Positions 1 through 39,305 of a stretch of DNA of 39,305 nucleotides are shown here, piece by piece. The notes under the pieces are model-generated. The model did not search any database. It worked only from the letters and a program-made list of their open reading frames with translations, and was not told the DNA's origin. The DNA is from a virus (taxonomy: Duplodnaviria > Heunggongvirae > Uroviricota > Caudoviricetes). Within the stretch, counting starts at the first letter, position 1. Each line of letters begins with the position of its first letter. A program made the position numbers and the translations under genes. Where the stretch lies: the IMG/VR virus record IMGVR_UViG_2706794689_000009, one strand, 5' to 3'.

Positions 1-1
1 G

Positions 2-199
2 CTATTACCTTCTTCAGAGAGCCCCCAGCTACTTCCTGTGACTCTCGATGCAGCTGCCGAACAGCCAGAATCGCTCGCAGAGGACCCGAAAACCCTCAGT
101 ATCAGCTGTGAGGTAACGTTCCGGCACGGGACGCTCCGCTTCAATGGCAATGTCAGCGAAAAGCTCCTGACTCTGCTGATACAGGAACTGAAGCGATGA
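2..199 (+). CDS. IS66-family tnpA (orf1), 3' fragment; 5' end lies outside the window
   Basis: Open frame runs from the window edge to TGA at 197-199, overlapping the ATG of the next gene in an ATGA arrangement typical of IS66 orf1/orf2 coupling. Family assignment rests on context only. Confidence 0.45.
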   Translation, partial: LLPSSESPQLLPVTLDAAAEQPESLAEDPKTLSISCEVTFRHGTLRFNGNVSEKLLTLLIQELKR

Positions 200-519
200 T
201 CCCGTTACCTTCCGGGATCAAAATTTGGCTGGTTGCCGGTATCACCGATATGAGAAATGGCTTCAACGGCCTGGCTGCGAAAGTACAGACGGCGCTGAAA
301 GACGATCCCATGTCCGGCCATGTTTTCATTTTCCGGGGCCGCAGCGGCAGTCAGGTTAAACTGCTGTGGTCCACCAGTGACGGACTGTGCCTCCTGACCA
401 AACGGCTGGAGCGTGGGCGCTTCGCCTGGCCGTCAGCCCGTGATGGCAAAGTGTTCCTTACACAGGCGCAGCTGGCGATGCTGCTGGAAGGTATCGACTG
501 GCGACATATAACCAGGTGA
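196..519 (+). CDS. tnpB: IS66-family accessory protein TnpB (orf2)
   Basis: 107-aa translation MIPLPSGIKIWLVAGITDMRNGFNGL...GHVFIFRGRSG...DGKVFLTQAQLAMLL matches the conserved IS66 Orf2 signature as I recall it. Size and ATGA overlap with the upstream frame fit. Confidence 0.85.
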   Translation: MIPLPSGIKIWLVAGITDMRNGFNGLAAKVQTALKDDPMSGHVFIFRGRSGSQVKLLWSTSDGLCLLTKRLERGRFAWPSARDGKVFLTQAQLAMLLEGIDWRHITR

Positions 520-521
520 AT

Positions 522-680
522 CATTTGATACCGACAAGGGGTTTAGTGAAAGGAGGTGAAATCACCTGTAAGATACTGAAATAAAACAGGTGATGGCTAG
601 ATGTGCGGATAAGGTCTATTTGATACCGATTGTGCAATAATTAGTCATTTATTATAAAATCGGCAACTCATTTGATACTG
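522..680 (+). repeat. Left-end transposase-binding repeats, three copies of CATTTGATACYG (about 522-533, 616-628, 667-680)
   Basis: Directly visible repeated 12-14 nt motif. The reverse complement recurs three times at the right end (39031-39100). This is analogous to the L1-L3 and R1-R3 MuA binding sites of Mu. Confidence 0.6.
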
Positions 681-752
681 TGGTTTTAGTCTTTTAAGGC
701 GTTCCAAACAATGCGAAATACTCGATATAGTGCAAAATGCGGGCTAATGCTA

Positions 753-1298
753 TTAACCCGCTTTTGGTTCTACCGCGTTAGATTTGCGACTTCTCTCAGT
801 TTCTTCCAAAATCTCTCTGACGCGTTCGTCAGACATACCTTCAAGCTGTAATGCAGCTATTCTTTTCCTTCCTTCTAAGCGGATTAGATCTTGATTTTCA
901 GGCTCTAACAACCGAGCTAAGTACTTGGCTCCATTCAGAACCAAATTTTTCGATAGCTGCTCTAAGTCTTTTTCATCAAGTGCGCTGATAATCGTCATAA
1001 TTATCTTCTTGCTTTCATCTTGATTTTCCTTGATCTCACACCGATTCACTTGTGATGCATCACTGAATCCACATAGCCACTCAACACTTACTCCTTCGAT
1101 AGACGCAATCTGAAGGGCGACACTTAAGGATGGCTCAGTGCCACGAGACAGATAATTGTTTAGTGTTGAAAATGAAAGCCCCCAATCTCTTGCTGCAGCT
1201 CTGACGCTGCGGGAGCCAATCAGCCTTTTCAGACGCTCAGCAATGCTTTCTTTTCTACCACCAGGAAAAGAAAGAGATGTTGTTGTTTGCTTGTTCAT
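753..1298 (-). CDS. Prophage repressor (Mu c-like, HTH DNA-binding)
   Basis: 181-aa ORF divergent from ner/A/B at the left end. The N-terminal region RLKRLIGSRSVRAAARDWGLSFSTLNNYLSRG resembles an HTH. Position matches the Mu c repressor. Confidence 0.75.
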   Translation of the reverse strand: MNKQTTTSLSFPGGRKESIAERLKRLIGSRSVRAAARDWGLSFSTLNNYLSRGTEPSLSVALQIASIEGVSVEWLCGFSDASQVNRCEIKENQDESKKIIMTIISALDEKDLEQLSKNLVLNGAKYLARLLEPENQDLIRLEGRKRIAALQLEGMSDERVREILEETERSRKSNAVEPKAG

Positions 1299-1430
1299 TT
1301 TCTTTTCTTCCTATCAATTTGAAATTATTAACTTTTAGTGTTGTCAGCAACCATTGATCCACAATAGACAAAAGAAAGATGTTTTTTTTGCTTTACATGA
1401 AGCAGAAGTGGATCAATACTTATATCAAAC

Positions 1431-1454
1431 TTGATAACTAAGTTTAGTTATCAA
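1431..1454 (+). promoter_or_regulatory. Perfect palindromic operator candidate TTGATAACTAA-gt-TTAGTTATCAA in the repressor/ner divergent region
   Basis: 11-bp perfect inverted arms with a 2-bp spacer, about 30 bp upstream of the ner start. A second inverted pair TGATCCAC/GTGGATCA lies at about 1354-1415, and a TTTACA -35-like hexamer near 1392. Likely early promoter/operator region. Confidence 0.5.
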
Positions 1455-1483
1455 ATTTCGTAACTTTTTAGGATAGATGAATC

Positions 1484-1714
1484 ATGGCGAGAAATGAAGT
1501 TAAGCCTGATTGGCATCCTCAAAGAATTTTGGGGGAAGTCAGAGCCAGAGAAGGAAGCATGAGGGCGCTGGCCCGTAAAGCTGGCGTGGGTCAGAACAAT
1601 CTGTACAACGCGGTATACCGCCATGTTCCCAAGTATGAGGGGATTATCGCGGAATGCCTGGGGGTGCCGCCCGAGGAGATTTGGCCCAGCCGCTACATTC
1701 GTAAGGTCGCGTAA
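1484..1714 (+). CDS. ner: Ner-like DNA-binding early regulator
   Basis: 76 aa. Conserved motifs DWHPQRILGEVRAR, NNLYNAVYRHVPKYEGIIAECLGVPPEEIWPSRY match the Mu Ner/Nlp family. Sits immediately upstream of the transposase. Confidence 0.9.
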   Translation: MARNEVKPDWHPQRILGEVRAREGSMRALARKAGVGQNNLYNAVYRHVPKYEGIIAECLGVPPEEIWPSRYIRKVA

Positions 1715-1716
1715 TT

Positions 1717-3804
1717 ATGTTTGCTTCAGTTAAAGAACTGGTTGGATTACCGGGGATGCCGGGAACGGAGCAAGGCGTTCGCTATTCAATCAGGAAGTAT
1801 GCAACCAGCGAAACCAGCAGACGCCGCAAGAAAGGCGCTAAAGGTTTTGAATACAGCATTGACTGTTTACCTGAAGTGACACAGCAGGCATTACGCGAAC
1901 GTTATGCCCTGCAACTGATGACGCAAAAAGCCGATGAATCACCGGCTCCGGTGGTGACAAAGGCCAGACGCTCGTCTGCCGTGGTTGATGCGGTGGAGGC
2001 ATATCGCGGATCACCACAACTGATGGTCGAACGCCTCAATGCCCTGACTGAAAACCAGCGCCAGGTGGCAGACGCACGCATTGCGATCGTCAGTGAGGTG
2101 CTGAAATTCACGCAACAACCCGGTTTCAGCTGCGCTAAAGCTATCCGGTTCCTCGTTAACAGCCTGGCACGATCACAACTGGACGAGCGCATTGTGGCAA
2201 TGGTTGAGACGGCGAACGCCAAAAAGGGAAACAGCCGCGCGTTGAGTGAAATCACGCTGAAACGCTGGATTGCGGCCTTTAACAAGGCACAGAACGCCGC
2301 TGAACGCCTGCTTTTACTGGCACCGGGTAAACGCCAGGAAATAAAAGCCGAAGATATTAACTGGCTGCCCGAATTTCTGGCGCAGTATCGCCAGTCAAAC
2401 GGCCGACCAATGACCGAGGCTTACGAGGATTTTGTTGCTGAATGGCAGCACCGGCACGCTGATGAGCCTTATATGCTCGATATCATGCCCTCTTATGACA
2501 CCATTCGCCGCGCAATGAAGAAACTGCCGGAAGTGGTGAAACAAAAAGGCCGGGTAACTGGCAGTGAATACCGTCAGCTTGAGGGATTCACGCGCCGCGA
2601 CTGGTCCAGAATGCCGGTGAATTATGTCTGGATTGGTGACGGTCACGGCATGAAGCTGAAATGCGCGCACCCGGTTCACGGGCGGCCATTCGCACCGGAA
2701 GTGACCTTTGTTATCGACGGTGGCACGCGCTTTGTGGTGGGCTGGAGCCTTGACCTGGCTGAAAATGTTTTCGCCGTAGCCGGTGCCATACAGCACGGTA
2801 TTCGCCATCATGGCAAACCGTTTCTGTATTACTCGGATAATGGCTCCGGGGAAACCGCCGACGTCCTGGATAAGGAGATTGTGGGGATACTGCCACGACT
2901 GGGGATTAATCACCCGACAGGGATTGCCGGTAATCCGCAGGGACGGGGCATTATCGAACGGCTTAACCGCACATTACCGATGCGCATAGCCCGTAAATAC
3001 CGCACCTATTTCGGGAAAGGAGCAGATCGCGAGACGTTACGTAAAACCAACCGCGATTTACGCTCGGCATTCAGTGCCCTGCAACAGGGCAAACGGCTGA
3101 ACGCCCGGCAGCAGTCAGCGATGCGTGATTTACCGTCCTGGTCTGAACTGATTGATGCCATTCGTGACGGTGTTGAGTGGTACAACAACCGGCCGCACGA
3201 TGAATTACCCATGAAGCCGAACGGTAAACATTACAGCCCGGCGGAGTTCAGAAAAAAACGCCTGGCGGAAGAGGACACGGAAATTGAATGGCTGTCCGAT
3301 GTTGAACTGCGGGATATGTTCCGGCCGATGGTGGAGCGCCCTGTAAGACGCTGTGAAATACGCTGGCTGAATAATATTTACTACGCGCCCGAGCTGCGTG
3401 ACGAGCATGGCCGTAAGGTACTTATCAGCTATGACATTCATGATGCCGAACGAATTACCGTGCGCCGCCCGGATGGCAGCGTGATTTGCGAGGCGGTATG
3501 GGACGGCAATAAACGCGAAGCCTTCCCTGTCAGCGCGGAATACTACAAACAGCAGCAGCGCCTTAAAGGCATGCGTAAACGCGCAGAGGAAAAAATCCGT
3601 GATGCCGAGGATGAGGTTGTCAACGTGCTGGAGCACAAGCCGCAGGAGCCCTGGCTGGAAAACATATACCGCCCTGTGGGTAATACGGTGACCGTTCAGC
3701 AACCGGTCGCTGACGATGAACCTGATGAAGAATACGAGCGTAATTTCCAGCGGGGATTGCAACTGCTCGAAGCGAAATTAAAAGAAAGTGATCCGCTGGC
3801 CTGA
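1717..3804 (+). CDS. A: Mu-type DDE transposase A (MuA)
   Basis: 695-aa ORF with N-terminal DNA-binding region and central integrase-like core (VWIGDGHGMKLK...SDNGSGETADV). Position after ner. Confidence 0.93.
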   Translation: MFASVKELVGLPGMPGTEQGVRYSIRKYATSETSRRRKKGAKGFEYSIDCLPEVTQQALRERYALQLMTQKADESPAPVVTKARRSSAVVDAVEAYRGSPQLMVERLNALTENQRQVADARIAIVSEVLKFTQQPGFSCAKAIRFLVNSLARSQLDERIVAMVETANAKKGNSRALSEITLKRWIAAFNKAQNAAERLLLLAPGKRQEIKAEDINWLPEFLAQYRQSNGRPMTEAYEDFVAEWQHRHADEPYMLDIMPSYDTIRRAMKKLPEVVKQKGRVTGSEYRQLEGFTRRDWSRMPVNYVWIGDGHGMKLKCAHPVHGRPFAPEVTFVIDGGTRFVVGWSLDLAENVFAVAGAIQHGIRHHGKPFLYYSDNGSGETADVLDKEIVGILPRLGINHPTGIAGNPQGRGIIERLNRTLPMRIARKYRTYFGKGADRETLRKTNRDLRSAFSALQQGKRLNARQQSAMRDLPSWSELIDAIRDGVEWYNNRPHDELPMKPNGKHYSPAEFRKKRLAEEDTEIEWLSDVELRDMFRPMVERPVRRCEIRWLNNIYYAPELRDEHGRKVLISYDIHDAERITVRRPDGSVICEAVWDGNKREAFPVSAEYYKQQQRLKGMRKRAEEKIRDAEDEVVNVLEHKPQEPWLENIYRPVGNTVTVQQPVADDEPDEEYERNFQRGLQLLEAKLKESDPLA

Positions 3805-3886
3805 AATAAAAAAATAACCCGAGGGGTGACTCAGGTTATTTGAGGTTTCAGTCTCGGAGAATGCTGTCTCAAGCGAGGTGAATAAT

Positions 3887-4819
3887 ATGACCGATATTAA
3901 CGATGTAATCAAGACCATTGATGAACTTATTGATGGCGGCGTACTGACGCAGTATGCCATCGCCAGAGAGGCGGGAATTTCCGACGGCACATTATCGGCT
4001 TTCCGTAAGGGAAAATATAAAGGCGATAACGCTGCTGTGGCTGCTTCCCTGCGCTCCTGGTATGAGAACTGGAATAAACAAAGCGCACTGCCGGAACCGC
4101 CGCAGTTTGTGGAAACTCAGACAGTCCAGGAGCTGCGCGCACTGTTTCAGGCGGTTCGCCTGATGGGCTGTATTAACGTTATTGTGGGCGTACCGGGTGT
4201 GGGTAAAACGGCCACTGCCCGTAATTACTGCCAGGAGCAACCAAACACCTGGATGATCACCCTGTCACCCGCGCACTCCAGCGTCACGGAGTGTCTGCTG
4301 GAGCTGGCCGATGCGCTGGGGATTGATTACACCCGCGCGAACAAAGGGGCATTATCCCGCGCCATCCGCCGTCGCCTGATGGGAACGCGTGGACTGGTGA
4401 TTGTGGATGAGGCGGATCATCTTGGTATTGACGGTCTGGAGCAACTCCGGGCAATTCAGGACGCCACGGGGATCGGGATGGTGCTTATTGGTAACCCGCG
4501 CGGATTGTTTAAAGGTGGACGCCGCGCCTTTGATGATTTATCGCGCCTGTTCAGCCGTCTTGCCCGTACAAAACAACTTCGCAAGGCCAAAAAGGCGGAT
4601 GTGCTGGCCATTGCCATGGCGTGGGGGATCAGTGGTGAGGCCGAGCTGGCCGTCATGCAGGCTATCGCTGAAAAGCCGGGAGCGTTACGCGTTCTGACAC
4701 ATACGCTTAACCAGGCGTGGCTCACCGCCAGCGGTGAAGGCGCGGCGCTGACAGAAAAACATATTAATGCGGCCTTTAAAGAGGTTTATACCAACCCTGA
4801 ATTACTCTCACAGGTGTGA
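3887..4819 (+). CDS. B: Mu transposition ATPase B (MuB, AAA+ target DNA activator)
   Basis: Walker A GVPGVGKT and Walker B LVIVDEADHL. Overall co-linearity with Mu B (LPEPPQFVETQTV, KPGALRVL). ATG 3887 chosen after a GAGGTG ribosome-binding site; the frame opens at GTG 3878. Confidence 0.9.
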   Translation: MTDINDVIKTIDELIDGGVLTQYAIAREAGISDGTLSAFRKGKYKGDNAAVAASLRSWYENWNKQSALPEPPQFVETQTVQELRALFQAVRLMGCINVIVGVPGVGKTATARNYCQEQPNTWMITLSPAHSSVTECLLELADALGIDYTRANKGALSRAIRRRLMGTRGLVIVDEADHLGIDGLEQLRAIQDATGIGMVLIGNPRGLFKGGRRAFDDLSRLFSRLARTKQLRKAKKADVLAIAMAWGISGEAELAVMQAIAEKPGALRVLTHTLNQAWLTASGEGAALTEKHINAAFKEVYTNPELLSQV

Positions 4820-4821
4820 TT

Positions 4822-5043
4822 ATGGCGGTATTTAATATTCCTGATATTTACGGACGCTTTTACCTGGTTAATTTCGATAACGTGAAGGTGATTTCACTGG
4901 CCGAAAATAAAGAATGTGGCGATTTACTTTTTGAATTTAATGACCGCACACGAATGGTGATATCTGCCGGACTTGATCGCGAAGGTGCGACAGAAGTTTA
5001 CAGCGGAATATGCCGTTCTGTTGGTGCGAAACAAGTCAGCTAA
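4822..5043 (+). CDS. Small early protein in the Mu kil position (about 74 aa)
   Basis: ORF overlaps the B stop codon; size and position match Mu kil. Call is by position only, no recognisable motif. Confidence 0.45.
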   Translation: MAVFNIPDIYGRFYLVNFDNVKVISLAENKECGDLLFEFNDRTRMVISAGLDREGATEVYSGICRSVGAKQVS

Positions 5044-5310
5044 ATGAGGTGTTATATGAATATGCAATCCTGCGGTAACAAAATGAATTTATTCGACTCC
5101 CTGAACAGCGCGCGCCGTCTGACCGAACTTGCCGGTGCGGTACTGGAACGCAGTAAGCGCTATCCGCAACGTTTTGCACTGAAAACCACGCCGCCGGTAG
5201 GCAACGTGCAGGGAACCGGTGAAATTGAAATCACCATACAGACCAACGGCCTGCGCCGCCGTGTGAAGGCCACCCGCATCAGCGGCTGCACGGTTTACTG
5301 GGAGGTGTGA
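5044..5310 (+). CDS. Hypothetical early-region protein
   Basis: 88-aa ORF on the same strand, contiguous with neighbours; multiple possible ATG starts (5044/5056/5062). Confidence 0.45.
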   Translation: MRCYMNMQSCGNKMNLFDSLNSARRLTELAGAVLERSKRYPQRFALKTTPPVGNVQGTGEIEITIQTNGLRRRVKATRISGCTVYWEV

Positions 5311-5311
5311 G

Positions 5312-5593
5312 GTGAAAAAAAATCTCATTGCATGGGCGTGGTCGAGTGGTCTTATTGAGTTTGGTTACGTCCTGCCGGAAGGTGCATTGCCGATAGTTGC
5401 CGGAAAGCCTGCCACGGTACGGCATGTGATTGAGGTTATGGCGCGTCATGGACGTGATGAACAGGAGCAGTTACTGGTTCCGGGGATACCGGAAGCGGTG
5501 ACGGAGGAAGAAGCCTTTAATGCCATGATTCGGTTCTGCCGTGAGGTTAGACGCCGGGTCAGTTATCCAAACAGAACGAGGACCAGAGGATGA
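5312..5593 (+). CDS. Hypothetical early-region protein (GTG start)
   Basis: 93-aa ORF tightly packed between neighbours; its end overlaps the next start. Confidence 0.4.
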   Translation: MKKNLIAWAWSSGLIEFGYVLPEGALPIVAGKPATVRHVIEVMARHGRDEQEQLLVPGIPEAVTEEEAFNAMIRFCREVRRRVSYPNRTRTRG

Positions 5594-5862
5594 GTAAAGT
5601 CGTACGCATTATTTTCGAATACAAGGAAGATGTTATCTGCAAAAACTCTGATGGCAGCACGCACAGAGGGGTAAGTCTGGATATACGTTCAACCGGAATA
5701 AAGAAGAAAGATAATGGACCCGCCATGATTTTTGGGGTGGTTATGCTGGCAGAAAGCAGAAACTTCGCAGAGTTTGTGGCAATGAAAGCCAGTGCATTCA
5801 TGAAAGACAGAGGCATGGCTTCCGGGGTTATTAACGGTAATGAATTTAATCAACAGGGGTAA
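5590..5862 (+). CDS. Hypothetical early-region protein, tandem paralog copy 1
   Basis: 90 aa, begins MSKVVRIIFEYKEDV. The next gene has a near-identical N-terminus. Confidence 0.55.
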   Translation: MSKVVRIIFEYKEDVICKNSDGSTHRGVSLDIRSTGIKKKDNGPAMIFGVVMLAESRNFAEFVAMKASAFMKDRGMASGVINGNEFNQQG

Positions 5863-5866
5863 TTCC

Positions 5867-6160
5867 ATGAGCAAAGTACGCGTTATTTTTGAATTTAATC
5901 ATGTTTCGCATGACGAAAAGTTGGCAGGCAATGACTGTGTTGAAGTGCATGAAAAGATTGGAGTGGATGTGAAAACAGAACGTGATACGGATAACAGGCC
6001 GACGTCACTCTGTGACGTTTATGCAAGTATTCTCCAGTATCACAGTCCTGCAATTATTCAGTTTCTCTCAGCGGAATTTCAGGCATCTGCACAGTCTTTT
6101 GGAGCGGATGCCATCATTAAACGCCACCGCGTGCATAAAGCATCAGGCACACTGCAATAA
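5867..6160 (+). CDS. Hypothetical early-region protein, tandem paralog copy 2
   Basis: 98 aa from ATG 5867, begins MSKVRVIFEFNHV. Starts 5 nt after the stop of copy 1, with an AGGGG ribosome-binding site. Confidence 0.55.
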   Translation: MSKVRVIFEFNHVSHDEKLAGNDCVEVHEKIGVDVKTERDTDNRPTSLCDVYASILQYHSPAIIQFLSAEFQASAQSFGADAIIKRHRVHKASGTLQ

Positions 6161-6171
6161 GGAAAAACAAA

Positions 6172-6702
6172 ATGGCTAAACGCGTTACAAAATTAAAGGC
6201 CGCAGCCGAGGCGGCACCGCAGACCCGGGAAGAAGTCAGCCGTGATATCCGCACCCTGGGAGATATTCAGCGAGAGGCGCTGCGCCTGGAAACGGCGATG
6301 AATGACGAAGTGGCAGAAATCACCGCCCGTTATACGCCGCAGATTGAAAATCTTAAAAAGCAAATCAAAGTGCTTTTTAAAGGGATTCAGGACTGGTGCA
6401 AAACCAACCGTGATGAGCTGACGAACGGCGGCAAAACCAAAACAGCCAATCTGACCACCGGAACGGTGTCATGGCGGCTGGGAACGCCATCATGCAGCGT
6501 CAGCCGTGATGTGGAAGGTGTGATTGAAATGCTGCGCCGTATGGGGCTTGAGCGTTTCATCCGCACGAAAGAGGAAGTGAACAAGGAAGCCGTCCTGGCG
6601 GAGCCGGATGCTGTGAAAGGCATTGCCGGTATCAAGGTGAATAAAGGCGCTGAAAGTTTTTATGTCGAGCCTTTTGAACAGGACGCCGGACTGAATAAAT
6701 AA
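6172..6702 (+). CDS. gam: Gam-like host-nuclease inhibitor (DNA-end binding)
   Basis: 176 aa. Coiled-coil N-terminus and motifs TGTVSWRLGTPS, FIRTKEEVNKEA typical of the Mu Gam family. Position in the early region fits. Confidence 0.8.
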   Translation: MAKRVTKLKAAAEAAPQTREEVSRDIRTLGDIQREALRLETAMNDEVAEITARYTPQIENLKKQIKVLFKGIQDWCKTNRDELTNGGKTKTANLTTGTVSWRLGTPSCSVSRDVEGVIEMLRRMGLERFIRTKEEVNKEAVLAEPDAVKGIAGIKVNKGAESFYVEPFEQDAGLNK

Positions 6703-6847
6703 CACCGCATTAATCAATTAAATATCACTTCATTTTAATTATGGCGCTCGCGTCAGGGGACTGCTTGCGCCTGAAAACAGAAAATAAGGGTTAAGAAATA
6801 TGAAATACGTTTATATCGTCATTAATAATGTGGTGGGGAAATAAATC

Positions 6848-7381
6848 ATGATTGATGCAAAAGTGCTTGAAGGGGTTAAAAACTGGCTGTGTATTTATGG
6901 CCGCCTGACCTGCGGTGTACTGGCTGAAAAAATGAATATGCCGCCATCCTCCATGGTTTATTTTCTGCGTGATGCGGTTGATGCAGGCGTGCTGACGGAA
7001 TGTAACGGTTTTTATGATATTCCGCGTCCCCGCCCGGTGCAGCCGGTTCGTCGCAAATGCAGCCAGGAATCTGCGGCTGATGATGTTCAGTGGTGCGGCT
7101 TCAGAAAATCCCTGCCATGGATTGAGGGGCATGATATTCCGTCGATGGCGTGGGAATTTGCTCAGGGCGTTCTGACCTGTGAAACCGTTTATGTGGTGGC
7201 TGAAGTTGATGAGCAGGCCATGAAAGAAGGCGTGCCCCAGTTTGTGATGGCGTATATCGACATACGCCTGGGCGTCATTATCTGCGGTTTAAGCGGCTGG
7301 AATATCACTGAACATGTTCTGCGCTACCTGATTGTTGACCGGACAGCAGCGCCTGCCGGGATATCTGCGGAGGTGGCGTAA
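6848..7381 (+). CDS. Hypothetical early-region protein
   Basis: 177-aa ORF; stop overlaps the next start (translational coupling). Confidence 0.5.
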   Translation: MIDAKVLEGVKNWLCIYGRLTCGVLAEKMNMPPSSMVYFLRDAVDAGVLTECNGFYDIPRPRPVQPVRRKCSQESAADDVQWCGFRKSLPWIEGHDIPSMAWEFAQGVLTCETVYVVAEVDEQAMKEGVPQFVMAYIDIRLGVIICGLSGWNITEHVLRYLIVDRTAAPAGISAEVA

Positions 7382-7896
7382 TGTTCTTTAAAACATCAAA
7401 CCCTTCCGCGCTGGCTGCGTGGCAAAAATACCAGCAGGACTGCCAGAAAGTTAAGGATGAGGCAAAACGCCTTGAGGCCGTGCTGAATGTTGCGTGCCGG
7501 TCGGTATTTGTATCCGGTATCAGTGGATTTTACTTTAAGGGACTGCGTTTTACGGAGGACAAATATCCTTTTCATCGCGACTTATGGCGAAAACCGACTG
7601 CGTCGAATGGCTGGAGCTGCACACCGCGCACATCACGTATCCCTAAAACCCTGCGTGTTGCCTCTGATGAACTGAACAGTCTGTGGCGTGAATATTCGCC
7701 CGTCACGTATGCCAGAACCGATGCGCTGTTGTTCTGGTTGGGTATTGATTTCTCGGCAATCCTGTTTGGCCCTGTGAAGTGGTTCTGCGTTGACGATGTG
7801 ATTTACCTTCAGTGCGGCGTAAAACCCGCAAAACAGAAAATGACCGAAATACTGTCTGATGAGTTTTATGCTGCTGAAAAGCGAGTCAGGGGGTGA
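7381..7896 (+). CDS. Hypothetical early-region protein
   Basis: 171-aa ORF in the operon; no recognisable motif. Confidence 0.5.
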   Translation: MFFKTSNPSALAAWQKYQQDCQKVKDEAKRLEAVLNVACRSVFVSGISGFYFKGLRFTEDKYPFHRDLWRKPTASNGWSCTPRTSRIPKTLRVASDELNSLWREYSPVTYARTDALLFWLGIDFSAILFGPVKWFCVDDVIYLQCGVKPAKQKMTEILSDEFYAAEKRVRG

Positions 7897-7899
7897 TGC

Positions 7900-8451
7900 A
7901 TGATGAAATTACAACCCATGGGACTAAAAGGTCGCGCCCCCGCTCATGTCCGTCCGTGGACACCTGAAGAAGATGCGCTGCTGATTGCGCTTTATTCATC
8001 CACCCCGGTTAAGGATATTGCTGCCAGAATAAAAAGAACTGTCTGGGCTGTATATAACCGGACTGGTGTATTGCGCAGTTCATACCCGGAGTTACTGAAA
8101 TATAAACACCCAAGATTTACACCTGATGAAGATAAGTTTATTCGAAAAAATGCCAGAACAATGACCTGCCAGCAAATGGGAGAATATCTCGGACGTAATA
8201 AAGATTCTGTCAGATGTCGGGCAGGAATGATTGGTGCTGGATTAACAAAGTGCGGAGAGTTACGCCCCGGCACGCGCATATCTGATGATGATGTACGTCT
8301 TATACGTGAGCTGCGTGATTCCGATTACCCACGCCGTCTGTCATTCCGGGAAATTGGCGAAAAGTTTGGAATATCTGAACATTCTGCTCACGCAGTTTAT
8401 TACCGTCGCCGGACTGCCGAGGACGCTGTATTACGGGAGTTAACGCCATGA
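7900..8451 (+). CDS. Putative DNA-binding protein with two Myb/SANT-like W/FTPEED repeats and a C-terminal HTH-like segment
   Basis: Translation shows WTPEEDALLIALY...VWAVYNR and FTPDEDKFIRKNAR...VRCRAGM repeats, followed by LSFREIGEKFGISEHSAHAVYYRR. Confidence 0.5.
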   Translation: MMKLQPMGLKGRAPAHVRPWTPEEDALLIALYSSTPVKDIAARIKRTVWAVYNRTGVLRSSYPELLKYKHPRFTPDEDKFIRKNARTMTCQQMGEYLGRNKDSVRCRAGMIGAGLTKCGELRPGTRISDDDVRLIRELRDSDYPRRLSFREIGEKFGISEHSAHAVYYRRRTAEDAVLRELTP

Positions 8452-8780
8452 TAACGACCTTATTTGTTGAATCAGATGAACCTCTTGTGTGTGCCGCCGG
8501 AATGCCGCTCTGTGGCGGAACGCTGACCGGCGTTTATTTCGGGGATTTGCGCGGTTATCCCTGGCATTCACTGGATGACGCATTTCCGCCTGATATGGAG
8601 GCTGTCGTGCTGATTGTTCAGTATGGTGACCAACAGGAACTGCGCATCGGCCATATGGGGTATGAAGGCTTTTTTATTGATGAAGAAACCGGAGCCTGCC
8701 TTGAAGATGAGGACGGACAGGTGACGCACTGGTGCCATCTTTCGGCCTTGCCGGAATTACAGGGGATACATAATGGATGA
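8448..8780 (+). CDS. Hypothetical early-region protein
   Basis: 110-aa ORF, overlaps the upstream stop and the downstream start. Confidence 0.45.
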   Translation: MITTLFVESDEPLVCAAGMPLCGGTLTGVYFGDLRGYPWHSLDDAFPPDMEAVVLIVQYGDQQELRIGHMGYEGFFIDEETGACLEDEDGQVTHWCHLSALPELQGIHNG

Positions 8781-8916
8781 GCAAATTGTTGAATGTCCCA
8801 CCTGTGGAAATGAGGACCCGGAGTATCTGAAAGAGTGCCCACATTGTGGTGAGATAAAATGTAACCACTGCGATATGGGCGACGACACTGCATGTATAAA
8901 TTGTGAGGATGAATAA
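8773..8916 (+). CDS. Zinc-ribbon mini-protein (47 aa, four Cys pairs)
   Basis: Hand translation MDEQIVECPTCGNEDPEYLKECPHCGEIKCNHCDMGDDTACINCEDE. ATG overlaps the upstream stop. Below the size cut-off of the ORF track. Confidence 0.4.
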   Translation: MDEQIVECPTCGNEDPEYLKECPHCGEIKCNHCDMGDDTACINCEDE

Positions 8917-8917
8917 T

Positions 8918-9205
8918 ATGGAAAAAGAAATCAAATTTGCGCCTAAATCTATCGACGAAGAACTGGCTAAAATCGGCATGCTTGAACGTATGCGGGACAT
9001 TATCGAATATGCGATAAAAGAAAATCTTGCAGCCAGAGAAGCCCTTTTGATAATGGAGCGGGAGATTAACCTGATTAAGGATGCTGTATCTCTGGATAAT
9101 AAAATAGCCCGCGAGGAATACGTTCGCCGTAGGCTCGGTGTTGATGGTTCAGCAATTCTTACATCTGAACATTATGCAAAAATTTTTAATCTTTTTCAGC
9201 GGTAA
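8918..9205 (+). CDS. Hypothetical protein in AT-rich patch
   Basis: 95 aa from ATG 8918 (MEKEIKFAPK...). The 3' end overlaps the 3' end of a convergent minus-strand ORF. Confidence 0.45.
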   Translation: MEKEIKFAPKSIDEELAKIGMLERMRDIIEYAIKENLAAREALLIMEREINLIKDAVSLDNKIAREEYVRRRLGVDGSAILTSEHYAKIFNLFQR

Positions 9206-9425
9206 TCCCCATACAGGCCCGGAGATTGTCGAAATGCCAGTCGGTATTAATATATGAGCCATCCTGGATATCTTCTGCATTTTCCGGGGTAGAGTTTTTT
9301 TGAGCGAGATTGATAATATGTATTGCCTCCTCACGGGAAATCAGCCCCTTATCGAACAGGGTTACCATAAGATTTCCAGCCATTGTGAATGCGGCAACAT
9401 CAAGTGCATTTTTTATATCTGACAT
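9186..9425 (-). CDS. Hypothetical protein, opposite strand inside the early operon
   Basis: Clean 79-aa ORF (MSDIKNALDVAAF...) with an AAGGA ribosome-binding site about 9 nt upstream of its ATG. AT-rich, convergent with 8918-9205. Confidence 0.45.
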   Translation of the reverse strand: MSDIKNALDVAAFTMAGNLMVTLFDKGLISREEAIHIINLAQKNSTPENAEDIQDGSYINTDWHFDNLRACMGITAEKD

Positions 9426-9455
9426 AGATTTTTCCTTTTATGTTAATTGACATGG

Positions 9456-9487
9456 CGGTGCGGTAACACCGCCCATTTTTTATGGAG
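9456..9487 (+). terminator. Intrinsic terminator-like hairpin GGCGGTG-cggtaa-CACCGCC followed by a T-run
   Basis: 7-bp GC-rich stem followed by ATTTTTTAT, directly upstream of the gemA start. Confidence 0.5.
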
Positions 9488-9495
9488 CCACGATA

Positions 9496-10018
9496 ATGAA
9501 TCGCGCTTCCCTGATTACCTTAATACATGTCGCAAAACGCGATCTACAGCTTGACCATGATACCTATACATCCGCGCTGCTGGCAGCCACCGGCAAATCC
9601 AGTTGCCGTGATATGTCACCCGGTGAGTTATCCCGCGTGCTGGATGTTTTCAAAAAACGCGGTTTTAAAGTGCGTCAGANNNNNNNNNNNNNNNNNNNNN
9701 NNNNNNNNNNNNNNNNNNNNNNNNNNNNNNNNNNNNNNNNNNNNNNNNNNNNNNNNNNNNNNNNNNNNNNNNNNNNNNNNNNNNNNNNNNNNNNNNNNNN
9801 NNNNNNNNNNNNNNNNNNNNNNNNNNNNNNNNNNNNNNNNNNNNNNNNNNNNNNNNNNNNNNNNNNNNNNNNNNNNNNNNNNNNNNNNNNNNNNNNNNNN
9901 NNNNNNNNNNNNNNNNNNNNNNNNNNNNNNNNTGCTGGCAGCCCTGGATATGTCGGAACGTGCAGTGATGAGTTATGAGCGTGTTTGCAGGCTGTATGAA
10001 AAATCATTCCCCCGTTAA
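9496..10018 (+). CDS. gemA: GemA-like early regulatory protein, interrupted by N-mask 9680-9932
   Basis: N-terminus MNRASLITLIHVAKRDLQLDHDTYTSALL...LSRVLDVFKKRGF fits the Mu gp16/GemA family. A C-terminal piece after the mask ends at 10018. Frame continuity across the mask cannot be verified. Confidence 0.55.
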
Positions 10019-10023
10019 CCCCA

Positions 10024-10052
10024 AATCCCGCCACAGCGCGGGATTTTTATTT
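10024..10052 (+). terminator. Intrinsic terminator-like hairpin AATCCCGC-cacag-GCGGGATT plus T-run
   Basis: Perfect 8-bp stem followed by TTTTATTTT, immediately after the gemA stop and before mor. Confidence 0.55.
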
Positions 10053-10088
10053 TAAACTTGCCCTGTGTAATGATGACCGGAGGCGGGT

Positions 10089-10337
10089 ATGGCTGAAACA
10101 CAGATGAGCATGTTTGGTGACAGCGAACAGCTGCACGCGCTGATTGACCGTCTGGATGATATTCCTGATGATGAGCTGAAAAAGAACTGGCCCGGCACGC
10201 TGCGGGACCTGGTTGATGTGATCAGTGCTGAACTGCACCGTCAGGGGATTGAACCTGCTCAGGCGGGAATGCTTGCCCGTAAGGTTGCAGCCGCACAGGC
10301 CGGGTACATGGGCGGGCGTGGTTATTATCTCCCGGTC
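10089..10337 (+). CDS. mor: Mor-like middle operon regulator (3' end inside N-mask)
   Basis: MAETQMSMFGDSEQLHALIDRLDDIPDDELKKNWPGTLRDLVDVISAELHRQGIEPAQAGMLARKVAAAQAGYMGGRGYYLP parallels the Mu Mor N-terminal and dimerisation region. The C-terminal HTH would fall in the masked bases. Confidence 0.7.
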
Positions 10338-10597
10338 NNNNNNNNNNNNNNNNNNNNNNNNNNNNNNNNNNNNNNNNNNNNNNNNNNNNNNNNNNNNNNN
10401 NNNNNNNNNNNNNNNNNNNNNNNNNNNNNNNNNNNNNNNNNNNNNNNNNNNNNNNNNNNNNNNNNNNNNNNNNNNNNNNNNNNNNNNNNNNNNNNNNNNN
10501 NNNNNNNNNNNNNNNNNNNNNNNNNNNNNNNNNNNNNNNNNNNNNNNNNNNNNNNNNNNNNNNNNNNNNNNNNNNNNNNNNNNNNNNNNNNNNNNNN

Positions 10598-11094
10598 CAA
10601 AACTCCCCGCACCCCTGCGTAAAAAGCTGATTGCCCTTGTTCTGGCCGGAGCCGGGACGTTCACCATTGCCACGCACTACACCGGCTACTGGGAAGGGAA
10701 AGAAAACACCACGTACATTGATCCCACCGGCACCCCCACCATCTGTTACGGCCATACCGGCCCGGATGTGAAACCGGGGATGACAAAAACTGATGAAGAG
10801 TGTCTGGAGCTGCTGGAAAAGGACATGAAATGGGCCTTTGCGGCTATCGATCGTCATGTTCAGGTGCCGCTTACCCGTGGTCAGACGGTGGCGCTGGCCT
10901 CCTGGATTTTCTGGGCCGGTGAAACGAACTTTCGCAACTCCACGCTCCTGCGCCTTATCAATGCCGGGCAGATGCCCGCGTCCTGTAAGCAGTATATCCG
11001 CTGGATTTATTCAAAGGGGGTAAAACTCCCCGGTCTTGAGGCCCGCCGTTCGGCGGATGAATGGTTATGTCGTTACGATTTGCCGAAAGTCTGA
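10598..11094 (+). CDS. lys: Endolysin, phage lysozyme (GH24-like) with N-terminal signal-anchor (SAR type); start inside N-mask
   Basis: Visible translation KLPAPLRKKLIALVLAGAGTFTIATHYTGYWEGKENTTYIDPTGTPTICYGHTGPDV...VPLTRGQTVALASWIF co-linear with Mu endolysin. Gly/Ala-rich weakly hydrophobic N-terminal helix. Confidence 0.85.
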
Positions 11095-11167
11095 ACCGCT
11101 TCTGGCGACCGCTCATGATTGCGCTGCTGTGTGCCGTTGTGCTGCTGCGGGGTGTGCTGTGTCTGCG

Positions 11168-11557
11168 GTGAACAATCCCTTACCGGCCCTGATTGCCGGA
11201 GGCTGTATGGCGGCGCTGGGGGTGATGAGCGTGCTGGCTGCCGTGGTATGGGGAATGCACCAGAAGACGCAGCGCCTTGAGGACAATAATCATGTGCTTG
11301 TGCGTGAACGGGACGAAGCCCGTCTGGTGCTGGCAAACCAGCAACGCACCCTGCAACTCATTTCACAAATCAGCAAGGCGGCCACGAATGAAAAACAGCA
11401 GAACATGCAGCACAGCGAGGAACAGCAGAGCATTGTCCGCCGGTCACTGGCAACGGTGCCTGCTGCCGCTGTGCCTGTGCCTGATGATGTGGCTGACCGG
11501 GTGCGGCGGGCCGTCTGTGAAATACGTGCCGGTGAAGCCGGTGCCGATCCCCGCTGA
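11168..11557 (+). CDS. Rz-like inner-membrane spanin (start uncertain)
   Basis: Frame 11036-11557 contains one TM segment LPALIAGGCMAALGVMSVLAAVVWG followed by a charged coiled-coil-like region. GTG 11168 places the TM near the N-terminus; upstream ATGs would overlap the endolysin. Confidence 0.55.
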   Translation: MNNPLPALIAGGCMAALGVMSVLAAVVWGMHQKTQRLEDNNHVLVRERDEARLVLANQQRTLQLISQISKAATNEKQQNMQHSEEQQSIVRRSLATVPAAAVPVPDDVADRVRRAVCEIRAGEAGADPR

Positions 11558-11759
11558 ATGGCTGGCTGACTGCCTGGTCCCTCCCGCGCCGCAGCCGTTC
11601 ACGTTTGGTGCATCGGTCACTTACAACCTGCAACTGCTGGCGGTGATTAAAAACTGCAACGTGGACAAGGCCAGCATCCGCCGTCTGGAGACACAGCGAC
11701 AGCATGAATTTACTGATATGGCCGGAACGACTGCTGTTCCGGCAGGAAAGACGAAGTAA
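11388..11759 (+). CDS. Rz1-like outer-membrane lipoprotein spanin, overlapped architecture (start uncertain)
   Basis: Alternate frame inside and beyond Rz carries a lipobox LTGC followed by a proline-rich mature region PSVKYVPVKPVPIPAEW...PPAPQP. Confidence 0.5.
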   Translation: MKNSRTCSTARNSRALSAGHWQRCLLPLCLCLMMWLTGCGGPSVKYVPVKPVPIPAEWLADCLVPPAPQPFTFGASVTYNLQLLAVIKNCNVDKASIRRLETQRQHEFTDMAGTTAVPAGKTK

Positions 11760-11769
11760 GGAAAAAGGT

Positions 11770-11997
11770 ATGGATGATTCAGATTGTGCTCAGGCAGTCA
11801 TGGAGCGTGCAACAGAACGCGCCCTTTGTGACCGGCTGACACGTAAGCGCCGGGTGGCGGAGACACCGGGCAGGCGTGTATGCGCGGACTGCGGGGGTGA
11901 CATTCCGGCTGCCCGTCTGGTTGCCGTGCCGGATGCCATCCGTTGTGTGAACTGCCAGAACATCATGGAGGCCGGTCATGTGGGTCAGCATCGTTAA
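11770..11997 (+). CDS. TraR/DksA-family C4 zinc-finger protein
   Basis: MDDSDCAQAVMERATERALCDRLT...CADCGGDIPAARLVAVPDAIRCVNCQ: CxxC-(17)-CxxC arrangement typical of phage TraR-like proteins. AGGAAAAAGG ribosome-binding site before the ATG. Confidence 0.6.
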   Translation: MDDSDCAQAVMERATERALCDRLTRKRRVAETPGRRVCADCGGDIPAARLVAVPDAIRCVNCQNIMEAGHVGQHR

Positions 11998-12289
11998 AGA
12001 TTATGTCGTGCCGATCCTGTCGGCAACGGCCACAGCCGGGGGGATCTTCATGGCGCTGATGCGCAAAACCTTTGTCCCCCGCGAGGCCTTTGAAAAACTC
12101 TCCGACCGGGTTGAGCGGGTGGAGAGCCGGATTTCCGGCCTGCCCACGCAGCAGGAGGTGAACAGACTCAATATCGAAATCACCACCCTGCGCGGTGAGC
12201 TTAAGGCCACCAATGCCACCCTGAAATCCGTCTCCCATCAGAACGAACTGCTGCTGGAGCAGGCTGTAAGGAAAAAACACAATGAGTGA
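11978..12289 (+). CDS. Small membrane protein with coiled-coil (Mu gp25 position; possibly the SAR-endolysin releasin)
   Basis: 103 aa with N-terminal TM VVPILSATATAGGIFMALM, then a coiled-coil. Lies after the lysis genes as in Mu. Function inferred from position only. Confidence 0.45.
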   Translation: MWVSIVKDYVVPILSATATAGGIFMALMRKTFVPREAFEKLSDRVERVESRISGLPTQQEVNRLNIEITTLRGELKATNATLKSVSHQNELLLEQAVRKKHNE

Positions 12290-12572
12290 TTTCATTACTG
12301 AAGATCAGCGTCTTGTCATTCTGCGGTCGCTGGCGGATTACAACGGCGAACTGGGCGAATCCGTGCTTCAGGACTGCCTGGATGATTACGGTCACCGCGT
12401 GTCCCGCGACACCGTTCATACCCACATTGCCTGGCTTGCCGAGCAGGGACTGGTGCGTAAGCGCACGCTTGTTAACGGTTATTTCATCGCTGAACTGACC
12501 GGCCGGGGTCAGGATGTGGCGGAAGGCCGCGCCACCGTTCCGGGTGTGAAGAAACCACGCGCAAGGGGGTAA
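12282..12572 (+). CDS. Hypothetical protein (Mu gp26 position)
   Basis: 96-aa ORF overlapping its neighbours in the late operon. Confidence 0.5.
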   Translation: MSDFITEDQRLVILRSLADYNGELGESVLQDCLDDYGHRVSRDTVHTHIAWLAEQGLVRKRTLVNGYFIAELTGRGQDVAEGRATVPGVKKPRARG

Positions 12573-12574
12573 CG

Positions 12575-13156
12575 ATGGATAAGCCAGCGCGTGGCCGTGT
12601 ACGCAAGGTGGATTTGCTCCCCGACAGCATCCGTAAGCCGCTGCTGGAAATGCTGCGTGAAAAACGTCTGACGCAGGTCCAGATCCGCGAGGAAATCAAC
12701 CGTCTGATCCGTGAAGCAGGTCTGCCGGAAGAGCAGCAGCTCTCACCGGCGGCCATCAGCCGGGAAGCCTCCCGTAATGAGCTGATTGCCCGTAATCTGC
12801 GTGATTTACGCGAGCAGACAAAAGCCATGATGGCCGAACTGGGGGATAAGCCGACCGGTGAAACCACGGCACTGATTCTGGAGATGTCCCGTGCCCTGAT
12901 GTACCGCCGTCTGCGTGCCGCCACCGAATCCCTGAACAGCGACAGCGATGTGGATATGCGCCTTATTAAGGACATCCTCCTGTCGGCACAGCGTGCAGAA
13001 AGTGCCGCCGAGCGCAGCATTAAGCGTGAAAAAGAAATCCGGGCCGCATTTGCTGAAGAGATGGCGAATGCGGTCACCGATGAGTTGCGCGGCGTGGATG
13101 GCATGAGCGAGCAGATCGAATTCCGTATCAGGCAGATGCTGCTGGGTAAGGCGTAG
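12575..13156 (+). CDS. Putative terminase small subunit-like protein (Mu gp27 position)
   Basis: 193 aa, helical and charged. Immediately precedes the terminase large-subunit region. Confidence 0.6.
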   Translation: MDKPARGRVRKVDLLPDSIRKPLLEMLREKRLTQVQIREEINRLIREAGLPEEQQLSPAAISREASRNELIARNLRDLREQTKAMMAELGDKPTGETTALILEMSRALMYRRLRAATESLNSDSDVDMRLIKDILLSAQRAESAAERSIKREKEIRAAFAEEMANAVTDELRGVDGMSEQIEFRIRQMLLGKA

Positions 13157-13166
13157 GAGGTGAATC

Positions 13167-13415
13167 ATGGCAACAGATAACCGCTCACTGATGAGCAGTG
13201 CCCATCAGAAAGCATTCAGTCTTGCAACACAGTTACCTCCTGAAACCATAAAGGTATGTCGTGAGTTGACTGAACTCAGCATTGCCGGGGAAATATCCCT
13301 GGAACAACTGCATTCGCTGCTGGCAGAGGCTGCCACTGATGAGTTGAGCGGCGTGGACGTGATGACTGAAGAGCTTGAGTCCCGAATCAAAAGCATTCTG
13401 ACAGGTAAAGCATGA
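13167..13415 (+). CDS. Mini-protein sharing the C-terminal motif of the preceding gp27-like protein
   Basis: 82 aa, strong AGGAGGTG ribosome-binding site. Its C-terminus ATDELSGVDVMTEELESRIKSILTGKA parallels VTDELRGVDGMSEQIEFRIRQMLLGKA at the end of 12575-13156. Confidence 0.5.
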   Translation: MATDNRSLMSSAHQKAFSLATQLPPETIKVCRELTELSIAGEISLEQLHSLLAEAATDELSGVDVMTEELESRIKSILTGKA

Positions 13416-15079
13416 TGAACAAAGCCAGAGAAACGTCGCCTTCACTGATGCAAATGACGCCTCCCCGCAAAATTGATCTGTCAGGTGAAAAAGCCCTGCT
13501 GGGCGTGGATGTGCCGGACAGCCTTGATTTGCCCGGTGATATGCCGGTGTTTCTGGATTATCAGGCCCGCTGGTTTGCAGATGAAAGTCAGGTCTGCATC
13601 GCGGAGAAATCCCGCCGCACCGGTCTTACCTGGGCGGAAGCCGGGCGTAACGTCATTACTGCTGCAAAACCGAAGCGTCGTGGTGGCCGCAATGTGTTTT
13701 ATGTGGGATCAAAGCAGGAGATGGCGCTGGAATATATTTCTGCCTGCGCGCTGTTCTCCCGTGCCTTTAACCAGCTGGCAGATGCTGATGTGTATGAGCA
13801 GACATTCTGGGATCGGGATAAAAAAGAAGAAATTTTGACCTACATGATCCGCTTTCCGAACAGTGGATTCAAAATTCAGGCATTGTCTTCCCGTCCGTCA
13901 AACCTGCGCGGCCTTCAGGGGGATGTGGTGATTGATGAAGCCGCGTTCCACGAGTCACTGGATGAGCTTCTCAAGGCGGCAATGGCGCTCACTATGTGGG
14001 GCGCGCGCGTGCGTATTATCTCCACGCATAACGGCGTCGATAATCTGTTTAATCAGTACATTCAGGAAGCCCGCGAGGGGCGCAAGGATTACAGCGTCCA
14101 CCGCATAACCCTGGATGATGCCATTGCGGACGGGCTGTACCGTCGTATCTGTTACGTCACCGATCAGGAATGGTCACCGGAAAGCGAGCAGAAATGGCGT
14201 GATGATCTCTACAAAAACGCCCCGACCCGTGAGGATGCCGACGAGGAATACGGCTGTATCCCGAAAAAATCCGGCGGTGCCTATATCCCCCACGCGCTTA
14301 TTGAAATGGCGATGATCCGCGACATCCCGATTCTGACGTTTGAAGCCCCGGACAACTTCATCAGCCGTGCCGCATGGCTGCGTGAATCGGAAGTTTTAAC
14401 CTGGTGTGAAGAACATTTAAAACCGCTTTTAGAGAAATTAAATCCCCGTTCCCGCTTCAGCTTCGGGGAAGACTTTGCCCGCACCGGTGACCTGTCCTGC
14501 TTTGTGCTGCTGGAAATCACCGAATCCCTGGCAAAGCGCGAGGTGTTTCGCGTGGAGCTGCGCAACCTGCCGTATGCCCAGCAGGAACAGGTGATGATGT
14601 ACATCCTGACCCGCGTTCCGGCGCTGGTCGGTGCGGCGTTCGACGCCACCGGTAACGGCGGCTATCTGGCAGAGGCCGCACTGCTGGCCTTTGGCCCGGA
14701 CATCATCGACTGCGTGATGTTGTCGCCGAAGTGGTACGGCGAGTGGATGCCAAAACTGAAAGCCGAGTTTGAAGATCAGAATATCCTCGTCGCCCGCCAT
14801 CAGACCACGCTTGATGATTTGCGCCATGTGAAGGTAGTGAATGGTATCCCGCAAATCGACAAGGGGCGCACGAAGGACCAGAACGCAACGGCTGCGAACG
14901 CCCGCCGCCATGGTGATTTTGCCGTGGCGCTCTGTATGGCAAACCGGGCGTCATACATGGAGGGCTTCATCCTGGATGAATCAGCCTGTCAGGCGCTACA
15001 GGAGCGGTCGCGGGCAATGGAGGGCGGTTATCGTGATGACGATGAGGCATATCATGAATTTGATCGGGGGGGCTGGTAG
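13412..15079 (+). CDS. Terminase large subunit
   Basis: 555 aa. Position and length match Mu gp28; ATPase-like N-terminal half and nuclease-like C-terminal half with acidic residues. Overlaps upstream stop. Confidence 0.85.
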   Translation: MMNKARETSPSLMQMTPPRKIDLSGEKALLGVDVPDSLDLPGDMPVFLDYQARWFADESQVCIAEKSRRTGLTWAEAGRNVITAAKPKRRGGRNVFYVGSKQEMALEYISACALFSRAFNQLADADVYEQTFWDRDKKEEILTYMIRFPNSGFKIQALSSRPSNLRGLQGDVVIDEAAFHESLDELLKAAMALTMWGARVRIISTHNGVDNLFNQYIQEAREGRKDYSVHRITLDDAIADGLYRRICYVTDQEWSPESEQKWRDDLYKNAPTREDADEEYGCIPKKSGGAYIPHALIEMAMIRDIPILTFEAPDNFISRAAWLRESEVLTWCEEHLKPLLEKLNPRSRFSFGEDFARTGDLSCFVLLEITESLAKREVFRVELRNLPYAQQEQVMMYILTRVPALVGAAFDATGNGGYLAEAALLAFGPDIIDCVMLSPKWYGEWMPKLKAEFEDQNILVARHQTTLDDLRHVKVVNGIPQIDKGRTKDQNATAANARRHGDFAVALCMANRASYMEGFILDESACQALQERSRAMEGGYRDDDEAYHEFDRGGW

Positions 15080-16668
15080 TGGGACGCATCATTGATACTG
15101 ACGGAAAACCTTTCTCCTTTGACCCGGAGATGCAGAGTGCCGCGCTGGATATTCCGCAGATTGCCAGCCGTTATATTGAACATCCGGCTTCGGGTATCAC
15201 CCCGAACCGGGCGGCGCAGTGCCTTCGCGGGGCTGAACGTGGCGATCTGATTGCCCAGTCCGATCTGGCCGCTGATATTGAAGAAAAGGACACCCACCTT
15301 TTTGCGGAGCTGGGCAAGCGACGTCTTGCCATTCAGGGGGTGCCATGGAGTATTGAGCCGCCACCGAACGCCAGCGCGAATGAGAAAAAGGACGCGGAAA
15401 TGCTCGACGAATATCTGCATTCCGCAGACTGGTTTGATGCCATGCTGTTTGACGCCACGGATGCCATCCTGAAGGGCTATTCCTGCATGGAAATTGAGCA
15501 CGGGATGCTCGGTAAAATGCACATCATCCGCGCCATCCGCTGGCGTGACAGCGGGCATTTCTGCCTTAACCCGGATGATTTGAGCGAACTGCGGCTGCGT
15601 GACGGCAGCCATGCCGGGGTGGCGTTTCAGCCCTTTGGCTGGATAGTGCATCAGTCGCGTTCACGCACCGGCTACGGTGGTGCGACGGGGCTTGTCAGAA
15701 CGCTTATCTGGCCGTTCATTTTCAAAAACTATTCCGTGCGCGATCTGGCGGAATTTCTGGAGGTGTACGGCCTGCCAATGAAGGTCGGGAAATACCCGTC
15801 CGGGGCAACACCGGAGCAGAAAAGTGCCCTGATGCGGGCGGTGATGGATATCGGGCGACGTACAGGCGGGATCATCCCGGCCGGGATGTCGCTGGAGTTT
15901 CAGGCGGCAGCGAACGGTCAGGCCGATCCGTTTGAAACCATGATTTCGTGGGGTGAGCGTTCCATCTCCAAAGCAATACTCGGCGGCACGCTGACCACAG
16001 AAGCCGGAGACAAAGGCGCGCGCTCGCTGGGTGAGGTGCATAACGAGGTGCGCCGGGAAATCAGGGATTCTGATTTACGCCAGCTGGCTGCAACCCTGAA
16101 CCGCGATCTGGTGTATCCGCTGTATGCCCTGAACACCGCCCACGCCATTGATATCCGTCGCCTGCCGCGTATCTGTTTCCAGACCAAAGAACCGGGGGAT
16201 ATCACCAAAATAGCCAGTGCGGTGATGCAACTCAGTGCGGGGATGGATATTCCTGATCCCTGGGTACGGGATCAGACCGGTATTCCACAGCCCACGCCCG
16301 GTGAAGCCATATTCCGTGTCCGTCAGAGCAGTAATGAACCGGCCATGCCTGACAGGGAAACGCTACCGGAAAAACAGGAAAAGACAGAACAGACGGCGCT
16401 TTCAGCCCGACTGCCGGAAGCGAAAAACACGCCGCGTGATGAACTGGACGACATGGGGGACGCGGTGCCTGCCCGCCGCTTACAGGAGGCCATCGATCCG
16501 GTGCTGGAGCCGGTCATTGATGTCATCAGAACGCGGGGGCTGGCGGAGGCACTGGCAGACCTGCCTGCCCTTTACCGTGAAATGGATGATTCCCGCCTGA
16601 TGACGCTGCTCAGTGATGCCATGTTTGCTGCGGAAATGAAGGGGATGCTGGATGGCTCAGGGGATTGA
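15079..16668 (+). CDS. Portal protein (Mu gp29-like)
   Basis: 529-aa ORF (GTG start) following the terminase. Size and position match the Mu portal. Confidence 0.8.
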   Translation: MGRIIDTDGKPFSFDPEMQSAALDIPQIASRYIEHPASGITPNRAAQCLRGAERGDLIAQSDLAADIEEKDTHLFAELGKRRLAIQGVPWSIEPPPNASANEKKDAEMLDEYLHSADWFDAMLFDATDAILKGYSCMEIEHGMLGKMHIIRAIRWRDSGHFCLNPDDLSELRLRDGSHAGVAFQPFGWIVHQSRSRTGYGGATGLVRTLIWPFIFKNYSVRDLAEFLEVYGLPMKVGKYPSGATPEQKSALMRAVMDIGRRTGGIIPAGMSLEFQAAANGQADPFETMISWGERSISKAILGGTLTTEAGDKGARSLGEVHNEVRREIRDSDLRQLAATLNRDLVYPLYALNTAHAIDIRRLPRICFQTKEPGDITKIASAVMQLSAGMDIPDPWVRDQTGIPQPTPGEAIFRVRQSSNEPAMPDRETLPEKQEKTEQTALSARLPEAKNTPRDELDDMGDAVPARRLQEAIDPVLEPVIDVIRTRGLAEALADLPALYREMDDSRLMTLLSDAMFAAEMKGMLDGSGD

Positions 16669-17983
16669 TTTAGGTTATGCCGCCACGCTTCCCTCAAAAG
16701 AGACGGTGGCATACTTCCGCGCCAAAGGGGCGCATATCAGCTGGAACTGGTTCGAAACAGACGCGGATGTTCATGCCCGCTCATTCACGGCAGCAAAAAC
16801 GGCACGGCTGGATGTGGTAACCACATTACAGGCCGAAGTGCAGCGGGCCATTGATGAGGGGATTTCACAGAAAGAATTTATCCGCACACTGACGCCACGC
16901 CTGCAAAAGCTGGGATGGTGGGGAAAGCAGATTGTGGTGGACAGCGACGGTAACGCGGAAGAAGTGCAGCAGGGCAGTCCCCGTCGTCTGGCGCTGATTT
17001 ACAACGTGAACACCCGTGTGGCTTACAATGCCGGGCGTTACACGCAGATGATGAACAACACGGACACGCATCCGTTCTGGCAGTATGTGGCGGTCATGGA
17101 CAGCCGTACCCGCCCGTCGCATTCCGCCCTTAACGGTCTGGTATTCCGCTATGACGATCCGTTCTGGAAAACACACTACCCGCCCAATGGCTGGAACTGC
17201 CGCTGCCGTGTGCGGCCATTGTCTCAGGCCCGTCTGGATGCAATGGGGTTATCCGTTTCATCCGGTGAGGATCATCTCTCCACCCGCAATGTTGAGGCTG
17301 GCGTGGATAAACAGACCGGAGAAGTCAGAGAAATGCCGGTGACCACATATTCAGATGGCGCCAGAACCATGACACCGGATGTGGGCTGGTCATATAACCC
17401 CGGCTCGGCAGCGTTCGGCACAGACCAGGCGCTGATCCGCAAACTGATCGAGGTGAAAAGCCCGGCGTTACGGGAAATGGTGGTTCAGGAGATGAACAAC
17501 AGCCCGGAGCGGCAGCTGGCGTTCCGCATCTGGGCAAAAAACATCATGCAGACCCGGCGAGGTGGTAACGATATCCGCACGCTGGGCTTTATGACTGAAA
17601 GCATTGCGCAGGCAGTGGAAAGCCGGACGGGAACGCCACCGGCCCGCCTGCTGGCGATGAGCGGTAAAAATGTGCTCCATGCGGACAGTGTGAAACATCA
17701 GAATGACGGCATCGCTCTGACGCCGGAGGACTTCGGGCGCTTACCGGCAATGCTGGCAAGGCCAAAAGCGGTACTGTGGGACAAACGGCACAACAATCTG
17801 ATGTATATCGTGGAAAATCAGGATGGCAGTGTGCAGATTGCCGTTAATGCACCGTACAGTCTGAAACGTCAGCCCGACAAACTGGATGTGATTGTGAATG
17901 CTTACCGGGTTATCAATATGGATAAGCTGAAATCGGATATCCGGGGCGGAATGCTTGAGGTGCTGGAAGGACAAATTGATTAA
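16652..17983 (+). CDS. Head morphogenesis protein (Mu F-like)
   Basis: 443 aa with the conserved core PFWQYVAVMDSRTRPSHSALNGLVFRYDDPFW...NCRCRV. Confidence 0.85.
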   Translation: MAQGIDLGYAATLPSKETVAYFRAKGAHISWNWFETDADVHARSFTAAKTARLDVVTTLQAEVQRAIDEGISQKEFIRTLTPRLQKLGWWGKQIVVDSDGNAEEVQQGSPRRLALIYNVNTRVAYNAGRYTQMMNNTDTHPFWQYVAVMDSRTRPSHSALNGLVFRYDDPFWKTHYPPNGWNCRCRVRPLSQARLDAMGLSVSSGEDHLSTRNVEAGVDKQTGEVREMPVTTYSDGARTMTPDVGWSYNPGSAAFGTDQALIRKLIEVKSPALREMVVQEMNNSPERQLAFRIWAKNIMQTRRGGNDIRTLGFMTESIAQAVESRTGTPPARLLAMSGKNVLHADSVKHQNDGIALTPEDFGRLPAMLARPKAVLWDKRHNNLMYIVENQDGSVQIAVNAPYSLKRQPDKLDVIVNAYRVINMDKLKSDIRGGMLEVLEGQID

Positions 17984-17984
17984 C

Positions 17985-18064
17985 GGTCAGTGGCGGGGGT
18001 CGAACCCGCATACATGATCCACCCGGAGGCAGGCACCGACTTTACCAGTTAAGCGTACACTGAC
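17985..18064 (-). other. tRNA-like element: perfect 7-bp acceptor stem and canonical T-arm; D and anticodon arms do not fold canonically by eye
   Basis: Minus-strand read GTCAGTG-TA-...-GCGGG-TTCGACC-CCCGC-CACTGAC-C: a 7-bp acceptor pairing, U8-A9, and a 5-bp T-stem with TTCGA T-loop. The internal 48 nt gave no clean D or anticodon stem on manual folding. Confidence 0.3.
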
Positions 18065-18104
18065 CGCCTGTTTATTTTATATTCATCCTTTATGCGGAGG
18101 CAAT

Positions 18105-18578
18105 ATGTCATCCATTGATGCAGCTGTCGTTGTTGACGTTACGCGTCTCCAGCGAGTGTTTGCCCGGCTTCAGTTTGTGGGCGGCGGAAAAGACCTGGCC
18201 CGCAGTGTGGCGGCGAGTCTTCTGTCATCGTCAGAAATGGCGTTTGAGCAGGAAAAAGAGCCGGATGGTGAACGCTGGCATGACTGGTCAGATCCTTACC
18301 GTGAGTGGCGTACCCGTAAGGGATACACGCCCGGCAAAATCCTGACGCTGAACGGCGATCTGGCCCGCCGCCTGACCACGGATTATGGCGATACCTGGGC
18401 GCTGATTGGATCAAATGAACCTTATGCAGCCATTCATCAGTGGGGTGGCCTGCCTGGTATGCCACCGGGACCGGCGGCCATTGGCGCACGTCCGTATATG
18501 GGCTTTGATCAGGTGGCAGAACAGGAGATCATGGACGAAATCAGAAAACGCTTTAAAAAGGCCACAGAAACGCCGTAA
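18105..18578 (+). CDS. Virion morphogenesis protein (Mu G-like)
   Basis: 157 aa; position after F. Conserved-looking C-terminal region AIHQWGGLPGMPPGP. Confidence 0.75.
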   Translation: MSSIDAAVVVDVTRLQRVFARLQFVGGGKDLARSVAASLLSSSEMAFEQEKEPDGERWHDWSDPYREWRTRKGYTPGKILTLNGDLARRLTTDYGDTWALIGSNEPYAAIHQWGGLPGMPPGPAAIGARPYMGFDQVAEQEIMDEIRKRFKKATETP

Positions 18579-18755
18579 TGGTTTAAGGTATGCAAACGTA
18601 TTACCTTACCCCCTTCAGGCGCGTGTCGTGATTTTCTAACCTGTATTTAACGGGCTTTAAAATCTGCGTGAAGCGCCTTTCTCATTCCCCCCCTGTCAGC
18701 ACTTTCTGAAGTCCCGCAAAACCAGCCCCAAAAATACCCGGCTTATGCTGCCGGT

Positions 18756-19889
18756 ATGAAGACAGAAAATCACCCAAAAGACGCAAATCGCCCCTCCGGT
18801 TTAGCCGTGCTTTCAGCTTCGCTGACTGCATCCGGCGACGGATGGTGTCAGTTACTGCCAGCCGGTCGGGTAAAGGCCCGTGACGGTCGCCCGGAAAAAC
18901 CGACTGAAGGCTGGCTGATTAACGAATCCGCCTGTAACCGGATGAAAGCCGGGCTTTCCGCCCTGCATCAGCCGTTACTGATTGATTATGACCATCACTC
19001 CGTGAATGCGCAGAAAAACGGATTCAAGGCTATTGCTGCAGGATGGGTTAAGCCGGAAAACATCGAATGGCGTGAGGGTCAGGGGATTTTCATTAAACCT
19101 GAATGGACACCACAGGCACAAAAACATATTGATGACCGTGAATATGCCTATCTGTCTGCATATATGCATTATTTCGCTGACACCGGGGAACCCTACCTGT
19201 TGCGCATGGCTTCCCTGACGAATGATCCGGGTATTACGGGTATGAACCCTGTCGCGGCACTCAGTGCTGATGATCTCTATGTCGTTTCCCCTTCTCAGGA
19301 GCAATCCCCCATGAATGAGCAATTACGCCAGTTGCTGACGGCGCTCGGTCTGACCGTGGCTGACGGTGACGAATTTACACCGGAACTGGGCACGGCGGCG
19401 CTGTCTGCCCTTACCGGGATCAAAACCCGTGCGGATGCGCACGACACCCTGAAAACGCAGGTTGCCAGCCTGTCGGCAGAACTGGAAACCGCAAAAGGCA
19501 CACCAACTGGCGGCACTATTGATCTGACGAAATATGTGCCCGTTGAGACGTATAACGCCCTGCGTACCGAATATGCCGCGCTGTCGGCACAACACGGCAG
19601 CACCACGCTGGAGCAGTTGCTGGATAAGGCCGAGTCCGAAGGACGCATTTTCAAAAGCGAACGCGGATACATGGAAGGACTCGGACAACAGATTGGCGTC
19701 GCGGCACTTTCTGCACAGCTTGACGCCCGCCAGCCGGTTGCGGCTCTGACCACTCTTCAGACCGACACCGTAACCGTGCCGGATAAAAAGACCGCCACCG
19801 CTGTGCTGTCGGCTGAAGATATCGCCGCCGCACGTCTGTTGGGTAAAACCGAAGCCGAGTTCCTGAAAATGAAAGAGGAAATGCAATAA
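18756..19889 (+). CDS. Head protease/scaffold protein (Mu I-like)
   Basis: 377 aa. N-terminal protease-like region and a C-terminal Ala/Leu-rich scaffold-like region. Immediately precedes the major capsid gene. Confidence 0.75.
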   Translation: MKTENHPKDANRPSGLAVLSASLTASGDGWCQLLPAGRVKARDGRPEKPTEGWLINESACNRMKAGLSALHQPLLIDYDHHSVNAQKNGFKAIAAGWVKPENIEWREGQGIFIKPEWTPQAQKHIDDREYAYLSAYMHYFADTGEPYLLRMASLTNDPGITGMNPVAALSADDLYVVSPSQEQSPMNEQLRQLLTALGLTVADGDEFTPELGTAALSALTGIKTRADAHDTLKTQVASLSAELETAKGTPTGGTIDLTKYVPVETYNALRTEYAALSAQHGSTTLEQLLDKAESEGRIFKSERGYMEGLGQQIGVAALSAQLDARQPVAALTTLQTDTVTVPDKKTATAVLSAEDIAAARLLGKTEAEFLKMKEEMQ

Positions 19890-20836
19890 TGCCTACCCCG
19901 ATTACACCGGCGATGATCACCGCCCTGATGACGGGCTACCGTTCTGATTTTCAGGCCGGGATGTCCATGGCTCCGTCGCAGTACCAGAAAATTGCGATGA
20001 CCGTGCCGTCCACCTCGAAATCCAACACCTACGGCTGGCTGGGGCAGTTCCCGCAGTTCCGTGAGTGGATCGGCTCCCGCGTCATCGAGAAGATGAAAGC
20101 CTATGGCTACGCCATCGTGAACAAAACCTTTGAAGGCACCGTTGCCATTAGCCGCGATGACTTTGAAGACGACAATCTCGGCATCTACTCCCCGTTATTC
20201 CAGGAAATGGGTCGTGCCGCTGCGGCACAACCGGATGAACTGGTCTTTGCTGCACTGCGTGATGGTCTGAATGCGGCCTGCTATGACGGCCAGAACTTCT
20301 TTGATACCGAACACCCTGTTTACCCCAAAGTGGATGGCTCCGGTGATGCACAGATGGTCAGCAATATGTTTGTGGCAAAAACCGGCTCTGTCGGTGCACA
20401 GGCGGATTACAGCGGCCCGGCCTGGTATCTGCTTGACTGCTCCCGCGCGGTAAAACCGCTGATTTATCAGGATCGCCGCAAAGCCGAACTGGTTGCCCAG
20501 ACAAAAGTCGATGAAGGCCGTGCGTTTACTGATAACGAGTTTGTGTTCGGTGCTTCCGCCCGTCGCAATGTGGGCTACGGCTTCTGGCAGATGGCCTACA
20601 TGATGCAGTCACCGCTGACGCTGGATGCGCTGTGGCACGGCTGGTCAGCCATGCGTGACTTTAAGGCTGACGGTGGCCGCAAACTCGGCATCAAACCCAC
20701 CCATATTGTTGTCCCCACCTCGCTGGAAAAACAGGCGGTGCAGCTGCTGGAGCGCGAGCTGTTCGCAGACGGTAACGCCACAGTCTCTAACGAGATGAAG
20801 GGCAAGCTGGAGCTGGTTGTCGCGGATTATCTGTAA
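19889..20836 (+). CDS. Major head subunit (Mu T-like)
   Basis: 315 aa. Start overlaps the upstream stop. Position and size match Mu T. Confidence 0.8.
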   Translation: MPTPITPAMITALMTGYRSDFQAGMSMAPSQYQKIAMTVPSTSKSNTYGWLGQFPQFREWIGSRVIEKMKAYGYAIVNKTFEGTVAISRDDFEDDNLGIYSPLFQEMGRAAAAQPDELVFAALRDGLNAACYDGQNFFDTEHPVYPKVDGSGDAQMVSNMFVAKTGSVGAQADYSGPAWYLLDCSRAVKPLIYQDRRKAELVAQTKVDEGRAFTDNEFVFGASARRNVGYGFWQMAYMMQSPLTLDALWHGWSAMRDFKADGGRKLGIKPTHIVVPTSLEKQAVQLLERELFADGNATVSNEMKGKLELVVADYL

Positions 20837-20879
20837 ACGGTGAGCCGGGCTTACGGCCCGGCCCCTGCGGAGGGCAAAT

Positions 20880-21239
20880 ATGAATGAACATCACACTGTG
20901 GCAGCAACAGATGATTCAGGCCTTCAGGTCAGTGGTGACAGTCCTGTCACGGTACTGGCAGAAGTGCGTTGCAGTCGTACGCATTTTCGTCGTGCGGGGT
21001 TCCTGTTCATGCGGGGACGCCAGCAGGTTGACGTCACCCCGGAGCAGCTTGCCCGACTGGAAGCGGAGCCATGCCTCACTGTACGAATACTACAGACGCC
21101 TGGTGATGATGCGGGAGCCGTGGCGGGTGTGGTTCATGCAGAGACCGGTGCAGATTTAGCCGAAGCCGAAACCGTACAGGATGCTCCCCGGAAAAAGACC
21201 GGCAATAACGCCAGACAGGCGAAAAAGGCGCGCGCATGA
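20880..21239 (+). CDS. Hypothetical head-region protein
   Basis: 119-aa ORF with a GGAGGG ribosome-binding site. Its stop overlaps the ATG of the next gene in an ATGA coupling, which supports this frame over the alternative 20884-21159. Confidence 0.5.
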   Translation: MNEHHTVAATDDSGLQVSGDSPVTVLAEVRCSRTHFRRAGFLFMRGRQQVDVTPEQLARLEAEPCLTVRILQTPGDDAGAVAGVVHAETGADLAEAETVQDAPRKKTGNNARQAKKARA

Positions 21240-21655
21240 ATTACGCCACCGAAACCGATATGCGGGCACGTTACCGCGAGGATTTGCTCAGGCCATTACT
21301 GGCCGTGCCCCGTTCGGATGAACCGGACACGCGCAAGCTGAACCGGGCACTGACGGACGCGTCTGCCCTTATCGACAGCTATCTGTCTTCCCGTTACACG
21401 CTGCCGCTGGCGGTGGTTCCGGCGGTCCTTGTTCAGCATTGCTGCACGATTGCCTTTTATTACCTGTGCGATCAGCGGGCATCCGATCAGGCGCGTGACC
21501 GTTACCGTGAGGCGCTGGCCTGGCTGAAAGATGTCATGAACGGTAACGTGCCGGTCGGCGTGGATACAGACGGTGCGGCCCCTGAATCCGGGGATTTACC
21601 GCAGGTGCAGTCTGATGCGGCGGTGTTCGGGCGCAACCAGAAGGGCTTTATATGA
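21236..21655 (+). CDS. Mu gp36-like head-tail joining protein
   Basis: 139 aa; position and size in the Mu-type head-tail connector block. Confidence 0.6.
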   Translation: MNYATETDMRARYREDLLRPLLAVPRSDEPDTRKLNRALTDASALIDSYLSSRYTLPLAVVPAVLVQHCCTIAFYYLCDQRASDQARDRYREALAWLKDVMNGNVPVGVDTDGAAPESGDLPQVQSDAAVFGRNQKGFI

Positions 21656-22215
21656 TTACGGAAACCGAGCAGGCGTACATCGCCCGTATCCGTGAGTATT
21701 TCGGGAATGAACTGGTGTCTGTTGACACACATCCCGGCGACTGGAGCGACAGCGTACTGCGCACCATGCTGATTAACGCCCCGGCTATCTATGTTGCCTG
21801 GCTGGGTGCCGGTGAAGGGCGTACCCGTGGGCGTCTGGTCAGTCACTGGGTGTTCTACGTCATCGGCGACATGCTCAATGGCCGTGAGGTCAGCCGTCCC
21901 GGGCTTTATCAGATTGTGGCCCGCCTGATTACCGTGCTGGACGGCTTCAGAGCAGAAAAAACCTCACCGCTTTACTTTGAAAAGGCGGTCAACGGTTACA
22001 CCGAAACGCAGGCAGGCAGCGGTGCCGTGATGTACGCCCTGTATTTCTCATGCGAGGAAATGATCGACCCGCTGACGGATATCAGCTCGCTGGATGATTT
22101 CCTGCGCCATTACGAAACCTTTACCGAACCGGAAGGCACGCCGGAATTTAAGGCACACATCCGTCTGCCTGGTGCAACTGCCGCCGGTGAAAACGCCGGA
22201 CTGTCAGAGGAATAA
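21652..22215 (+). CDS. Mu gp37-like protein
   Basis: 187 aa; coupled to neighbours. Confidence 0.6.
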   Translation: MITETEQAYIARIREYFGNELVSVDTHPGDWSDSVLRTMLINAPAIYVAWLGAGEGRTRGRLVSHWVFYVIGDMLNGREVSRPGLYQIVARLITVLDGFRAEKTSPLYFEKAVNGYTETQAGSGAVMYALYFSCEEMIDPLTDISSLDDFLRHYETFTEPEGTPEFKAHIRLPGATAAGENAGLSEE

Positions 22216-22218
22216 CAG

Positions 22219-22497
22219 ATGACAACCATTTTTATTAAACCTGCGCCGGGATGCCTGATCCGCGATCCCGACACGATGACTCCGCTCTCTCAGGACGGGG
22301 AAGAGAAACCCTTCACTCCGTTCTGGTGCCGCCGTCTTAATGATGGCGACGTCATTGTGGTGGATAAAACGGCGGAGCCTGCCCCGGCTGCCACAACTGC
22401 TAATACCGGCGCGGCGGCAAAACCAGCGGGAGCGGTAGCAGAAAAAACTGCGGCGGTGGCTGAAAAAACCGCAGCATCAGATAAGGGGACGTCCTGA
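22219..22497 (+). CDS. Mu gp38-like small protein with Ala/Thr-rich tail
   Basis: 92 aa, immediately upstream of the sheath gene. Confidence 0.55.
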   Translation: MTTIFIKPAPGCLIRDPDTMTPLSQDGEEKPFTPFWCRRLNDGDVIVVDKTAEPAPAATTANTGAAAKPAGAVAEKTAAVAEKTAASDKGTS

Positions 22498-23999
22498 TGA
22501 TTAACTTTGATTATATCGGCGATAACAATCGCATTCCGCTGGTACAGATTGAAATCAATAATTCAATGGCCGTGACCGGCACTCCACCACAGCGTCAGGC
22601 GGTACTGTTGTTTGGTCAGGCTGCAATGAAAGACACTACCATTCAGGGGCGCGGTCAGCTTGATGTACCAGTACGTATTACCCGAGCTTCACAAGCAAGA
22701 GAACTCTGGGGGCGAGGTTCCATGATTGCACTGATGGTAGAGGAATTTATCGCCATTAACCCTGACACAGAGTTATATGCCATTGCACAGGGGGCTGGAA
22801 CAGGTCAGTCCAGGGCATGCGTGATGAATATCATTGGAACAGCATTGGCAGACGGGGTGTTAAGTGTTTACATCGGCGGTCGCCGTTACCTCCTGCCCGT
22901 CAGTAAGGGGAAAAAAGGTAAAGAGCTTGTGGAAGAGCTGGCTAAGGTCATTAACGCTGACACTGATGCGCCATTCACTGCTATCGCAGCTGAAGTCAGT
23001 GGTGATAATGCTGAAGGACTTAAAGGCAGCATGGGGGTTAACGCCCGCTTTATCGGTGAATGCTCAGCTCATGATTTACGGGTGAACTATTATGACGGTG
23101 AAACTACACCGGCCGGTCTTACGCTGGAGCTCGTCGCGCCAACACAGAAGGCAACAAACCCCGATATCACCCGTAGCGTCTCAGGGATGGGGAATCGTCA
23201 GTACAACTACATCGTCATGCCCTATAAGGATGCGGCAAATCTCAAAATTCTGGCGGATGAACTGCTGAAACGCTGGGGACCGGTAAAAATGTCGGACGGT
23301 ATGGTCTGGATGGCGCATACCGGCACCTTCGGTACGGCAACCAGTTTTGGTGAATCCCGTAATGACTTCCTGTTTACCTGCACTTCTATTCCTAAAGCAC
23401 CAGAGCCGGATTATGTCTGGGCTGCCTCCATTTGTGCGGTCTGTGCGCCCTCCCTGTCAACGGATCCGGCCCGACCATTACAGACACTGGCGCTGCCTGC
23501 CCGTATGGCACCTGAAGCACCGGATCGTCTGACGCGGGAAGAGCGAAACAGCCTGCTTTATACCGGCATGTCCACGGTGACCGTCGCGGCCGCGGATGTG
23601 GTGCAGATTGAACGTCAGGTGACGATGTACCGTCAGAATGCATACGGCGAAATCGATCCCAGCTATCTGGATGTGGAAACCATCTACACCCTGTCATATC
23701 TGCGTTATTCCCTGCGCACCTTTATCACGCAGCGTTTTCCGCGCCATAAACTGGCTGATGACGGGACGCCCGTTCGTGCCGGTCAGAATATCGTGACACC
23801 GGAGATCATGAAACTTCAGTTAATTTCGCTGGGGGAAGAATGGGTGGATCTGGGACTGGTCGAAAATCTGGACACCTTTAAAAAGAATCTGCTCGTGGAG
23901 CGCAACACAAAAGACCGTAACCGTCTGGATGTGATGTGTACACCGGATCTGGTTAACCAGTTCCGCTTCATGGCCGCGCAGATCCGTTTCATTTTGTGA
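22497..23999 (+). CDS. Contractile tail sheath protein (Mu L-like)
   Basis: 500 aa, followed by a 121-aa tube gene: the canonical sheath-tube pair. Confidence 0.85.
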   Translation: MINFDYIGDNNRIPLVQIEINNSMAVTGTPPQRQAVLLFGQAAMKDTTIQGRGQLDVPVRITRASQARELWGRGSMIALMVEEFIAINPDTELYAIAQGAGTGQSRACVMNIIGTALADGVLSVYIGGRRYLLPVSKGKKGKELVEELAKVINADTDAPFTAIAAEVSGDNAEGLKGSMGVNARFIGECSAHDLRVNYYDGETTPAGLTLELVAPTQKATNPDITRSVSGMGNRQYNYIVMPYKDAANLKILADELLKRWGPVKMSDGMVWMAHTGTFGTATSFGESRNDFLFTCTSIPKAPEPDYVWAASICAVCAPSLSTDPARPLQTLALPARMAPEAPDRLTREERNSLLYTGMSTVTVAAADVVQIERQVTMYRQNAYGEIDPSYLDVETIYTLSYLRYSLRTFITQRFPRHKLADDGTPVRAGQNIVTPEIMKLQLISLGEEWVDLGLVENLDTFKKNLLVERNTKDRNRLDVMCTPDLVNQFRFMAAQIRFIL

Positions 24000-24007
24000 G
24001 GTAAGGC

Positions 24008-24373
24008 ATGAGCGGAAAACAGTATCAGGGCACGGCCACCATCCGTGTGAACGGGCAGGAGTACGACACCCTTGAGGGGGCCACGTTCTCCCCGTCCGGC
24101 TTTGAGCGTGAAGTGGTGAAAGGCGCGAAAGTTTACGGCTATCGCGAGAAACCCCGTGAGGCGACGCTGGACTGTAAATTCCCGGCGGGCGGAGAAGGTT
24201 CACCGGCTGCCGATGAAATCAACACCTGGACTGCGGTCACGATTGAGTTCGTGGCCGATACCGGTGAAGTCCACATGATGACGAAGGCCTGGAGCAGTGA
24301 ACCGGCCTCGCTTGACGGTGGTGGTGATATCTCCGCGAAGTTCGCCAGCGCCACCAGTACCCGTGTCCAGTAA
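24008..24373 (+). CDS. Tail tube protein (Mu M-like)
   Basis: 121 aa directly after the sheath. Confidence 0.8.
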   Translation: MSGKQYQGTATIRVNGQEYDTLEGATFSPSGFEREVVKGAKVYGYREKPREATLDCKFPAGGEGSPAADEINTWTAVTIEFVADTGEVHMMTKAWSSEPASLDGGGDISAKFASATSTRVQ

Positions 24374-24387
24374 TCAGGAAAAATGTA

Positions 24388-24771
24388 ATGAGCACACGTA
24401 AGAAAAAAACGGCGGTTTCTGACGAGGCCGTGATGGAGGCTATCCGGGATGCACTTGAAGACGGCGTCACCTTCCGCGAACTGACGGCAAAAGACAGCAT
24501 TGATGCGGAGAGCGAGGCCGAGCGTCTTATGGAAACCCGAAACGGTCCGGTTCTTGTGGCCTCACCGGCACTGCGCGGCATTGCGCTGCTGCGCCGTCAG
24601 ATTGCCGCTGTCGGCCAGATTGAGGGGCCATTGTCTCCGCGTCAGATAGGACAGCTCAGCGAGCGCGATCTCTCCCGACTGATGGCGGCAGTAAGCCTGC
24701 TTGATTCCGCGATGGCCGGAAAGCTGGTCGCTGAACGGGGGCGACCAGATGCAGTGCCGGGATCAGATTGA
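24388..24771 (+). CDS. Tail assembly chaperone-like protein
   Basis: 127 aa between tube and tape measure, the usual chaperone position. An overlapping ORF 24701-24895 in another frame could be a frameshift extension; no slippery site identified. Confidence 0.55.
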   Translation: MSTRKKKTAVSDEAVMEAIRDALEDGVTFRELTAKDSIDAESEAERLMETRNGPVLVASPALRGIALLRRQIAAVGQIEGPLSPRQIGQLSERDLSRLMAAVSLLDSAMAGKLVAERGRPDAVPGSD

Positions 24772-24898
24772 AGAAGCCGCAATTGTGCTGGGGATGGTGA
24801 CAAAAAGCGGCCCGGAGTGGGCGCTTAACCTCCCCTTATCGCAGCTTTACCGGCACTGCCGACAGACCGAAAAAATTCTCAGAACGAAGCAGTAACCC

Positions 24899-26956
24899 AT
24901 GGCAAAAAACCTGAAAGCCTCCCTGATTGTCGATTTACTCGGCAATATTTCTGCCAAATCCCGCCAGTGGTCACAGGAGCTGGGGGCATTCTCCCGTTCC
25001 GGCAGGACGGGGCTGGGTGGTCTTGGAAATGCAGCACGTCGTGCCGGTCAGGAGACAGAACTTGTCGGCTCCCGTATGCAGCGAACGCTTGCCGGTGTTC
25101 GTGGCAGTATCCGCACGGTGACGTCAGATTTTGACCGCCTTCAGGGCAGCATTACCGGCACCATCGGGCGGATAAGCAACCTTTACGGGATGCTGGCGGG
25201 AGGGGCTGCGGTCTACGGGTTTAATAAAGCCTTTATCCGCCCGGCCGCAGAGATGGAGAACTATATTCTGCGTCTCAACGCCATTAATCATGGCGATACG
25301 GCAAAAACGGAAGCAGTGAAAGCCTGGGCGGTACAGAACGCCAAAGACACCACCTGGGGGCTGGCGGGGGTTATGCAGGAATACGCCTCCAGTCGCGGGT
25401 TCGGTATGAGTGACAGGGAAGCCCGTCGCTTTATTACCATGCTTCAGGATCAGGGCGGCTATCACGGCTGGTCACTGTCAGATGCACAGGGTGCGTCCCT
25501 GCAACTCAAACAGATGTTTGCCCGCCAGAGTATCCAGGCAGCGGACGCCAATATTCTGACCGGATACGGGATTAACGTTTACCAGTTGCTGGCCGATAAG
25601 CTGGGTGTAAACCAGAAGATCATCCGTGAGAAAGGCGAGAAAGGAAAACTGGGACCGGACAGCATTCGCCTGTTATTTCAGGTGATGGCCGAACAGGCAA
25701 AAGGTGCCCAGAAAAACGCCATGAATTCCTGGACGGGAATGACGTCCATGATGGGCGATGTCTGGGACGGATTTGCCCGCGAGGTGATGGCAAAGGGACC
25801 GTTTGACAGCCTGAAAAAGAGCCTGAAAGGCTTTCTGGATTATGCTGATGCGGCACAGAAAAGCGGCTTACAGGATAAGCTGGCCACACAGACGGCCTCA
25901 GCCCTGAATCAGGGATTTGAGTATGCCAGAGACGCTGCGACCGGCTTTTACCGGGTCATTCAGAAAGTCAGGGAAACGCTTCAGGCACTGCGCGACGCCG
26001 GTTATGGCGATGCGCTGGATCGCATTGGTCAGGGTGCGCAGACCGCCGCAAAGTACCTGATGTATATGTATCTCGCCTCCCGTGCGCTGAAGGTGCTCAG
26101 GTTTGCGGGGACGGGGGCATTACGTCTCGGCGCAACCCCCTTACGCTATGGCATGGCGATGACCTCCGTGCTGACGTCGCCCTTCCGCAAACCGCAGACC
26201 ACTGTACCGGGAACGCAGCCCGGACGCGCTGGCCGGTTCCTGAATTTCCTTACCGGGGTAAATCCGGCTGCCGTTCAGCCCGTGCTGGTCACCAATTGGC
26301 CTGCGGGTGGCCTGGCCTCAGGTGGCGGGGATGTGGTGGTCAGCGGTGACGGCAAAACCGTGCGCGGCCGTAAAAAACGCGGCCCCGGACGTGGACGGGG
26401 TGTCACGACCGTCGTGACTGCCGGTGAGCAACTGGCGGAGAGTGCCGGTAAACAGGGCTTCTTCGGTCGTATGATGAGCCGTGCCGGTGGTCTGCTAACG
26501 GCGGCCGGAAACCGCATGGGGCTGGGGCGTTTTGCCGGGCTGTTCCGTGGTGCCGGTCGGCTGGGTGGTGGTGCCCTGTGGGCCGGTGCCATGGCGGCTC
26601 CTGTACTGCTGGACAGCAGCGCCAGTGCAGCCGATAAAGCCGGTGCCGTGGGTTCCCTTGCCGGAAGTATCGCCGGTGGCGCGCTGGGGGCGGCTGCCGG
26701 TCCGGTCGGGGTTGCCATTGGTTCCACGGTGGGCAGCTATCTCGGTGATTATCTGGGGGGCTGGCTGACGCAGGCCTGGCAGAAACTGCGTGGCGGCAGT
26801 GACGAAAACGGCGGACAGGCCACCGCGAAAACCGCCGCACGGGTGGAGCTTGTTGCCCCTGAAGGCTGGCGGGCGCGCAGTATTGATGTGGATGATACCG
26901 CACAGCATGGCCTGGATGTGAACGTCTGGAACGGAGGGAACTATGGCCTCTACTGA
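24899..26956 (+). CDS. Tail tape measure protein
   Basis: 685 aa with helical N-terminal half and Gly/Ala-rich C-terminal region. Located after the chaperone. Confidence 0.85.
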   Translation: MAKNLKASLIVDLLGNISAKSRQWSQELGAFSRSGRTGLGGLGNAARRAGQETELVGSRMQRTLAGVRGSIRTVTSDFDRLQGSITGTIGRISNLYGMLAGGAAVYGFNKAFIRPAAEMENYILRLNAINHGDTAKTEAVKAWAVQNAKDTTWGLAGVMQEYASSRGFGMSDREARRFITMLQDQGGYHGWSLSDAQGASLQLKQMFARQSIQAADANILTGYGINVYQLLADKLGVNQKIIREKGEKGKLGPDSIRLLFQVMAEQAKGAQKNAMNSWTGMTSMMGDVWDGFAREVMAKGPFDSLKKSLKGFLDYADAAQKSGLQDKLATQTASALNQGFEYARDAATGFYRVIQKVRETLQALRDAGYGDALDRIGQGAQTAAKYLMYMYLASRALKVLRFAGTGALRLGATPLRYGMAMTSVLTSPFRKPQTTVPGTQPGRAGRFLNFLTGVNPAAVQPVLVTNWPAGGLASGGGDVVVSGDGKTVRGRKKRGPGRGRGVTTVVTAGEQLAESAGKQGFFGRMMSRAGGLLTAAGNRMGLGRFAGLFRGAGRLGGGALWAGAMAAPVLLDSSASAADKAGAVGSLAGSIAGGALGAAAGPVGVAIGSTVGSYLGDYLGGWLTQAWQKLRGGSDENGGQATAKTAARVELVAPEGWRARSIDVDDTAQHGLDVNVWNGGNYGLY

Positions 26957-28301
26957 CACGCCGGGGCGTGGCTCCTTTCGTGGCGTACCGTTCCTGGTTT
27001 ATCAGGAGCAGCGGGAACGGGGCGGACGTAACATTGTGCGCCGTGAATACCCACTGCGTGAAAGCGGCGGTGCGGATGATCTGGGGCCAAAACTCCCGGA
27101 GTTCACATTCACGGTTCTGGTGACCGGAGACGATCTTCAGACACAGCGAAGCCGCCTGCGTGATGCGCTGCGTGCACCCGGTGCCGGTGAACTGATGCAC
27201 CCGGATTACGGCACGTTAAACGTGCTGATAAACAGCTTTGAAAGCCGTTATAACGCCAGCGAGCAGGGAACGGTTGAGTTCACGATCAACGTGATCCCCG
27301 CCAGTGACGATACCGCCCCTGCGGTGGCAGAAGATACGGCAGCTGCGCTGGAGCAGAAAAGCGGCTCAGCAATGAATCAGCTGTTTAACACGCTTTCAGA
27401 CGGCTGGACGGTGATTTCAGACGGTCTGCATGATGTACAGGCCATGACCGACACCATCAGCGATAAGATTGATGCACTGGAGAATGCCGTTTCGGGGATG
27501 GGGATTGTGCAGGATATCAGTGCCTTTACGGCCAGTTTTACTGCCCTGAAAGGCAATGCCGCCGCCCTGATTAATGCGCCCCGTCGCATGGCTGAATCGC
27601 TGGCCGGAATGTTTGCCGTGCTGACCGGGCTGCCCGGCGATCCTTCCCTGTCTCTGACCGGAAAAGCCGGAACGCCGTCCGGCAGCCTGACCACAAACCG
27701 TGACAGCATGGCAGAGCAGGCCATGCCGCAGCTGTACCGCACACTTTCCTCCCTGCGTTACACCCTCAGCGAACAGGATGATCCACAGCGCCTGATTGGC
27801 CTGACGCCTGCGGCACAGAAAAATATCCGTCTGCTGCGGAGCGTGATGCAGAGTGCAACCCTGGTGTCGCAGGCACAGACGCTCGGAAAACTGCTGGATC
27901 AGGTCATCCGGCAGAATACGACGCACGTTCAGGATACTGACCGTTCGGGCGGACTGGCCTGGCTGGAAAGTTCTGCTGATGTGCAGCGTATCAACCGGGA
28001 TTTGAGCGATGCCATGGAACAACAGGTGCTGGATCTGTCCGCACAGGGCTATACCGGGACTGCCCTTGCATTACGTGATGCAGGGCTTGCGCTGACAGAA
28101 GATTTAACCACACGGAGCGTGCATCTTCCCGGTGCTTTTCAGGTCATGGTTCGCACCACCGAACCGGCACTGGTCACGCTGTACCGTGCCACCGGCAACA
28201 GCAGTCGCTGGCAGTATTTTGTCCGCAGAAACAATATCCCCGATCCGGTTTTTGTTCCGGGTGGCCGCAGCGTGGAGGTGATCAGTGAGCAGCAGGATTG
28301 A
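26943..28301 (+). CDS. DNA circularisation protein (Mu P-like)
   Basis: 452 aa. N-terminus GRGSFRGVPFLVYQEQRERGGRNIVRREYP matches the Mu gp43/P N-terminal domain. Confidence 0.8.
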   Translation: MASTDTPGRGSFRGVPFLVYQEQRERGGRNIVRREYPLRESGGADDLGPKLPEFTFTVLVTGDDLQTQRSRLRDALRAPGAGELMHPDYGTLNVLINSFESRYNASEQGTVEFTINVIPASDDTAPAVAEDTAAALEQKSGSAMNQLFNTLSDGWTVISDGLHDVQAMTDTISDKIDALENAVSGMGIVQDISAFTASFTALKGNAAALINAPRRMAESLAGMFAVLTGLPGDPSLSLTGKAGTPSGSLTTNRDSMAEQAMPQLYRTLSSLRYTLSEQDDPQRLIGLTPAAQKNIRLLRSVMQSATLVSQAQTLGKLLDQVIRQNTTHVQDTDRSGGLAWLESSADVQRINRDLSDAMEQQVLDLSAQGYTGTALALRDAGLALTEDLTTRSVHLPGAFQVMVRTTEPALVTLYRATGNSSRWQYFVRRNNIPDPVFVPGGRSVEVISEQQD

Positions 28302-29409
28302 ACTGTATATCGGTGGCAGTATTTTTTCCGGCTGGCTGACGGTCAGCGTCCGTCGCTCGCTGGAGCATCTGGCCGGGTCGTTTGAACTGGGGCTGATGCT
28401 GCCCGGTGAGCGCATCCCCTCAGCCCTGCGAACCGGTCAGTCCCTGACGCTCAGAATTAACGGGCAGACGGTCATCAGTGGCTGGCTGGATCAGGTCAGT
28501 CAGCGGATCAGTGCAACCCGTCATCAGATCAGCATCAGCGGTCGGGATAAAACCGGCGACCTGGTGGACTGTGCCGCCATCCATCCCGGCAGCCAGTGGC
28601 GCAACCGGACGCTGGCACAGATTGCCGCAGATTTATGTGCGCCCTTCGGGATAGCCGTGCGCTGGCAGGTTAACGACGACACGGCTGCACGCCCCTTCAG
28701 CTCTTTTACGCTGGAAAACTCAGAAACCGTGGCGGATGCGCTGACCCGTGCTGCCCGGCATCGCGGGGTGCTGGTGACCAGTAATGCTGACGGCGATCTG
28801 GTGTTCACCCAGGCAGGAAGCCAGCAGACGGACAGACTGGTGCTGGGAGATAACCTGCTTGATGCCGATTACAACACGGACTGGCGAGGACGATACAGCG
28901 AATACCGTGTCCGGGGACACGGGCGCGGTGGTGGCAAACGGGGAGACAGCGAATCCGCCGCCCGTCTGGCAGCACCTGTGGGCGTCATCAGTGATGAGCA
29001 GATCGGCCGCTACCGGTCGAAAATCATCCTCGCCGATCAACAGACAGACACCACCGGTGCACGGCAGCGTGCCCTGCGTGAAATGCGCCGTGCGATTGCC
29101 CGTTCAGAACGGTTTTCTGCCACCGTGCGTGGCTGGTTCCGGGATGATGGCCGGTTATGGGATGTCAATCTGCTGACCGGTGTTTCAGCCCTGCGTTTCG
29201 GTATAGAACAGACTGAACTGCTGGTCTGTCAGGTGGAGTTTTTACTTGATGAACATAACGGGGAAGTCACCCGGCTGGTACTGGCACCGCGTGACGGCTT
29301 TATCGTTCCGGCAGAGCCGGACAGTAAGGGCCGGGGTGGTTCCGGTGACGATGTTGATGCCTTTATTCGCCAGCAGATGAAAAAACAGGGGATCAGCTTT
29401 GATGAATGA
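28285..29409 (+). CDS. Baseplate hub protein (Mu Q/gp44-like, late control D-like)
   Basis: 374 aa (GTG start) after P; conserved order P-Q-V-W-J. Confidence 0.75.
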   Translation: MSSRIELYIGGSIFSGWLTVSVRRSLEHLAGSFELGLMLPGERIPSALRTGQSLTLRINGQTVISGWLDQVSQRISATRHQISISGRDKTGDLVDCAAIHPGSQWRNRTLAQIAADLCAPFGIAVRWQVNDDTAARPFSSFTLENSETVADALTRAARHRGVLVTSNADGDLVFTQAGSQQTDRLVLGDNLLDADYNTDWRGRYSEYRVRGHGRGGGKRGDSESAARLAAPVGVISDEQIGRYRSKIILADQQTDTTGARQRALREMRRAIARSERFSATVRGWFRDDGRLWDVNLLTGVSALRFGIEQTELLVCQVEFLLDEHNGEVTRLVLAPRDGFIVPAEPDSKGRGGSGDDVDAFIRQQMKKQGISFDE

Positions 29410-30013
29410 TGAAGTGTTCAGCCGCCTGATTGCCCCGGTAACGCGCGGTATTCGCCTGTTGTTTGGCCGGGGCGTTCTGACCGGCACACATGACGAACTG
29501 AAAATGCAGAATGTGCAGCTCACCGGCATGGACGGCGAAACCTTTGATGATGTGGAGCGTCCCCAGCAGTACGGGCAGATCAGCGTTCCCCTGCCGGGTG
29601 CGGAAACCTTTTTTGCCTGTCTGGGCGGACAGCGGGATCAGACTGTGGTGCTTGTGGTGGAAGACCGGCGCAGCCGCCCGACCGGACTCACAGCCGGAGA
29701 TACGGGGGTGTATCACCATGAGGGGCACCGGATACGGTTAACAAAGGATGGTCGCATTATTGTGACATGCAAAATGCTGGAGATTTACGCCGATGAGGGG
29801 ATGCGGGTGGATACGCCGGAGGCCACCTTTACGGGCAATGTGACGGTGGATAAAAACCTGCATGTTAAGGGTAATTTCGTGCTTGATGGTACAGGTAAAT
29901 CAGACGGGCTGTTCACGATGTCTGATGCCGTTATTGCCGGGATCACCTATTCCGGCCATGTGCATCAGGATAACGGCAAAGGCAGTAAGACAGGAGCGCC
30001 GGAGAATGGCTGA
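29402..30013 (+). CDS. Baseplate spike protein (gpV-like)
   Basis: About 203 aa; ATG 29402 overlaps the upstream stop. Position matches Mu gp45. Confidence 0.7.
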   Translation: MNDEVFSRLIAPVTRGIRLLFGRGVLTGTHDELKMQNVQLTGMDGETFDDVERPQQYGQISVPLPGAETFFACLGGQRDQTVVLVVEDRRSRPTGLTAGDTGVYHHEGHRIRLTKDGRIIVTCKMLEIYADEGMRVDTPEATFTGNVTVDKNLHVKGNFVLDGTGKSDGLFTMSDAVIAGITYSGHVHQDNGKGSKTGAPENG

Positions 30014-30443
30014 TATTGCAATTGTATGGGATCAGGGGTGCGGTTCGCTGCAACTGAACGGTGCCGACTTGCTGACGGATGACAGTCTGCTGACGGCCGT
30101 TCTGATTTCGCTGTTTACTGACCGCCGGGCGCTGGCATCGGATGAAATCCCTGACGGTACGCGCGACCGCCGGGGATGGTGGGGAGACAGTTTTCGCCCG
30201 CGCCCCATTGGCTCCCGTCTGTGGCTTCTCAGCCGGGAAAAAACGCTGGCCTCGGTGATAAGCCGTGCCCGTGCTTACGCGGATGAGGCGCTGGGCTGGC
30301 TCAGTCAGGATGGCGTGGCGTCATCCGTGGTCTGTCATGCAGAACGTGTGGGACACGCGCGGCTGGCGCTTTCGGTGCGCATAACCCTGCCTGATGGTTC
30401 AGTGAGGCCCATGATTTTTTATGCTGATCTTAAGGGGGAGTAA
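30006..30443 (+). CDS. Baseplate protein (gpW/gp25-like, Mu gp46 position)
   Basis: Internal ATG 30006 gives a 145-aa protein beginning MADIAIVWDQGCGSLQLNGADLLTDDSLLTAVLISLFTDRRA, as in gpW-like proteins. Confidence 0.7.
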   Translation: MADIAIVWDQGCGSLQLNGADLLTDDSLLTAVLISLFTDRRALASDEIPDGTRDRRGWWGDSFRPRPIGSRLWLLSREKTLASVISRARAYADEALGWLSQDGVASSVVCHAERVGHARLALSVRITLPDGSVRPMIFYADLKGE

Positions 30444-31525
30444 TGCCTTATCAGCCTTTACCGCTGGCACAGTTAATCACGCAGACACAGCAGGATATCA
30501 GCCAGCGCCTGCCCGGCTCGCAGCCGGGTGTGAATGAAACCACCCTGAATGCCATTGCTTACGCTCAGGCAGGGTTATCTGCTCAGGAGCATGAGCATCT
30601 GGCCTGGATTGCGCGTCAGATCATCCCGACCGAAGCCGATGAAGCCGAACTGCTGAAACACTGTGCATTCTGGGGCGTCATGCGTAAGCCTGCCTCTCGG
30701 GGGGACGGGCCGGTTCAGCTGATGCTGACCACGGATGCGGGGATCAAGGAAGGTGTGCTTCTCCAGCGAAGTGATGGCGTGGTTTACCGTATCACCACCT
30801 CCCTGACCGGTAAGGCCGGTACGCTGAATGTCAGTGTGGAAGCCGAAAGTGCCGGTCGTGCGGGGAATGCCCCGGCAGGGACAAAACTGACATTTATCAC
30901 ACCGCAGGCGGGGATCAACCAGACGGCCACGGTGACCGGAACGGGGATCACCGGTGGTGCGGATGTGGAAACCGTGCCGGAGCTGCTTTCCCGTCTGGTT
31001 TTCCGGGTGCAGAATCCACCGTCCGGCGGCACGCAGTATGATTTTGAACGCTGGGCGCGTGAAGTGCCGGGCGTGACGCGGGCATGGTGCCGCCCGGAAT
31101 GGCCGCAGGCGGGCAGCGTGGGGGTAACGTTTGTTCAGGATAATAACCCGGATATTTTCCCCGGTGACGGTGATGTTCAGCGGGTGGCGGATTATATCCG
31201 CAGTCATGATGATCCGGCGACCGGCCAGCCTGTCGGACAGCCTCTGGGGCCGACGGTGACCGTGTTTAAACTGACCAATAAGCCGGTGCCCTTCAGCATC
31301 AGGATCATCCCGAAAACACCGGAGAATCAGGCGGCCGTAAAACAGGCGCTGACCGACCTGTTGTATAACGAATCCCGGCCCGGCGGTCTGGTTCTGCCGT
31401 CGTCTTTCTGGCGGGCGGTGGCAGGGGTGAAAAATCTGGAGGATTTTGAAGTGCGCAGTCCGCTGACGTCAGTTCAGGCGGGAGACAGTGAGCTGCTGAC
31501 GGTAGGAGAAATCACATGGCTGTAA
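30443..31525 (+). CDS. Baseplate J-like protein (Mu gp47 position)
   Basis: 360 aa, coupled to neighbours; position matches baseplate J. Confidence 0.8.
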   Translation: MPYQPLPLAQLITQTQQDISQRLPGSQPGVNETTLNAIAYAQAGLSAQEHEHLAWIARQIIPTEADEAELLKHCAFWGVMRKPASRGDGPVQLMLTTDAGIKEGVLLQRSDGVVYRITTSLTGKAGTLNVSVEAESAGRAGNAPAGTKLTFITPQAGINQTATVTGTGITGGADVETVPELLSRLVFRVQNPPSGGTQYDFERWAREVPGVTRAWCRPEWPQAGSVGVTFVQDNNPDIFPGDGDVQRVADYIRSHDDPATGQPVGQPLGPTVTVFKLTNKPVPFSIRIIPKTPENQAAVKQALTDLLYNESRPGGLVLPSSFWRAVAGVKNLEDFEVRSPLTSVQAGDSELLTVGEITWL

Positions 31526-32076
31526 CCCTGACCCCGCATCAGCGCGCCCTGTTGCAGTTACTGCCTGACGGGCTGGCATGGGACAAGCGTCCGTCATCCG
31601 TACTGGCATCATTATGTCTGGGCCTCAGTCATTCGACAGCGCGTGTATCCTGGACGGGTAAACAGCTGCTTGCCGAGCGTTTCCCTGACACGTCGCGCCT
31701 GCTGCTGGAAGACTGGGAGCGTTATCTCGGGCTTCCCGAGTGTGATATGGCCGGAGCCACCCTCACGGAGCGACAGCGTTATGCCGGAAATAAATACCGG
31801 ATGAAGCCCTCGCTGAACCGTGAATTTTATATCCGGTTTGCGGCGGAGTTTGGTTATCAGATTGACATTCAGCCCTCACCGGATTCGCAGTGGGTCAGTA
31901 TTGTCACGATTAACAGTGAAACCGGCTACCGGAATATGAATGTGCTGGATGATATTCTCACGCCGCTGCGTATTTATGAAGGCGGTGCGCTGGAATGTAT
32001 TCTGAACCGTTATAAGCCTGCATGGCAGACGTTTATTTACGTTTATGCAAACAGCCATGAAGAGGAGACTATTTAA
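31516..32076 (+). CDS. Tail protein (Mu gp48 position)
   Basis: 186 aa between the J-like gene and the fibre gene. Confidence 0.7.
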
Positions 32077-32957
32077 TGTTTCATGTTGATAATAATTCCG
32101 GCGTGGCGAATATGCCTGCGCTGGCACCGGCGCAGAGTAATACCACCACCTGGTTTACCGAAGGTGACGGACAAAAAGGTATCAGCTGGATTGGTCAGGA
32201 CTGGCTGAATATTCTCCAGGCCGAACTGCTGAATATTCTGGCTGAAGCCAGTATTCAGCCGGATAAGGCGCAGTTAAACCAGCTTACGCTGTCCATTAAA
32301 GCCATTATCGCTGCGAATGCCTTTTCCCGGAAAAATAACCTGAAAGAAATTGCTGATGCCGGTGCGGAGGCCCAGCGTCTGGCCCGTGGTTATCTTGGTC
32401 TGGGGACGCTTGCCACAAAAAACAGTCTTGGTCCCGCTGACGTTAATGCCCTGGCGAAGGATCAGAATCTCGCCGACCTGGAGAATAAGGGAACCGCCCG
32501 TAATAATCTGGATGTTTACAGCAAAAGCGAAGGTGATAACCGTTACCTGCGCAGGGAGCAGAACGGCGCAGACATTCCGGATAAAGGGGCTTTTATCGAT
32601 AACGTCGGTTTACGGGAAACGGTAAACAGGGCGGCGAATGCCCTGCCATCGGACGGCACCGCCGTTGCCGCGAACAGGCTGGCAAATGCCCACACAATTA
32701 ATGGTGTTCCCTTTGACGGGACGCAGGATATCACTATCTCATCAGGAACAGTAACCGCCATAAGACTGGGGTCGGTGACCGCACATATGCCCGGAACATG
32801 GGAAAGCTGGGATCTGAATCTGGGGGGCGGCAATGTTCTTACCGGAATTAAAGTACAGGATGTCGGTAAGAATACGGCAGATAACGTCGGCGGCGTGTAT
32901 TACCGGCCGTTGCAGTATCTGTTAAATGGAGCATGGGTGACGGCTGCAAGTATATAA
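32076..32957 (+). CDS. Tail fibre protein S: constant part up to about 32698, then current-orientation variable C-terminus
   Basis: 293 aa. The crossover motif [12 protein letters not shown] at residues 208-218 coincides with a 30-bp inverted repeat. Confidence 0.75.
32699..32728 (+). repeat. gix-like inversion crossover site, left copy
   Basis: TAATGGTGTTCCCTTTGACGGGACGCAGGA; its reverse complement occurs at 33811-33840 with one mismatch. Confidence 0.65.
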
Positions 32958-32988
32958 TGATATTCAGAAGGCCTTCCGGCCTTCTTTA

Positions 32989-33471
32989 TTACTGTGGCTG
33001 CTCAGGCCATTTAATGGCGTTAAATTCAGCTTCTGTTTTAATGGCGGGTAGTTCCATTTTCTTCACCTGACTGATGTATGCCATCCATTGGGTAAGTGCT
33101 GCTCTGTCTTCATCGCTGATGGTGCCCAGTTGTAGCTCCGTTCTCCAGTCATTAATTTTTTCATATGCCTGATTAAGATATGACTGGCGCATTGCTTCCA
33201 GTTTTCTTGCGTAGTTAACCGGAATACGGGAGATTATGCCATTATCAAACTTCCAGTTTCCTGAAATATCCGTGCCTTCAGGGAGTTCATCGACCTCAAC
33301 CACAGAAAACCCCGCAGGATACAGCGCCGAGGCGTCCTGTGATATTGAGCAGATAACGCCGCTGTCAGGTGTTATGCAAAGTTTATATTTTTTGGTGAAT
33401 AATGGCAGGGATTCGTAGAAATCCTTACCATCTTCACTCTGGAAATACTGAACATTATTACCATATGGCAT
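32989..33471 (-). CDS. Tail fibre assembly protein (U'-like), inside the invertible segment
   Basis: 160 aa, minus strand. The conserved C-terminal motif ISDEDRAALTQWMAYISQVKKMELPAI...KWPEQPQ is typical of tail fibre assembly chaperones. Confidence 0.75.
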   Translation of the reverse strand: MPYGNNVQYFQSEDGKDFYESLPLFTKKYKLCITPDSGVICSISQDASALYPAGFSVVEVDELPEGTDISGNWKFDNGIISRIPVNYARKLEAMRQSYLNQAYEKINDWRTELQLGTISDEDRAALTQWMAYISQVKKMELPAIKTEAEFNAIKWPEQPQ

Positions 33472-33736
33472 ATNNNNNNNNNNNNNNNNNNNNNNNNNNN
33501 NNNNNNNNNNNNNNNNNNNNNNNNNNNNNNNNNNNNNNNNNNNNNNNNNNNNNNNNNNNNNNNNNNNNNNNNNNNNNNNNNNNNNNNNNNNNNNNNNNNN
33601 NNNNNNNNNNNNNNNNNNNNNNNNNNNNNNNNNNNNNNNNNNNNNNNNNNNNNNNNNNNNNNNNNNNNNNNNNNNNNNNNNNNNNNNNNNNNNNNNNNNN
33701 NNNNNNNNNNNNNNNNNNNNNNNNNNNNNNNNNNNN

Positions 33737-33840
33737 CTGCTCCCAGCCTGATATCCTGGATATATCGGGAATCCGCATCCTGCTGTGTTATACCAGAAGT
33801 GATGTTTATGTCCTGCGTCCCGTCAAAGGGAACCCCATTA
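33737..33840 (-). CDS. Alternative tail fibre variable segment (Sv'-like), fragment visible between N-masks
   Basis: Minus-strand translation [34 protein letters not shown] starts at the right crossover repeat and shares [11 protein letters not shown] with S. Confidence 0.5.
33811..33840 (-). repeat. gix-like inversion crossover site, right copy (may extend into the N-mask)
   Basis: Reverse complement of 32699-32728 with one mismatch. Confidence 0.65.
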
Positions 33841-34090
33841 NNNNNNNNNNNNNNNNNNNNNNNNNNNNNNNNNNNNNNNNNNNNNNNNNNNNNNNNNNNN
33901 NNNNNNNNNNNNNNNNNNNNNNNNNNNNNNNNNNNNNNNNNNNNNNNNNNNNNNNNNNNNNNNNNNNNNNNNNNNNNNNNNNNNNNNNNNNNNNNNNNNN
34001 NNNNNNNNNNNNNNNNNNNNNNNNNNNNNNNNNNNNNNNNNNNNNNNNNNNNNNNNNNNNNNNNNNNNNNNNNNNNNNNNNNNNNNNNNN

Positions 34091-34620
34091 CGGCGCTACA
34101 AAGAAATGCGCTGGAATGTGCAGGATGTGAGCTGTTTTTCGAAGACAGAATAAGCGGTAAGACAAGGGAGCGTCCCGGACTTAAACGCGCATTAAAGCGA
34201 CTCCGGCCAGGGGATACCCTGCTGGTCTGGAAACTGGATCGCCTTGGACGCAGTATGCAGCACCTTGTCCTTTTAACAGAAGAACTCCGGCAACGCGGCG
34301 TTAACTTCCGCAGCATTACGGACAATATTGATACATCCACTCCCATGGGACGTTTCTTTTTCCATATAATGGGCGCGCTGGCGGAAATGGAGCGGGAACT
34401 CATTATTGAACGTACACGCGCGGGTCTTGCTGCTGCCCGTGCTCAGGGGCGTCATGGCGGCAGACCTCAGAAACTGACAGAGAAAGAGCGGGAGCAAATC
34501 GCCCGTTTGCTGGCTAATGGCGAGTCCCGTAAACAAATCGCACTGATATTTGATATTGGCCTTTCCACCCTTTATCGTTATTTTCCTGCCTCACCAGCTC
34601 CGTCACCAAAAGTACCGTGA
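34091..34620 (+). CDS. gin: Serine recombinase DNA invertase (Gin/Hin/Cin/Pin family); 5' end inside N-mask
   Basis: Visible translation LQRNALECAGCE...DRPGLKRALKRL..GDTLLVWKLDRLGRSM.HL...ELRQRGVNFRSITDNIDTSTPMGRFFFHIMGALAEMERELIIERT..GLAAARAQGR.GGRP is near co-linear with Mu Gin. The catalytic serine region is masked. Confidence 0.9.
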
Positions 34621-34705
34621 CGCTTTTTTGAATTTCCGCAAAACACATATTTTTCAGCGGTCGCTATTCTGACTCTGTTTAATTCAGAAACAGGCAGAAA
34701 AGACG

Positions 34706-36760
34706 ATGTCAGACTCCAAGTGGAAAATGCTCTCCGCCATGCCCGGAGAGTTTTCAGTCAAGGTTGCCGGTGGCACGGTGGCATTTATTGAAAGCCCTTT
34801 CCGCCCTTCGGGTAATAAAGGGGGGATCACCTTCGCAGACTGCGTGATCCGCTTCAGCACGAAAGAGCCATTATGGGTAATGCCGGTATCCGGTAATCCC
34901 AGTGCAGAAATCACCAGTTCAGGCGTGACTGGCATCATTCCAATCACATCTGACGTGGCCGGAACGCTCACGCCCTCCGACTGGAATGCACCGGATAACG
35001 CCGGGCCTTCCGGTAGCACGAATGGCAGCAGTTCAGAGCCGGAATATTACTTTGTTGTCATTCTCGCGGGTCAGTCAAATGGCATGGCCTACGGCGAGGG
35101 GCTGCCGTTACCGGATTCGTTTGACCGCCCGGACCCACGCATTAAGCAACTGGCACGCCGCAGTACGGTAACGCCCAACGGTACGTCGTGTACATACAAC
35201 GACATCATTCCGGCAGACCACTGCCTGCATGATGTTCAGGATATGAGCGGGATAAACCACCCGAAAGCTGATCTGGCAAAAGGCCAGTACGGGACTGTCG
35301 GTCAGGGGTTGCATATTGCCAAAAAACTGCTTCCCTATATCCCACAGAATGCCGGGATACTTCTGGTGCCCTGTTGTCGTGGCGGGTCAGCATTCACCAC
35401 TGGAGCCGACGGCTCATTCAGTGAGGCCAGCGGTGCTTCCGCTGATTCTTCACGCTGGGGGGCCGGTAAACCTCTGTATCAGGACCTGGTAAGCCGCACC
35501 AAAGTCGCGCTGGCGAAAAACCCGAAAAACAAACTTCTGGCTGTGGTCTGGATGCAGGGAGAGGCAGACCTTGCCTCAGGAAGCCAGCAGCATAATAGTT
35601 TATTCACGGCCATGGTTCAGCAGTTCAGAACTGACCTGGCTCCGCTTGCTGCGCAGTGCGTGAGTGGAAATGCCACCACGGTGCCGTGGATTTGCGGTGA
35701 TACCACGTATTACTGGAAAAACGCTGGCACCGATAAATATGAGGCAGTATACGGTGGCTACAAAGGCAAGGAAGCACAGAAAATTTTCTTTGTACCGTTC
35801 CTGACGGATGAGAATGGACAGAGCACGCCAACGAATGCTCCGGCGGAAGACCCGGATATTGTGGCTGTCGGGTATTACGGTGCAGCATCCCGAACCCAGG
35901 GCAGTTTTGTTTCGACACAGCGTGACAGCCATTTCAGCTCATGGGCACGCAGGGGCGTCATTTCAGACCGTCTGGCCTCAGCTATTATGCTCCATGCAGG
36001 GCGCACGGCTGAACTGATGCGTGGGCAGACCGTGACACCACCGGATGAGAAGCCGTCACCTGATACACCATCAAAACCGTCCACGCCACCCGCAGACACC
36101 ACGACGATGAGTACGCTATTTGCTTACCGGGCATCTGAGTCTGAAGGACGGTTGACACCACAGGGTTGGGCTGCCGGAGGTGGCAAGGCTCAAATCGTGG
36201 ATGATGCCGGAGCCAGCGGGGGTAAGGCAATGAAACTGACCAAGGAAACAGGAAGAGCCCCCTGGTACCTTGAGCATGATGCTGGTAATGGTGCGGACCT
36301 GCTGGGTAAAGGTGGTCTTGTCAGTTGTCGTTTTAAACTCGATGGCGCGCTTACGGCTAATCAGTACGCACTGGCGCTGTACTGGCCGGTTTCTGCCCTG
36401 CCGCAAGGGGTTACTCTGGAAGGAAATGCCGGTCATAACCTGCTGGCATCGTTCTACGTACAGAGCGATGCCACAGACCTTAACGTGATGTATCACAAAG
36501 GAAACACGGCGCAGAACACGAAGCTGGGGTCATTCGGCGCATTTAATAACGAATGGCATACGCTGGGCTTCCGTTTTGCCGGTAACAACAGTATTGAGGT
36601 GACGCCGGTCATTGATGGTAAGGACGGGACACCATTCATGCTGTCGCAGTCTCCGGTCGGCACGTTTACGGCAGACAAGTTGCGCGTGACCGATATCACT
36701 AAAAATGCGACTTACCCGGTACTGATTGACAGTATCGTGGTGGAAGTGAATAACGCGTAA
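34706..36760 (+). CDS. Putative SGNH/SASA-family esterase (sialate O-acetylesterase-like) with Pro/Thr/Ser linker and C-terminal beta-rich domain
   Basis: 684 aa. Motif VVILAGQSNGMAYGEG (GQSN block of the SASA/SGNH fold), linker PPDEKPSPDTPSKPSTPPADTTT, then a roughly 220-aa C-terminal domain. Not part of the Mu backbone. Confidence 0.55.
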   Translation: MSDSKWKMLSAMPGEFSVKVAGGTVAFIESPFRPSGNKGGITFADCVIRFSTKEPLWVMPVSGNPSAEITSSGVTGIIPITSDVAGTLTPSDWNAPDNAGPSGSTNGSSSEPEYYFVVILAGQSNGMAYGEGLPLPDSFDRPDPRIKQLARRSTVTPNGTSCTYNDIIPADHCLHDVQDMSGINHPKADLAKGQYGTVGQGLHIAKKLLPYIPQNAGILLVPCCRGGSAFTTGADGSFSEASGASADSSRWGAGKPLYQDLVSRTKVALAKNPKNKLLAVVWMQGEADLASGSQQHNSLFTAMVQQFRTDLAPLAAQCVSGNATTVPWICGDTTYYWKNAGTDKYEAVYGGYKGKEAQKIFFVPFLTDENGQSTPTNAPAEDPDIVAVGYYGAASRTQGSFVSTQRDSHFSSWARRGVISDRLASAIMLHAGRTAELMRGQTVTPPDEKPSPDTPSKPSTPPADTTTMSTLFAYRASESEGRLTPQGWAAGGGKAQIVDDAGASGGKAMKLTKETGRAPWYLEHDAGNGADLLGKGGLVSCRFKLDGALTANQYALALYWPVSALPQGVTLEGNAGHNLLASFYVQSDATDLNVMYHKGNTAQNTKLGSFGAFNNEWHTLGFRFAGNNSIEVTPVIDGKDGTPFMLSQSPVGTFTADKLRVTDITKNATYPVLIDSIVVEVNNA

Positions 36761-36776
36761 GCAGGATAAAAAAATG

Positions 36777-36809
36777 CCGCCGGTAAGGGAAAACAAGAAA
36801 CCGGCGGCA
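36777..36809. terminator. GC-rich hairpin GCCGCCGG-(17 nt)-CCGGCGGC flanked by an A-run on plus and a T-run on minus
   Basis: 8-bp perfect stem immediately after the esterase stop. A U-tract follows only in minus orientation, so it is probably a minus-strand or bidirectional terminator. Confidence 0.4.
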
Positions 36810-36904
36810 AAAAGATCGTTATATCCAAAGCAAAAAATGCAGTGCACCTTTTTACCTAACAGATATTACCGGTGTCAACACCATGTCAATAATTGGGAGG
36901 GATA

Positions 36905-37087
36905 ATGACATTTTTACAGCTTATTTTATTGTATTTCTGCACGGCAGTATGTGCGTTATATCTGGTGAGTGGTGGTTATAAGGCCATCAGAAATTATGTT
37001 CGCCGCAAAATTGAGGACGCAGCAGCTGAAAAACTCAGTAAAACAGCGCAGGTAACTCCGCTCCCAAAAGACCCGACCCAGCCCTGA
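36905..37087 (+). CDS. Small single-pass membrane protein (about 60 aa)
   Basis: GGGAGGG ribosome-binding site then ATG. TM helix FLQLILLYFCTAVCALYLV followed by a basic tail. Confidence 0.4.
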   Translation: MTFLQLILLYFCTAVCALYLVSGGYKAIRNYVRRKIEDAAAEKLSKTAQVTPLPKDPTQP

Positions 37088-37122
37088 TTGCAGGGCTTTA
37101 TTCCCGCATAAGGAGGATATAC

Positions 37123-37377
37123 ATGCCAGAAATTAAAGGCACCGTCACTGAAGACCTGGTAAAACAGGCACTGTATTCCGGTGAAGTAAATAAGTTGCTG
37201 AAAGCGCAGGTCCGCAAGGATTTTGAGGCACAAATCGACACTTACGTTGATGAAGTGCTGGCAAAACTTATTGGGCCAGCAGTTGCGGCCAGTGATGCTG
37301 ATAATGAGCCGAAAACCGACGCGCAGCCAGAGCAACCAGACCCGGCTCAGCCCGGAACTGACAGTACCATGATGTAA
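37123..37377 (+). CDS. Small acidic protein (84 aa)
   Basis: Near-consensus TAAGGAGGA Shine-Dalgarno 7 nt before the ATG. Helical N-terminus, acidic Pro-rich tail. Confidence 0.45.
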   Translation: MPEIKGTVTEDLVKQALYSGEVNKLLKAQVRKDFEAQIDTYVDEVLAKLIGPAVAASDADNEPKTDAQPEQPDPAQPGTDSTMM

Positions 37378-37385
37378 CAATACAA

Positions 37386-37463
37386 ACCGGTGGTGTCCTC
37401 TGCCGGTTTGACACTAATGAAAACATCTTTGCCGCTATCCAGCCATATGTAATCGCTGGATAG
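37386..37463. terminator. Two hairpins between convergent genes (AAACCGG...CCGGTTT, and 9-bp inverted repeat CTATCCAGC...GCTGGATAG)
   Basis: Inverted repeats directly visible between the 37123-37377 plus-strand gene and the 37545-37838 minus-strand gene. Confidence 0.35.
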
Positions 37464-37544
37464 TATTTCGTATTCAGAAATATAGCTGCTTATGGAGCAG
37501 TCAATCCTGCTTCCCCATCCGGGCAGGCAAATGAACCGGTATCA

Positions 37545-37838
37545 TTAGTCCGATTCACGCTTTTGTAGAATCGTTCCCAGAATGCTATACAGCTCATTAG
37601 CCTGTTGCTCCATCATTGAGACGGAGGCTATACGGTGCAAAGTGATTTCAGGAGGTGGCACACCTCCATCTTCTTGCTGTGGAGGAAAAACATAAGATTT
37701 AATAAAAAAGTTGAAGCATATGAACTCTCCCGCACTCGAACTGTATTTGCAGGCATCTGAATAATCGGAAAAATAATCATTATAGATTTCCGCATTTTCA
37801 ATCATTTTTCGATTTCTCGTCGTTACATGATTGTCCAT
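37545..37838 (-). CDS. Hypothetical AT-rich protein, divergent from com-mom
   Basis: 97-aa ORF with markedly lower GC than the phage backbone. Its start faces the GATC-containing mom control region. Confidence 0.45.
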   Translation of the reverse strand: MDNHVTTRNRKMIENAEIYNDYFSDYSDACKYSSSAGEFICFNFFIKSYVFPPQQEDGGVPPPEITLHRIASVSMMEQQANELYSILGTILQKRESD

Positions 37839-37961
37839 AGCAGCCTCTTACGCTGGCAATTAACCAATTGACTTCTATAAATTAGTTGATTTGTTTGCTT
37901 TGCGGTATTCAAATGTACAATCATTCAGCACTTATGCGTTACAGCACCGTTTAAAATTAGT

Positions 37962-38047
37962 GATCAAACTCATAAATTTTCGCTAATGACATTTCGTGTT
38001 ATTTGTTGTATCAATTAAATAAATCAAATCGATCGTTTTTGTCGATC
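37962..38047 (+). promoter_or_regulatory. mom upstream control region with three GATC (Dam) sites at about 37962, 38031 and 38044
   Basis: AT-rich intergenic region immediately upstream of com with GATC sites clustered, including the palindromic GTCGATCGAT. In Mu, the mom promoter is controlled by Dam methylation of three upstream GATC sites (OxyR binding). Confidence 0.45.
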
Positions 38048-38094
38048 GATTGAGTGATAAAGATATCAACAACAAAGCAGGAGGTTATGCGGCC

Positions 38095-38295
38095 ATGTAT
38101 CGAAACATACGGTGCCGACATTGTAACAAGCTACTGGCACGAGCCAGCTTCAGTTATCTGGAAGTTAAATGTCCGCGCTGTAAAACCCTCAATCAAATCA
38201 CATCTCAGAGCGCCACAGAGCACCCCACATACACAAGGAAATCCTGTCGTGGGGAACAGAAAGCAAGTTACATCCCGTATCATCAGCACGCCTGA
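38095..38295 (+). CDS. com: Com zinc-finger translational activator of mom
   Basis: From ATG 38095 (AGGAGG 10 nt upstream): [35 protein letters not shown]...EHPT, co-linear with Mu Com including the CxxC-(16)-CxxC zinc finger. Confidence 0.8.
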
Positions 38296-38986
38296 ACTTA
38301 TTCACTATAACGACAATATCGTCGGTTATGGCTCCCGTGAGTTACGGGTTGAGACAATAAGTTGCTGGCTGGCCCGGCTGGTCGTCGTCAATAAACATTA
38401 CAGCCATCGTTTCGTAAATAATTCCTACCTTCATCTGGGCATATTTTCAGAACGGGAGCTGGTTGGCGTAATGCAATGGGGTTATGCCCTTAATCCAAAC
38501 AATGGTGCACGCGTCGTAACTGGCACGCAGAACCGCGAATATATGGAGCTTAACCGGTTATGGCTGCATGACTGTATGCCGAGAAACTCCGAATCAAGGG
38601 CAATCAGTTACGCGCTCAAACTAATCAGACAACTTTATCCGCAGGTGCAGTGGGTTCAGTCGTTTGCAGATGAGCGTTGTGGCTGTCTTGGTGTCGTGTA
38701 CCAGGCAAGCAATTTTGATTATGTAGGCAGTCATGAAACAACATTCTATGAACTTGATGGCGAGTGGTATCACGAGATTTGCAAGAATGCAATCAAACGA
38801 GGAGGACAGCGAGGTGAACATCTGCGGGCTAATATCGACAGAGCCAGTGTTCATAAATTCCGTCAGTTTCGTTACATCCGGTTTCTGGACAAGAGAGCCA
38901 GAAAACGCCTTAACACAAAGCTATTCAAAGTCCAGCCTTACCCAAAACCACAAACAGTTAAAACTGGTTTGAAAGAGAGTGAATGA
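38249..38986 (+). CDS. mom: Mom-like DNA modification protein (start inferred as GTG 38249)
   Basis: Long frame overlapping the 3' end of com as in Mu; about 245 aa from GTG 38249. An AAGGAA ribosome-binding site and the GTG lie inside a stem CCCCAC...GTGGGG (about 38223-38254), resembling the Mu mom translation-inhibition structure that Com opens. No sequence-level identification of Mom was possible. Confidence 0.6.
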
Positions 38987-39030
38987 ACGCTTAAAAACTC
39001 ATTCTAAAACTCAAAAGAAAAGCGCCGATT

Positions 39031-39100
39031 TAGTATCAAATAAGTTGCGTATCGGCGTTTTTCAGCGGTATCAAATGAAATGCAAATCGGTATCAAAAAA
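39031..39100 (-). repeat. Right-end transposase-binding repeats, three copies of the reverse-complement motif (about 39031-39042, 39066-39077, 39088-39100)
   Basis: TAGTATCAAATA, CGGTATCAAATG, CGGTATCAAAAA are inverted relative to the left-end CATTTGATACCG copies. Confidence 0.6.
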
Positions 39101-39217
39101 ATCGCCGCGCTATAGACAGCCTAAGCGGCTGCTGACCTCCCTGACCATGCTGTAAATCTCTTTATCCTGGTTGTCACAGAATAAGCCCGGTAAAATACGG
39201 GCTTATGAACGACATCT

Positions 39218-39305
39218 CTTCTGACGACATCTTCCTGCTGAAACAGCGCCTTGCCGAACGTCAGTTGAAAACGAAACCGCTGCTGAAATCCCTGGAAAGC
39301 TGGCT
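39218..39305 (+). CDS. Probable IS66-family transposase TnpC, 5' fragment continuing beyond the window
   Basis: ATG 39218 preceded by a 7-bp hairpin. Translation MNDISSDDIFLLKQRLAERQLKTKPLLKSLESW is open to the window edge. Assignment rests mainly on the IS66 tnpA/tnpB at the other side of the prophage. Confidence 0.4.

Follow-up and report, generated by a model that had tools for sequence, protein, structure and literature searches.

A mini-gene between the terminase genes of Mu-like Escherichia coli prophages appears to be an in-frame chimera ending in a borrowed small-terminase tail

The mosaic recombination joints and the morons of temperate phages are described by the Hendrix/Juhala model. 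The term 'moron' also appears in work on phage JBD26, in which a Tab/anti-Tab cassette lies between the genes for the small (TerS) and large (TerL) terminase subunits, with the anti-Tab following TerS in the late operon (PMC10884400). Small terminases offer another point of reference, as the C-terminal moieties of lambda gpNu1 and P22 gp3 bind TerL (PMC9611059). Here we analyse a mini-gene between TerS and TerL of a Mu-like prophage, and compare it with these systems.

The window, by which we mean the whole stretch of 39,305 nt that was analysed, is a Mu-like prophage of E. coli in which the gene order around the mini-gene is that of Mu. Over the stretch tested, prophages of strains 102651 and TOE17 and of one further genome match it at 100% identity. 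Upstream of the mini-gene lie a TraR/DksA-like gene, a DUF2730 gene (gp25) and the winged-helix gp26 (12282-12572), followed by the genes listed in Table 1. Omega is ~0.06 for gp26 and ~0.03 for gp27 across 10 prophages; for gp28 it is about 0.08-0.09, except in codons 2-16, where it is ~1 (2 synonymous and 7 nonsynonymous events). No solved structural relative of the gp27 family was found. Several features of the region stand apart from the mini-gene itself. Four runs of N, each of 250-263 nt, occur in the window (9680-9932, 10338-10597, 33474-33736 and 33841-34090); one is in the Mor/lysozyme region upstream of the mini-gene, and none touches it. At the 3' end of the DUF2730 gene, about 120 nt (~12120-12240) are 63-72% identical to the related prophages L001 and L009 amid neighbouring sequence of 90-98% identity, and appear to form another local mosaic patch. 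One Logan contig encodes a 291-aa gp26-gp27 read-through fusion (P0013) in which the gp26 stop is lost; a single assembly has this fusion, which is a true variant or else a sequencing error.

Table 1. Features of the TerS/TerL junction, in window coordinates
Feature	Position	Strand	Remarks
gp27, small terminase (TerS)	12575..13156	+	193 aa; PF11985 (Phage_Mu_Gp27) E 3e-33; phrog_426 E 2e-54
gp27 tail, codons 163-193 (repeat copy A)	13061..13153	+	Most conserved part of the family
Shine-Dalgarno AGGAGGT of the mini-gene	13155..13161	+	Overlaps the gp27 TAG stop; 5 nt before the ATG
Mini-gene	13167..13415	+	82 aa, ATG start; apparent in-frame chimera; phrog_30922 (unknown function)
X-derived part, aa 1-51	13167..13319	+	Three helices predicted; has homologues that stand alone as small genes at this site
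gp27-tail-derived part, aa 52-82 (repeat copy B)	13320..13412	+	From a second gp27 allele (compact type)
TGATG stop/start overlap, mini-gene/gp28 (TerL)	13413..13417	+	As gp27/gp28 in L001 and a Vibrio phage
gp28, large terminase (TerL)	13415..15079	+	phrog_2 E 5e-43; portal gene next downstream
Hypervariable gp28 5' end (~first 16 codons)	13415..13460	+	Right-hand edge of the exchangeable cassette

The mini-gene starts 10 nt after gp27 on the same strand, directly after TerS in the late operon. The original prediction of an 82-aa ORF with a strong Shine-Dalgarno (SD) and a particular C-terminus proved accurate in coordinates, AGGAGGT and ending alike. This SD is invariant across the aligned copies, and an identical arrangement of gp27 end, SD and start occurs in the sister prophage L009; because the SD matches the consensus, the mini-gene is very probably translated. 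We place the TerL start at 13415 because the ATG at 13412 is not conserved, being changed from A to C in L004-L007. PGAP annotates the mini-gene as a CDS in every genome fetched, and its product matches the full length of phrog_30922 (E 6.9e-52, positions 2-82 of the 82-position profile), the family under which it is already catalogued, outside the gp27 family. Pfam, NCBIfam, PADLOC and PDB sequence searches returned nothing for the mini-protein or for its N-terminal part. The composition of the mini-gene (GC 49%, GC3 48%) differs from that of gp27 (58% and 66%) and gp28 (55% and 64%). A simple, crude consensus scan of positions 11500-14000 found no sigma-70-like promoter on either strand and no plus-strand terminator around the mini-gene, and the sole terminator-like site touching it is on the minus strand (13199-13180); the mini-gene therefore lies inside the late operon. 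No RNA structure masking the TerL start was detected beyond shuffles (z +1.4).

The resemblance between the ends of the two proteins is well beyond chance. The last 31 residues of the mini-protein are identical to those of gp27 at 18 positions (58%; BLASTP, E 3e-10), as are 16 of the 26 C-terminal residues singled out by the original prediction, whose parallel between the two C-termini is thereby confirmed. When both family alignments were compared with hhalign, the only segments to pair were mini-protein residues 51-82 and gp27 162-193 (probability 96.5%, E 1e-9), and gp27 matched the phrog_30922 profile at positions 51-82 alone (E 6e-8). The DNA-level repeat is degenerate, with 62 of 93 nt identical and a longest near-exact block of 15 nt. 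A 15-nt near-repeat (GCTGCTGG...) is shared by the 3' extremity of gp27 (13138-13152) and the joint inside the mini-gene (13316-13330), and may be either microhomology at the joint or chance. Outside the tail the likeness ends: the 82-aa protein has no PF11985 match at E<=0.1, it does not match the small-terminase family phrog_426 (hhalign spans 32 columns only), and its N-terminal part has no hhalign profile similarity to gp27 1-161, so that it is without the HTH-like region of gp27. We had also considered an internally deleted gp27 that keeps the HTH and the tail, an idea based on a likeness by eye between 'LPPETIK...GEISLEQLHSLL' and 'LPDSIRK...RLTQVQIREEI', and rejected it as hhalign aligned the tail only.

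In the gp27 family alignment, which reaches from E. coli to Vibrio, the tail is the best-conserved segment; its final 21-25 aa are still recognisable in Pseudomonas Mu-like phages. The family motif reads DELRGxDG(M/I)SE..E.RI...L.GKA, with R172 and G176 invariant. This motif is recognisable in the mini-protein, in which 13 of the 16 gp27-invariant residues survive and the terminal helix keeps most of its hydrophobic face; all copies of the mini-gene carry R172S, G176V and S178T at gp27-invariant positions. The AF2 model of the mini-protein (pLDDT 72) has helices at 5-22, 25-39 and 45-60, in the N-terminal part, then a low-confidence loop at 61-67 and a terminal helix at 68-79. The corresponding model of gp27 is poor (pLDDT 54) and places a loop at 172-178 and a terminal helix at 179-189. 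The predicted secondary structure of gp27 is TerS-like, with short N-terminal helices followed by three long helices; the three helices modelled for the mini-protein are short, unlike the long coiled helices of gp27. Fold searches of the mini-protein model against PDB and BFVD returned nothing with E<0.5.

The N-terminal part belongs with a small accessory gene that follows gp27, which we name X. An exhaustive profile search of 1.84 billion representatives returned six proteins in total. One, P0132 (67 aa), matches profile positions 1-56 (E 1e-10, 54% identity) and is without the gp27 tail. It is encoded between gp27 and gp28 in L009, where it has the SD of the mini-gene and starts 10 nt after a gp27 with a tail identical to that in the window; downstream, 120 nt of spacer separate it from a gp28 that has another N-terminus. 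Compared with L009, the window shows 92.5% identity from the gp27 start through codon 34 of the mini-gene, where the similarity breaks, and 97.8% from 13460 onwards. Yersinia phage Tongde consists of Mu-like flanks (98.7% and 96.8% identical to Mu) with a 420-bp insertion exactly between gp27 and gp28. The insertion, at 2357-2776 of the record (L002), holds two small ORFs, one X-like and unannotated and the other phrog_21398, and the gp28 behind it is without an obvious SD. Tongde X is 43-48% identical to the first 21 aa of the mini-protein and 26% identical to P0132 over 57 residues, and is a weaker relative. Within the mini-gene there is also a smaller mosaic patch at 13170-13217 (codons 2-17), seen in L003 and L017-L019; some copies begin MEKNIRALII(S/R)AR(R/H)EAF, not MATDNRSLMSSAHQKAF, and are closer to the N-terminus of Tongde X.

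As to the tail, it had been predicted to duplicate that of the preceding protein, and this did not hold up. L001 is a Mu-like element that lies within an Stx2c phage and has no mini-gene; its gp27 tail is nearer to the mini tail (72 of 93 nt, dS 0.61) than is the adjacent gp27 tail (62 of 93 nt, dS ~1.6). We thus rejected a local tandem duplication of the neighbour's tail, since a different gp27 allele is closer. The first 60 nt after the mini-gene stop, the start of gp28, match L001 at 39 of 60 positions, against 19 of 60 for the sequence that follows gp27 in the window. L001 and a Vibrio Mu-like phage have a compact junction, where gp27 stop and gp28 start overlap as TGATG. The original suggestion of a duplication remnant that is still translated comes close in that the tail is paralogous, and misses that two thirds of the ORF are the unrelated gene X.

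Sliding identity places all differences among the fused (window), compact (L001) and X-alone (L009) prophages at ~13100-13470, between flanks that are about 95-98% identical. On these alignments, the mini-gene has a chimeric anatomy with a tail of foreign origin, and the TerS/TerL junction behaves as an exchangeable cassette with at least three alleles (compact, X alone and X::tail). The gp27 3' end of L001 is first like copy A and then like copy B (~78% identical in the tail end, 65% in the gp28 start). Because this B-like part is so much less similar than the flanks (~97%), the relationship between L001 and the fused type is old, and for the same reason we rejected the idea that L001-type compact phages are recent deletion derivatives generated by recombination between the two repeats. 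By parsimony over few taxa, X alone would have preceded the fusion.

The distribution of the fused gene is narrow. It is present, at 90-100% identity, in 25 of the 232 E. coli records with a match; in the other 207 only the tail and gp28-start part aligns, as gp27/gp28 junctions. IMG/VR holds eight loci with the mini-gene, all 93-100% identical, and its protein clusters all come from E. coli. Two scans of GTDB species representatives did not find it, tblastn with the mini-protein matched no Pseudomonas phage, and a second copy of the gp27 tail was present in none of the 65 phage records containing that tail. The fused gene is also absent from the Yersinia Mu-like phages and the two closest phage records; a check for it in related Mu-like genomes, proposed with the original prediction, gave an intact frame in 18 of 18 copies of one lineage and absence from Mu, D108 and SfMu. 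The fused gene is thus confined to one E. coli prophage lineage. A short Logan contig (L020, from ERR987418; protein P0011) joins the first 24 mini-gene codons to the region of a baseplate (GpP-like) gene, and is probably a large internal prophage deletion or an assembly chimera.

Selection was assessed by site-wise counts in ten prophages (the window, L003-L008 and L017-L019), and pairwise Nei-Gojobori values agree. The genuine gp27 tail has 15 synonymous events and 1 nonsynonymous (omega ~0.02), and the mini tail 7 and 8 (omega ~0.36, P=0.047), indicating that constraint on the borrowed peptide is relaxed relative to the true tail in the same genomes. For the mini-gene as a whole the counts are 19 and 32 (omega ~0.53, P=0.024), and for the X part omega is ~0.6, not significantly below 1. 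All 18 DNA copies have an intact ORF without indels, and eight of them start with GTG. With intact copies at dS values as high as ~0.3 and an omega under 1, the mini-protein may be under some selection, although power is low. We rejected the lack of stop codons as evidence of selection, given that under neutrality it has a probability of ~0.2 with ~51 substitution events. There are departures: L017 carries L70P, which puts a proline into the terminal helix of the mini tail; two protein clusters (P0003 and P0004) have in-frame deletions at the X/tail joint; and one copy (P0010) is frameshifted. In L005 (E. coli JE86-ST05) the mini-gene is intact and the lysozyme and gp28 genes are frameshifted, so this prophage is decaying. 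The mini-gene is dispensable in close relatives, which do without it.

The reading that we favour, at a probability of roughly 0.6, is that the mini-gene is a translated, weakly selected chimeric accessory ORF, derived from a mosaic joint, that preserves coupling into TerL, with the tail as a passenger. An old recombination event at the TerS/TerL junction would have created the mini-gene as its in-frame joint. The left part, comprising the gp27 end, the strong SD and codons 1-~51, would come from an X-after-gp27 arrangement such as that of L009 or, more distantly, Tongde, and the right part, codons 52-82 and the first ~15 codons of gp28, from a compact TGATG arrangement. The resulting X::gp27-tail fusion would be co-transcribed in the late operon. 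As the mini-gene ends exactly on the TerL start, it would restore the native termination-reinitiation coupling that an inserted gene otherwise breaks, and ribosomes would be handed to TerL as in the compact gp27/gp28 design. Such coupling is suggested by the geometry of the overlap, and the need for it is called into question by L009 and Tongde, which express TerL without a TGATG overlap. We infer that selection acts mainly to hold the frame open into the TerL start, together with whatever X does, while the borrowed tail drifts as a passenger and not as a working terminase-binding module. The mini tail might still bind to some degree, given the invariant residues that it keeps (13 of 16) and its largely preserved hydrophobic face.

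Other explanations differ in what they take to be under selection. The original prediction held that the product could modulate packaging. The gp27-like tail would then dock the 82-aa protein onto TerL or into the TerS ring, where it would compete with or tune TerS-TerL assembly or tether X to the terminase. The conservation of the gp27 tail from E. coli to Vibrio and Pseudomonas phages would fit such a role, as would the TerL binding of TerS C-termini in lambda and P22, the residues and helix-loop-helix layout kept by the mini tail, and a gene with a strong SD in the late operon that adjoins TerL. The claim that TerS C-termini contact TerL is sound for these two phages and, for the Mu gp27 family, putative. 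Moreover, R172 and G176 are replaced in every copy, the tail has an omega of 0.36 against 0.02 for the genuine tail of the same genomes, one lineage has L70P, the mini-gene is missing from sister phages whose terminase genes are about 95-98% identical, and the duplicated tail was not met again among 65 phage records. The modulator proposal therefore finds no support here, and we consider it unlikely. A more elaborate version is less probable still: X::tail as a natural tethered regulator, in which the TerS peptide would dock on TerL or on the TerS ring and bring X into the packaging complex, tuning headful initiation or serving as a dominant-negative decoy for other Mu-like phages with nearly identical TerS tails, whether co-resident or superinfecting. 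Should the fusion protein bind TerL, the TerS-TerL interface of Mu could readily be probed with it.

If selection were instead on the X domain, X could function as a moron-type accessory protein of the late operon, perhaps in anti-defence or anti-exclusion as the JBD26 anti-Tab does, its tail tolerated or mildly useful. This is doubtful, though we rate it above the packaging proposals. The TerS-TerL gap of Pseudomonas Mu-like phages holds Tab/anti-Tab, with the anti-Tab directly after TerS on the same strand (PMC10884400), and X occupies the same place in three arrangements, has atypical GC and GC3, is polymorphic for presence and absence, and has a moderately confident three-helix prediction. 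Yet BLASTP at E<=10 detected no similarity to JBD26 gp30 or gp31, PADLOC, Pfam and NCBIfam gave no match, and omega for the X part is not significantly below 1. Nor was a minus-strand partner gene found: we rejected a Tab-like gene on that strand as the antisense ORFs are Ser-rich and of low complexity, have variable or internal stops and are not conserved, with no promoter at 11500-14000. At the other extreme, the mini-gene could be a neutral recombination scar, an ORF by chance that is untranslated or translated without consequence. High omega, the non-significant absence of stops (P~0.2), the narrow distribution and the frameshifted copy P0010 would all sit well with a neutral leftover. The consensus SD in all copies, the preservation of initiation by both ATG and GTG variants, the lack of indels in 18 DNA copies, an overall omega below 1 (P=0.024) and a stop locked onto the TerL start speak against it, and we regard a wholly neutral origin as the most improbable of these alternatives.

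As matters stand, the mini-gene is an ordinary hypothetical gene restricted to one lineage, unusual in the TerS tail that it has borrowed in frame. It offers a clean, datable case of phage mosaicism making new proteins, with three cassette alleles between near-identical flanks, one of them fused in frame to the best-conserved peptide that the small terminase has. The same peptide under omega 0.02 in TerS and 0.36 in the mini-gene constitutes a useful natural experiment on what the gp27 tail needs to function. The TerS/TerL junction would also seem to be an accessory-gene hotspot in enterobacterial Mu-like phages, parallel to the Pseudomonas Tab/anti-Tab site.

Set beside described systems, gp27 and the mini tail resemble lambda gpNu1 and P22 gp3 in having a short flexible C-terminal helix, which in the terminases comes behind the oligomerisation helices, with a helix-loop-helix layout predicted for both; the mini-protein differs from these terminases in lacking an HTH, oligomerisation helices and invariant tail residues. 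As in the JBD26 Tab/anti-Tab system, the TerS-TerL gap of a transposable phage is occupied by a small accessory gene (~83 aa, fold unknown), in a cassette that is present or absent among phages with terminase genes >90% identical. The mini-gene has neither sequence similarity to that system nor a minus-strand defence partner with its own promoter, and JBD26 gp30, unlike the mini-protein, has no TerS-derived tail. Membership of the Tab/anti-Tab system accordingly fails, and what holds is an analogy between putative accessory hotspots. The stand-alone X genes (P0132 in L009 and the Tongde ORF) share with the mini-gene a homologous N-terminal ~55 aa and the same position, SD and spacing after gp27; unlike it, they have no gp27 tail and do not overlap TerL, from which a spacer (L009) or another small ORF (Tongde) separates them. 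The mini-gene has its joint in frame inside a coding sequence, giving a chimeric protein, and, with no promoter or terminator of its own detected by the crude scan, it is not a classical autonomous moron. Like morons and mosaic joints, it is an added gene of atypical composition in a variable cassette, flanked by conserved sequence and with identity breaking off sharply where genes end.

Follow-up and report, generated by a model that had tools for sequence, protein, structure and literature searches.

The F–G gap of a Mu-like prophage and the RNA encoded in it

The window, by which we mean the whole stretch of 39,305 nucleotides that was analysed (IMG/VR record IMGVR_UViG_2706794689_000009, Caudoviricetes), is a complete Mu-like prophage with transposase genes at its left end, a plus-strand late morphogenesis operon and Com/Mom-like genes at its right end. 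Within the late operon, genes F and G are separated by a gap of 121 nt, and a tRNA-like element lies in this gap on the minus strand, antisense to the operon. The complement of the F stop codon (17981-17983) stands directly 3' of its acceptor helix. The first-pass annotation had placed a tRNA-like element on the minus strand of this gap, and its coordinates were right; the sequence matches base for base an 80-nt feature that RefSeq calls 'tRNA-OTHER'. The features of the locus are as follows.

16652-17983, plus strand: gene F, head morphogenesis, Mu gp30-like; on the strand opposite to the tRNA-like element
17984-18066, minus strand: whole tRNA-shaped RNA, positions -2 to 74 (Rfam tRNA model, 31 bits; family model R1, 95.7 bits)
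17985-18064, minus strand: 80-nt core annotated by RefSeq (PGAP) as 'tRNA-OTHER', with the identical sequence annotated in many E. coli genomes
18058-18066, minus strand: 5' strand of the 9-bp acceptor helix (C-2, G-1, G1-G7), from covariation and RNAalifold
17984-17992, minus strand: 3' strand of the acceptor helix (C66-C72, C73, G74), pairing with 18058-18066; no CCA encoded
18037-18057, minus strand: U8-A9, an additional C and the D arm, matched to the corresponding arm of RF00005
18015-18036, minus strand: substitute for the anticodon arm, an interrupted helix, from folding and from being skipped by the tRNA model
17993-18014, minus strand: variable loop and T arm, from the sequence, the RF00005 alignment and two covarying T-stem pairs
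18074-18103, minus strand: predicted sigma-70 promoter, from a consensus match and a conserved -10 element
18105-18578, plus strand: gene G, virion morphogenesis/neck; on the strand opposite to the tRNA-like element

In phage Mu the F and G genes overlap by 4 nt, which agrees with the earlier remark that Mu has nothing comparable at this position. In one related locus without the element (L089), the F stop codon lies 9 nt ahead of the G start. Because the element is absent from both, the comparison shows that it is an insertion, probably a moron cassette, of approximately 109 bp at about 17984-18092.

Other parts of the prophage showed signs of mosaicism when compared with the near-identical FORC_069 prophage. 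Most of the window is 93-99% identical to it, and short stretches near 507-837, 9523-9679 and 32588-32731 are 82-89% identical. The identity falls to 78% at 24466-26091, which has the appearance of a patch recombined into the tail region. The Mor-like open reading frame (ORF) at 10089-10622 matches Mor of FORC_069 over its first 83 residues only, and 10337-10598 has no counterpart there, indicating a mosaic junction within this Mor-like regulator gene. The G-I intergenic region (18579-18755) occupies the position equivalent to the central strong gyrase site of Mu, for which the Mu record marks the gyrase cut at 17879/17880 in the G-I interval. Just past the invertase gene is an ORF of 684 amino acids (34706-36760; RefSeq annotation DUF6645), an accessory gene that could be a defence or conversion gene.

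Read from 18064 to 17985 on the minus strand, the RNA is GUCAGUG-UA-C-GCUU-AACUGGUA-AAG-U-CG ... GCGGG-UUCGACC-CCCGC-CACUGAC-C. Positions 1 to 7 (G1-G7; 18064-18058) pair perfectly with positions 66 to 72 (C66-C72; 17992-17986). The perfect acceptor stem described in the first-pass annotation was thus correct, but its extent was not 7 bp: the helix continues to 9 bp through G-1:C73 (18065:17985) and C-2:G74 (18066:17984), and both of these pairs covary in relatives. U8-A9 at 18057-18056 and the T arm GCGGG-UUCGACC-CCCGC at 18009-17993 were found as described. A D arm had been reported as not evident; one is nevertheless present, carrying G18 and G19, and is aligned by the Rfam tRNA model. Its stem is formed by (C)GCUU and AAG(U)CG with one bulge, and its loop, AACUGGUA, carries A14, A15, G18, G19 and A21. 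The variable loop, UGUAU, is 5 nt long and ends in U48, which would pair with A15. The universal tertiary nucleotides of tRNA are all present, namely U8, A14, A15-U48, G18, G19, A21, G53, U54, U55, C56, R57, A58 and C61.

The anticodon arm had been judged non-canonical, and rightly so. Its place is taken by a region of about 22 nt, compared with the 17-nt anticodon stem-loop of a tRNA, and the RF00005 alignment passes over 24 nt here where 18 would be expected. In the minimum-energy fold, an upper 5-bp stem closed by a C(UCCG)G tetraloop forms a hairpin at 18019-18032. A 7-nt anticodon loop with U33 and an anticodon is absent. Since the anticodon stem-loop is swapped for a longer interrupted helix with a tetraloop, the RNA is unable to read codons, and since this defining feature fails, we do not class the element as a tRNA. 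We also rejected the idea that the hairpin corresponds to the long variable arm found in class II tRNAs, since it is followed by a linker of 5 nt that ends in U48.

The remainder of the molecule is close to a canonical tRNA (RF00005), with which it has in common seven of the nine acceptor pairs, U8, the D-arm G18/G19, a 5-nt variable loop, a 5-bp T stem and a UUCRA loop. Besides the missing 5-bp anticodon stem and 7-nt loop, it differs in an extra nucleotide after A9, in a paired discriminator and in encoding no CCA. The discriminator is paired because the acceptor helix extends through -1:73 and -2:74, and in all Mu-like copies position 73 has -1 as its partner. The paired -1:73 and -2:74 would hinder normal RNase P and CCA maturation, such that the phage copies may not be processed in the manner of a tRNA.

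Covariation, coding strand and the predicted promoter

ARAGORN, which had been suggested as a check, called no tRNA in the window, nor did it do so in 13 related loci. A scan of the whole window at the Rfam gathering thresholds gave no match either, presumably because the speed filters drop a borderline match. The covariance-model check, in contrast, was positive when run locally: a permissive Rfam scan of 251 nt returned RF00005 at 31.0 bits (E = 6.7e-5), above the cut-off of 29, with the acceptor, D and T arms aligned. Simple arithmetic scales this E value to roughly 0.01 for the whole window. When relatives were scanned over 45 kb (E <= 0.5), RF00005 scored 34.2 bits in L097 and 27.4 bits in L022, and other members fell below the reporting limit. 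No other Rfam family, C4 and other antisense families included, matched the element. A comparison of single-sequence folding energy with shuffled controls, also suggested beforehand, turned out negative: the fold of the element gave z = -0.81, and neither strand folded better than its shuffles.

Genome annotation treats the family unevenly. The O157 Sakai-type copy (for example L035 from O157 FDAARGOS_293; also in O103 genomes) differs solely by G57 to A57 and is unannotated in RefSeq, such that the element is under-reported in its best-known carriers. PGAP labels the satellite copies of L002 and L037 tRNA-Tyr because the arm loop contains GUA. Literature searches returned no published description of the element. 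Its existence is known already through the 'tRNA-OTHER' annotation; its anatomy, family structure and contexts are apparently unrecorded.

Conservation of the fold was examined in an alignment of 20 distinct sequences (from about 25 distinct relatives) covering 19 stem pairs. Stem positions formed standard pairs in 98.9% of cases and nine of the 19 pairs were altered on both sides, a covariation score that none of 500 shuffles reached. When the 3' partners were slid by one to three columns, pairing dropped to 31-58%. RNAalifold independently recovered the 9-bp acceptor helix and the T arm. Six of the nine acceptor pairs have changed on both sides; -1:73 occurs as GC, UA, GU or AU, and -2:74 is AU or CG in all Mu-like copies. 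In the D stem, pair 13:22 covaries from UA to CG and pair 10:25 changes from GC to UG, and two T-stem pairs covary (CG to UA, GC to AU). A14, A15, G18, G19 and A21 in the D loop, together with U54, U55, C56, A58 and C61, are invariant among 20-21 distinct relatives.

The element is also much better conserved than its surroundings. In L008 and L018 it is 96-98% identical to the copy in the window, whereas F and G are 66-70% identical in DNA (about 68%) and the promoter spacer is 57-66% identical. The differences among copies with the same arm as the window (type A) fall at sites that tolerate change (16, 17, R57, 59 and the N of the UNCG loop) or turn one pair into G-U. Since the element keeps 96-98% identity next to flanking genes at about 68%, it is evidently under strong purifying selection.

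These observations bear on the possibility that the element is the relic of a tRNA gene, decaying and now functionless, that is merely retained in an intergenic region. The non-canonical anticodon arm, the failure of ARAGORN, Rfam scores of 27-34 bits that lie at the cut-off and the unannotated Sakai-type copy would all fit such a relic. However, a relic should not be conserved far above its flanks, show compensatory changes and keep a -10 hexamer, nor would it be expected in two unrelated kinds of mobile elements, in one of them as arrays. Even the Sakai-type change of G57 to A57 retains the purine that tRNAs require at this position. We therefore consider decay highly unlikely, and the degenerate tRNA offered among the first-pass suggestions is contradicted by the identity values, the covariation and the conserved promoter element, while an unusual tRNA or a tRNA-derived RNA, also named there, is supported.

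The selected molecule is the minus-strand RNA, because 12 alignment cells hold G-U pairs, which on the plus strand would turn into A-C mismatches, and because the family covariance model R1 scores 95.7 bits on the minus strand versus 7.2 bits on the plus strand. A plus-strand or DNA-level element, such as a structured spacer, terminator, processing site or packaging signal of the late operon, would account for the location within a late transcription unit and for the T-rich run that follows the helix on the plus strand of the window. This T-run, however, is not conserved in L008, L015, L016 and L022, and no terminator was detected. The G-U pairs, the strand scores and satellite copies that sit outside head operons, without F or G, speak against any such element, including the processing or packaging signal proposed in the first-pass annotation, and we regard it as very improbable. 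Collectively, the comparative evidence is decisive in placing the case beyond chance, and it shows a conserved and structured, tRNA-shaped but non-decoding RNA on the minus strand.

The RNA appears to have a promoter of its own. The only promoter-like site in 17500-18600 directly precedes the element, on the minus strand, and consists of a -35 TTGCCT (18103-18098), an 18-nt spacer and a -10 TAAAAT (18079-18074). TAAAAT is unchanged in 12 of 13 distinct diverged upstream regions, the exception being L090 which has no such hexamer, while the spacer varies freely. It is found 17-18 nt from TTGC(C/T)N, 8-10 nt from +1 of the core and 6-8 nt ahead of the 9-bp helix, which puts the predicted start 0-3 nt ahead of the base of the helix. 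The -35 overlaps the complement of the Shine-Dalgarno sequence of G, such that its conservation is ambiguous and may stem partly from G. A search for a terminator near the element found none.

Distribution of the family and diversity of the arm

A BLAST search of 5426 complete E. coli genomes found the region in 225 (about 4%), many of them Shiga-toxin-producing strains, and some copies are only about 73% identical. Pattern scans added 27 viral and 20 metagenomic contigs, and a search seeded with protein G, followed by the family covariance model, yielded the further diverged copies L085, L086 and L090. One genome from each of 185,579 species was scanned with two patterns, without a match, indicating that the family is either rare outside the sampled lineages or so diverged that exact patterns miss it. 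Looser patterns run on viral contigs returned Mu-like carriers again and nothing else. Two of the carriers, L090 and L088, are not closely matched by any of the 5426 E. coli genomes, and the family thus reaches other hosts. No related genuine tRNA turned up when the element was compared by BLAST with phage and plasmid collections; besides the same prophage, it matched only 25 nt in the T arm of a Klebsiella phage tRNA-Met.

The family was seen in only two contexts. The first is the F-G gap in one clade of Mu-like prophages, where the element has this antisense position in every one of about 50 loci. The second is the far end of satellite islands of about 8 kb that are integrated at tRNA-Ile, where two to three copies occur in tandem. 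The satellites encode an integrase, a regulator, Ash and Icd-like proteins, a replication helicase/primase, SSB, PerC and Mor. Their copies are co-directional with mor and lie downstream of PerC-Mor, after an iteron block and one promoter-like site. No promoter was found between the copies, no gene lies on the opposite strand and neither F nor G is nearby. As there is no promoter between copies, individual satellite RNAs would need tRNA-type processing for their release.

The islands themselves have features of interest. The one at L034 1250-9600 (E. coli JNEC-KY179), like those of L037, L048, L051, L054 and L056, spans about 8 kb at tRNA-Ile, and its far border is marked by a copy of the tRNA 3' end. 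The Mor homologue of the islands is about 41-44% identical to Mor of Mu-like prophages, and the islands are thus possibly satellites of Mu-like helpers. About seven direct repeats of the GTGAAA type (L034 1790-1885), the iterons that directly precede the array of tRNA-like copies, probably constitute a replication origin. In L002, the host DNA beside the satellite holds sub-threshold matches to naRNA4, a REP-type repeat, at 1874-2009 and 2748-2828; these are ordinary E. coli repeats.

The scaffold of the RNA is nearly invariant across the family, and the arm comes in at least eight discrete, unrelated types of 27-38 nt, every one of which is a hairpin. The arms fold into loops of 4-14 nt on stems of 4-8 bp, with a short lower stem and a bulge. 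The loops seen were UNCG and other tetraloops, UUUUUU, 5-nt, 10-nt and 14-nt loops and a GUA palindrome, and none had 7 nt. Arms are conserved within a type across diverged phages: relatives with the arm type of the window have UCCG or UUCG as the loop and an identical stem, despite flanks of only about 68% identity. Since the commonest loops are inert UNCG tetraloops and loops vary within a type, any specificity of the arm must sit in its stem, bulge or length. Satellite arrays combine different arm types. Type B is common to phages and satellites, types G and H of the satellites have no close match in any Mu-like prophage sampled, and the type-G arm was not found in viral contigs. Searches for the arms in other viral contexts found none. 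Complementary RNA targets of each arm type, sought in phage and satellite, occurred at chance level only. A 19-mer of the type-A arm in L100 proved to be a chance match, a single other occurrence inside a GC-rich ORF.

Could any member be a working tRNA that decodes through an unusual anticodon loop? The tRNA-Tyr label that PGAP gives to the L002 and L037 copies is in favor of this idea. However, the arm so labelled is a perfect palindrome, CAGCCUGUACAGGCUG, with a loop of 4 or 6 nt and not of 7 nt with U33; the loops of other members have 4, 5, 6, 10 or 14 nt, and CCA is not encoded. We give this reading next to no weight. Two tRNA identities were checked as well. The covariation of G-1:C73, seen as GC, GU, AU and UA, led us to reject histidine identity, and alanine identity lacks its G3:U70, the window having C3:G70.

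Both contexts bear on the idea that the RNA is a cis-antisense regulator. Its pairing partner would then be the late F-G mRNA, whether from its own phage type or from a superinfecting phage of that type, with the arm providing type specificity, and the pairing would trigger cleavage or alter the expression of F or G. The immunity RNAs c4 of P1 and P7 and CI of the satellite P4, which are processed by RNase P, set a precedent. Consistent with this, every Mu-like carrier has the gene antisense between F and G and over the F stop codon, the arms behave as type-specific alleles, and the satellite type-B arm resembles the type-B arm of phages. On the other hand, the tertiary nucleotides of a tRNA are needless for pairing and yet invariant, and the ribosome-binding site of G is not covered by the RNA. 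The satellite copies have no gene on the opposite strand and no complementary site within the satellites, and arm types G and H are unmatched in the sampled Mu-like prophages. The element further shows neither an Rfam match to C4 or another antisense family nor complementarity above chance in phage and satellite. We think regulation by antisense pairing in cis unlikely.

Like the element, c4 and CI are small phage or satellite RNAs that are matured by tRNA enzymes and serve as type-specific immunity elements, but their loops are complementary to their own operon and they are not full cloverleaf mimics.

Proposed role of the RNA

We propose that the element is a self-transcribed, non-decoding tRNA mimic that was inserted as a moron, in which the tRNA body provides processing and stability and the arm provides specificity, and which acts in trans. 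We assign this reading a probability of roughly 0.4 and offer it as tentative. Transcription would run leftward, antisense to the late operon, from the putative sigma-70 promoter and would start within a few nucleotides of the helix. The RNA would fold into the L-shape of a tRNA; its secondary structure is established by covariation, and the three-dimensional shape would follow from the conserved tertiary nucleotides. As its sequence shows, it is non-decoding, with its anticodon stem-loop replaced. The body would be a scaffold that allows excision by the tRNA machinery of the cell and confers stability. For the satellite arrays, with two to three copies per promoter, RNase P and 3' trimming would be required. 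The arm would be the specificity module, of which discrete types are maintained within type, and the RNA would act in trans, most likely by binding a protein. Action in trans through a modular arm is suggested by the satellites because they carry the same scaffold in tandem copies with different arms and without a gene on the opposite strand. The likely setting is conflict of the phage with its host or with a satellite, or the regulation of these conflicts.

An alternative is that the tRNA body is itself the active part, a mimic competing for a factor that recognises the acceptor helix, the T arm or the elbow. Candidates for such a factor are a tRNA-targeting toxin or defence nuclease, nucleotidyltransferase, RNase P and the SmpB/tmRNA pathway, and the diversity of the arm would be incidental or reflect escape from recognition. 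The pattern of conservation favors this alternative: it is in the scaffold and not in the arm that conservation is highest, the T arm and D loop being invariant, and the commonest arms end in inert tetraloops. The T arm (17993-18009) is identical to that of E. coli ssrA at 15 of 17 positions in the window and at 16 of 17 in the Sakai-type copy. The tRNA function of SsrA was reportedly linked to Mu repression by Ranquet and co-workers in 2001, which we count in its favor. Phage tRNAs that counter tRNA-cleaving defences are also known (PMC13096335).

Against an active body, the likeness to tmRNA is limited to the T arm and G3:U70 is missing. There is no 7-nt loop to serve as a decoy for anticodon nucleases, and a decoy of the CCA end is hard to reconcile with the lack of an encoded CCA and a paired discriminator. 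An active body would also leave unexplained why satellites carry two to three different arms and why arms are conserved within type across diverged phages. We regard it as rather unlikely. Derivation of the element from tmRNA was examined separately and rejected, since there is no likeness beyond the T arm. As mimics, the two have in common the absence of an anticodon and an almost identical T arm; the element differs from the tRNA-like domain of tmRNA in its true, covarying D stem, in lacking G3:U70, and in having neither an mRNA-like domain nor pseudoknots; the sequence between its D and T arms amounts to a hairpin of 22-38 nt.

Our preferred reading of a scaffold with a specificity arm has parallels among known RNAs. 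Non-decoding tRNA mimics include tRNA-Other of Bacillus cereus, the bacterial Y-RNA-like YrlA, the TMER vtRNAs of the gammaherpesvirus MHV68 and mascRNA. These are likewise small stable RNAs that use the tRNA shape for processing or recognition, and some are viral and occur in arrays. They have no sequence relation to the element, however, and YrlA has its termini in the arm opposite the acceptor, and tRNA-Other retains an anticodon loop. To our knowledge, no mimic of this group forms a family with a swappable arm or is shared between phages and satellites. As a genetic unit, the element resembles phage morons, which are small units with their own promoter, inserted between late genes that adjoin each other in relatives and oriented against the operon. 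It differs from them in that its payload is an RNA and not a protein and in that no terminator was found.

The same design exists in a man-made form. In the engineered 'tRNA scaffold' of Ponchon and Dardel, which is used for recombinant RNA expression in E. coli, a hairpin payload stands in for the anticodon stem-loop, and the tRNA body is there for processing and for resistance to nucleases. That scaffold is artificial, whereas the prophage RNA is natural and conserved, and the latter would be the natural counterpart of the former.

A broader and more speculative suggestion, to which we attach only a small chance, is that Mu-like phages and the small satellites that occur alongside them possess a common modular class of RNA-only effectors with interchangeable hairpins, which the satellites deploy as multi-allele arrays and in which each type would engage or neutralise a different protein when mobile elements are in conflict with one another or with the host. 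If this is true, the hairpin types would serve immunity, counter-immunity or signalling between helper and satellite. Phage tRNAs are now viewed as weapons against the tRNA-cutting defences of the host. A tRNA look-alike that does not decode and diversifies in the very arm with which a tRNA reads codons would point to the use of the tRNA shape outside translation.

Follow-up and report, generated by a model that had tools for sequence, protein, structure and literature searches.

Organisation of the locus

Judged by its gene content, the window analysed here, a stretch of viral DNA of 39,305 nt taken at its full length, is a complete Mu-like, Sp18-type transposable prophage of E. coli. A domain search places Mu-type genes along it in Mu order (Mu-transpos_C, HTH_Tnp_Mu_1, Phage-MuB_C, Portal_Mu, DNA_circ_N, Baseplate_J, Phage_Mu_Gp48 and Mom), sheath, gp43, gp47, gp48, MuA and MuB are also present, and gp47 and gp48 are followed by the tail fibre gene S, the same synteny as in Mu. 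The region from S to the end of the adjacent invertase gene contains the following features, listed by window coordinates unless stated otherwise.

32076-32957, + strand: S in its present fused form (Sc plus Sv), 293 aa; open reading frame, PDB match to Mu S, synteny
32076-32604, + strand: Sc, the 5' part of S that stays constant (about 177 codons) and is not in the invertible segment; the same in L001/L135 and in L003
32593-32618: left gix-type site, TTATCGATAACG TC GGTTTACGGGAA, inside S; central dinucleotide at 32605-32606
32605-32746: left arm of a 142-bp imperfect inverted repeat, within the segment; codes for a stretch of about 47 aa, with an 11-residue motif, that hardly differs between the two fibres
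32747-32957, + strand: unique Sv tip, about 69 aa and stop; matches to known fibre tips
32966-32985, + strand: G+C-rich hairpin, then TTATTACTGT, between the convergent Sv and tfa stops (L001 4467-4486)
32989-33473, - strand: tfa, 160 of 173 codons visible; matches to PF02413 and Mu U
33474-33736: mask 1, 263 N
33737-33840, - strand: middle portion of the alternative tip S'v, left unmasked; 33793-33840 forms the inner end of the right repeat arm
33841-34090: mask 2, 250 N
L001 5411-5436 (in the window under mask 2): right gix site, TTCCCGTAAACC GA GGTTTTCAGGAA
34091-34133: visible part of a probable Fis-dependent recombinational enhancer (invertase nt 19-86), by homology to the P7 cin enhancer span
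34091-34620, + strand: serine DNA invertase gene, unmasked from nt 44 up to its stop codon; Resolvase and HTH_7 domains

Residues 1-198 of S match Mu S (PDB 5yvq_A, E 9e-46), and tfa matches both the Caudo_TAP family (PF02413, E 5e-19) and Mu U (PDB 5yvq_B, E 4e-16). The invertase, whose first 43 nt are masked in the window, has a Resolvase domain (PF00239, E 2e-51) followed by HTH_7 (PF02796, E 5e-15). In relatives it is 190 aa long and is 72% identical to Gin, 73% to Cin and 80% to an O157 prophage invertase, in agreement with the first-pass annotation, which had proposed an invertible fibre segment beside a Gin-family invertase. The span annotated as enhancer in P7 cin here shows 81% identity with Mu gin and 78% with P7 cin, compared with 59% and 50%, respectively, over the next 34 nt, and Mu gin also has the two G-N13-C 15-mers found at invertase nt 22 and 71. 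An enhancer and Fis dependence are therefore probable, the conservation on which they rest lying in a region that is also coding.

Masked sequence and near-identical relatives

The masks cover, as had been pointed out, most of the alternative part of the segment and the start of the invertase gene. The query is covered to at least 80% by 16 complete genomes, of which seven are 99.8-100% identical to it; the relatives fetched (L001-L003 and L135) are 99.9-100% identical to the window outside the masks. At the position of mask 1 identical relatives have 252 nt, versus 263 N in the window, comprising tfa codons 1-13, a 51-nt AT-rich spacer, the S'v stop and the last 55 or so S'v codons; at the position of mask 2 they have 214 nt, versus 250 N, comprising the right gix site together with the outermost 93 nt of the right repeat arm, 65 nt of intergenic DNA and the first 43 nt of the invertase gene. 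The right site and the starts of the invertase and tfa genes in the window are very probably those of these near-identical relatives. In the relatives the segment is about 1.32 kb long and contains the Sv tip, one antisense tfa of 173 aa (full gene L001 4490-5011, 173 codons) and the S'v tip, after which the invertase follows. A full-size G segment beneath the masks is ruled out, as the four fetched relatives have only the 252 and 214 nt there and no extra genes.

Crossover sites lie outside the obvious repeat

The 30-mer at 32699-32728 and the reverse complement of that at 33811-33840 are identical at 29 of 30 positions, and a repeat finder lengthens the pair to 48 nt at 83% identity (32699-32746 and 33793-33840), the chance expectation for such repeat pairs being about 2e-9 in 6.5 kb. 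The first-pass annotation had taken these 30-mers to bracket a segment of about 1.1 kb. The repeats are real, but they are not the segment ends: they form the inner part of a 142-nt imperfect inverted repeat with arms 84.5% identical (120/142, L001), and the crossover points are two 26-bp gix-type sites situated about 105 bp outside them on each side. As the sites are further out than the 30-mers, the segment measures about 1.32 kb and not 1.1 kb. It can still be called compact, as it had been, but its compactness is ordinary, since the segments adjoining close relatives of this invertase are mostly 1.3-2.1 kb long.

The left site is the only match in the window to TTN5AAACCNNGGTTTN5AA when up to two mismatches are allowed, and is identical to Mu gixL at 22 of 26 positions. 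The right site, in full TTCCCGTAAACCGAGGTTTTCAGGAA, is positioned about 65 bp upstream of the invertase ATG and is identical to gixL at 21 of 26; the inner sequence adjoining both sites is also common to Mu. The central dinucleotides, TC in the left site and GA in the right, match, and the two sites are in inverted orientation, the right one as seen in relatives. Exactly two gix-like sites are present in 9.45 kb of unmasked relative, versus 0.03 expected, which rules out extra crossover sites or a Min-like system there.

The segment inverts and exchanges the fibre tip

When the FORC_029 locus is flipped in silico at the central dinucleotides it becomes the NCCP 13983 locus (L003), with 0 mismatches over 9,454 bp; without flipping there are 819 mismatches, all within the segment. 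Comparison of L001/L135 with L003 maps the crossover to a 19-bp interval beginning at the central TC, polymorphisms internal to the repeat moving with the segment while the outer half-sites remain fixed. Among the 30 complete E. coli genomes with a match to one of the two junctions over at least 80%, the Sc-Sv junction is present in 24 and the Sc-S'v junction in 6, and some single genomes hold two copies in opposite states. Comparison between assembled genomes, in which both orientations occur, thus establishes that the DNA between the sites inverts, and the fusion of S to an alternative C-terminus, predicted earlier for the opposite orientation, is seen directly in NCCP 13983.

The two fusion products, S (293 aa) and S' (296 aa), have residues 1-177 in common and differ past the crossover, both continuing in frame with Sc. 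The C-terminus of S is indeed variable, but the exchanged part is 116 aa rather than the 73 aa first given, and consists of about 47 aa from the repeat, nearly the same in both orientations, and about 69 aa that are unique. A Pfam search of S and S' matched no family, and homology was instead taken from the PDB search and tblastn; a search of genome contigs with profiles of the Sc alignment, in which the patterns were too strict, returned one locus (L011, Pantoea) and was left out. The Sv tip is 45-52% identical to the tips of P2-like H, P1-like S and SfMu S', and matches the phiTE short fibre (9cuy_c, E 1.6e-9). The S'v tip matches the Mu S tip (i-E 1e-4) and is 42-47% identical to P2-like and L-413C H tips. 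The window-type Sv tip is without the D.RY...LG start found in Mu and S'v tips. Between alleles, dN/dS of the Sv tip is 0.04-0.10 (0.09-0.10 at pS 0.36, 0.04 at pS 0.74), and the tip is under strong purifying selection. The hairpin 3' of Sv is terminator-like on the + strand and may act as such.

We consider it highly probable that the locus is an active Gin/Cin/Pin-type inversion switch exchanging the tail fibre tip of a Mu-like, Sp18-type prophage. In the mechanism we propose, the 190-aa serine invertase would pair the two inverted gix-type sites, one inside S and the other upstream of its own gene, probably with the aid of Fis bound at the enhancer in the 5' end of that gene, as homology suggests. 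It would cut at the matching central TC/GA, rotate and religate the ends, so that about 1.32 kb is flipped. Late transcription entering from Sc would in one state read Sv, giving the 293-aa fibre, and then the hairpin; in the flipped state it would read S'v, giving the 296-aa fibre, and then the single tfa. Both tips are modules of about 70 aa of the Mu S/P2 H/P1 S type, joined to Sc via the 47-aa linker that the 142-bp internal inverted repeat encodes.

As a switch this is textbook biology, and it is of practical use mainly for annotation. In this prophage family, what is annotated as an 'incomplete phage tail protein' pseudogene and as the 'hypothetical protein' S is a single phase-variable gene in its two states, and the true crossover sites are well outside the most obvious repeat.

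One tfa gene and two alternative tips

The odd feature of the locus is its single predicted fibre-assembly chaperone gene, tfa, for two alternative tips. No second tfa homologue occurs anywhere in the 39-kb window. The segment has no mirror symmetry, and only the S' orientation puts tfa downstream of a tip; in the window orientation no tfa is found downstream of S on the + strand, the sole copy being on the - strand from 32989. The asymmetric content, and the absence of a same-strand assembly chaperone after S in the present orientation, had both been recognised in the first-pass annotation. Its further proposal, that the flip would bring in a dedicated chaperone, is borne out in that the only tfa is then downstream on the same strand (L003), but not as to dedication, as tfa alleles combine freely with tips.

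Mu, SfMu, P7, the EPEC locus and most of the compact segments surveyed have two tfa genes each. The layout with one is kept across diverged alleles in every Sp18-type locus examined, i.e. six from complete genomes (L001, L003, L005-L007 and L135) and about two dozen from IMG/VR; Sc and the repeat region are common to about 230 of 5,426 complete E. coli genomes. In the IMG/VR survey four further loci (L027, L038, L082 and L089) are not counted as single-chaperone, because the iterative tfa HMM misses short tfa-N-like ORFs of 80-90 aa. Having only one tfa is a real feature of the whole family, and an unusual one for tips of these types.

Assembly of the Sv fibre

Whether tips of the Mu/P2 type need a cognate Tfa that is co-transcribed with them is a question for which this layout provides a natural experiment, and one that bears on the engineering of phage and tailocin host range by tip swapping. 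Tentatively, we favour the reading that one Tfa serves both tips and that its gene is transcribed on its own from the AT-rich spacer that precedes it. In this prophage family tip and tfa are 51, 79 or 120 nt apart, compared with 0-17 nt in Mu, SfMu, P1-like and P2-like phages, POP15 and the non-invertible relatives L128-L132, and each spacer type contains a sigma-70-like match ending 20-35 nt before the ATG. These matches are weak (8/12) and such matches arise easily in AT-rich DNA, a default promoter scan returned no minus-strand promoter for tfa, and a tfa transcript would run head-on into the late transcription of S.

A shared Tfa would also fit the variants that are locked in the Sv state by deletion of S'v and the invertase (L004 and L008, fetched from complete genomes, and the seven IMG/VR loci L108 and L112-L117), as all nine have an intact 173-aa tfa, with a dN/dS of 0.13 between L004 and L008. 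These variants are suggestive only, because they probably descend from one deletion and because recombination with invertible relatives can import conserved sequence and could by itself give the low dN/dS. Finally, different tips pair with the same tfa alleles. Three alleles had hinted at linkage of tfa to Sv, but in a wider sample the tfa, Sv and S'v modules are freely reshuffled, tfa alleles occurring with several different tips, and co-variation of tfa with either tip therefore allows no conclusion.

The same switch could instead carry a tfa for S' only, the Sv fibre folding without Tfa or borrowing the Tfa of another prophage; this is possible, and in our view only a little less probable, and would make the switch a toggle between Tfa-assisted, possibly Tfa-capped, and Tfa-free fibres. 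In the Sv orientation tfa is antisense to the late operon and the terminator-like hairpin follows Sv, the scans give no convincing tfa promoter, and the missing D.RY...LG start sets the window-type Sv tip apart from the Mu and S'v tips. The tfa alleles look promiscuous, so that a foreign Tfa could plausibly serve; gp38-bypass mutants are known in T4, as is cross-complementation among the Tfa proteins of lambda, P2, T4 and Mu. However, the closest outside relatives of Sv (SfMu S', P1-like S, P2-like H and the POP15 fibre) have a same-strand tfa 0-6 nt downstream, and tfa is intact throughout the permanently Sv-locked variants, in which a chaperone dedicated to S' would be useless. Nor would a Tfa for S' only account for the unusual spacer before its gene.

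With somewhat less than even confidence, we suggest that either the chaperone is uncoupled from the switch, one Tfa with its own promoter serving both tips, or the switch alternates Tfa-assisted or Tfa-capped with Tfa-free fibres. The latter would add a second layer of host-range control, because in Mu the Tfa remains attached to the tip of the fibre (PMC9608196) and has a part in host binding. Either outcome, if true, would mean that Tfa-tip pairing in fibres of the Mu/P2/P1 type is much looser than the layout of one tip and one chaperone suggests.

It is improbable that the Sv orientation is non-productive, i.e. that an ancestral U was deleted, leaving particles without functional fibres and a decaying remnant of a symmetric G-like segment. 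The segment does have one chaperone fewer than Mu, P1, e14 and most compact segments, and degenerate derivatives without S'v and most of the invertase exist. But a decaying state is difficult to reconcile with the strong purifying selection on the Sv tip, the conservation of the one-tfa layout among diverged alleles, the Sv orientation of most genomes that match either junction (24/30), and the report that Sp18 is intact and efficiently packaged (PMC2669165). Least credible is that the repeats are a recurring fibre motif (Phage_fiber_2-like) with no programmed inversion, or that the masks hide Min-like extra sites: although the repeat, where visible, codes for a common fibre motif and the related loci L057 and L069 hold several tips, this reading is already refuted by near-isogenic genomes that differ by an exact inversion at the gix-type sites, and by unmasked relatives with two sites only and no room under the masks for further tips, unless the window differs there from relatives otherwise 99.9-100% identical to it.

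Comparison with other inversion systems

The closest classical counterpart is the Mu G segment with Gin, where the genes follow one another as they do here (gp46, gp47, gp48, S, segment, invertase). Identity between Sc and its Mu counterpart is 49% and the fusion occurs near the same codon (177 here, about 170 in Mu), the sites have the same central dinucleotide and inner flank as gixL, Tfa is homologous to U and U', and the extreme tips belong to one type with those of Mu S and S'. The G segment is larger, at 3.06 kb, and carries U plus U', matching the earlier description of about 3 kb with a chaperone for both orientations. Its exchanged parts are about 320-335 aa long, compared with 116-120 aa here, the gap before the chaperone gene is 2 nt rather than 51 nt, and the internal inverted repeat is 34 bp rather than 142 bp. 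The present prophage also has extra cargo (SASA/DUF6645, DUF1378, DUF826) between the invertase and mom.

Sp18-type prophages of O157 have the identical layout of S, antisense tfa, S'v, invertase and DUF6645, with Sc and the repeat in common at about 89-91% nucleotide identity. They differ in their alleles, with identities of 46% in the Sv tip, 35% in the S'v tip, 61% in tfa and 80% in the invertase; locus L006 is a candidate for Sp18 itself. The host-specificity region of Sp18 from E. coli O157:H7 Sakai was described in 2009 as invertible, distinct from Mu and 'atypical', and Sp18 as intact, with DNA that is efficiently packaged (PMC2669165).

The C segment of P1/P7 with Cin, to which the present invertase is 73% identical, likewise has 26-bp sites of the cix/gix type, and its internal inverted repeats also have the crossover points at their outer ends. 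Its enhancer is within the 5' part of the recombinase gene, where one is probable here too. It differs in its length of about 4 kb, in the placement of cin on the other side, with cixL overlapping the cin 3' end, and in having chaperones for both orientations (U'; Ua/Ub in P7).

The P segment of e14 has two convergent tfa genes in mirror symmetry. It (with PinE) and the Mu-like segment of EPEC E2348/69 resemble the present one as compact fibre segments of 1.8-1.9 kb (EPEC, 1.9 kb), both in E. coli prophages and downstream of a YmfQ/gp48 gene. The EPEC segment is unlike it in having two convergent tfa genes in mirror symmetry and no adjacent invertase. Both segments were shown experimentally to flip (PMC4272514).

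Multiple-inversion systems such as Min of p15B use the same recombinase family and site type, but the two crossover sites here allow two states only. The related IMG/VR loci L057 and L069 combine their several tips with one tfa.

Organisation of the switch locus

Pfam matches place Mu-order genes in the window (MuA, MuB, Portal_Mu, sheath, DNA-circularisation protein, Baseplate_J, Mu gp48 and Mom), and reading its tail-fibre region as an invertible switch, proposed in the first-pass annotation, is supported once the segment boundaries are corrected. The relevant features are:

32076-32957, plus strand: tail-fibre gene S, 293 aa
32593-32618, inside S: left 26-bp site, TTATCGATAACG TC GGTTTACGGGAA, at the outer end of the inverted repeat
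from 32989, minus strand: Caudo_TAP tail-fibre assembly gene (tfa)
about 33737-33840, minus strand: fragment of a second fibre C-terminus
ending at 34620: resolvase-family gene
9680-9932, 10338-10597, 33474-33736 (mask 1) and 33841-34090 (mask 2): four N runs of 250-263 nt, the latter two within the switch region
5411-5436 of L001, beneath mask 2: right 26-bp site, TTCCCGTAAACC GA GGTTTTCAGGAA, at the outer end of the repeat

Megablast against complete E. coli genomes finds 16 that cover the switch region, seven at 99.8-100% identity, and comparison with such relatives restores the masked sequence. The unmasked locus L001 (NZ_AP022815) is 99.88%, 100% and 99.95% identical to the window outside the masks. 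Where the window has N runs of 263 and 250 nt, relatives that match it at 99.9-100% outside the masks have 252 and 214 nt, so that mask length is not faithful, coordinates are not preserved, and distances across masks 1 and 2 are wrong by 11 and 36 nt. In L001, S is followed by a minus-strand tfa encoding 173 aa, which an AT-rich spacer of 51 nt separates from a minus-strand fragment of 125 codons encoding the alternative tip S'v (labelled an incomplete tail protein by PGAP); then, after 65 nt of intergenic sequence, comes the gene for an invertase of 190 aa.

The segment inverts

The predicted opposite orientation, with an alternative C-terminus and a same-strand tfa, is seen in NCCP 13983 (L003), where the same prophage has its segment reversed and an identical Tfa is encoded downstream of S' (296 aa) on its strand. 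L003 is near-isogenic with FORC_029 (L135), and flipping in silico the stretch of L135 that lies exactly between the central dinucleotides of its sites yields the L003 sequence with no mismatch in 9,454 bp; uninverted, they differ at 819 positions, all within L003 4125-5405. This places the crossover within a 19-bp interval starting at the central TC. Polymorphisms within the repeat move with the segment and the outer half-sites stay fixed in place. When both orientations were sought among complete genomes, junctions of the constant part Sc with the window's tip, Sv, were found in 24 and Sc-S'v junctions in 6, some strains carrying two copies in opposite states. This kind of switch is well known and the family is already in the literature. 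Mu-like fibre inversions are included among the programmed inversions of Milman et al. 2023.

Crossover sites and invertase

The two 30-mers taken initially as the segment ends do form an inverted repeat (29/30 identical; about 2e-9 such pairs expected by chance), but they are not its ends. A repeat finder lengthens the match in the window to 48 nt at 83%, and in L001 the repeat runs further outward, to 142 nt in total at 84.5% identity, with the crossover sites at its outer ends, the arrangement described as general for larger imperfect repeats in the EC958 genome paper (PMC4134206). The sites are 22/26 (left) and 21/26 (right) identical to Mu gixL, and the inner sequence next to them, ACGGTAAACAGGGC, is common to Mu. 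The search for further sites, proposed earlier for the masked parts, finds none in the unmasked relative: the gix/cix-type pattern matches exactly these two in its 9.45 kb, with 0.03 expected, and the left site is its sole match in the window. These positions give a segment of about 1.32 kb and an Sc of about 177 codons, compared with about 170 in Mu. Each exchanged part is 116-120 aa long, of which about 47 aa are repeat-encoded and nearly alike in both states, followed by a unique tip of about 70 aa.

The adjoining enzyme is, as first described, of the Gin family: it has Resolvase and HTH_7 domains and shares 72% of its residues with Gin, 73% with Cin and 80% with the enzyme of the O157 prophage. 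The DNA corresponding to the enhancer annotated for P7 cin shows 78-81% identity to Mu and P7 (50-59% in the next 34 nt) and holds two G-N13-C 15-mers at the positions they occupy in Mu gin, from which Fis-enhancer dependence is inferred to be likely. Separately, an invertase 71% identical to the window's is found in the P2-like Erwinia phage ENT90 (L012, 900-2470), adjoining a very small, poorly annotated region that may be another very compact fibre switch; in it a 157-aa ORF labelled 'tail fiber protein' is opposed by one of 115 aa.

A compact segment with one chaperone gene

We surveyed 80 IMG/VR loci whose invertases are 74-100% identical to that of the window, sizing segments in 55 of them and in four references (L001, the O157-type locus L006, Mu and SfMu) that had a pair of sites, one of them no more than 250 nt upstream of the invertase. 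Most span 1.3-2.1 kb, so the compactness first singled out is not unusual; it is the Mu (3.06 kb) and P1/P7 (4 kb) segments that are large. The e14 P segment (1.84 kb) and an EPEC Mu-like segment (1.92 kb) have been shown to flip in culture (PMC4272514).

The asymmetry, in contrast, stands, and is moderately unusual. As first noted, S in its present orientation has no tfa 3' of it on the plus strand, and the 39-kb window contains no tfa homologue besides the minus-strand gene. Compact segments mostly have two convergent tfa genes abutting their tips, and mirror-image content has been described in the EC958 genome paper (PMC4134206). The one-tfa layout is common to the whole Sp18-type group, whether of the window type, of the O157 type or recombinant between the two. 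Our literature search found no explicit account of it; Asadulghani et al. scored the host-specificity function of Sp18 as atypical and found its DNA efficiently packaged (PMC2669165). What is mildly new is this conserved one-chaperone architecture, which poses a clean, testable question on Tfa dependence.

Other layouts were also seen. In segments of about 1.7-2.1 kb beside related invertases, IMG/VR loci L057 (14-1728) and L069 (99-2181) combine just one tfa with three or four alternative tips that close with ...AIGY/AIGF. The layout suggests that multiple inversion of the Min type operates with one chaperone in a different phage lineage. Four compact loci (L027, L038, L082, L089) have a normal tfa after one tip and after the other a short 80-90-aa ORF (MRLFNP...NGEPVLIDVT) resembling a lone Tfa N-terminal domain.

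Assembly of the Sv tip

S residues 1-198 match Mu S (5yvq_A, E 9e-46) and tfa matches Mu U (5yvq_B, E 4e-16). By homology both tips are versions of a widespread module, the Mu S / P2 H / P1 S type. Identity is 45-52% between Sv and the tips of P2-like H, a P1-like S and SfMu S', and 42-47% between S'v and H tips from P2-like phages and L-413C; weak but consistent alignments to the C-terminal extremities of Mu S and S' agree with this. Relative to the Mu G segment, each variable part is without the middle 200-220 or so residues and there is one chaperone gene fewer. Each of the closest outside relatives of Sv is followed after 0-6 nt, on its own strand, by a tfa that belongs to it.

We tentatively favour a single Tfa that serves both tips via its own transcription. 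The spacer before tfa is 51-120 nt long and AT-rich only in the Sp18-type family (0-17 nt elsewhere), and every spacer type contains, 20-35 nt ahead of the tfa ATG, a sequence weakly resembling a sigma-70 promoter. Tfa alleles occur with several different tips, indicating loose pairing. Finally, tfa is intact (173 aa) in all nine variants in which a recurrent deletion has locked the Sv state:

L004 (NZ_CP010183), 5011-5316: Sv-locked deletion derivative
L008 (NZ_AP022811), 5595-5900: Sv-locked deletion derivative
IMG/VR L108 and L112-L117: Sv-locked deletion derivatives

Between L004 and L008 the dN/dS of tfa is 0.13. The deletion runs from within the S'v C-terminus to around invertase codon 169, leaving tfa antisense. 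Its identical junction is shared by loci with two kinds of Sv tip, indicating spread by recombination, which could also explain the intact tfa. A promoter scan found no strong promoter for tfa, which counts against a shared Tfa and in favour of a nearly as likely alternative, that Sv folds without Tfa or borrows one in trans. That the Sv state is defective is very improbable, as strong purifying selection on the tip (dN/dS 0.09-0.10 and 0.04 between alleles) argues that it is no dead end.

The S'v tip, tfa and Sv tip are three modules reshuffled independently (L109-L111 and L127 compared with L001, L005 and L006): a Mu-S-like S'v, for example, accompanies a window-like tfa and an O157-type Sv in one combination and an O157-type tfa in another.

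Genes downstream of the invertase

Directly 3' of the invertase (34706-36760, plus strand) lies a gene for a 684-aa protein with an SGNH domain of sialate O-acetylesterase type (SASA, E 1.5e-13) and a C-terminal DUF6645. The gene may encode an esterase that is associated with the tail and modifies receptors, or else act in lysogenic conversion. After it come DUF1378 and DUF826 genes, and this cargo, kept in all Sp18-type relatives, stands where Mu has com/mom. Mom comes only at 38054-38986 (plus strand), as a 310-aa protein whose Mom domain (residues 96-298) is preceded by an N-terminal extension of about 95 residues.

Follow-up and report, generated by a model that had tools for sequence, protein, structure and literature searches.

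A probable NanS-p sialate esterase module between gin and com-mom in a Mu-like prophage lineage of Escherichia coli

In phage Mu, the invertase gene gin is followed after 95 nt by com-mom. The Mu-like prophage analysed here carries 3,474 nt (about 3.47 kb) in this interval, from the gin stop at 34620 to the com start at 38095, which raises the question of what the additional DNA encodes and where related copies are found. The window is the whole stretch of DNA analysed, 39,305 nt of the IMG/VR virus record IMGVR_UViG_2706794689_000009. The prophage extends from 507 to 39114, within ISEc8 and with a target duplication, and positions 509-24996 of the window are 92% identical to a described Mu-like phage. 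The block is probably a NanS-p cargo module of the lambdoid/Stx prophage late region, consisting of a sialate 9-O-acetylesterase, a DUF1378 and a DUF826 gene, which resides between gin and com-mom in an E. coli lineage of Mu-like transposable phages.

Gene content between gin and com-mom

The interval and its flanks contain the following features:

33799..34620, plus strand: gin, serine DNA invertase, 72% amino acid identity to Mu gin
34621..34705, plus strand: 85-nt spacer between gin and the esterase gene, conserved in CI5, a variant without gin
34706-36760, plus strand: esterase gene, 684 aa
36766..36808, no strand assigned: 9-bp GC-rich hairpin just past the esterase stop, resembling a minus-strand terminator (U7 tail)
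36905..37087, plus strand: DUF1378 gene, 60 aa (Pfam DUF1378 1.2e-31; phrog_494 1.6e-32)
37080..37097, plus strand: small hairpin across the DUF1378 stop codon, preserved in allele B by compensatory changes
37123..37377, plus strand: DUF826 gene, 84 aa (Pfam DUF826 6.4e-16; phrog_311 4.9e-28)
37378..38094, no strand assigned: variable AT-rich slot from DUF826 to com, GC 0.39
37545..37838, minus strand: orf97, 97 aa, AT-rich, product acidic (pI 4.7)
38010..38050, plus strand: sequence like the Mu gin 3' end and the region upstream of Pmom, with a GATC cluster (alignment with Mu)
38095..38295, plus strand: com (Pfam Zn_ribbon_Com 1.3e-12; PGAP annotation of an identical copy)
38249..38986, plus strand: mom (Pfam Mom 1.6e-77; PGAP annotation)

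The 5′ part of gin is masked by runs of N (33474-33736 and 33841-34090); Resolvase and HTH_7 domains were found in an unmasked orthologue (locus L007). The last 15 or so codons differ between Mu gin and the window gin. A promoter or terminator was sought in the spacer between gin and the esterase gene, and none was convincing. Similar to Mu, the window has gin, com and mom in the same order, with a GATC cluster upstream of com. The Mu-matching sequence at 38010..38050, ATCAATTAAAT ... ATCGATCG-N8-GATCGATT, marks, in the alignment with Mu, where the block ends on the right; the earlier note had proposed to map the insertion boundaries by alignment against Mu-like prophages. Between its GATC cluster and com, Mu possesses the TTATGCCCCAATAA C-box and a -35 segment, both of which the window lacks.

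The earlier note on this DNA had described about 3.4 kb interposed relative to Mu, with four open reading frames of 684, 60, 84 and 97 aa, the last one AT-rich and on the divergent strand, and this layout was recovered in full. The four frames are real genes and not chance ORFs, as indicated by very strong database matches and by purifying selection against diverged copies, with dN/dS of 0.04-0.15 for the esterase domains, 0.14-0.30 for DUF1378, 0.08-0.16 for DUF826 and 0.36 for orf97. Three PHROG families, phrog_143, phrog_494 and phrog_311, were matched within the block, the latter two by the DUF1378 and DUF826 genes. The lower GC attributed to the block holds for the small genes and the com-mom end (0.37-0.50); it does not extend to the esterase gene, at 0.51-0.58 versus 0.55-0.62 in the tail genes.

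The DUF1378 and DUF826 genes lie directly 3′ of the esterase gene on the same strand. DUF1378 starts at ATG 36905 (60 aa) or TTG 36893 (64 aa), and its product is basic (pI 9.3) with one N-terminal transmembrane helix, predicted from a single hydrophobic stretch. The DUF826 protein is acidic (pI 4.24), and its gene possesses a consensus Shine-Dalgarno sequence, AAGGAGG. The single membrane segment, the acidity and a near-consensus ribosome-binding site had been read correctly beforehand. The absence of a recognisable family, claimed for all three small genes, applies to orf97. For DUF1378, the window protein has 57% identity with the lambdoid copy and 72% with Mu-like allele B; for DUF826, the values are 43% and 76%, respectively. 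Since lambdoid DUF826 is only 43% identical, tblastn of the window DUF826 against phage records finds Mu-like copies only. In lambdoid prophages the trio nanS-p, DUF1378 and DUF826 is located between Q/tRNAs and holin, and DUF1378 and DUF826 are described as the usual downstream neighbours of nanS-p in lambdoid phages (PMC10462455).

Hairpins were found 3′ of the esterase, DUF1378 and DUF826 genes. The one at 36766..36808 has a counterpart at this position in the compared lambdoid and allele-B copies. An Rfam match to the sRNA Esr41 at 36766-36848 was rejected, as it scored 22 bits versus a gathering score of 102, stems from the terminator hairpin and has no equivalent in the lambdoid copy.

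PGAP calls orf97 as an 86-aa protein, starting from Met12, in identical E. coli copies. Homologues of orf97 (at least 79% identity) are restricted to E. coli/Shigella, and searches of orf97 and the alternative slot genes against Pfam, PHROG and PADLOC matched no function; orf97 is an orphan gene. The slot at 37378..38094 has at least six alternative contents among related prophages, and these are shuffled without regard to which esterase allele is present. The small genes do not form a single module: DUF1378 and DUF826 accompany the esterase, and orf97 occupies a separately shuffled slot.

Domains of the esterase

The esterase gene encodes two linkers and three domains:

34706..34990, plus strand: N-terminal domain, aa 1-95, all-beta, without Pfam family
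34991..35035, plus strand: linker 1, aa 96-110, rich in Ser/Gly/Pro/Asn, predicted disordered (pLDDT <50 at aa 98-111)
35036..35989, plus strand: catalytic SASA/SGNH domain, aa 111-428 (Pfam SASA 1.5e-13; PDB 3PT5)
35990..36109, plus strand: linker 2, about aa 429-468, between two PDB-matched regions
36110..36760, plus strand: C-terminal lectin-like jelly-roll domain (DUF6645), aa 469-684, plus stop codon (Pfam DUF6645 7e-68)

By its sequence, the 684-aa protein belongs to the NanS-p family of sialate 9-O-acetylesterases. E. coli NanS (PDB 3PT5) matches residues 110-428 with an E-value of 1.8e-117 and about 70% identity, as estimated by eye from the alignment. Ser124 (GQSN, block I) and His409 (DSHF) align with the Ser/His pair that forms the catalytic dyad of NanS. 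The profile search thus agrees with the SASA/SGNH esterase proposed earlier and points more specifically to the NanS-p type, and the GQSN motif, the Pro/Thr/Ser linker and the beta-rich C-terminus described there correspond to Ser124, to a stretch of linker 2 at about aa 440-468 (TPPDEKPSPDTPSKPSTPPADTTT) and to the DUF6645 beta-sandwich. The lectin-like domain of NanS-p (PDB 6YP6) matches residues 469-683 (E 7e-98, roughly 75% identity by eye). The aromatic residues Y554, Y559, Y584 and F654 are conserved with respect to Y510/Y515/Y540/F611 of vb_24B_21, which have been named as aromatic carbohydrate-site residues (PMC10462455). Activity on Neu5,9Ac2 and mucin O-glycans was shown for lambdoid members of NanS-p (PMC8065619); a corresponding substrate specificity of the window esterase is suggested by the roughly 70% identity (by eye) to NanS. 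The 684-aa protein has no signal peptide.

Chromosomal NanS of E. coli (YjhS) aligns end to end with aa 110-428, with GQSN and DSHF conserved. However, NanS consists of one domain only (about 326 aa in total) and belongs to the nan regulon, whereas the window protein is phage-borne and adds an N-terminal domain, two linkers and the lectin-like domain. The NanS-p proteins of Stx/lambdoid prophages (933W z1466/L0105; phi24B vb_24B_21, which is gp84) are more similar in organisation: they share the SASA/SGNH domain with the same Ser/His residues, the DUF6645 C-terminus with the four aromatics, two flexible linkers, the lack of a signal peptide, and DUF1378 followed by DUF826 in 3′ position. They differ in length (636-657 aa, compared with 684 aa) and in the N-terminus, which in the lambdoid proteins is the capsid-binding DUF1737.

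In the window esterase, the position of DUF1737 is taken over by an all-beta domain of about 95 aa, a replacement that the earlier note had overlooked. DUF1737 was not detected in the N-terminus by Pfam even at E-values up to 10, while the lambdoid control gave 3.7e-17, and hhalign of the N-domain versus DUF1737 returned a probability of 0.08%. The AlphaFold2 model of the N-domain, built with an alignment of the window and Salmonella sequences, has a moderate pLDDT of 69 and beta strands over aa 7-88; prediction without alignment (pLDDT 34) was not usable. Fold searches gave nothing beyond generic cupin/jelly-roll similarity. The N-domain therefore appears unrelated to DUF1737 in sequence and, according to this moderate-confidence model, in fold. 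Relatives of the domain were found solely in E. coli/Shigella and Salmonella, in Mu-like prophages and in each case 3′ of gin; the N-domain profile matched nothing in species-representative genomes, and a metagenome scan returned the two known E. coli alleles only. The domain is under strong purifying selection (dN/dS 0.04). In the compared loci the N-domain follows the phage type; exchange with lambdoid copies affects the catalytic and lectin domains. Homology to lambdoid NanS-p begins within linker 1 (blastp breakpoint at aa 98).

Distribution, exchange and expression of the block

The block was found in about 237 of the 5,426 complete E. coli genomes, with allele A, the window type, in 32 and allele B in 205. 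The order gin-esterase-DUF1378-DUF826-(variable)-com is present in every Mu-like locus with sequence reaching that far. Two Mu-like loci are recombinants, in which lambdoid genes take over after the esterase. A Salmonella version, 30% identical, is also located downstream of gin; the two small ORFs that separate gin from the esterase gene in that locus are neither DUF1378 nor DUF826. The Mu-like phage found inside O157 Stx phages (LC727881 / LC727895; Sp18-type) is similar to the window in its early, head and tail genes (92% DNA identity), in the gene order of the block up to com and in the type of N-domain. It differs in carrying esterase allele B (67% protein identity) and a 64-aa zinc-ribbon gene instead of orf97 in the slot; in LC727881, a C5-cytosine methylase follows com in place of mom.

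The block is a long-standing feature of the Mu-like lineage, present in deeply diverged alleles. It is absent from Mu but fixed in the present Mu-like lineage, and in SfMu its absence was judged from the size of a published PCR product (PMC4406740). The earlier note had suggested a horizontally acquired moron. The core of the block is common to lambdoid prophages; a one-off insertion does not fit the same order in every related Mu-like locus examined.

Residues 98-684 of the esterase are 89.6% identical to a lambdoid NanS-p and 67% to Mu-like allele B. At the DNA level, blastn of the window against one lambdoid nanS-p-DUF1378 region (L002) delimits a lambdoid-like tract of 1.9 kb with 88.6% identity at 35036..36963 on the plus strand, and the limits are similar in other lambdoid matches (H33-H35). 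This tract is the footprint of recombination. Being common to Mu-like and lambdoid copies, it shows that the genes of both still recombine.

In lambdoid phages, nanS-p is a late-region gene that follows Q/stx and precedes holin S. The window gene, between gin and com-mom of a transposable phage and not in the Q/stx-holin region, would lie outside Q antitermination and SOS control. Sp18, a Mu-like phage, is reported to be predicted intact and not inducible by mitomycin C (PMC2669165). As Mu-like phages such as Sp18 are not SOS-inducible, the timing of esterase expression should differ from that of the Q-dependent, mitomycin-induced lambdoid copies. Sigma-70 promoter-like sites were not above chance (four found versus 6.1 expected), and no promoter could be assigned. 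A candidate Mu C-protein box, the sole TTATN6ATAA of the window (37098-37111), was rejected, because shuffled sequence yields such a match 27 times in 100 and other alleles do not conserve the site.

Competing explanations and biological meaning

In the explanation that we consider probable, the esterase would take the 9-O-acetyl group off Neu5,9Ac2 on mucin glycans, as characterised family members do, and the sialic acid would become usable by E. coli. Lacking a signal peptide, the enzyme would reach its substrate upon phage lysis of the cell or by riding on the particle. The membrane protein DUF1378 and the acidic DUF826 may be accessory partners of the esterase, and orf97 would be a separate orphan gene in the adjacent variable slot. 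A related possibility, which overlaps with this explanation and concerns the delivery route, is that the esterase is a virion component: the N-domain would dock it on the Mu-like capsid or tail, and the particle would carry or later shed a mucin-binding, de-acetylating enzyme. We regard this as plausible, though on balance unlikely. In phi24B, the DUF1737 domain of gp84 decorates the capsid (hexon), and cleavage appears to remove the esterase part (bioRxiv 10.64898/2026.04.10.717836). The window N-domain stands at the same position, followed by a disordered linker, and its low dN/dS, its confinement to Mu-like prophages and its association with phage type while the other domains are exchanged are in favour of such a role.

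The enzyme could also target bacterial glycans, de-O-acetylating the LPS O-antigen or an O-acetylated polysialic (K1) capsule, and so aid adsorption or alter the lysogen surface to exclude phages. The esterase gene directly follows the tail-fibre/G-segment genes, and a review raised the possibility for NanS-p in general (PMC8065619). Some tailspikes, too, possess SGNH esterase domains. However, the catalytic domain has about 70% identity with NanS, which is sialate-specific, the lectin site carries the residues of NanS-p, similarity to PHROG tail proteins is marginal (1.2e-06 and 0.018, spanning about 100 aa), and the lack of a signal peptide puts the lysogen's own surface out of reach unless the cell lyses; we consider this reading very improbable. 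Improbable as well is a defence, anti-defence or superinfection-exclusion module formed by DUF1378, DUF826 and orf97, as the earlier note had suggested for exclusion or defence. DUF1378 is a small membrane protein, and orf97 sits beside the anti-restriction gene mom, in a slot that is AT-rich and can hold any of at least six alternative cassettes of small genes, a pattern typical of accessory hotspots. Nevertheless, a PADLOC search with the four block proteins found no defence family (its sole match, at 12.9 bits, is meaningless), and no function was assigned by Pfam or PHROG. DUF1378 and DUF826 are not variable genes: in lambdoid phages they constantly accompany nanS-p, upstream of the holin. 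orf97 varies independently of both.

On the N-domain we tentatively offer a further proposal, which we hold to be rather doubtful: it may be a virion-docking module specific to Mu-like phages and not previously recognised, the functional equivalent of DUF1737 on phi24B capsids. NanS-p would then be a modular "plug-in" enzyme, with each phage type supplying its own anchor and the catalytic and lectin parts circulating by recombination among lambdoid, P2-like and Mu-like phages. If the N-domain docks on the virion, Mu-like particles would be esterase-decorated, mucin-targeting virions. As the swap is confined to the N-terminal domain, the virion-anchor role recently proposed for this position can be tested directly.

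NanS-p enables pathogenic E. coli to use the O-acetylated sialic acids of mucin as nutrients and has been studied as a feature of lambdoid/Stx prophages; a full-text literature search for nanS-p together with Mu-like found no paper. The NanS-p module is now also documented for Mu-like prophages, which carry it in about 4% of complete E. coli genomes, many O157:H7 strains among them. Annotation names these copies merely as "DUF6645 domain-containing protein", and as they lack DUF1737 and the lambdoid context, counts of nanS-p alleles per strain that use either would probably miss them. The common 1.9-kb tract constitutes a homology patch for recombination between Mu-like and lambdoid prophages, of which hybrid junctions were seen. 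Since Mu-like phages are not SOS-inducible, their nanS-p copy should be regulated differently.

Layout of the prophage and of the gin-com interval

The window contains a single complete Mu-like prophage (507-39114; 38.6 kb), hosted by an ISEc8 element of the IS66 family. In ISEc8 the two flanks (1-506 and 39115-39259) adjoin each other and share a 4-nt overlap (GACA), the pattern that a fresh transposition should leave. Positions 509-24996 share 92% identity with the "Bacteriophage Mu-like phage" inserted in O157 Stx phages (LC727881, LC727895). Four N-masked runs of 250-263 nt each were present (9680-9932, 10338-10597, 33474-33736, and 33841-34090), two of which obscure the 5′ end of gin and a portion of the invertible G segment.

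The distance between gin and com is 3,474 nt in the window and 95 nt in phage Mu. All four open reading frames (ORFs) that the earlier note had placed in this interval, here called the block, were recovered at their positions. For com and mom, the coordinates come from an identical copy in E. coli annotated by PGAP, and Pfam confirmed both genes.

Genes between gin and mom
gin, ends at 34620
34706-36760, plus strand, esterase ORF (684 aa)
36905-37087, plus strand, DUF1378 ORF (60 aa from the ATG; 64 aa from a TTG at 36893)
37123-37377, plus strand, DUF826 ORF (84 aa), with an AAGGAGG Shine-Dalgarno sequence upstream
37545-37838, minus strand, orf97 (97 aa)
com, starts at 38095
mom, starts at 38249

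The lower GC content attributed to the block is evident only in its small genes and at the com-mom end (0.37-0.50); the case is weak for the esterase gene, at 0.51-0.58 compared with 0.55-0.62 for the tail genes.

The esterase and its partner genes

Pfam detected a SASA domain (aa 117-312; 1.5e-13) and a DUF6645 domain (aa 533-650; 7e-68) in the 684-aa protein, which is a member of phrog_143 (PHROGs, 1.7e-296). Among solved structures, E. coli NanS/YjhS (3PT5; E 1.8e-117) matches residues 110-428 from end to end, in agreement with the SASA/SGNH esterase proposed from the sequence alone, and the crystallised NanS-p C-terminal domain (6YP6; E 7e-98) matches residues 469-683. The protein keeps Ser124 (GQSN) and His409 (DSHF), as well as Y554, Y559, Y584, and F654, the counterparts of Y510, Y515, Y540, and F611 of vb_24B_21, which were proposed as a carbohydrate site (PMC10462455). 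These structure matches and conserved residues identify it as a predicted NanS-p-type sialate 9-O-acetylesterase. Enzymes of the NanS-p family remove O-acetyl groups from Neu5,9Ac2 and from mucin O-glycans, and enable growth on Neu5,9Ac2 (PMC8065619).

The earlier note had found no recognisable family for the three small genes, which proved incorrect for two of them: the 60-aa protein belongs to DUF1378 (Pfam 1.2e-31; phrog_494), and the 84-aa protein to DUF826 (Pfam 6.4e-16; phrog_311). In a lambdoid prophage the gene order is Q, tRNAs, SASA esterase, DUF1378, DUF826, holin, and lysozyme, and DUF826 and DUF1378 ORFs have been described between nanS-p and S (PMC10462455). With the same trio in the same order, the block thus begins with the three genes of the lambdoid nanS-p module. 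Sequence comparison establishes what the enzyme is, which catalytic and sugar-binding residues it carries, and where in the genome it lies.

Distribution, mosaicism, and the variable slot

The order gin, esterase, DUF1378, DUF826, variable slot, com, and mom was found in every Mu-like locus with sequence reaching that far, except that some loci lack gin and two recombinants (L007 and L012, both from IMG/VR) run into lambdoid genes after the esterase. Two allele groups were distinguished, whose esterase proteins differ by 33% while com and mom are 95-100% identical. Among 5,426 complete E. coli genomes, DNA of the esterase N-terminal domain (N-domain, aa ~1-95) was present as allele A, the version in the window, in 32, and as allele B in 205, many of them O157:H7. 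The block is a property of a phage lineage and not a one-off insertion. It is absent from phage Mu, and a gin-mom PCR product of 1.5 kb (PMC4406740) implies that SfMu also lacks it. Relative to Mu, the left breakpoint lies within the last ~15 codons of gin, and the right one at ~38010, where the sequence matches the 3′ end of Mu gin and the GATC cluster from the control region of mom. In E. coli CI5 (L004, 4329-5155), a variant of the same Mu-like prophage is missing gin except for its final ~70 nt, as well as the second half of the G segment, and retains the block in full. In the Mu-like phage within a Stx2c phage (LC727881, 6051-7302), mom is replaced after com by a C5-cytosine DNA methylase (Pfam 2.1e-42), so that the same com precedes a different DNA-modification gene. 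In the P2-like phages L058 and L059 (vB_EcoM-569R5, P88-like), a DUF1737-type NanS-p-like gene comes directly behind the lysis genes, which brings the temperate phage types entered by the esterase to at least three.

Positions 35036-36963, which begin near esterase codon 111 and take in the first ~20 codons of DUF1378, form one unbroken tract with 88.6% DNA identity to a lambdoid prophage and only 68% to allele B. For DUF826 the pattern is reversed: it is closer to allele B (76% identity) than to the lambdoid copy (43%). From these opposite patterns, the module appears to be old in Mu-like phages, with a centre exchanged with lambdoid copies. In L007 and L012, gin and a Mu-type esterase are joined to lambdoid-type downstream genes. 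In the former (IMGVR_UViG_2617270951_000022, 96-8236), the esterase with its Mu-type N-domain is followed by lambdoid holin, DUF1327, lysozyme, Rz, and Nu1, a junction implying that a Mu-like and a lambdoid prophage recombined through the nanS-p tract they share. In L012, com-mom is inverted ~5 kb downstream. Evidently, the prophages are also rearranged by recombination through this tract.

No family was found for orf97 in Pfam, PHROGs, NCBIfam or PADLOC. Its homologues (at least 79% identity) are restricted to E. coli and Shigella, and a dN/dS of 0.36 suggests that it is a real gene. orf97 occupies the AT-rich slot between DUF826 and com (37378-38094), for which related prophages show at least six alternative contents (463, ~620, ~720, ~855, ~933, and 1,048 nt; slot equivalents of L003, L009, L022, L024, L029, L038, L048, and L049 compared), including genes for a 64-aa CPAC..CPAC zinc-ribbon protein, a convergent pair of 66-78 aa, and a 175-201-aa zinc-ribbon membrane protein, for which no known family was found. 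The slot is a diversity hotspot of small orphan-gene cassettes. Its contents pair freely with either esterase allele, which places orf97 outside the esterase module.

N-terminal domain, expression, and proposed role

DUF1737 opens lambdoid and P2-like NanS-p proteins (3.7e-17 with Pfam in the lambdoid reference L002, used as control). Over aa 1-110 of the window esterase there was no Pfam match, even at E up to 10, and profile-profile comparison of its N-domain with DUF1737 gave a probability of 0.08%. With blastp, aa 98-684 are 89.6% identical to a lambdoid NanS-p, with no match before aa 98. The N-domain is nearly orphan: among the 5.8 billion and 1.8 billion proteins searched, the only hits were E. 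coli and Shigella fragments and one Salmonella enterica fragment (30% identity), whose gene also lies in a Mu-like prophage, downstream of gin. Of 50,697 phage records, none but the two Mu-like inserts had it, and IMG/VR and metagenome scans added 51 loci, all within the two E. coli alleles. In the Salmonella locus (GCA_037428405.1, 8792-10461), gin is followed by a 58-aa tail-anchored membrane ORF, an 87-aa HTH-like ORF, and the esterase, which has a long Pro/Thr linker and is cut by the contig end.

In phi24B gp84, a NanS-p, DUF1737 is a capsid decoration bound as hexamers, and the esterase is apparently cleaved off (bioRxiv 10.64898/2026.04.10.717836). The Mu-type N-domain occupies the same position ahead of a flexible linker, and across the compared loci it follows the type of phage, whereas the remainder of the gene is exchanged, which would fit an alternative virion anchor.

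No signal-peptide-like hydrophobic stretch was seen by inspection at the esterase N-terminus, so the enzyme would leave the cell by phage lysis or on the particle. It may then remove 9-O-acetyl groups from mucin sialic acids, directed to glycans by its lectin-like domain. Since the gene lies outside Q antitermination and the related phage Sp18 is not mitomycin-inducible (PMC2669165), its expression should obey Mu-type rather than SOS control. Sigma-70-like promoter sites occurred at chance level only, no conserved C-box was found, and no promoter could be assigned. Hairpins follow the esterase, DUF1378, and DUF826 genes. The one just past the esterase stop (36766-36808, minus strand; 9-bp GC hairpin with U7 tail) has an equivalent in the lambdoid copy and a sub-threshold Rfam match to Esr41 (22 bits). 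Upstream of com (38010-38094), the Mu-type GATC cluster is kept, but ~45 nt with the C-binding box of Mu (TTATGCCCCAATAA), the -35 and the spacer are missing, and com-mom control must differ from that of Mu Pmom.

Compared with NanS-p, the window protein has the catalytic and C-terminal features but lacks the usual DUF1737 domain and lambdoid late-region location. The literature search found no paper linking nanS-p with Mu-like phages, and RefSeq names these esterases only "DUF6645 domain-containing protein". The Mu-like nanS-p module is not a new kind of system; its uses lie in counting the nanS-p alleles of pathogenic E. coli and in testing the anchor hypothesis.

Follow-up and report, generated by a model that had tools for sequence, protein, structure and literature searches.

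The window analyzed here, i.e., the whole stretch of 39,305 nt, corresponds to an entire Mu-like transposable prophage. Pfam matches to Mu-transpos_C and HTH_Tnp_Mu_1 mark its Mu-type transposase gene at 1717-3804, and repeats lie toward both ends, with three copies of TTTGATAC close to the left end and three copies of GTATCAAA, in inverted orientation, close to the right end. The insertion site was the orf2 gene of an IS66-family element, as recognized by a Pfam TnpB_IS66 match for 196-519 and by inspection of the junctions. [quoted passage not shown] The features of this locus are compiled in Table 1. Everything that the sequence-only reading had pointed out was found at the positions it gave, and its interpretation is supported, for the Dam sites in part. 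The genes share 47 nt, from the mom start at 38249 to the com stop at 38295, whereas the overlap in Mu is 50 nt; in addition, no gin gene lies directly upstream, unlike in Mu. We consider it very likely that, in the region 37962-38986, this Mu-like (Sp18-type) transposable prophage of E. coli carries its com-mom late operon, and we infer that the name Sp18 belongs to exactly this prophage.

Two further elements of the prophage bear on this operon. The Mor/C-family protein listed in Table 1 is likely the trans-activator of the com-mom promoter, and in L002 the equivalent place carries the RefSeq label 'Mor transcription activator family protein'. Past the mom stop, the terminator-like hairpin folded with -21.6 kcal/mol (z -5.06), a value equaled or bettered by 1 of 200 shuffles, and its loop contains the first right-end GTATCAAA repeat. 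An Rfam scan of 37400-39305 (E <= 1) returned only a chance IS102 match that scored 21 bits, below the gathering score of 46, and no curated family covered the Com site or the inhibition hairpin in that interval.

Table 1. Features of the com-mom locus and its putative activator gene, with positions counted along the window
Feature	Position	Strand	Basis
Mor/C-family late transcription activator, N-terminal part; remainder masked by N	10089..10337	+	Pfam PF08765 Mor, E 5.2e-10
Third GATC named earlier	37962..37965	.	69 nt upstream of next GATC
Perfect inverted repeat AATCGATCG-N7-CGATCGATT, candidate Dam-sensitive operator, resembles OxyR dimer half-site	38027..38051	.	Sequence, GATC positions
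AAAGAT, best candidate -10 element	38059..38064	+	Proposed by analogy to Mu TAAGAT
com, predicted 66-aa CCCC zinc-ribbon translational activator	38095..38295	+	Pfam PF10122, Mu Com identity, same CDS in RefSeq
Putative Com-binding site GAGcgCCacaGAGcaCC, hairpin 38210-38223	38208..38224	+	Motif match, compensatory changes
Translation-inhibition hairpin, outer stem CCCCAC/GUGGGG with GUG start	38223..38254	+	Folds, 12-operon alignment
mom, predicted 245-aa GNAT-fold adenine N6 modification enzyme, Gly-tRNA(Gly)-dependent	38249..38986	+	PF25680, Mu Mom, 8BV8
Intrinsic-terminator-like hairpin, 13-bp stem then U run, 30 nt past mom stop	39017..39063	+	Fold

The Com and Mom proteins

The com gene runs from an ATG at 38095 to a stop at 38295 and has its own ribosome-binding site, GGAGG, at 38080-38084. 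Its product matched Pfam PF10122 with an E value of 7.5e-13 and 48.2 bits (cut-off 22.9), showed 45% identity to Mu Com, and contains the four zinc-binding cysteines, C7, C10, C26, and C29, which are the counterparts of Cys 6, 9, 26, and 29 of the Mu protein (PMC3299994). The sequence-only reading had called Com clearly recognizable, and these matches bear it out. A PDB sequence search with Com found nothing, and an NCBIfam search with the Com and Mom proteins gave no match for either.

For mom, which extends from the GTG at 38249-38251 to a stop at 38986, similarity of the 245-aa product to the Mom family had been set beforehand as the test of the assignment. The protein aligned with Pfam PF25680 over profile positions 1-202 of 202, with an E value of 7.8e-78 and 261 bits (cut-off 27.1), showed 78% identity with Mu Mom in a gap-free alignment of 229 aa, and matched the solved Mom structure, PDB 8BV8, with an E value of 2.4e-123. 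Relative to Mu Mom, the protein has an additional 12 residues at the C-terminus. The Mu enzyme has a GNAT fold and uses Gly-tRNA(Gly) as the donor of a glycine that it attaches to adenine N6 in double-stranded DNA, after which the adduct undergoes a rearrangement on the base (PMC13219725, 2026). Residues R111, S124, and R151 of Mu Mom are essential, and H58, Y59, W48, D149, Y159, W181, and the 175-209 insertion are important (PMC13219725). All nine single residues are identical in the protein under study, where W48, H58, Y59, R111, S124, D149, R151, Y159, and W181 of Mu correspond to W40, H50, Y51, R103, S116, D141, R143, Y151, and W173, respectively. The helix-turn-helix-like insertion of Mu residues 175-209, needed for activity in Mu Mom (PMC13219725), is also present and gap-free, with 27 of 35 residues identical. 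Moreover, the GTG at 38249 aligns with the Mu mom GTG, and the RefSeq entry WP_000528246.1 starts at the same codon; judged from the alignment, this GTG is the homologue of the Mu mom GUG start.

GATC sites and the promoter region

In Mu, Dam-methylated GATC sites upstream of the mom promoter keep the repressor OxyR off the DNA. Three GATC upstream of com had been read here as a Dam-site cluster, and the claim stood in part. All three are present, and the two at 38031-38034 and 38044-38047, which lie 13 nt apart within the perfect inverted repeat 38027-38051, were found in every relative of this lineage; by sequence comparison, they correspond to Mu sites 2 and 3. The GATC at 37962, on the other hand, is absent from 97%-identical relatives, e.g., L031 and L035, and is probably a chance occurrence outside the control region, and the position of the conserved pair relative to com is unlike that in Mu. 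The spacing of 13 nt was found in 29 of 32 non-redundant com upstream regions with at least two GATC, Mu included, and both the GATC and this exact spacing were kept despite diverged flanks (L004, L047-L049, and Mu). The counts along the window showed no enrichment, with 118 GATC observed versus 136 expected; three GATC per 100 nt occurred at 80 window positions, and there were ten close GATC pairs. On these counts, we rejected the idea that a cluster of three sites is statistically unusual, and it is conservation that speaks for the pair.

A promoter scan detected no sigma-70 consensus promoter on the plus strand upstream of com, as expected of an activator-dependent promoter, and we therefore infer the start site of com-mom transcription. 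The best candidate for a -10 element, AAAGAT, ends 31 nt 5' of the com ATG, and its Mu equivalent, TAAGAT, ends 29 nt 5' of the com ATG of that phage; the hexamer is not kept in all close relatives. The distance from the last GATC to the com ATG is 51 nt versus 75-77 nt in Mu, and the distance from the last GATC to the candidate -10 element is 11-14 nt. With the pair about 25 nt nearer com, there is no room for a Mu-type C site before the -10 element, and no similarity to the Mu C-binding sequence (TTAT-N6-ATAA region) was found between the GATCs and the candidate -10. Mu and this prophage have in common two GATC 13 nt apart upstream, a Mor/C-family activator, and, by analogy here, a weak promoter, whereas GATC site 1 and the C-binding sequence of Mu have no counterpart. 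Taking the Mu promoter as a guide, the pair would probably straddle the -35 region or overlap the core promoter.

The match to the binding sequence of OxyR was weak, with 10 of 16 positions of the four-element consensus at 38010-38046 (11 of 16 for Mu's own site) and a half-site score of 7/10, in a window where scores of 7-8/10 occur 63 times. This weakness leaves space for a different function of the repeat, as an operator for the phage's Mor/C-type activator or another repressor, or as a bidirectional terminator acting against antisense read-through, in which case the GATCs would be incidental to the palindrome. Its two 9-bp arms form a perfect palindrome pair, flagged by the scan as terminator-like on the minus strand, and by analogy the repeat would cover about -45 to -21 of the presumed promoter, the part bound in Mu by the activator C. 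Nevertheless, no second copy was found in the window with up to 3 mismatches allowed, nor any in the lys upstream region of L002, so that the repeat does not qualify as a general late-promoter element, and upstream no minus-strand gene is present for it to terminate. The preservation of the GATC and of their 13-nt spacing, while the flanks diverge, also argues against incidental sites, and the GATC pairs within the OxyR half-sites of P22 gtr have the same spacing. We hold these other functions to be rather unlikely, and Dam/OxyR control of com-mom transcription to be plausible.

The GATC pair also invites a comparison with phase-variable genes. In P22 gtr, GATC pairs sit 13 nt apart in the OxyR half-sites, and methylation blocks OxyR binding (PMC2909390). 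With the Dam/OxyR switches of agn43 and P22 gtr the prophage shares paired GATC 13 nt apart, which sit here in a sequence that resembles an OxyR dimer half-site (ATCG-N7-CGAT, compared with ATAG-N7-CTAT); furthermore, the last GATC lies around 30 nt 5' of the presumed transcription start here, and gtr GATC4 is at -33. Unlike in agn43 and gtr, the GATC pair of this locus is the only one, a second or third half-site is not evident, and the OxyR site is a candidate; moreover, mom is a late gene of the lytic phase and not a lysogenic-conversion gene. It is conceivable, though in our estimation improbable, that the pair (at about -41 and -28) has the geometry of the P22 gtr OxyR(C) half-site and not that of a Mu-like upstream repressor site, so that a heritable Dam/OxyR methylation switch could set com-mom transcription, possibly without a Mu-type C site. 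If this were true, Mom would be made in some lysogens or induced cells and not in others.

The hairpins at the com-mom junction

Mu Com binds a short hairpin beside the translation-inhibition structure, whose stem holds the mom GUG (PMC6483171). The motif recognized by Com, as established by SELEX (in vitro selection), is CC(N)2-3GAG, placed in a 6-nt loop that a C-G pair closes and in many cases accompanied by a flanking GAG(N)2CC (PMC6483171). The putative site found here contains the motif CCacaGAG (CC-N3-GAG) in a hairpin with the pairs G38210-C38223, G38212-C38221, and C38213-G38220, a mismatch of C38211 and A38222, and a 6-nt loop, CACAGA, closed by C38213-G38220. The CCCCAC/GUGGGG stem adjoins this hairpin directly 3', with CCCCAC at 38223-38228 paired with GTGGGG at 38249-38254, and the GUG (38249-38251) paired with 38226-38228. 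Mu and the prophage therefore share a GUG start within a CCCAC/GUGGG stem and a CC-N3-GAG hairpin with a 6-nt loop directly 5' of it. The initial analysis had put both the GTG and the AAGGAA Shine-Dalgarno sequence inside a 6-bp stem; this was accurate for the GTG but not for AAGGAA, which lies at 38235-38240, 8 nt 5' of the GTG, within the 20-nt loop. In the fold, an inner helix of 38233-38238 and 38243-38247 pairs both Gs of AAGGAA. The Mu structure differs in having an 11-nt loop and an 8-bp stem, and the pair at the stem base is C-G here and U-A in Mu.

Folding of 38215-38260 gave -12.6 kcal/mol (z -1.8), equaled by 12 of 200 shuffles, and folding of 38205-38258 gave -14.3 kcal/mol (z -2.1), equaled by 6 of 200. 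The stability of the start-codon hairpin by itself is thus not exceptional, and the case for it therefore rests on comparison, i.e., on homology and on covariation in related operons. Mom loci were gathered from genomes and viral contigs for this purpose. The pairing probability of the start codon at 38249 was 1.0, as was the median in 26 distinct com-linked mom genes, compared with a median of 0.4 in 23 mom genes without com. In the distant com-linked operons L005, L008, L009, and L010, the sequences are different, yet the start codon or the Shine-Dalgarno sequence is paired.

For covariation, the com-mom junctions of 12 distinct operons, whose Mom proteins were 73-100% identical, were aligned. 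All four pairs of the Com hairpin showed compensatory two-sided changes. The inhibitory stem was paired in 100% of the operons, and its base pair (alignment columns 32-63) was CG in 7, UA in 4, and UG in 1; four of its six pairs never vary and are uninformative, and the covarying pair represents few independent events. In the alignment, 97% of the cells were paired, compared with 23-61% when the partners were slid, and the covariation score was reached by none of 500 shuffles, a figure to be read with the few independent events in mind. At the stem base, the covarying nucleotides are third codon positions that change synonymously, in a com His codon (CAC/CAU) and in mom codon 2 (GGG/GGA), indicating selection on the RNA. 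Nucleotide 38223 is able to pair in either the Com hairpin or the inhibitory stem and covaries with both partners, which fits a switch, again with few independent events behind it. The proposal that the stem at the GTG is a Mu-like translation-inhibition structure thus gained from both sides, the GTG aligning with the Mu GUG and the stem being kept with covariation; on this sequence comparison, the CCCCAC/GUGGGG hairpin is homologous to the Mu structure.

The arrangement of the genes raises the question of whether ribosomes reading com could melt the stem on their own and so allow initiation at the GUG, by translational coupling with no specific contact between Com and the RNA. The com frame spans both hairpins to 38295, so that the whole inhibitory hairpin is inside the com coding sequence, and the com/mom overlap noted above was kept in all com-linked operons examined. 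This explanation alone demands neither the Com motif nor its hairpin, both of which are kept, the latter with compensatory changes in all of its pairs, and Mu Com binds its hairpin directly (PMC6483171). Coupling as a substitute for Com is, in our view, quite improbable, but coupling may contribute alongside Com. More doubtful still is that the hairpin is a mere by-product of two overlapping coding frames with no regulatory role, as the 6-12 of 200 shuffles that fold as well and the four invariant pairs of six could suggest. The variable positions change synonymously with the pairing kept, the four distant operons named above keep their start codon or Shine-Dalgarno sequence paired in spite of their different sequences, and mom genes without com mostly leave the start codon unpaired; we regard a by-product as very improbable.

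The position of the start codon itself was also reconsidered. The downstream frame had been described as free of ATG for more than 140 codons, and this proved inexact, since the mom frame, open from 38054, already contains an ATG as its codon 12, at 38087, eight bases 5' of the com ATG; the next one follows at 38471, which is codon 140 of that frame and codon 75 from the GTG. The ATG at 38087, just past GGAGG and in a frame open for 65 codons 5' of the GTG, would give a 299-aa Mom with an N-terminal extension from the com region in another frame. We rejected this start, whose probability we deem close to negligible, as neither the ATG nor the long open stretch is conserved: in 96-97%-identical relatives the ATG is missing and the frame closes 27 codons upstream. 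The ATG is most simply incidental, being non-conserved and only 2 nt past GGAGG, and RefSeq uses the GTG. Furthermore, numbering of Mu Mom in PMC13219725 begins at an ATG ten codons 5' of the GUG, and the protein that lost those ten residues was active, so that they are dispensable (PMC13219725).

Proposed control and distribution of the module

By reference to Mu, we propose that a weak promoter just 5' of com would be turned on late in lytic growth, when the Mor/C-family activator is made. It would be active only with both GATC Dam-methylated, methylation excluding a repressor, which is OxyR in Mu. Com would then be translated via its own ribosome-binding site and would bind the loop of the 38210-38223 hairpin, whose nucleotide 38223 is shared with the base of the inhibitory stem. 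This binding is expected to open the stem and make AAGGAA and the GUG accessible to ribosomes. The resulting Mom would transfer glycine from Gly-tRNA(Gly) to the N6 of adenines in the double-stranded phage DNA, the adduct would give N6-carbamoylmethyl-adenine, blocking many restriction enzymes, and the operon would be ended by the terminator at 39017-39063.

Among 5426 complete E. coli genomes, many O157:H7 included, 233 contained the module with 90-100% identity. There, mom is annotated as 'protein mom', 'Mom family adenine methylcarbamoylation protein', or 'tRNA(Gly)-dependent adenine aminoacyltransferase Mom', and Com is annotated too. SP18 has been described as encoding Mom and its regulators (PMC3299994). 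The Sp18-type prophages of E. coli, in O157:H7 and elsewhere in the species, carry the same module at 94-100% DNA identity, with nothing material differing, and the window is one copy of this prophage type. The com-mom operon is accordingly well known, ordinary, and already annotated in public records, and what is new, and mildly so, is confined to two points, a hairpin loop that is larger and has an inner helix, and the shifted GATC pair; the shift relative to the promoter is the one point absent from the literature examined.

The control region was also observed in front of other enzymes. In sibling prophages, an identical com, motif, hairpin, and GTG precede a C5 cytosine methyltransferase (PF00145) or an N6/N4 methyltransferase (PF01555), and in those with a D12-class adenine methyltransferase (PF02086) com and the Com motif are kept with a different start region. 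Com homologues likewise precede DNA methyltransferases, with putative Com sites, in FluMu (hin1523), Pnm1, and B3 (ORF47/48) (PMC3299994). As in this prophage, the com homologue of FluMu hin1523, Pnm1, and B3 ORF47/48 overlaps the 5' end of the DNA-modification gene, but their enzymes are S-adenosylmethionine-dependent methyltransferases, whereas the one here is a predicted GNAT-fold Mom using charged tRNA.

Collectively, this analysis identifies an anti-restriction function for a prophage type present in about 4% of complete E. coli genomes, O157:H7 included, which matters little beyond correct annotation, and it shows that this lineage has kept, with covariation, the Com/hairpin translational switch known from textbooks for Mu, which also stands before swapped DNA-modification enzymes.

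Ends, insertion site and masked stretches of the prophage

The prophage had been inserted into an IS66-family element, in orf2 (the TnpB gene) and close to the 3' end of this gene, and the orf2 reading frame, broken by the prophage, continued from 39115 (...RQPKRLLTSLTML*). A repeat of just four bases, GACA, was seen at both junctions; a clean 5-bp duplication was not seen. The termini were TATA... and ...TATA, in contrast to the TG...CA of Mu. Each end contained an 8-mer in three copies, with the left-end and right-end sets in inverted orientation, and these repeats are probably transposase-binding sites. Four runs of N hid the C-terminal half of a Mor-family gene, the region of the lys promoter and, in part, the tail-fibre/invertase region; in L002, a related prophage locus from E. 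coli DLI.5a, the latter region lay in the opposite orientation to that of the window.

Features of the window and of related loci (L-numbers)
Feature	Location	Strand	Remarks
N runs (n = 4)	9680-9932, 10338-10597, 33474-33736, 33841-34090		~250 N each
Flanking IS66-family element	1-519 and 39115-39305		junctions ~507 and 39114
8-mer TTTGATAC	524, 619, 671		left end, 3 copies
8-mer GTATCAAA	39033, 39068, 39090		right end, 3 copies
684-aa protein	34706-36760	+	SASA carbohydrate-esterase domain, C-terminal DUF6645 domain
97-aa ORF	37545-37838	-	opposite strand to com, immediately upstream
Sibling prophages, enzyme swapped	L102:2596-3802; L130-L140, L141-L175, L177		com junctions ~position 1750 in each of L130-L140, L141-L175, L177
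Mom homologue without com	L003:1440-1530		79% identity; Enterobacteriaceae metagenome-assembled genome
Small hairpin, mom genes without com	L011, L013, L068, L086, L092, L099 and similar		~40 nt 5' of mom

Genes upstream of com

The gene for the 684-aa protein was placed between the invertase region and com and is a possible accessory gene, of tail-spike-like or surface-sugar deacetylase type. The comparison of the 97-aa ORF with Pfam gave no family matches. Only two sigma-70-like promoters were found in the region, at 37859-37830 and 37801-37773, both on the minus strand and ahead of this ORF. The ORF is perhaps an accessory gene that the lysogen expresses.

The com control region in related prophages

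In the sibling prophages, com, the Com motif, the CCCCAC/GUGGGG hairpin and the GTG start were the same as those of the window, the first residues (MGN...) were also retained, and the enzyme was exchanged at a point directly 3' of the start codon. The enzyme found there belonged to the C5 cytosine (PF00145) or the N6/N4 (PF01555) methyltransferases, and in L177, com and the Com motif preceded a D12-class adenine methyltransferase (PF02086), with a start region that differed. The general idea of com ahead of swapped enzymes is known from FluMu and B3 (PMC3299994). RefSeq labels Com in L002, L102 and L103 as a 'Com family DNA-binding transcriptional regulator', whereas in the experimental literature it is a translational activator that binds RNA (PMC6483171). 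The DLI.5a chromosome carried the com-mom module twice, once in L002 (21791-39715) and once at another place, and, when compared with the window, the L002 copy was without most of the head and tail genes.

mom genes without com

Other mom genes without com came from Serratia, Yersinia and Sphingomonas records and from viral contigs, with ~69% identity. Their common small hairpin paired the Shine-Dalgarno sequence, and its arms covaried (GCAC/GUGC versus GUAC/GUAC); no regulator was evident for this group. In the metagenome-assembled genome (L003), the TTG start of mom was located inside a perfect 13-bp hairpin (CUGUUUUCUCAAU ... AUUGAGAAAACAG) despite the absence of com upstream, and this suggests that translation is locked there in another way.
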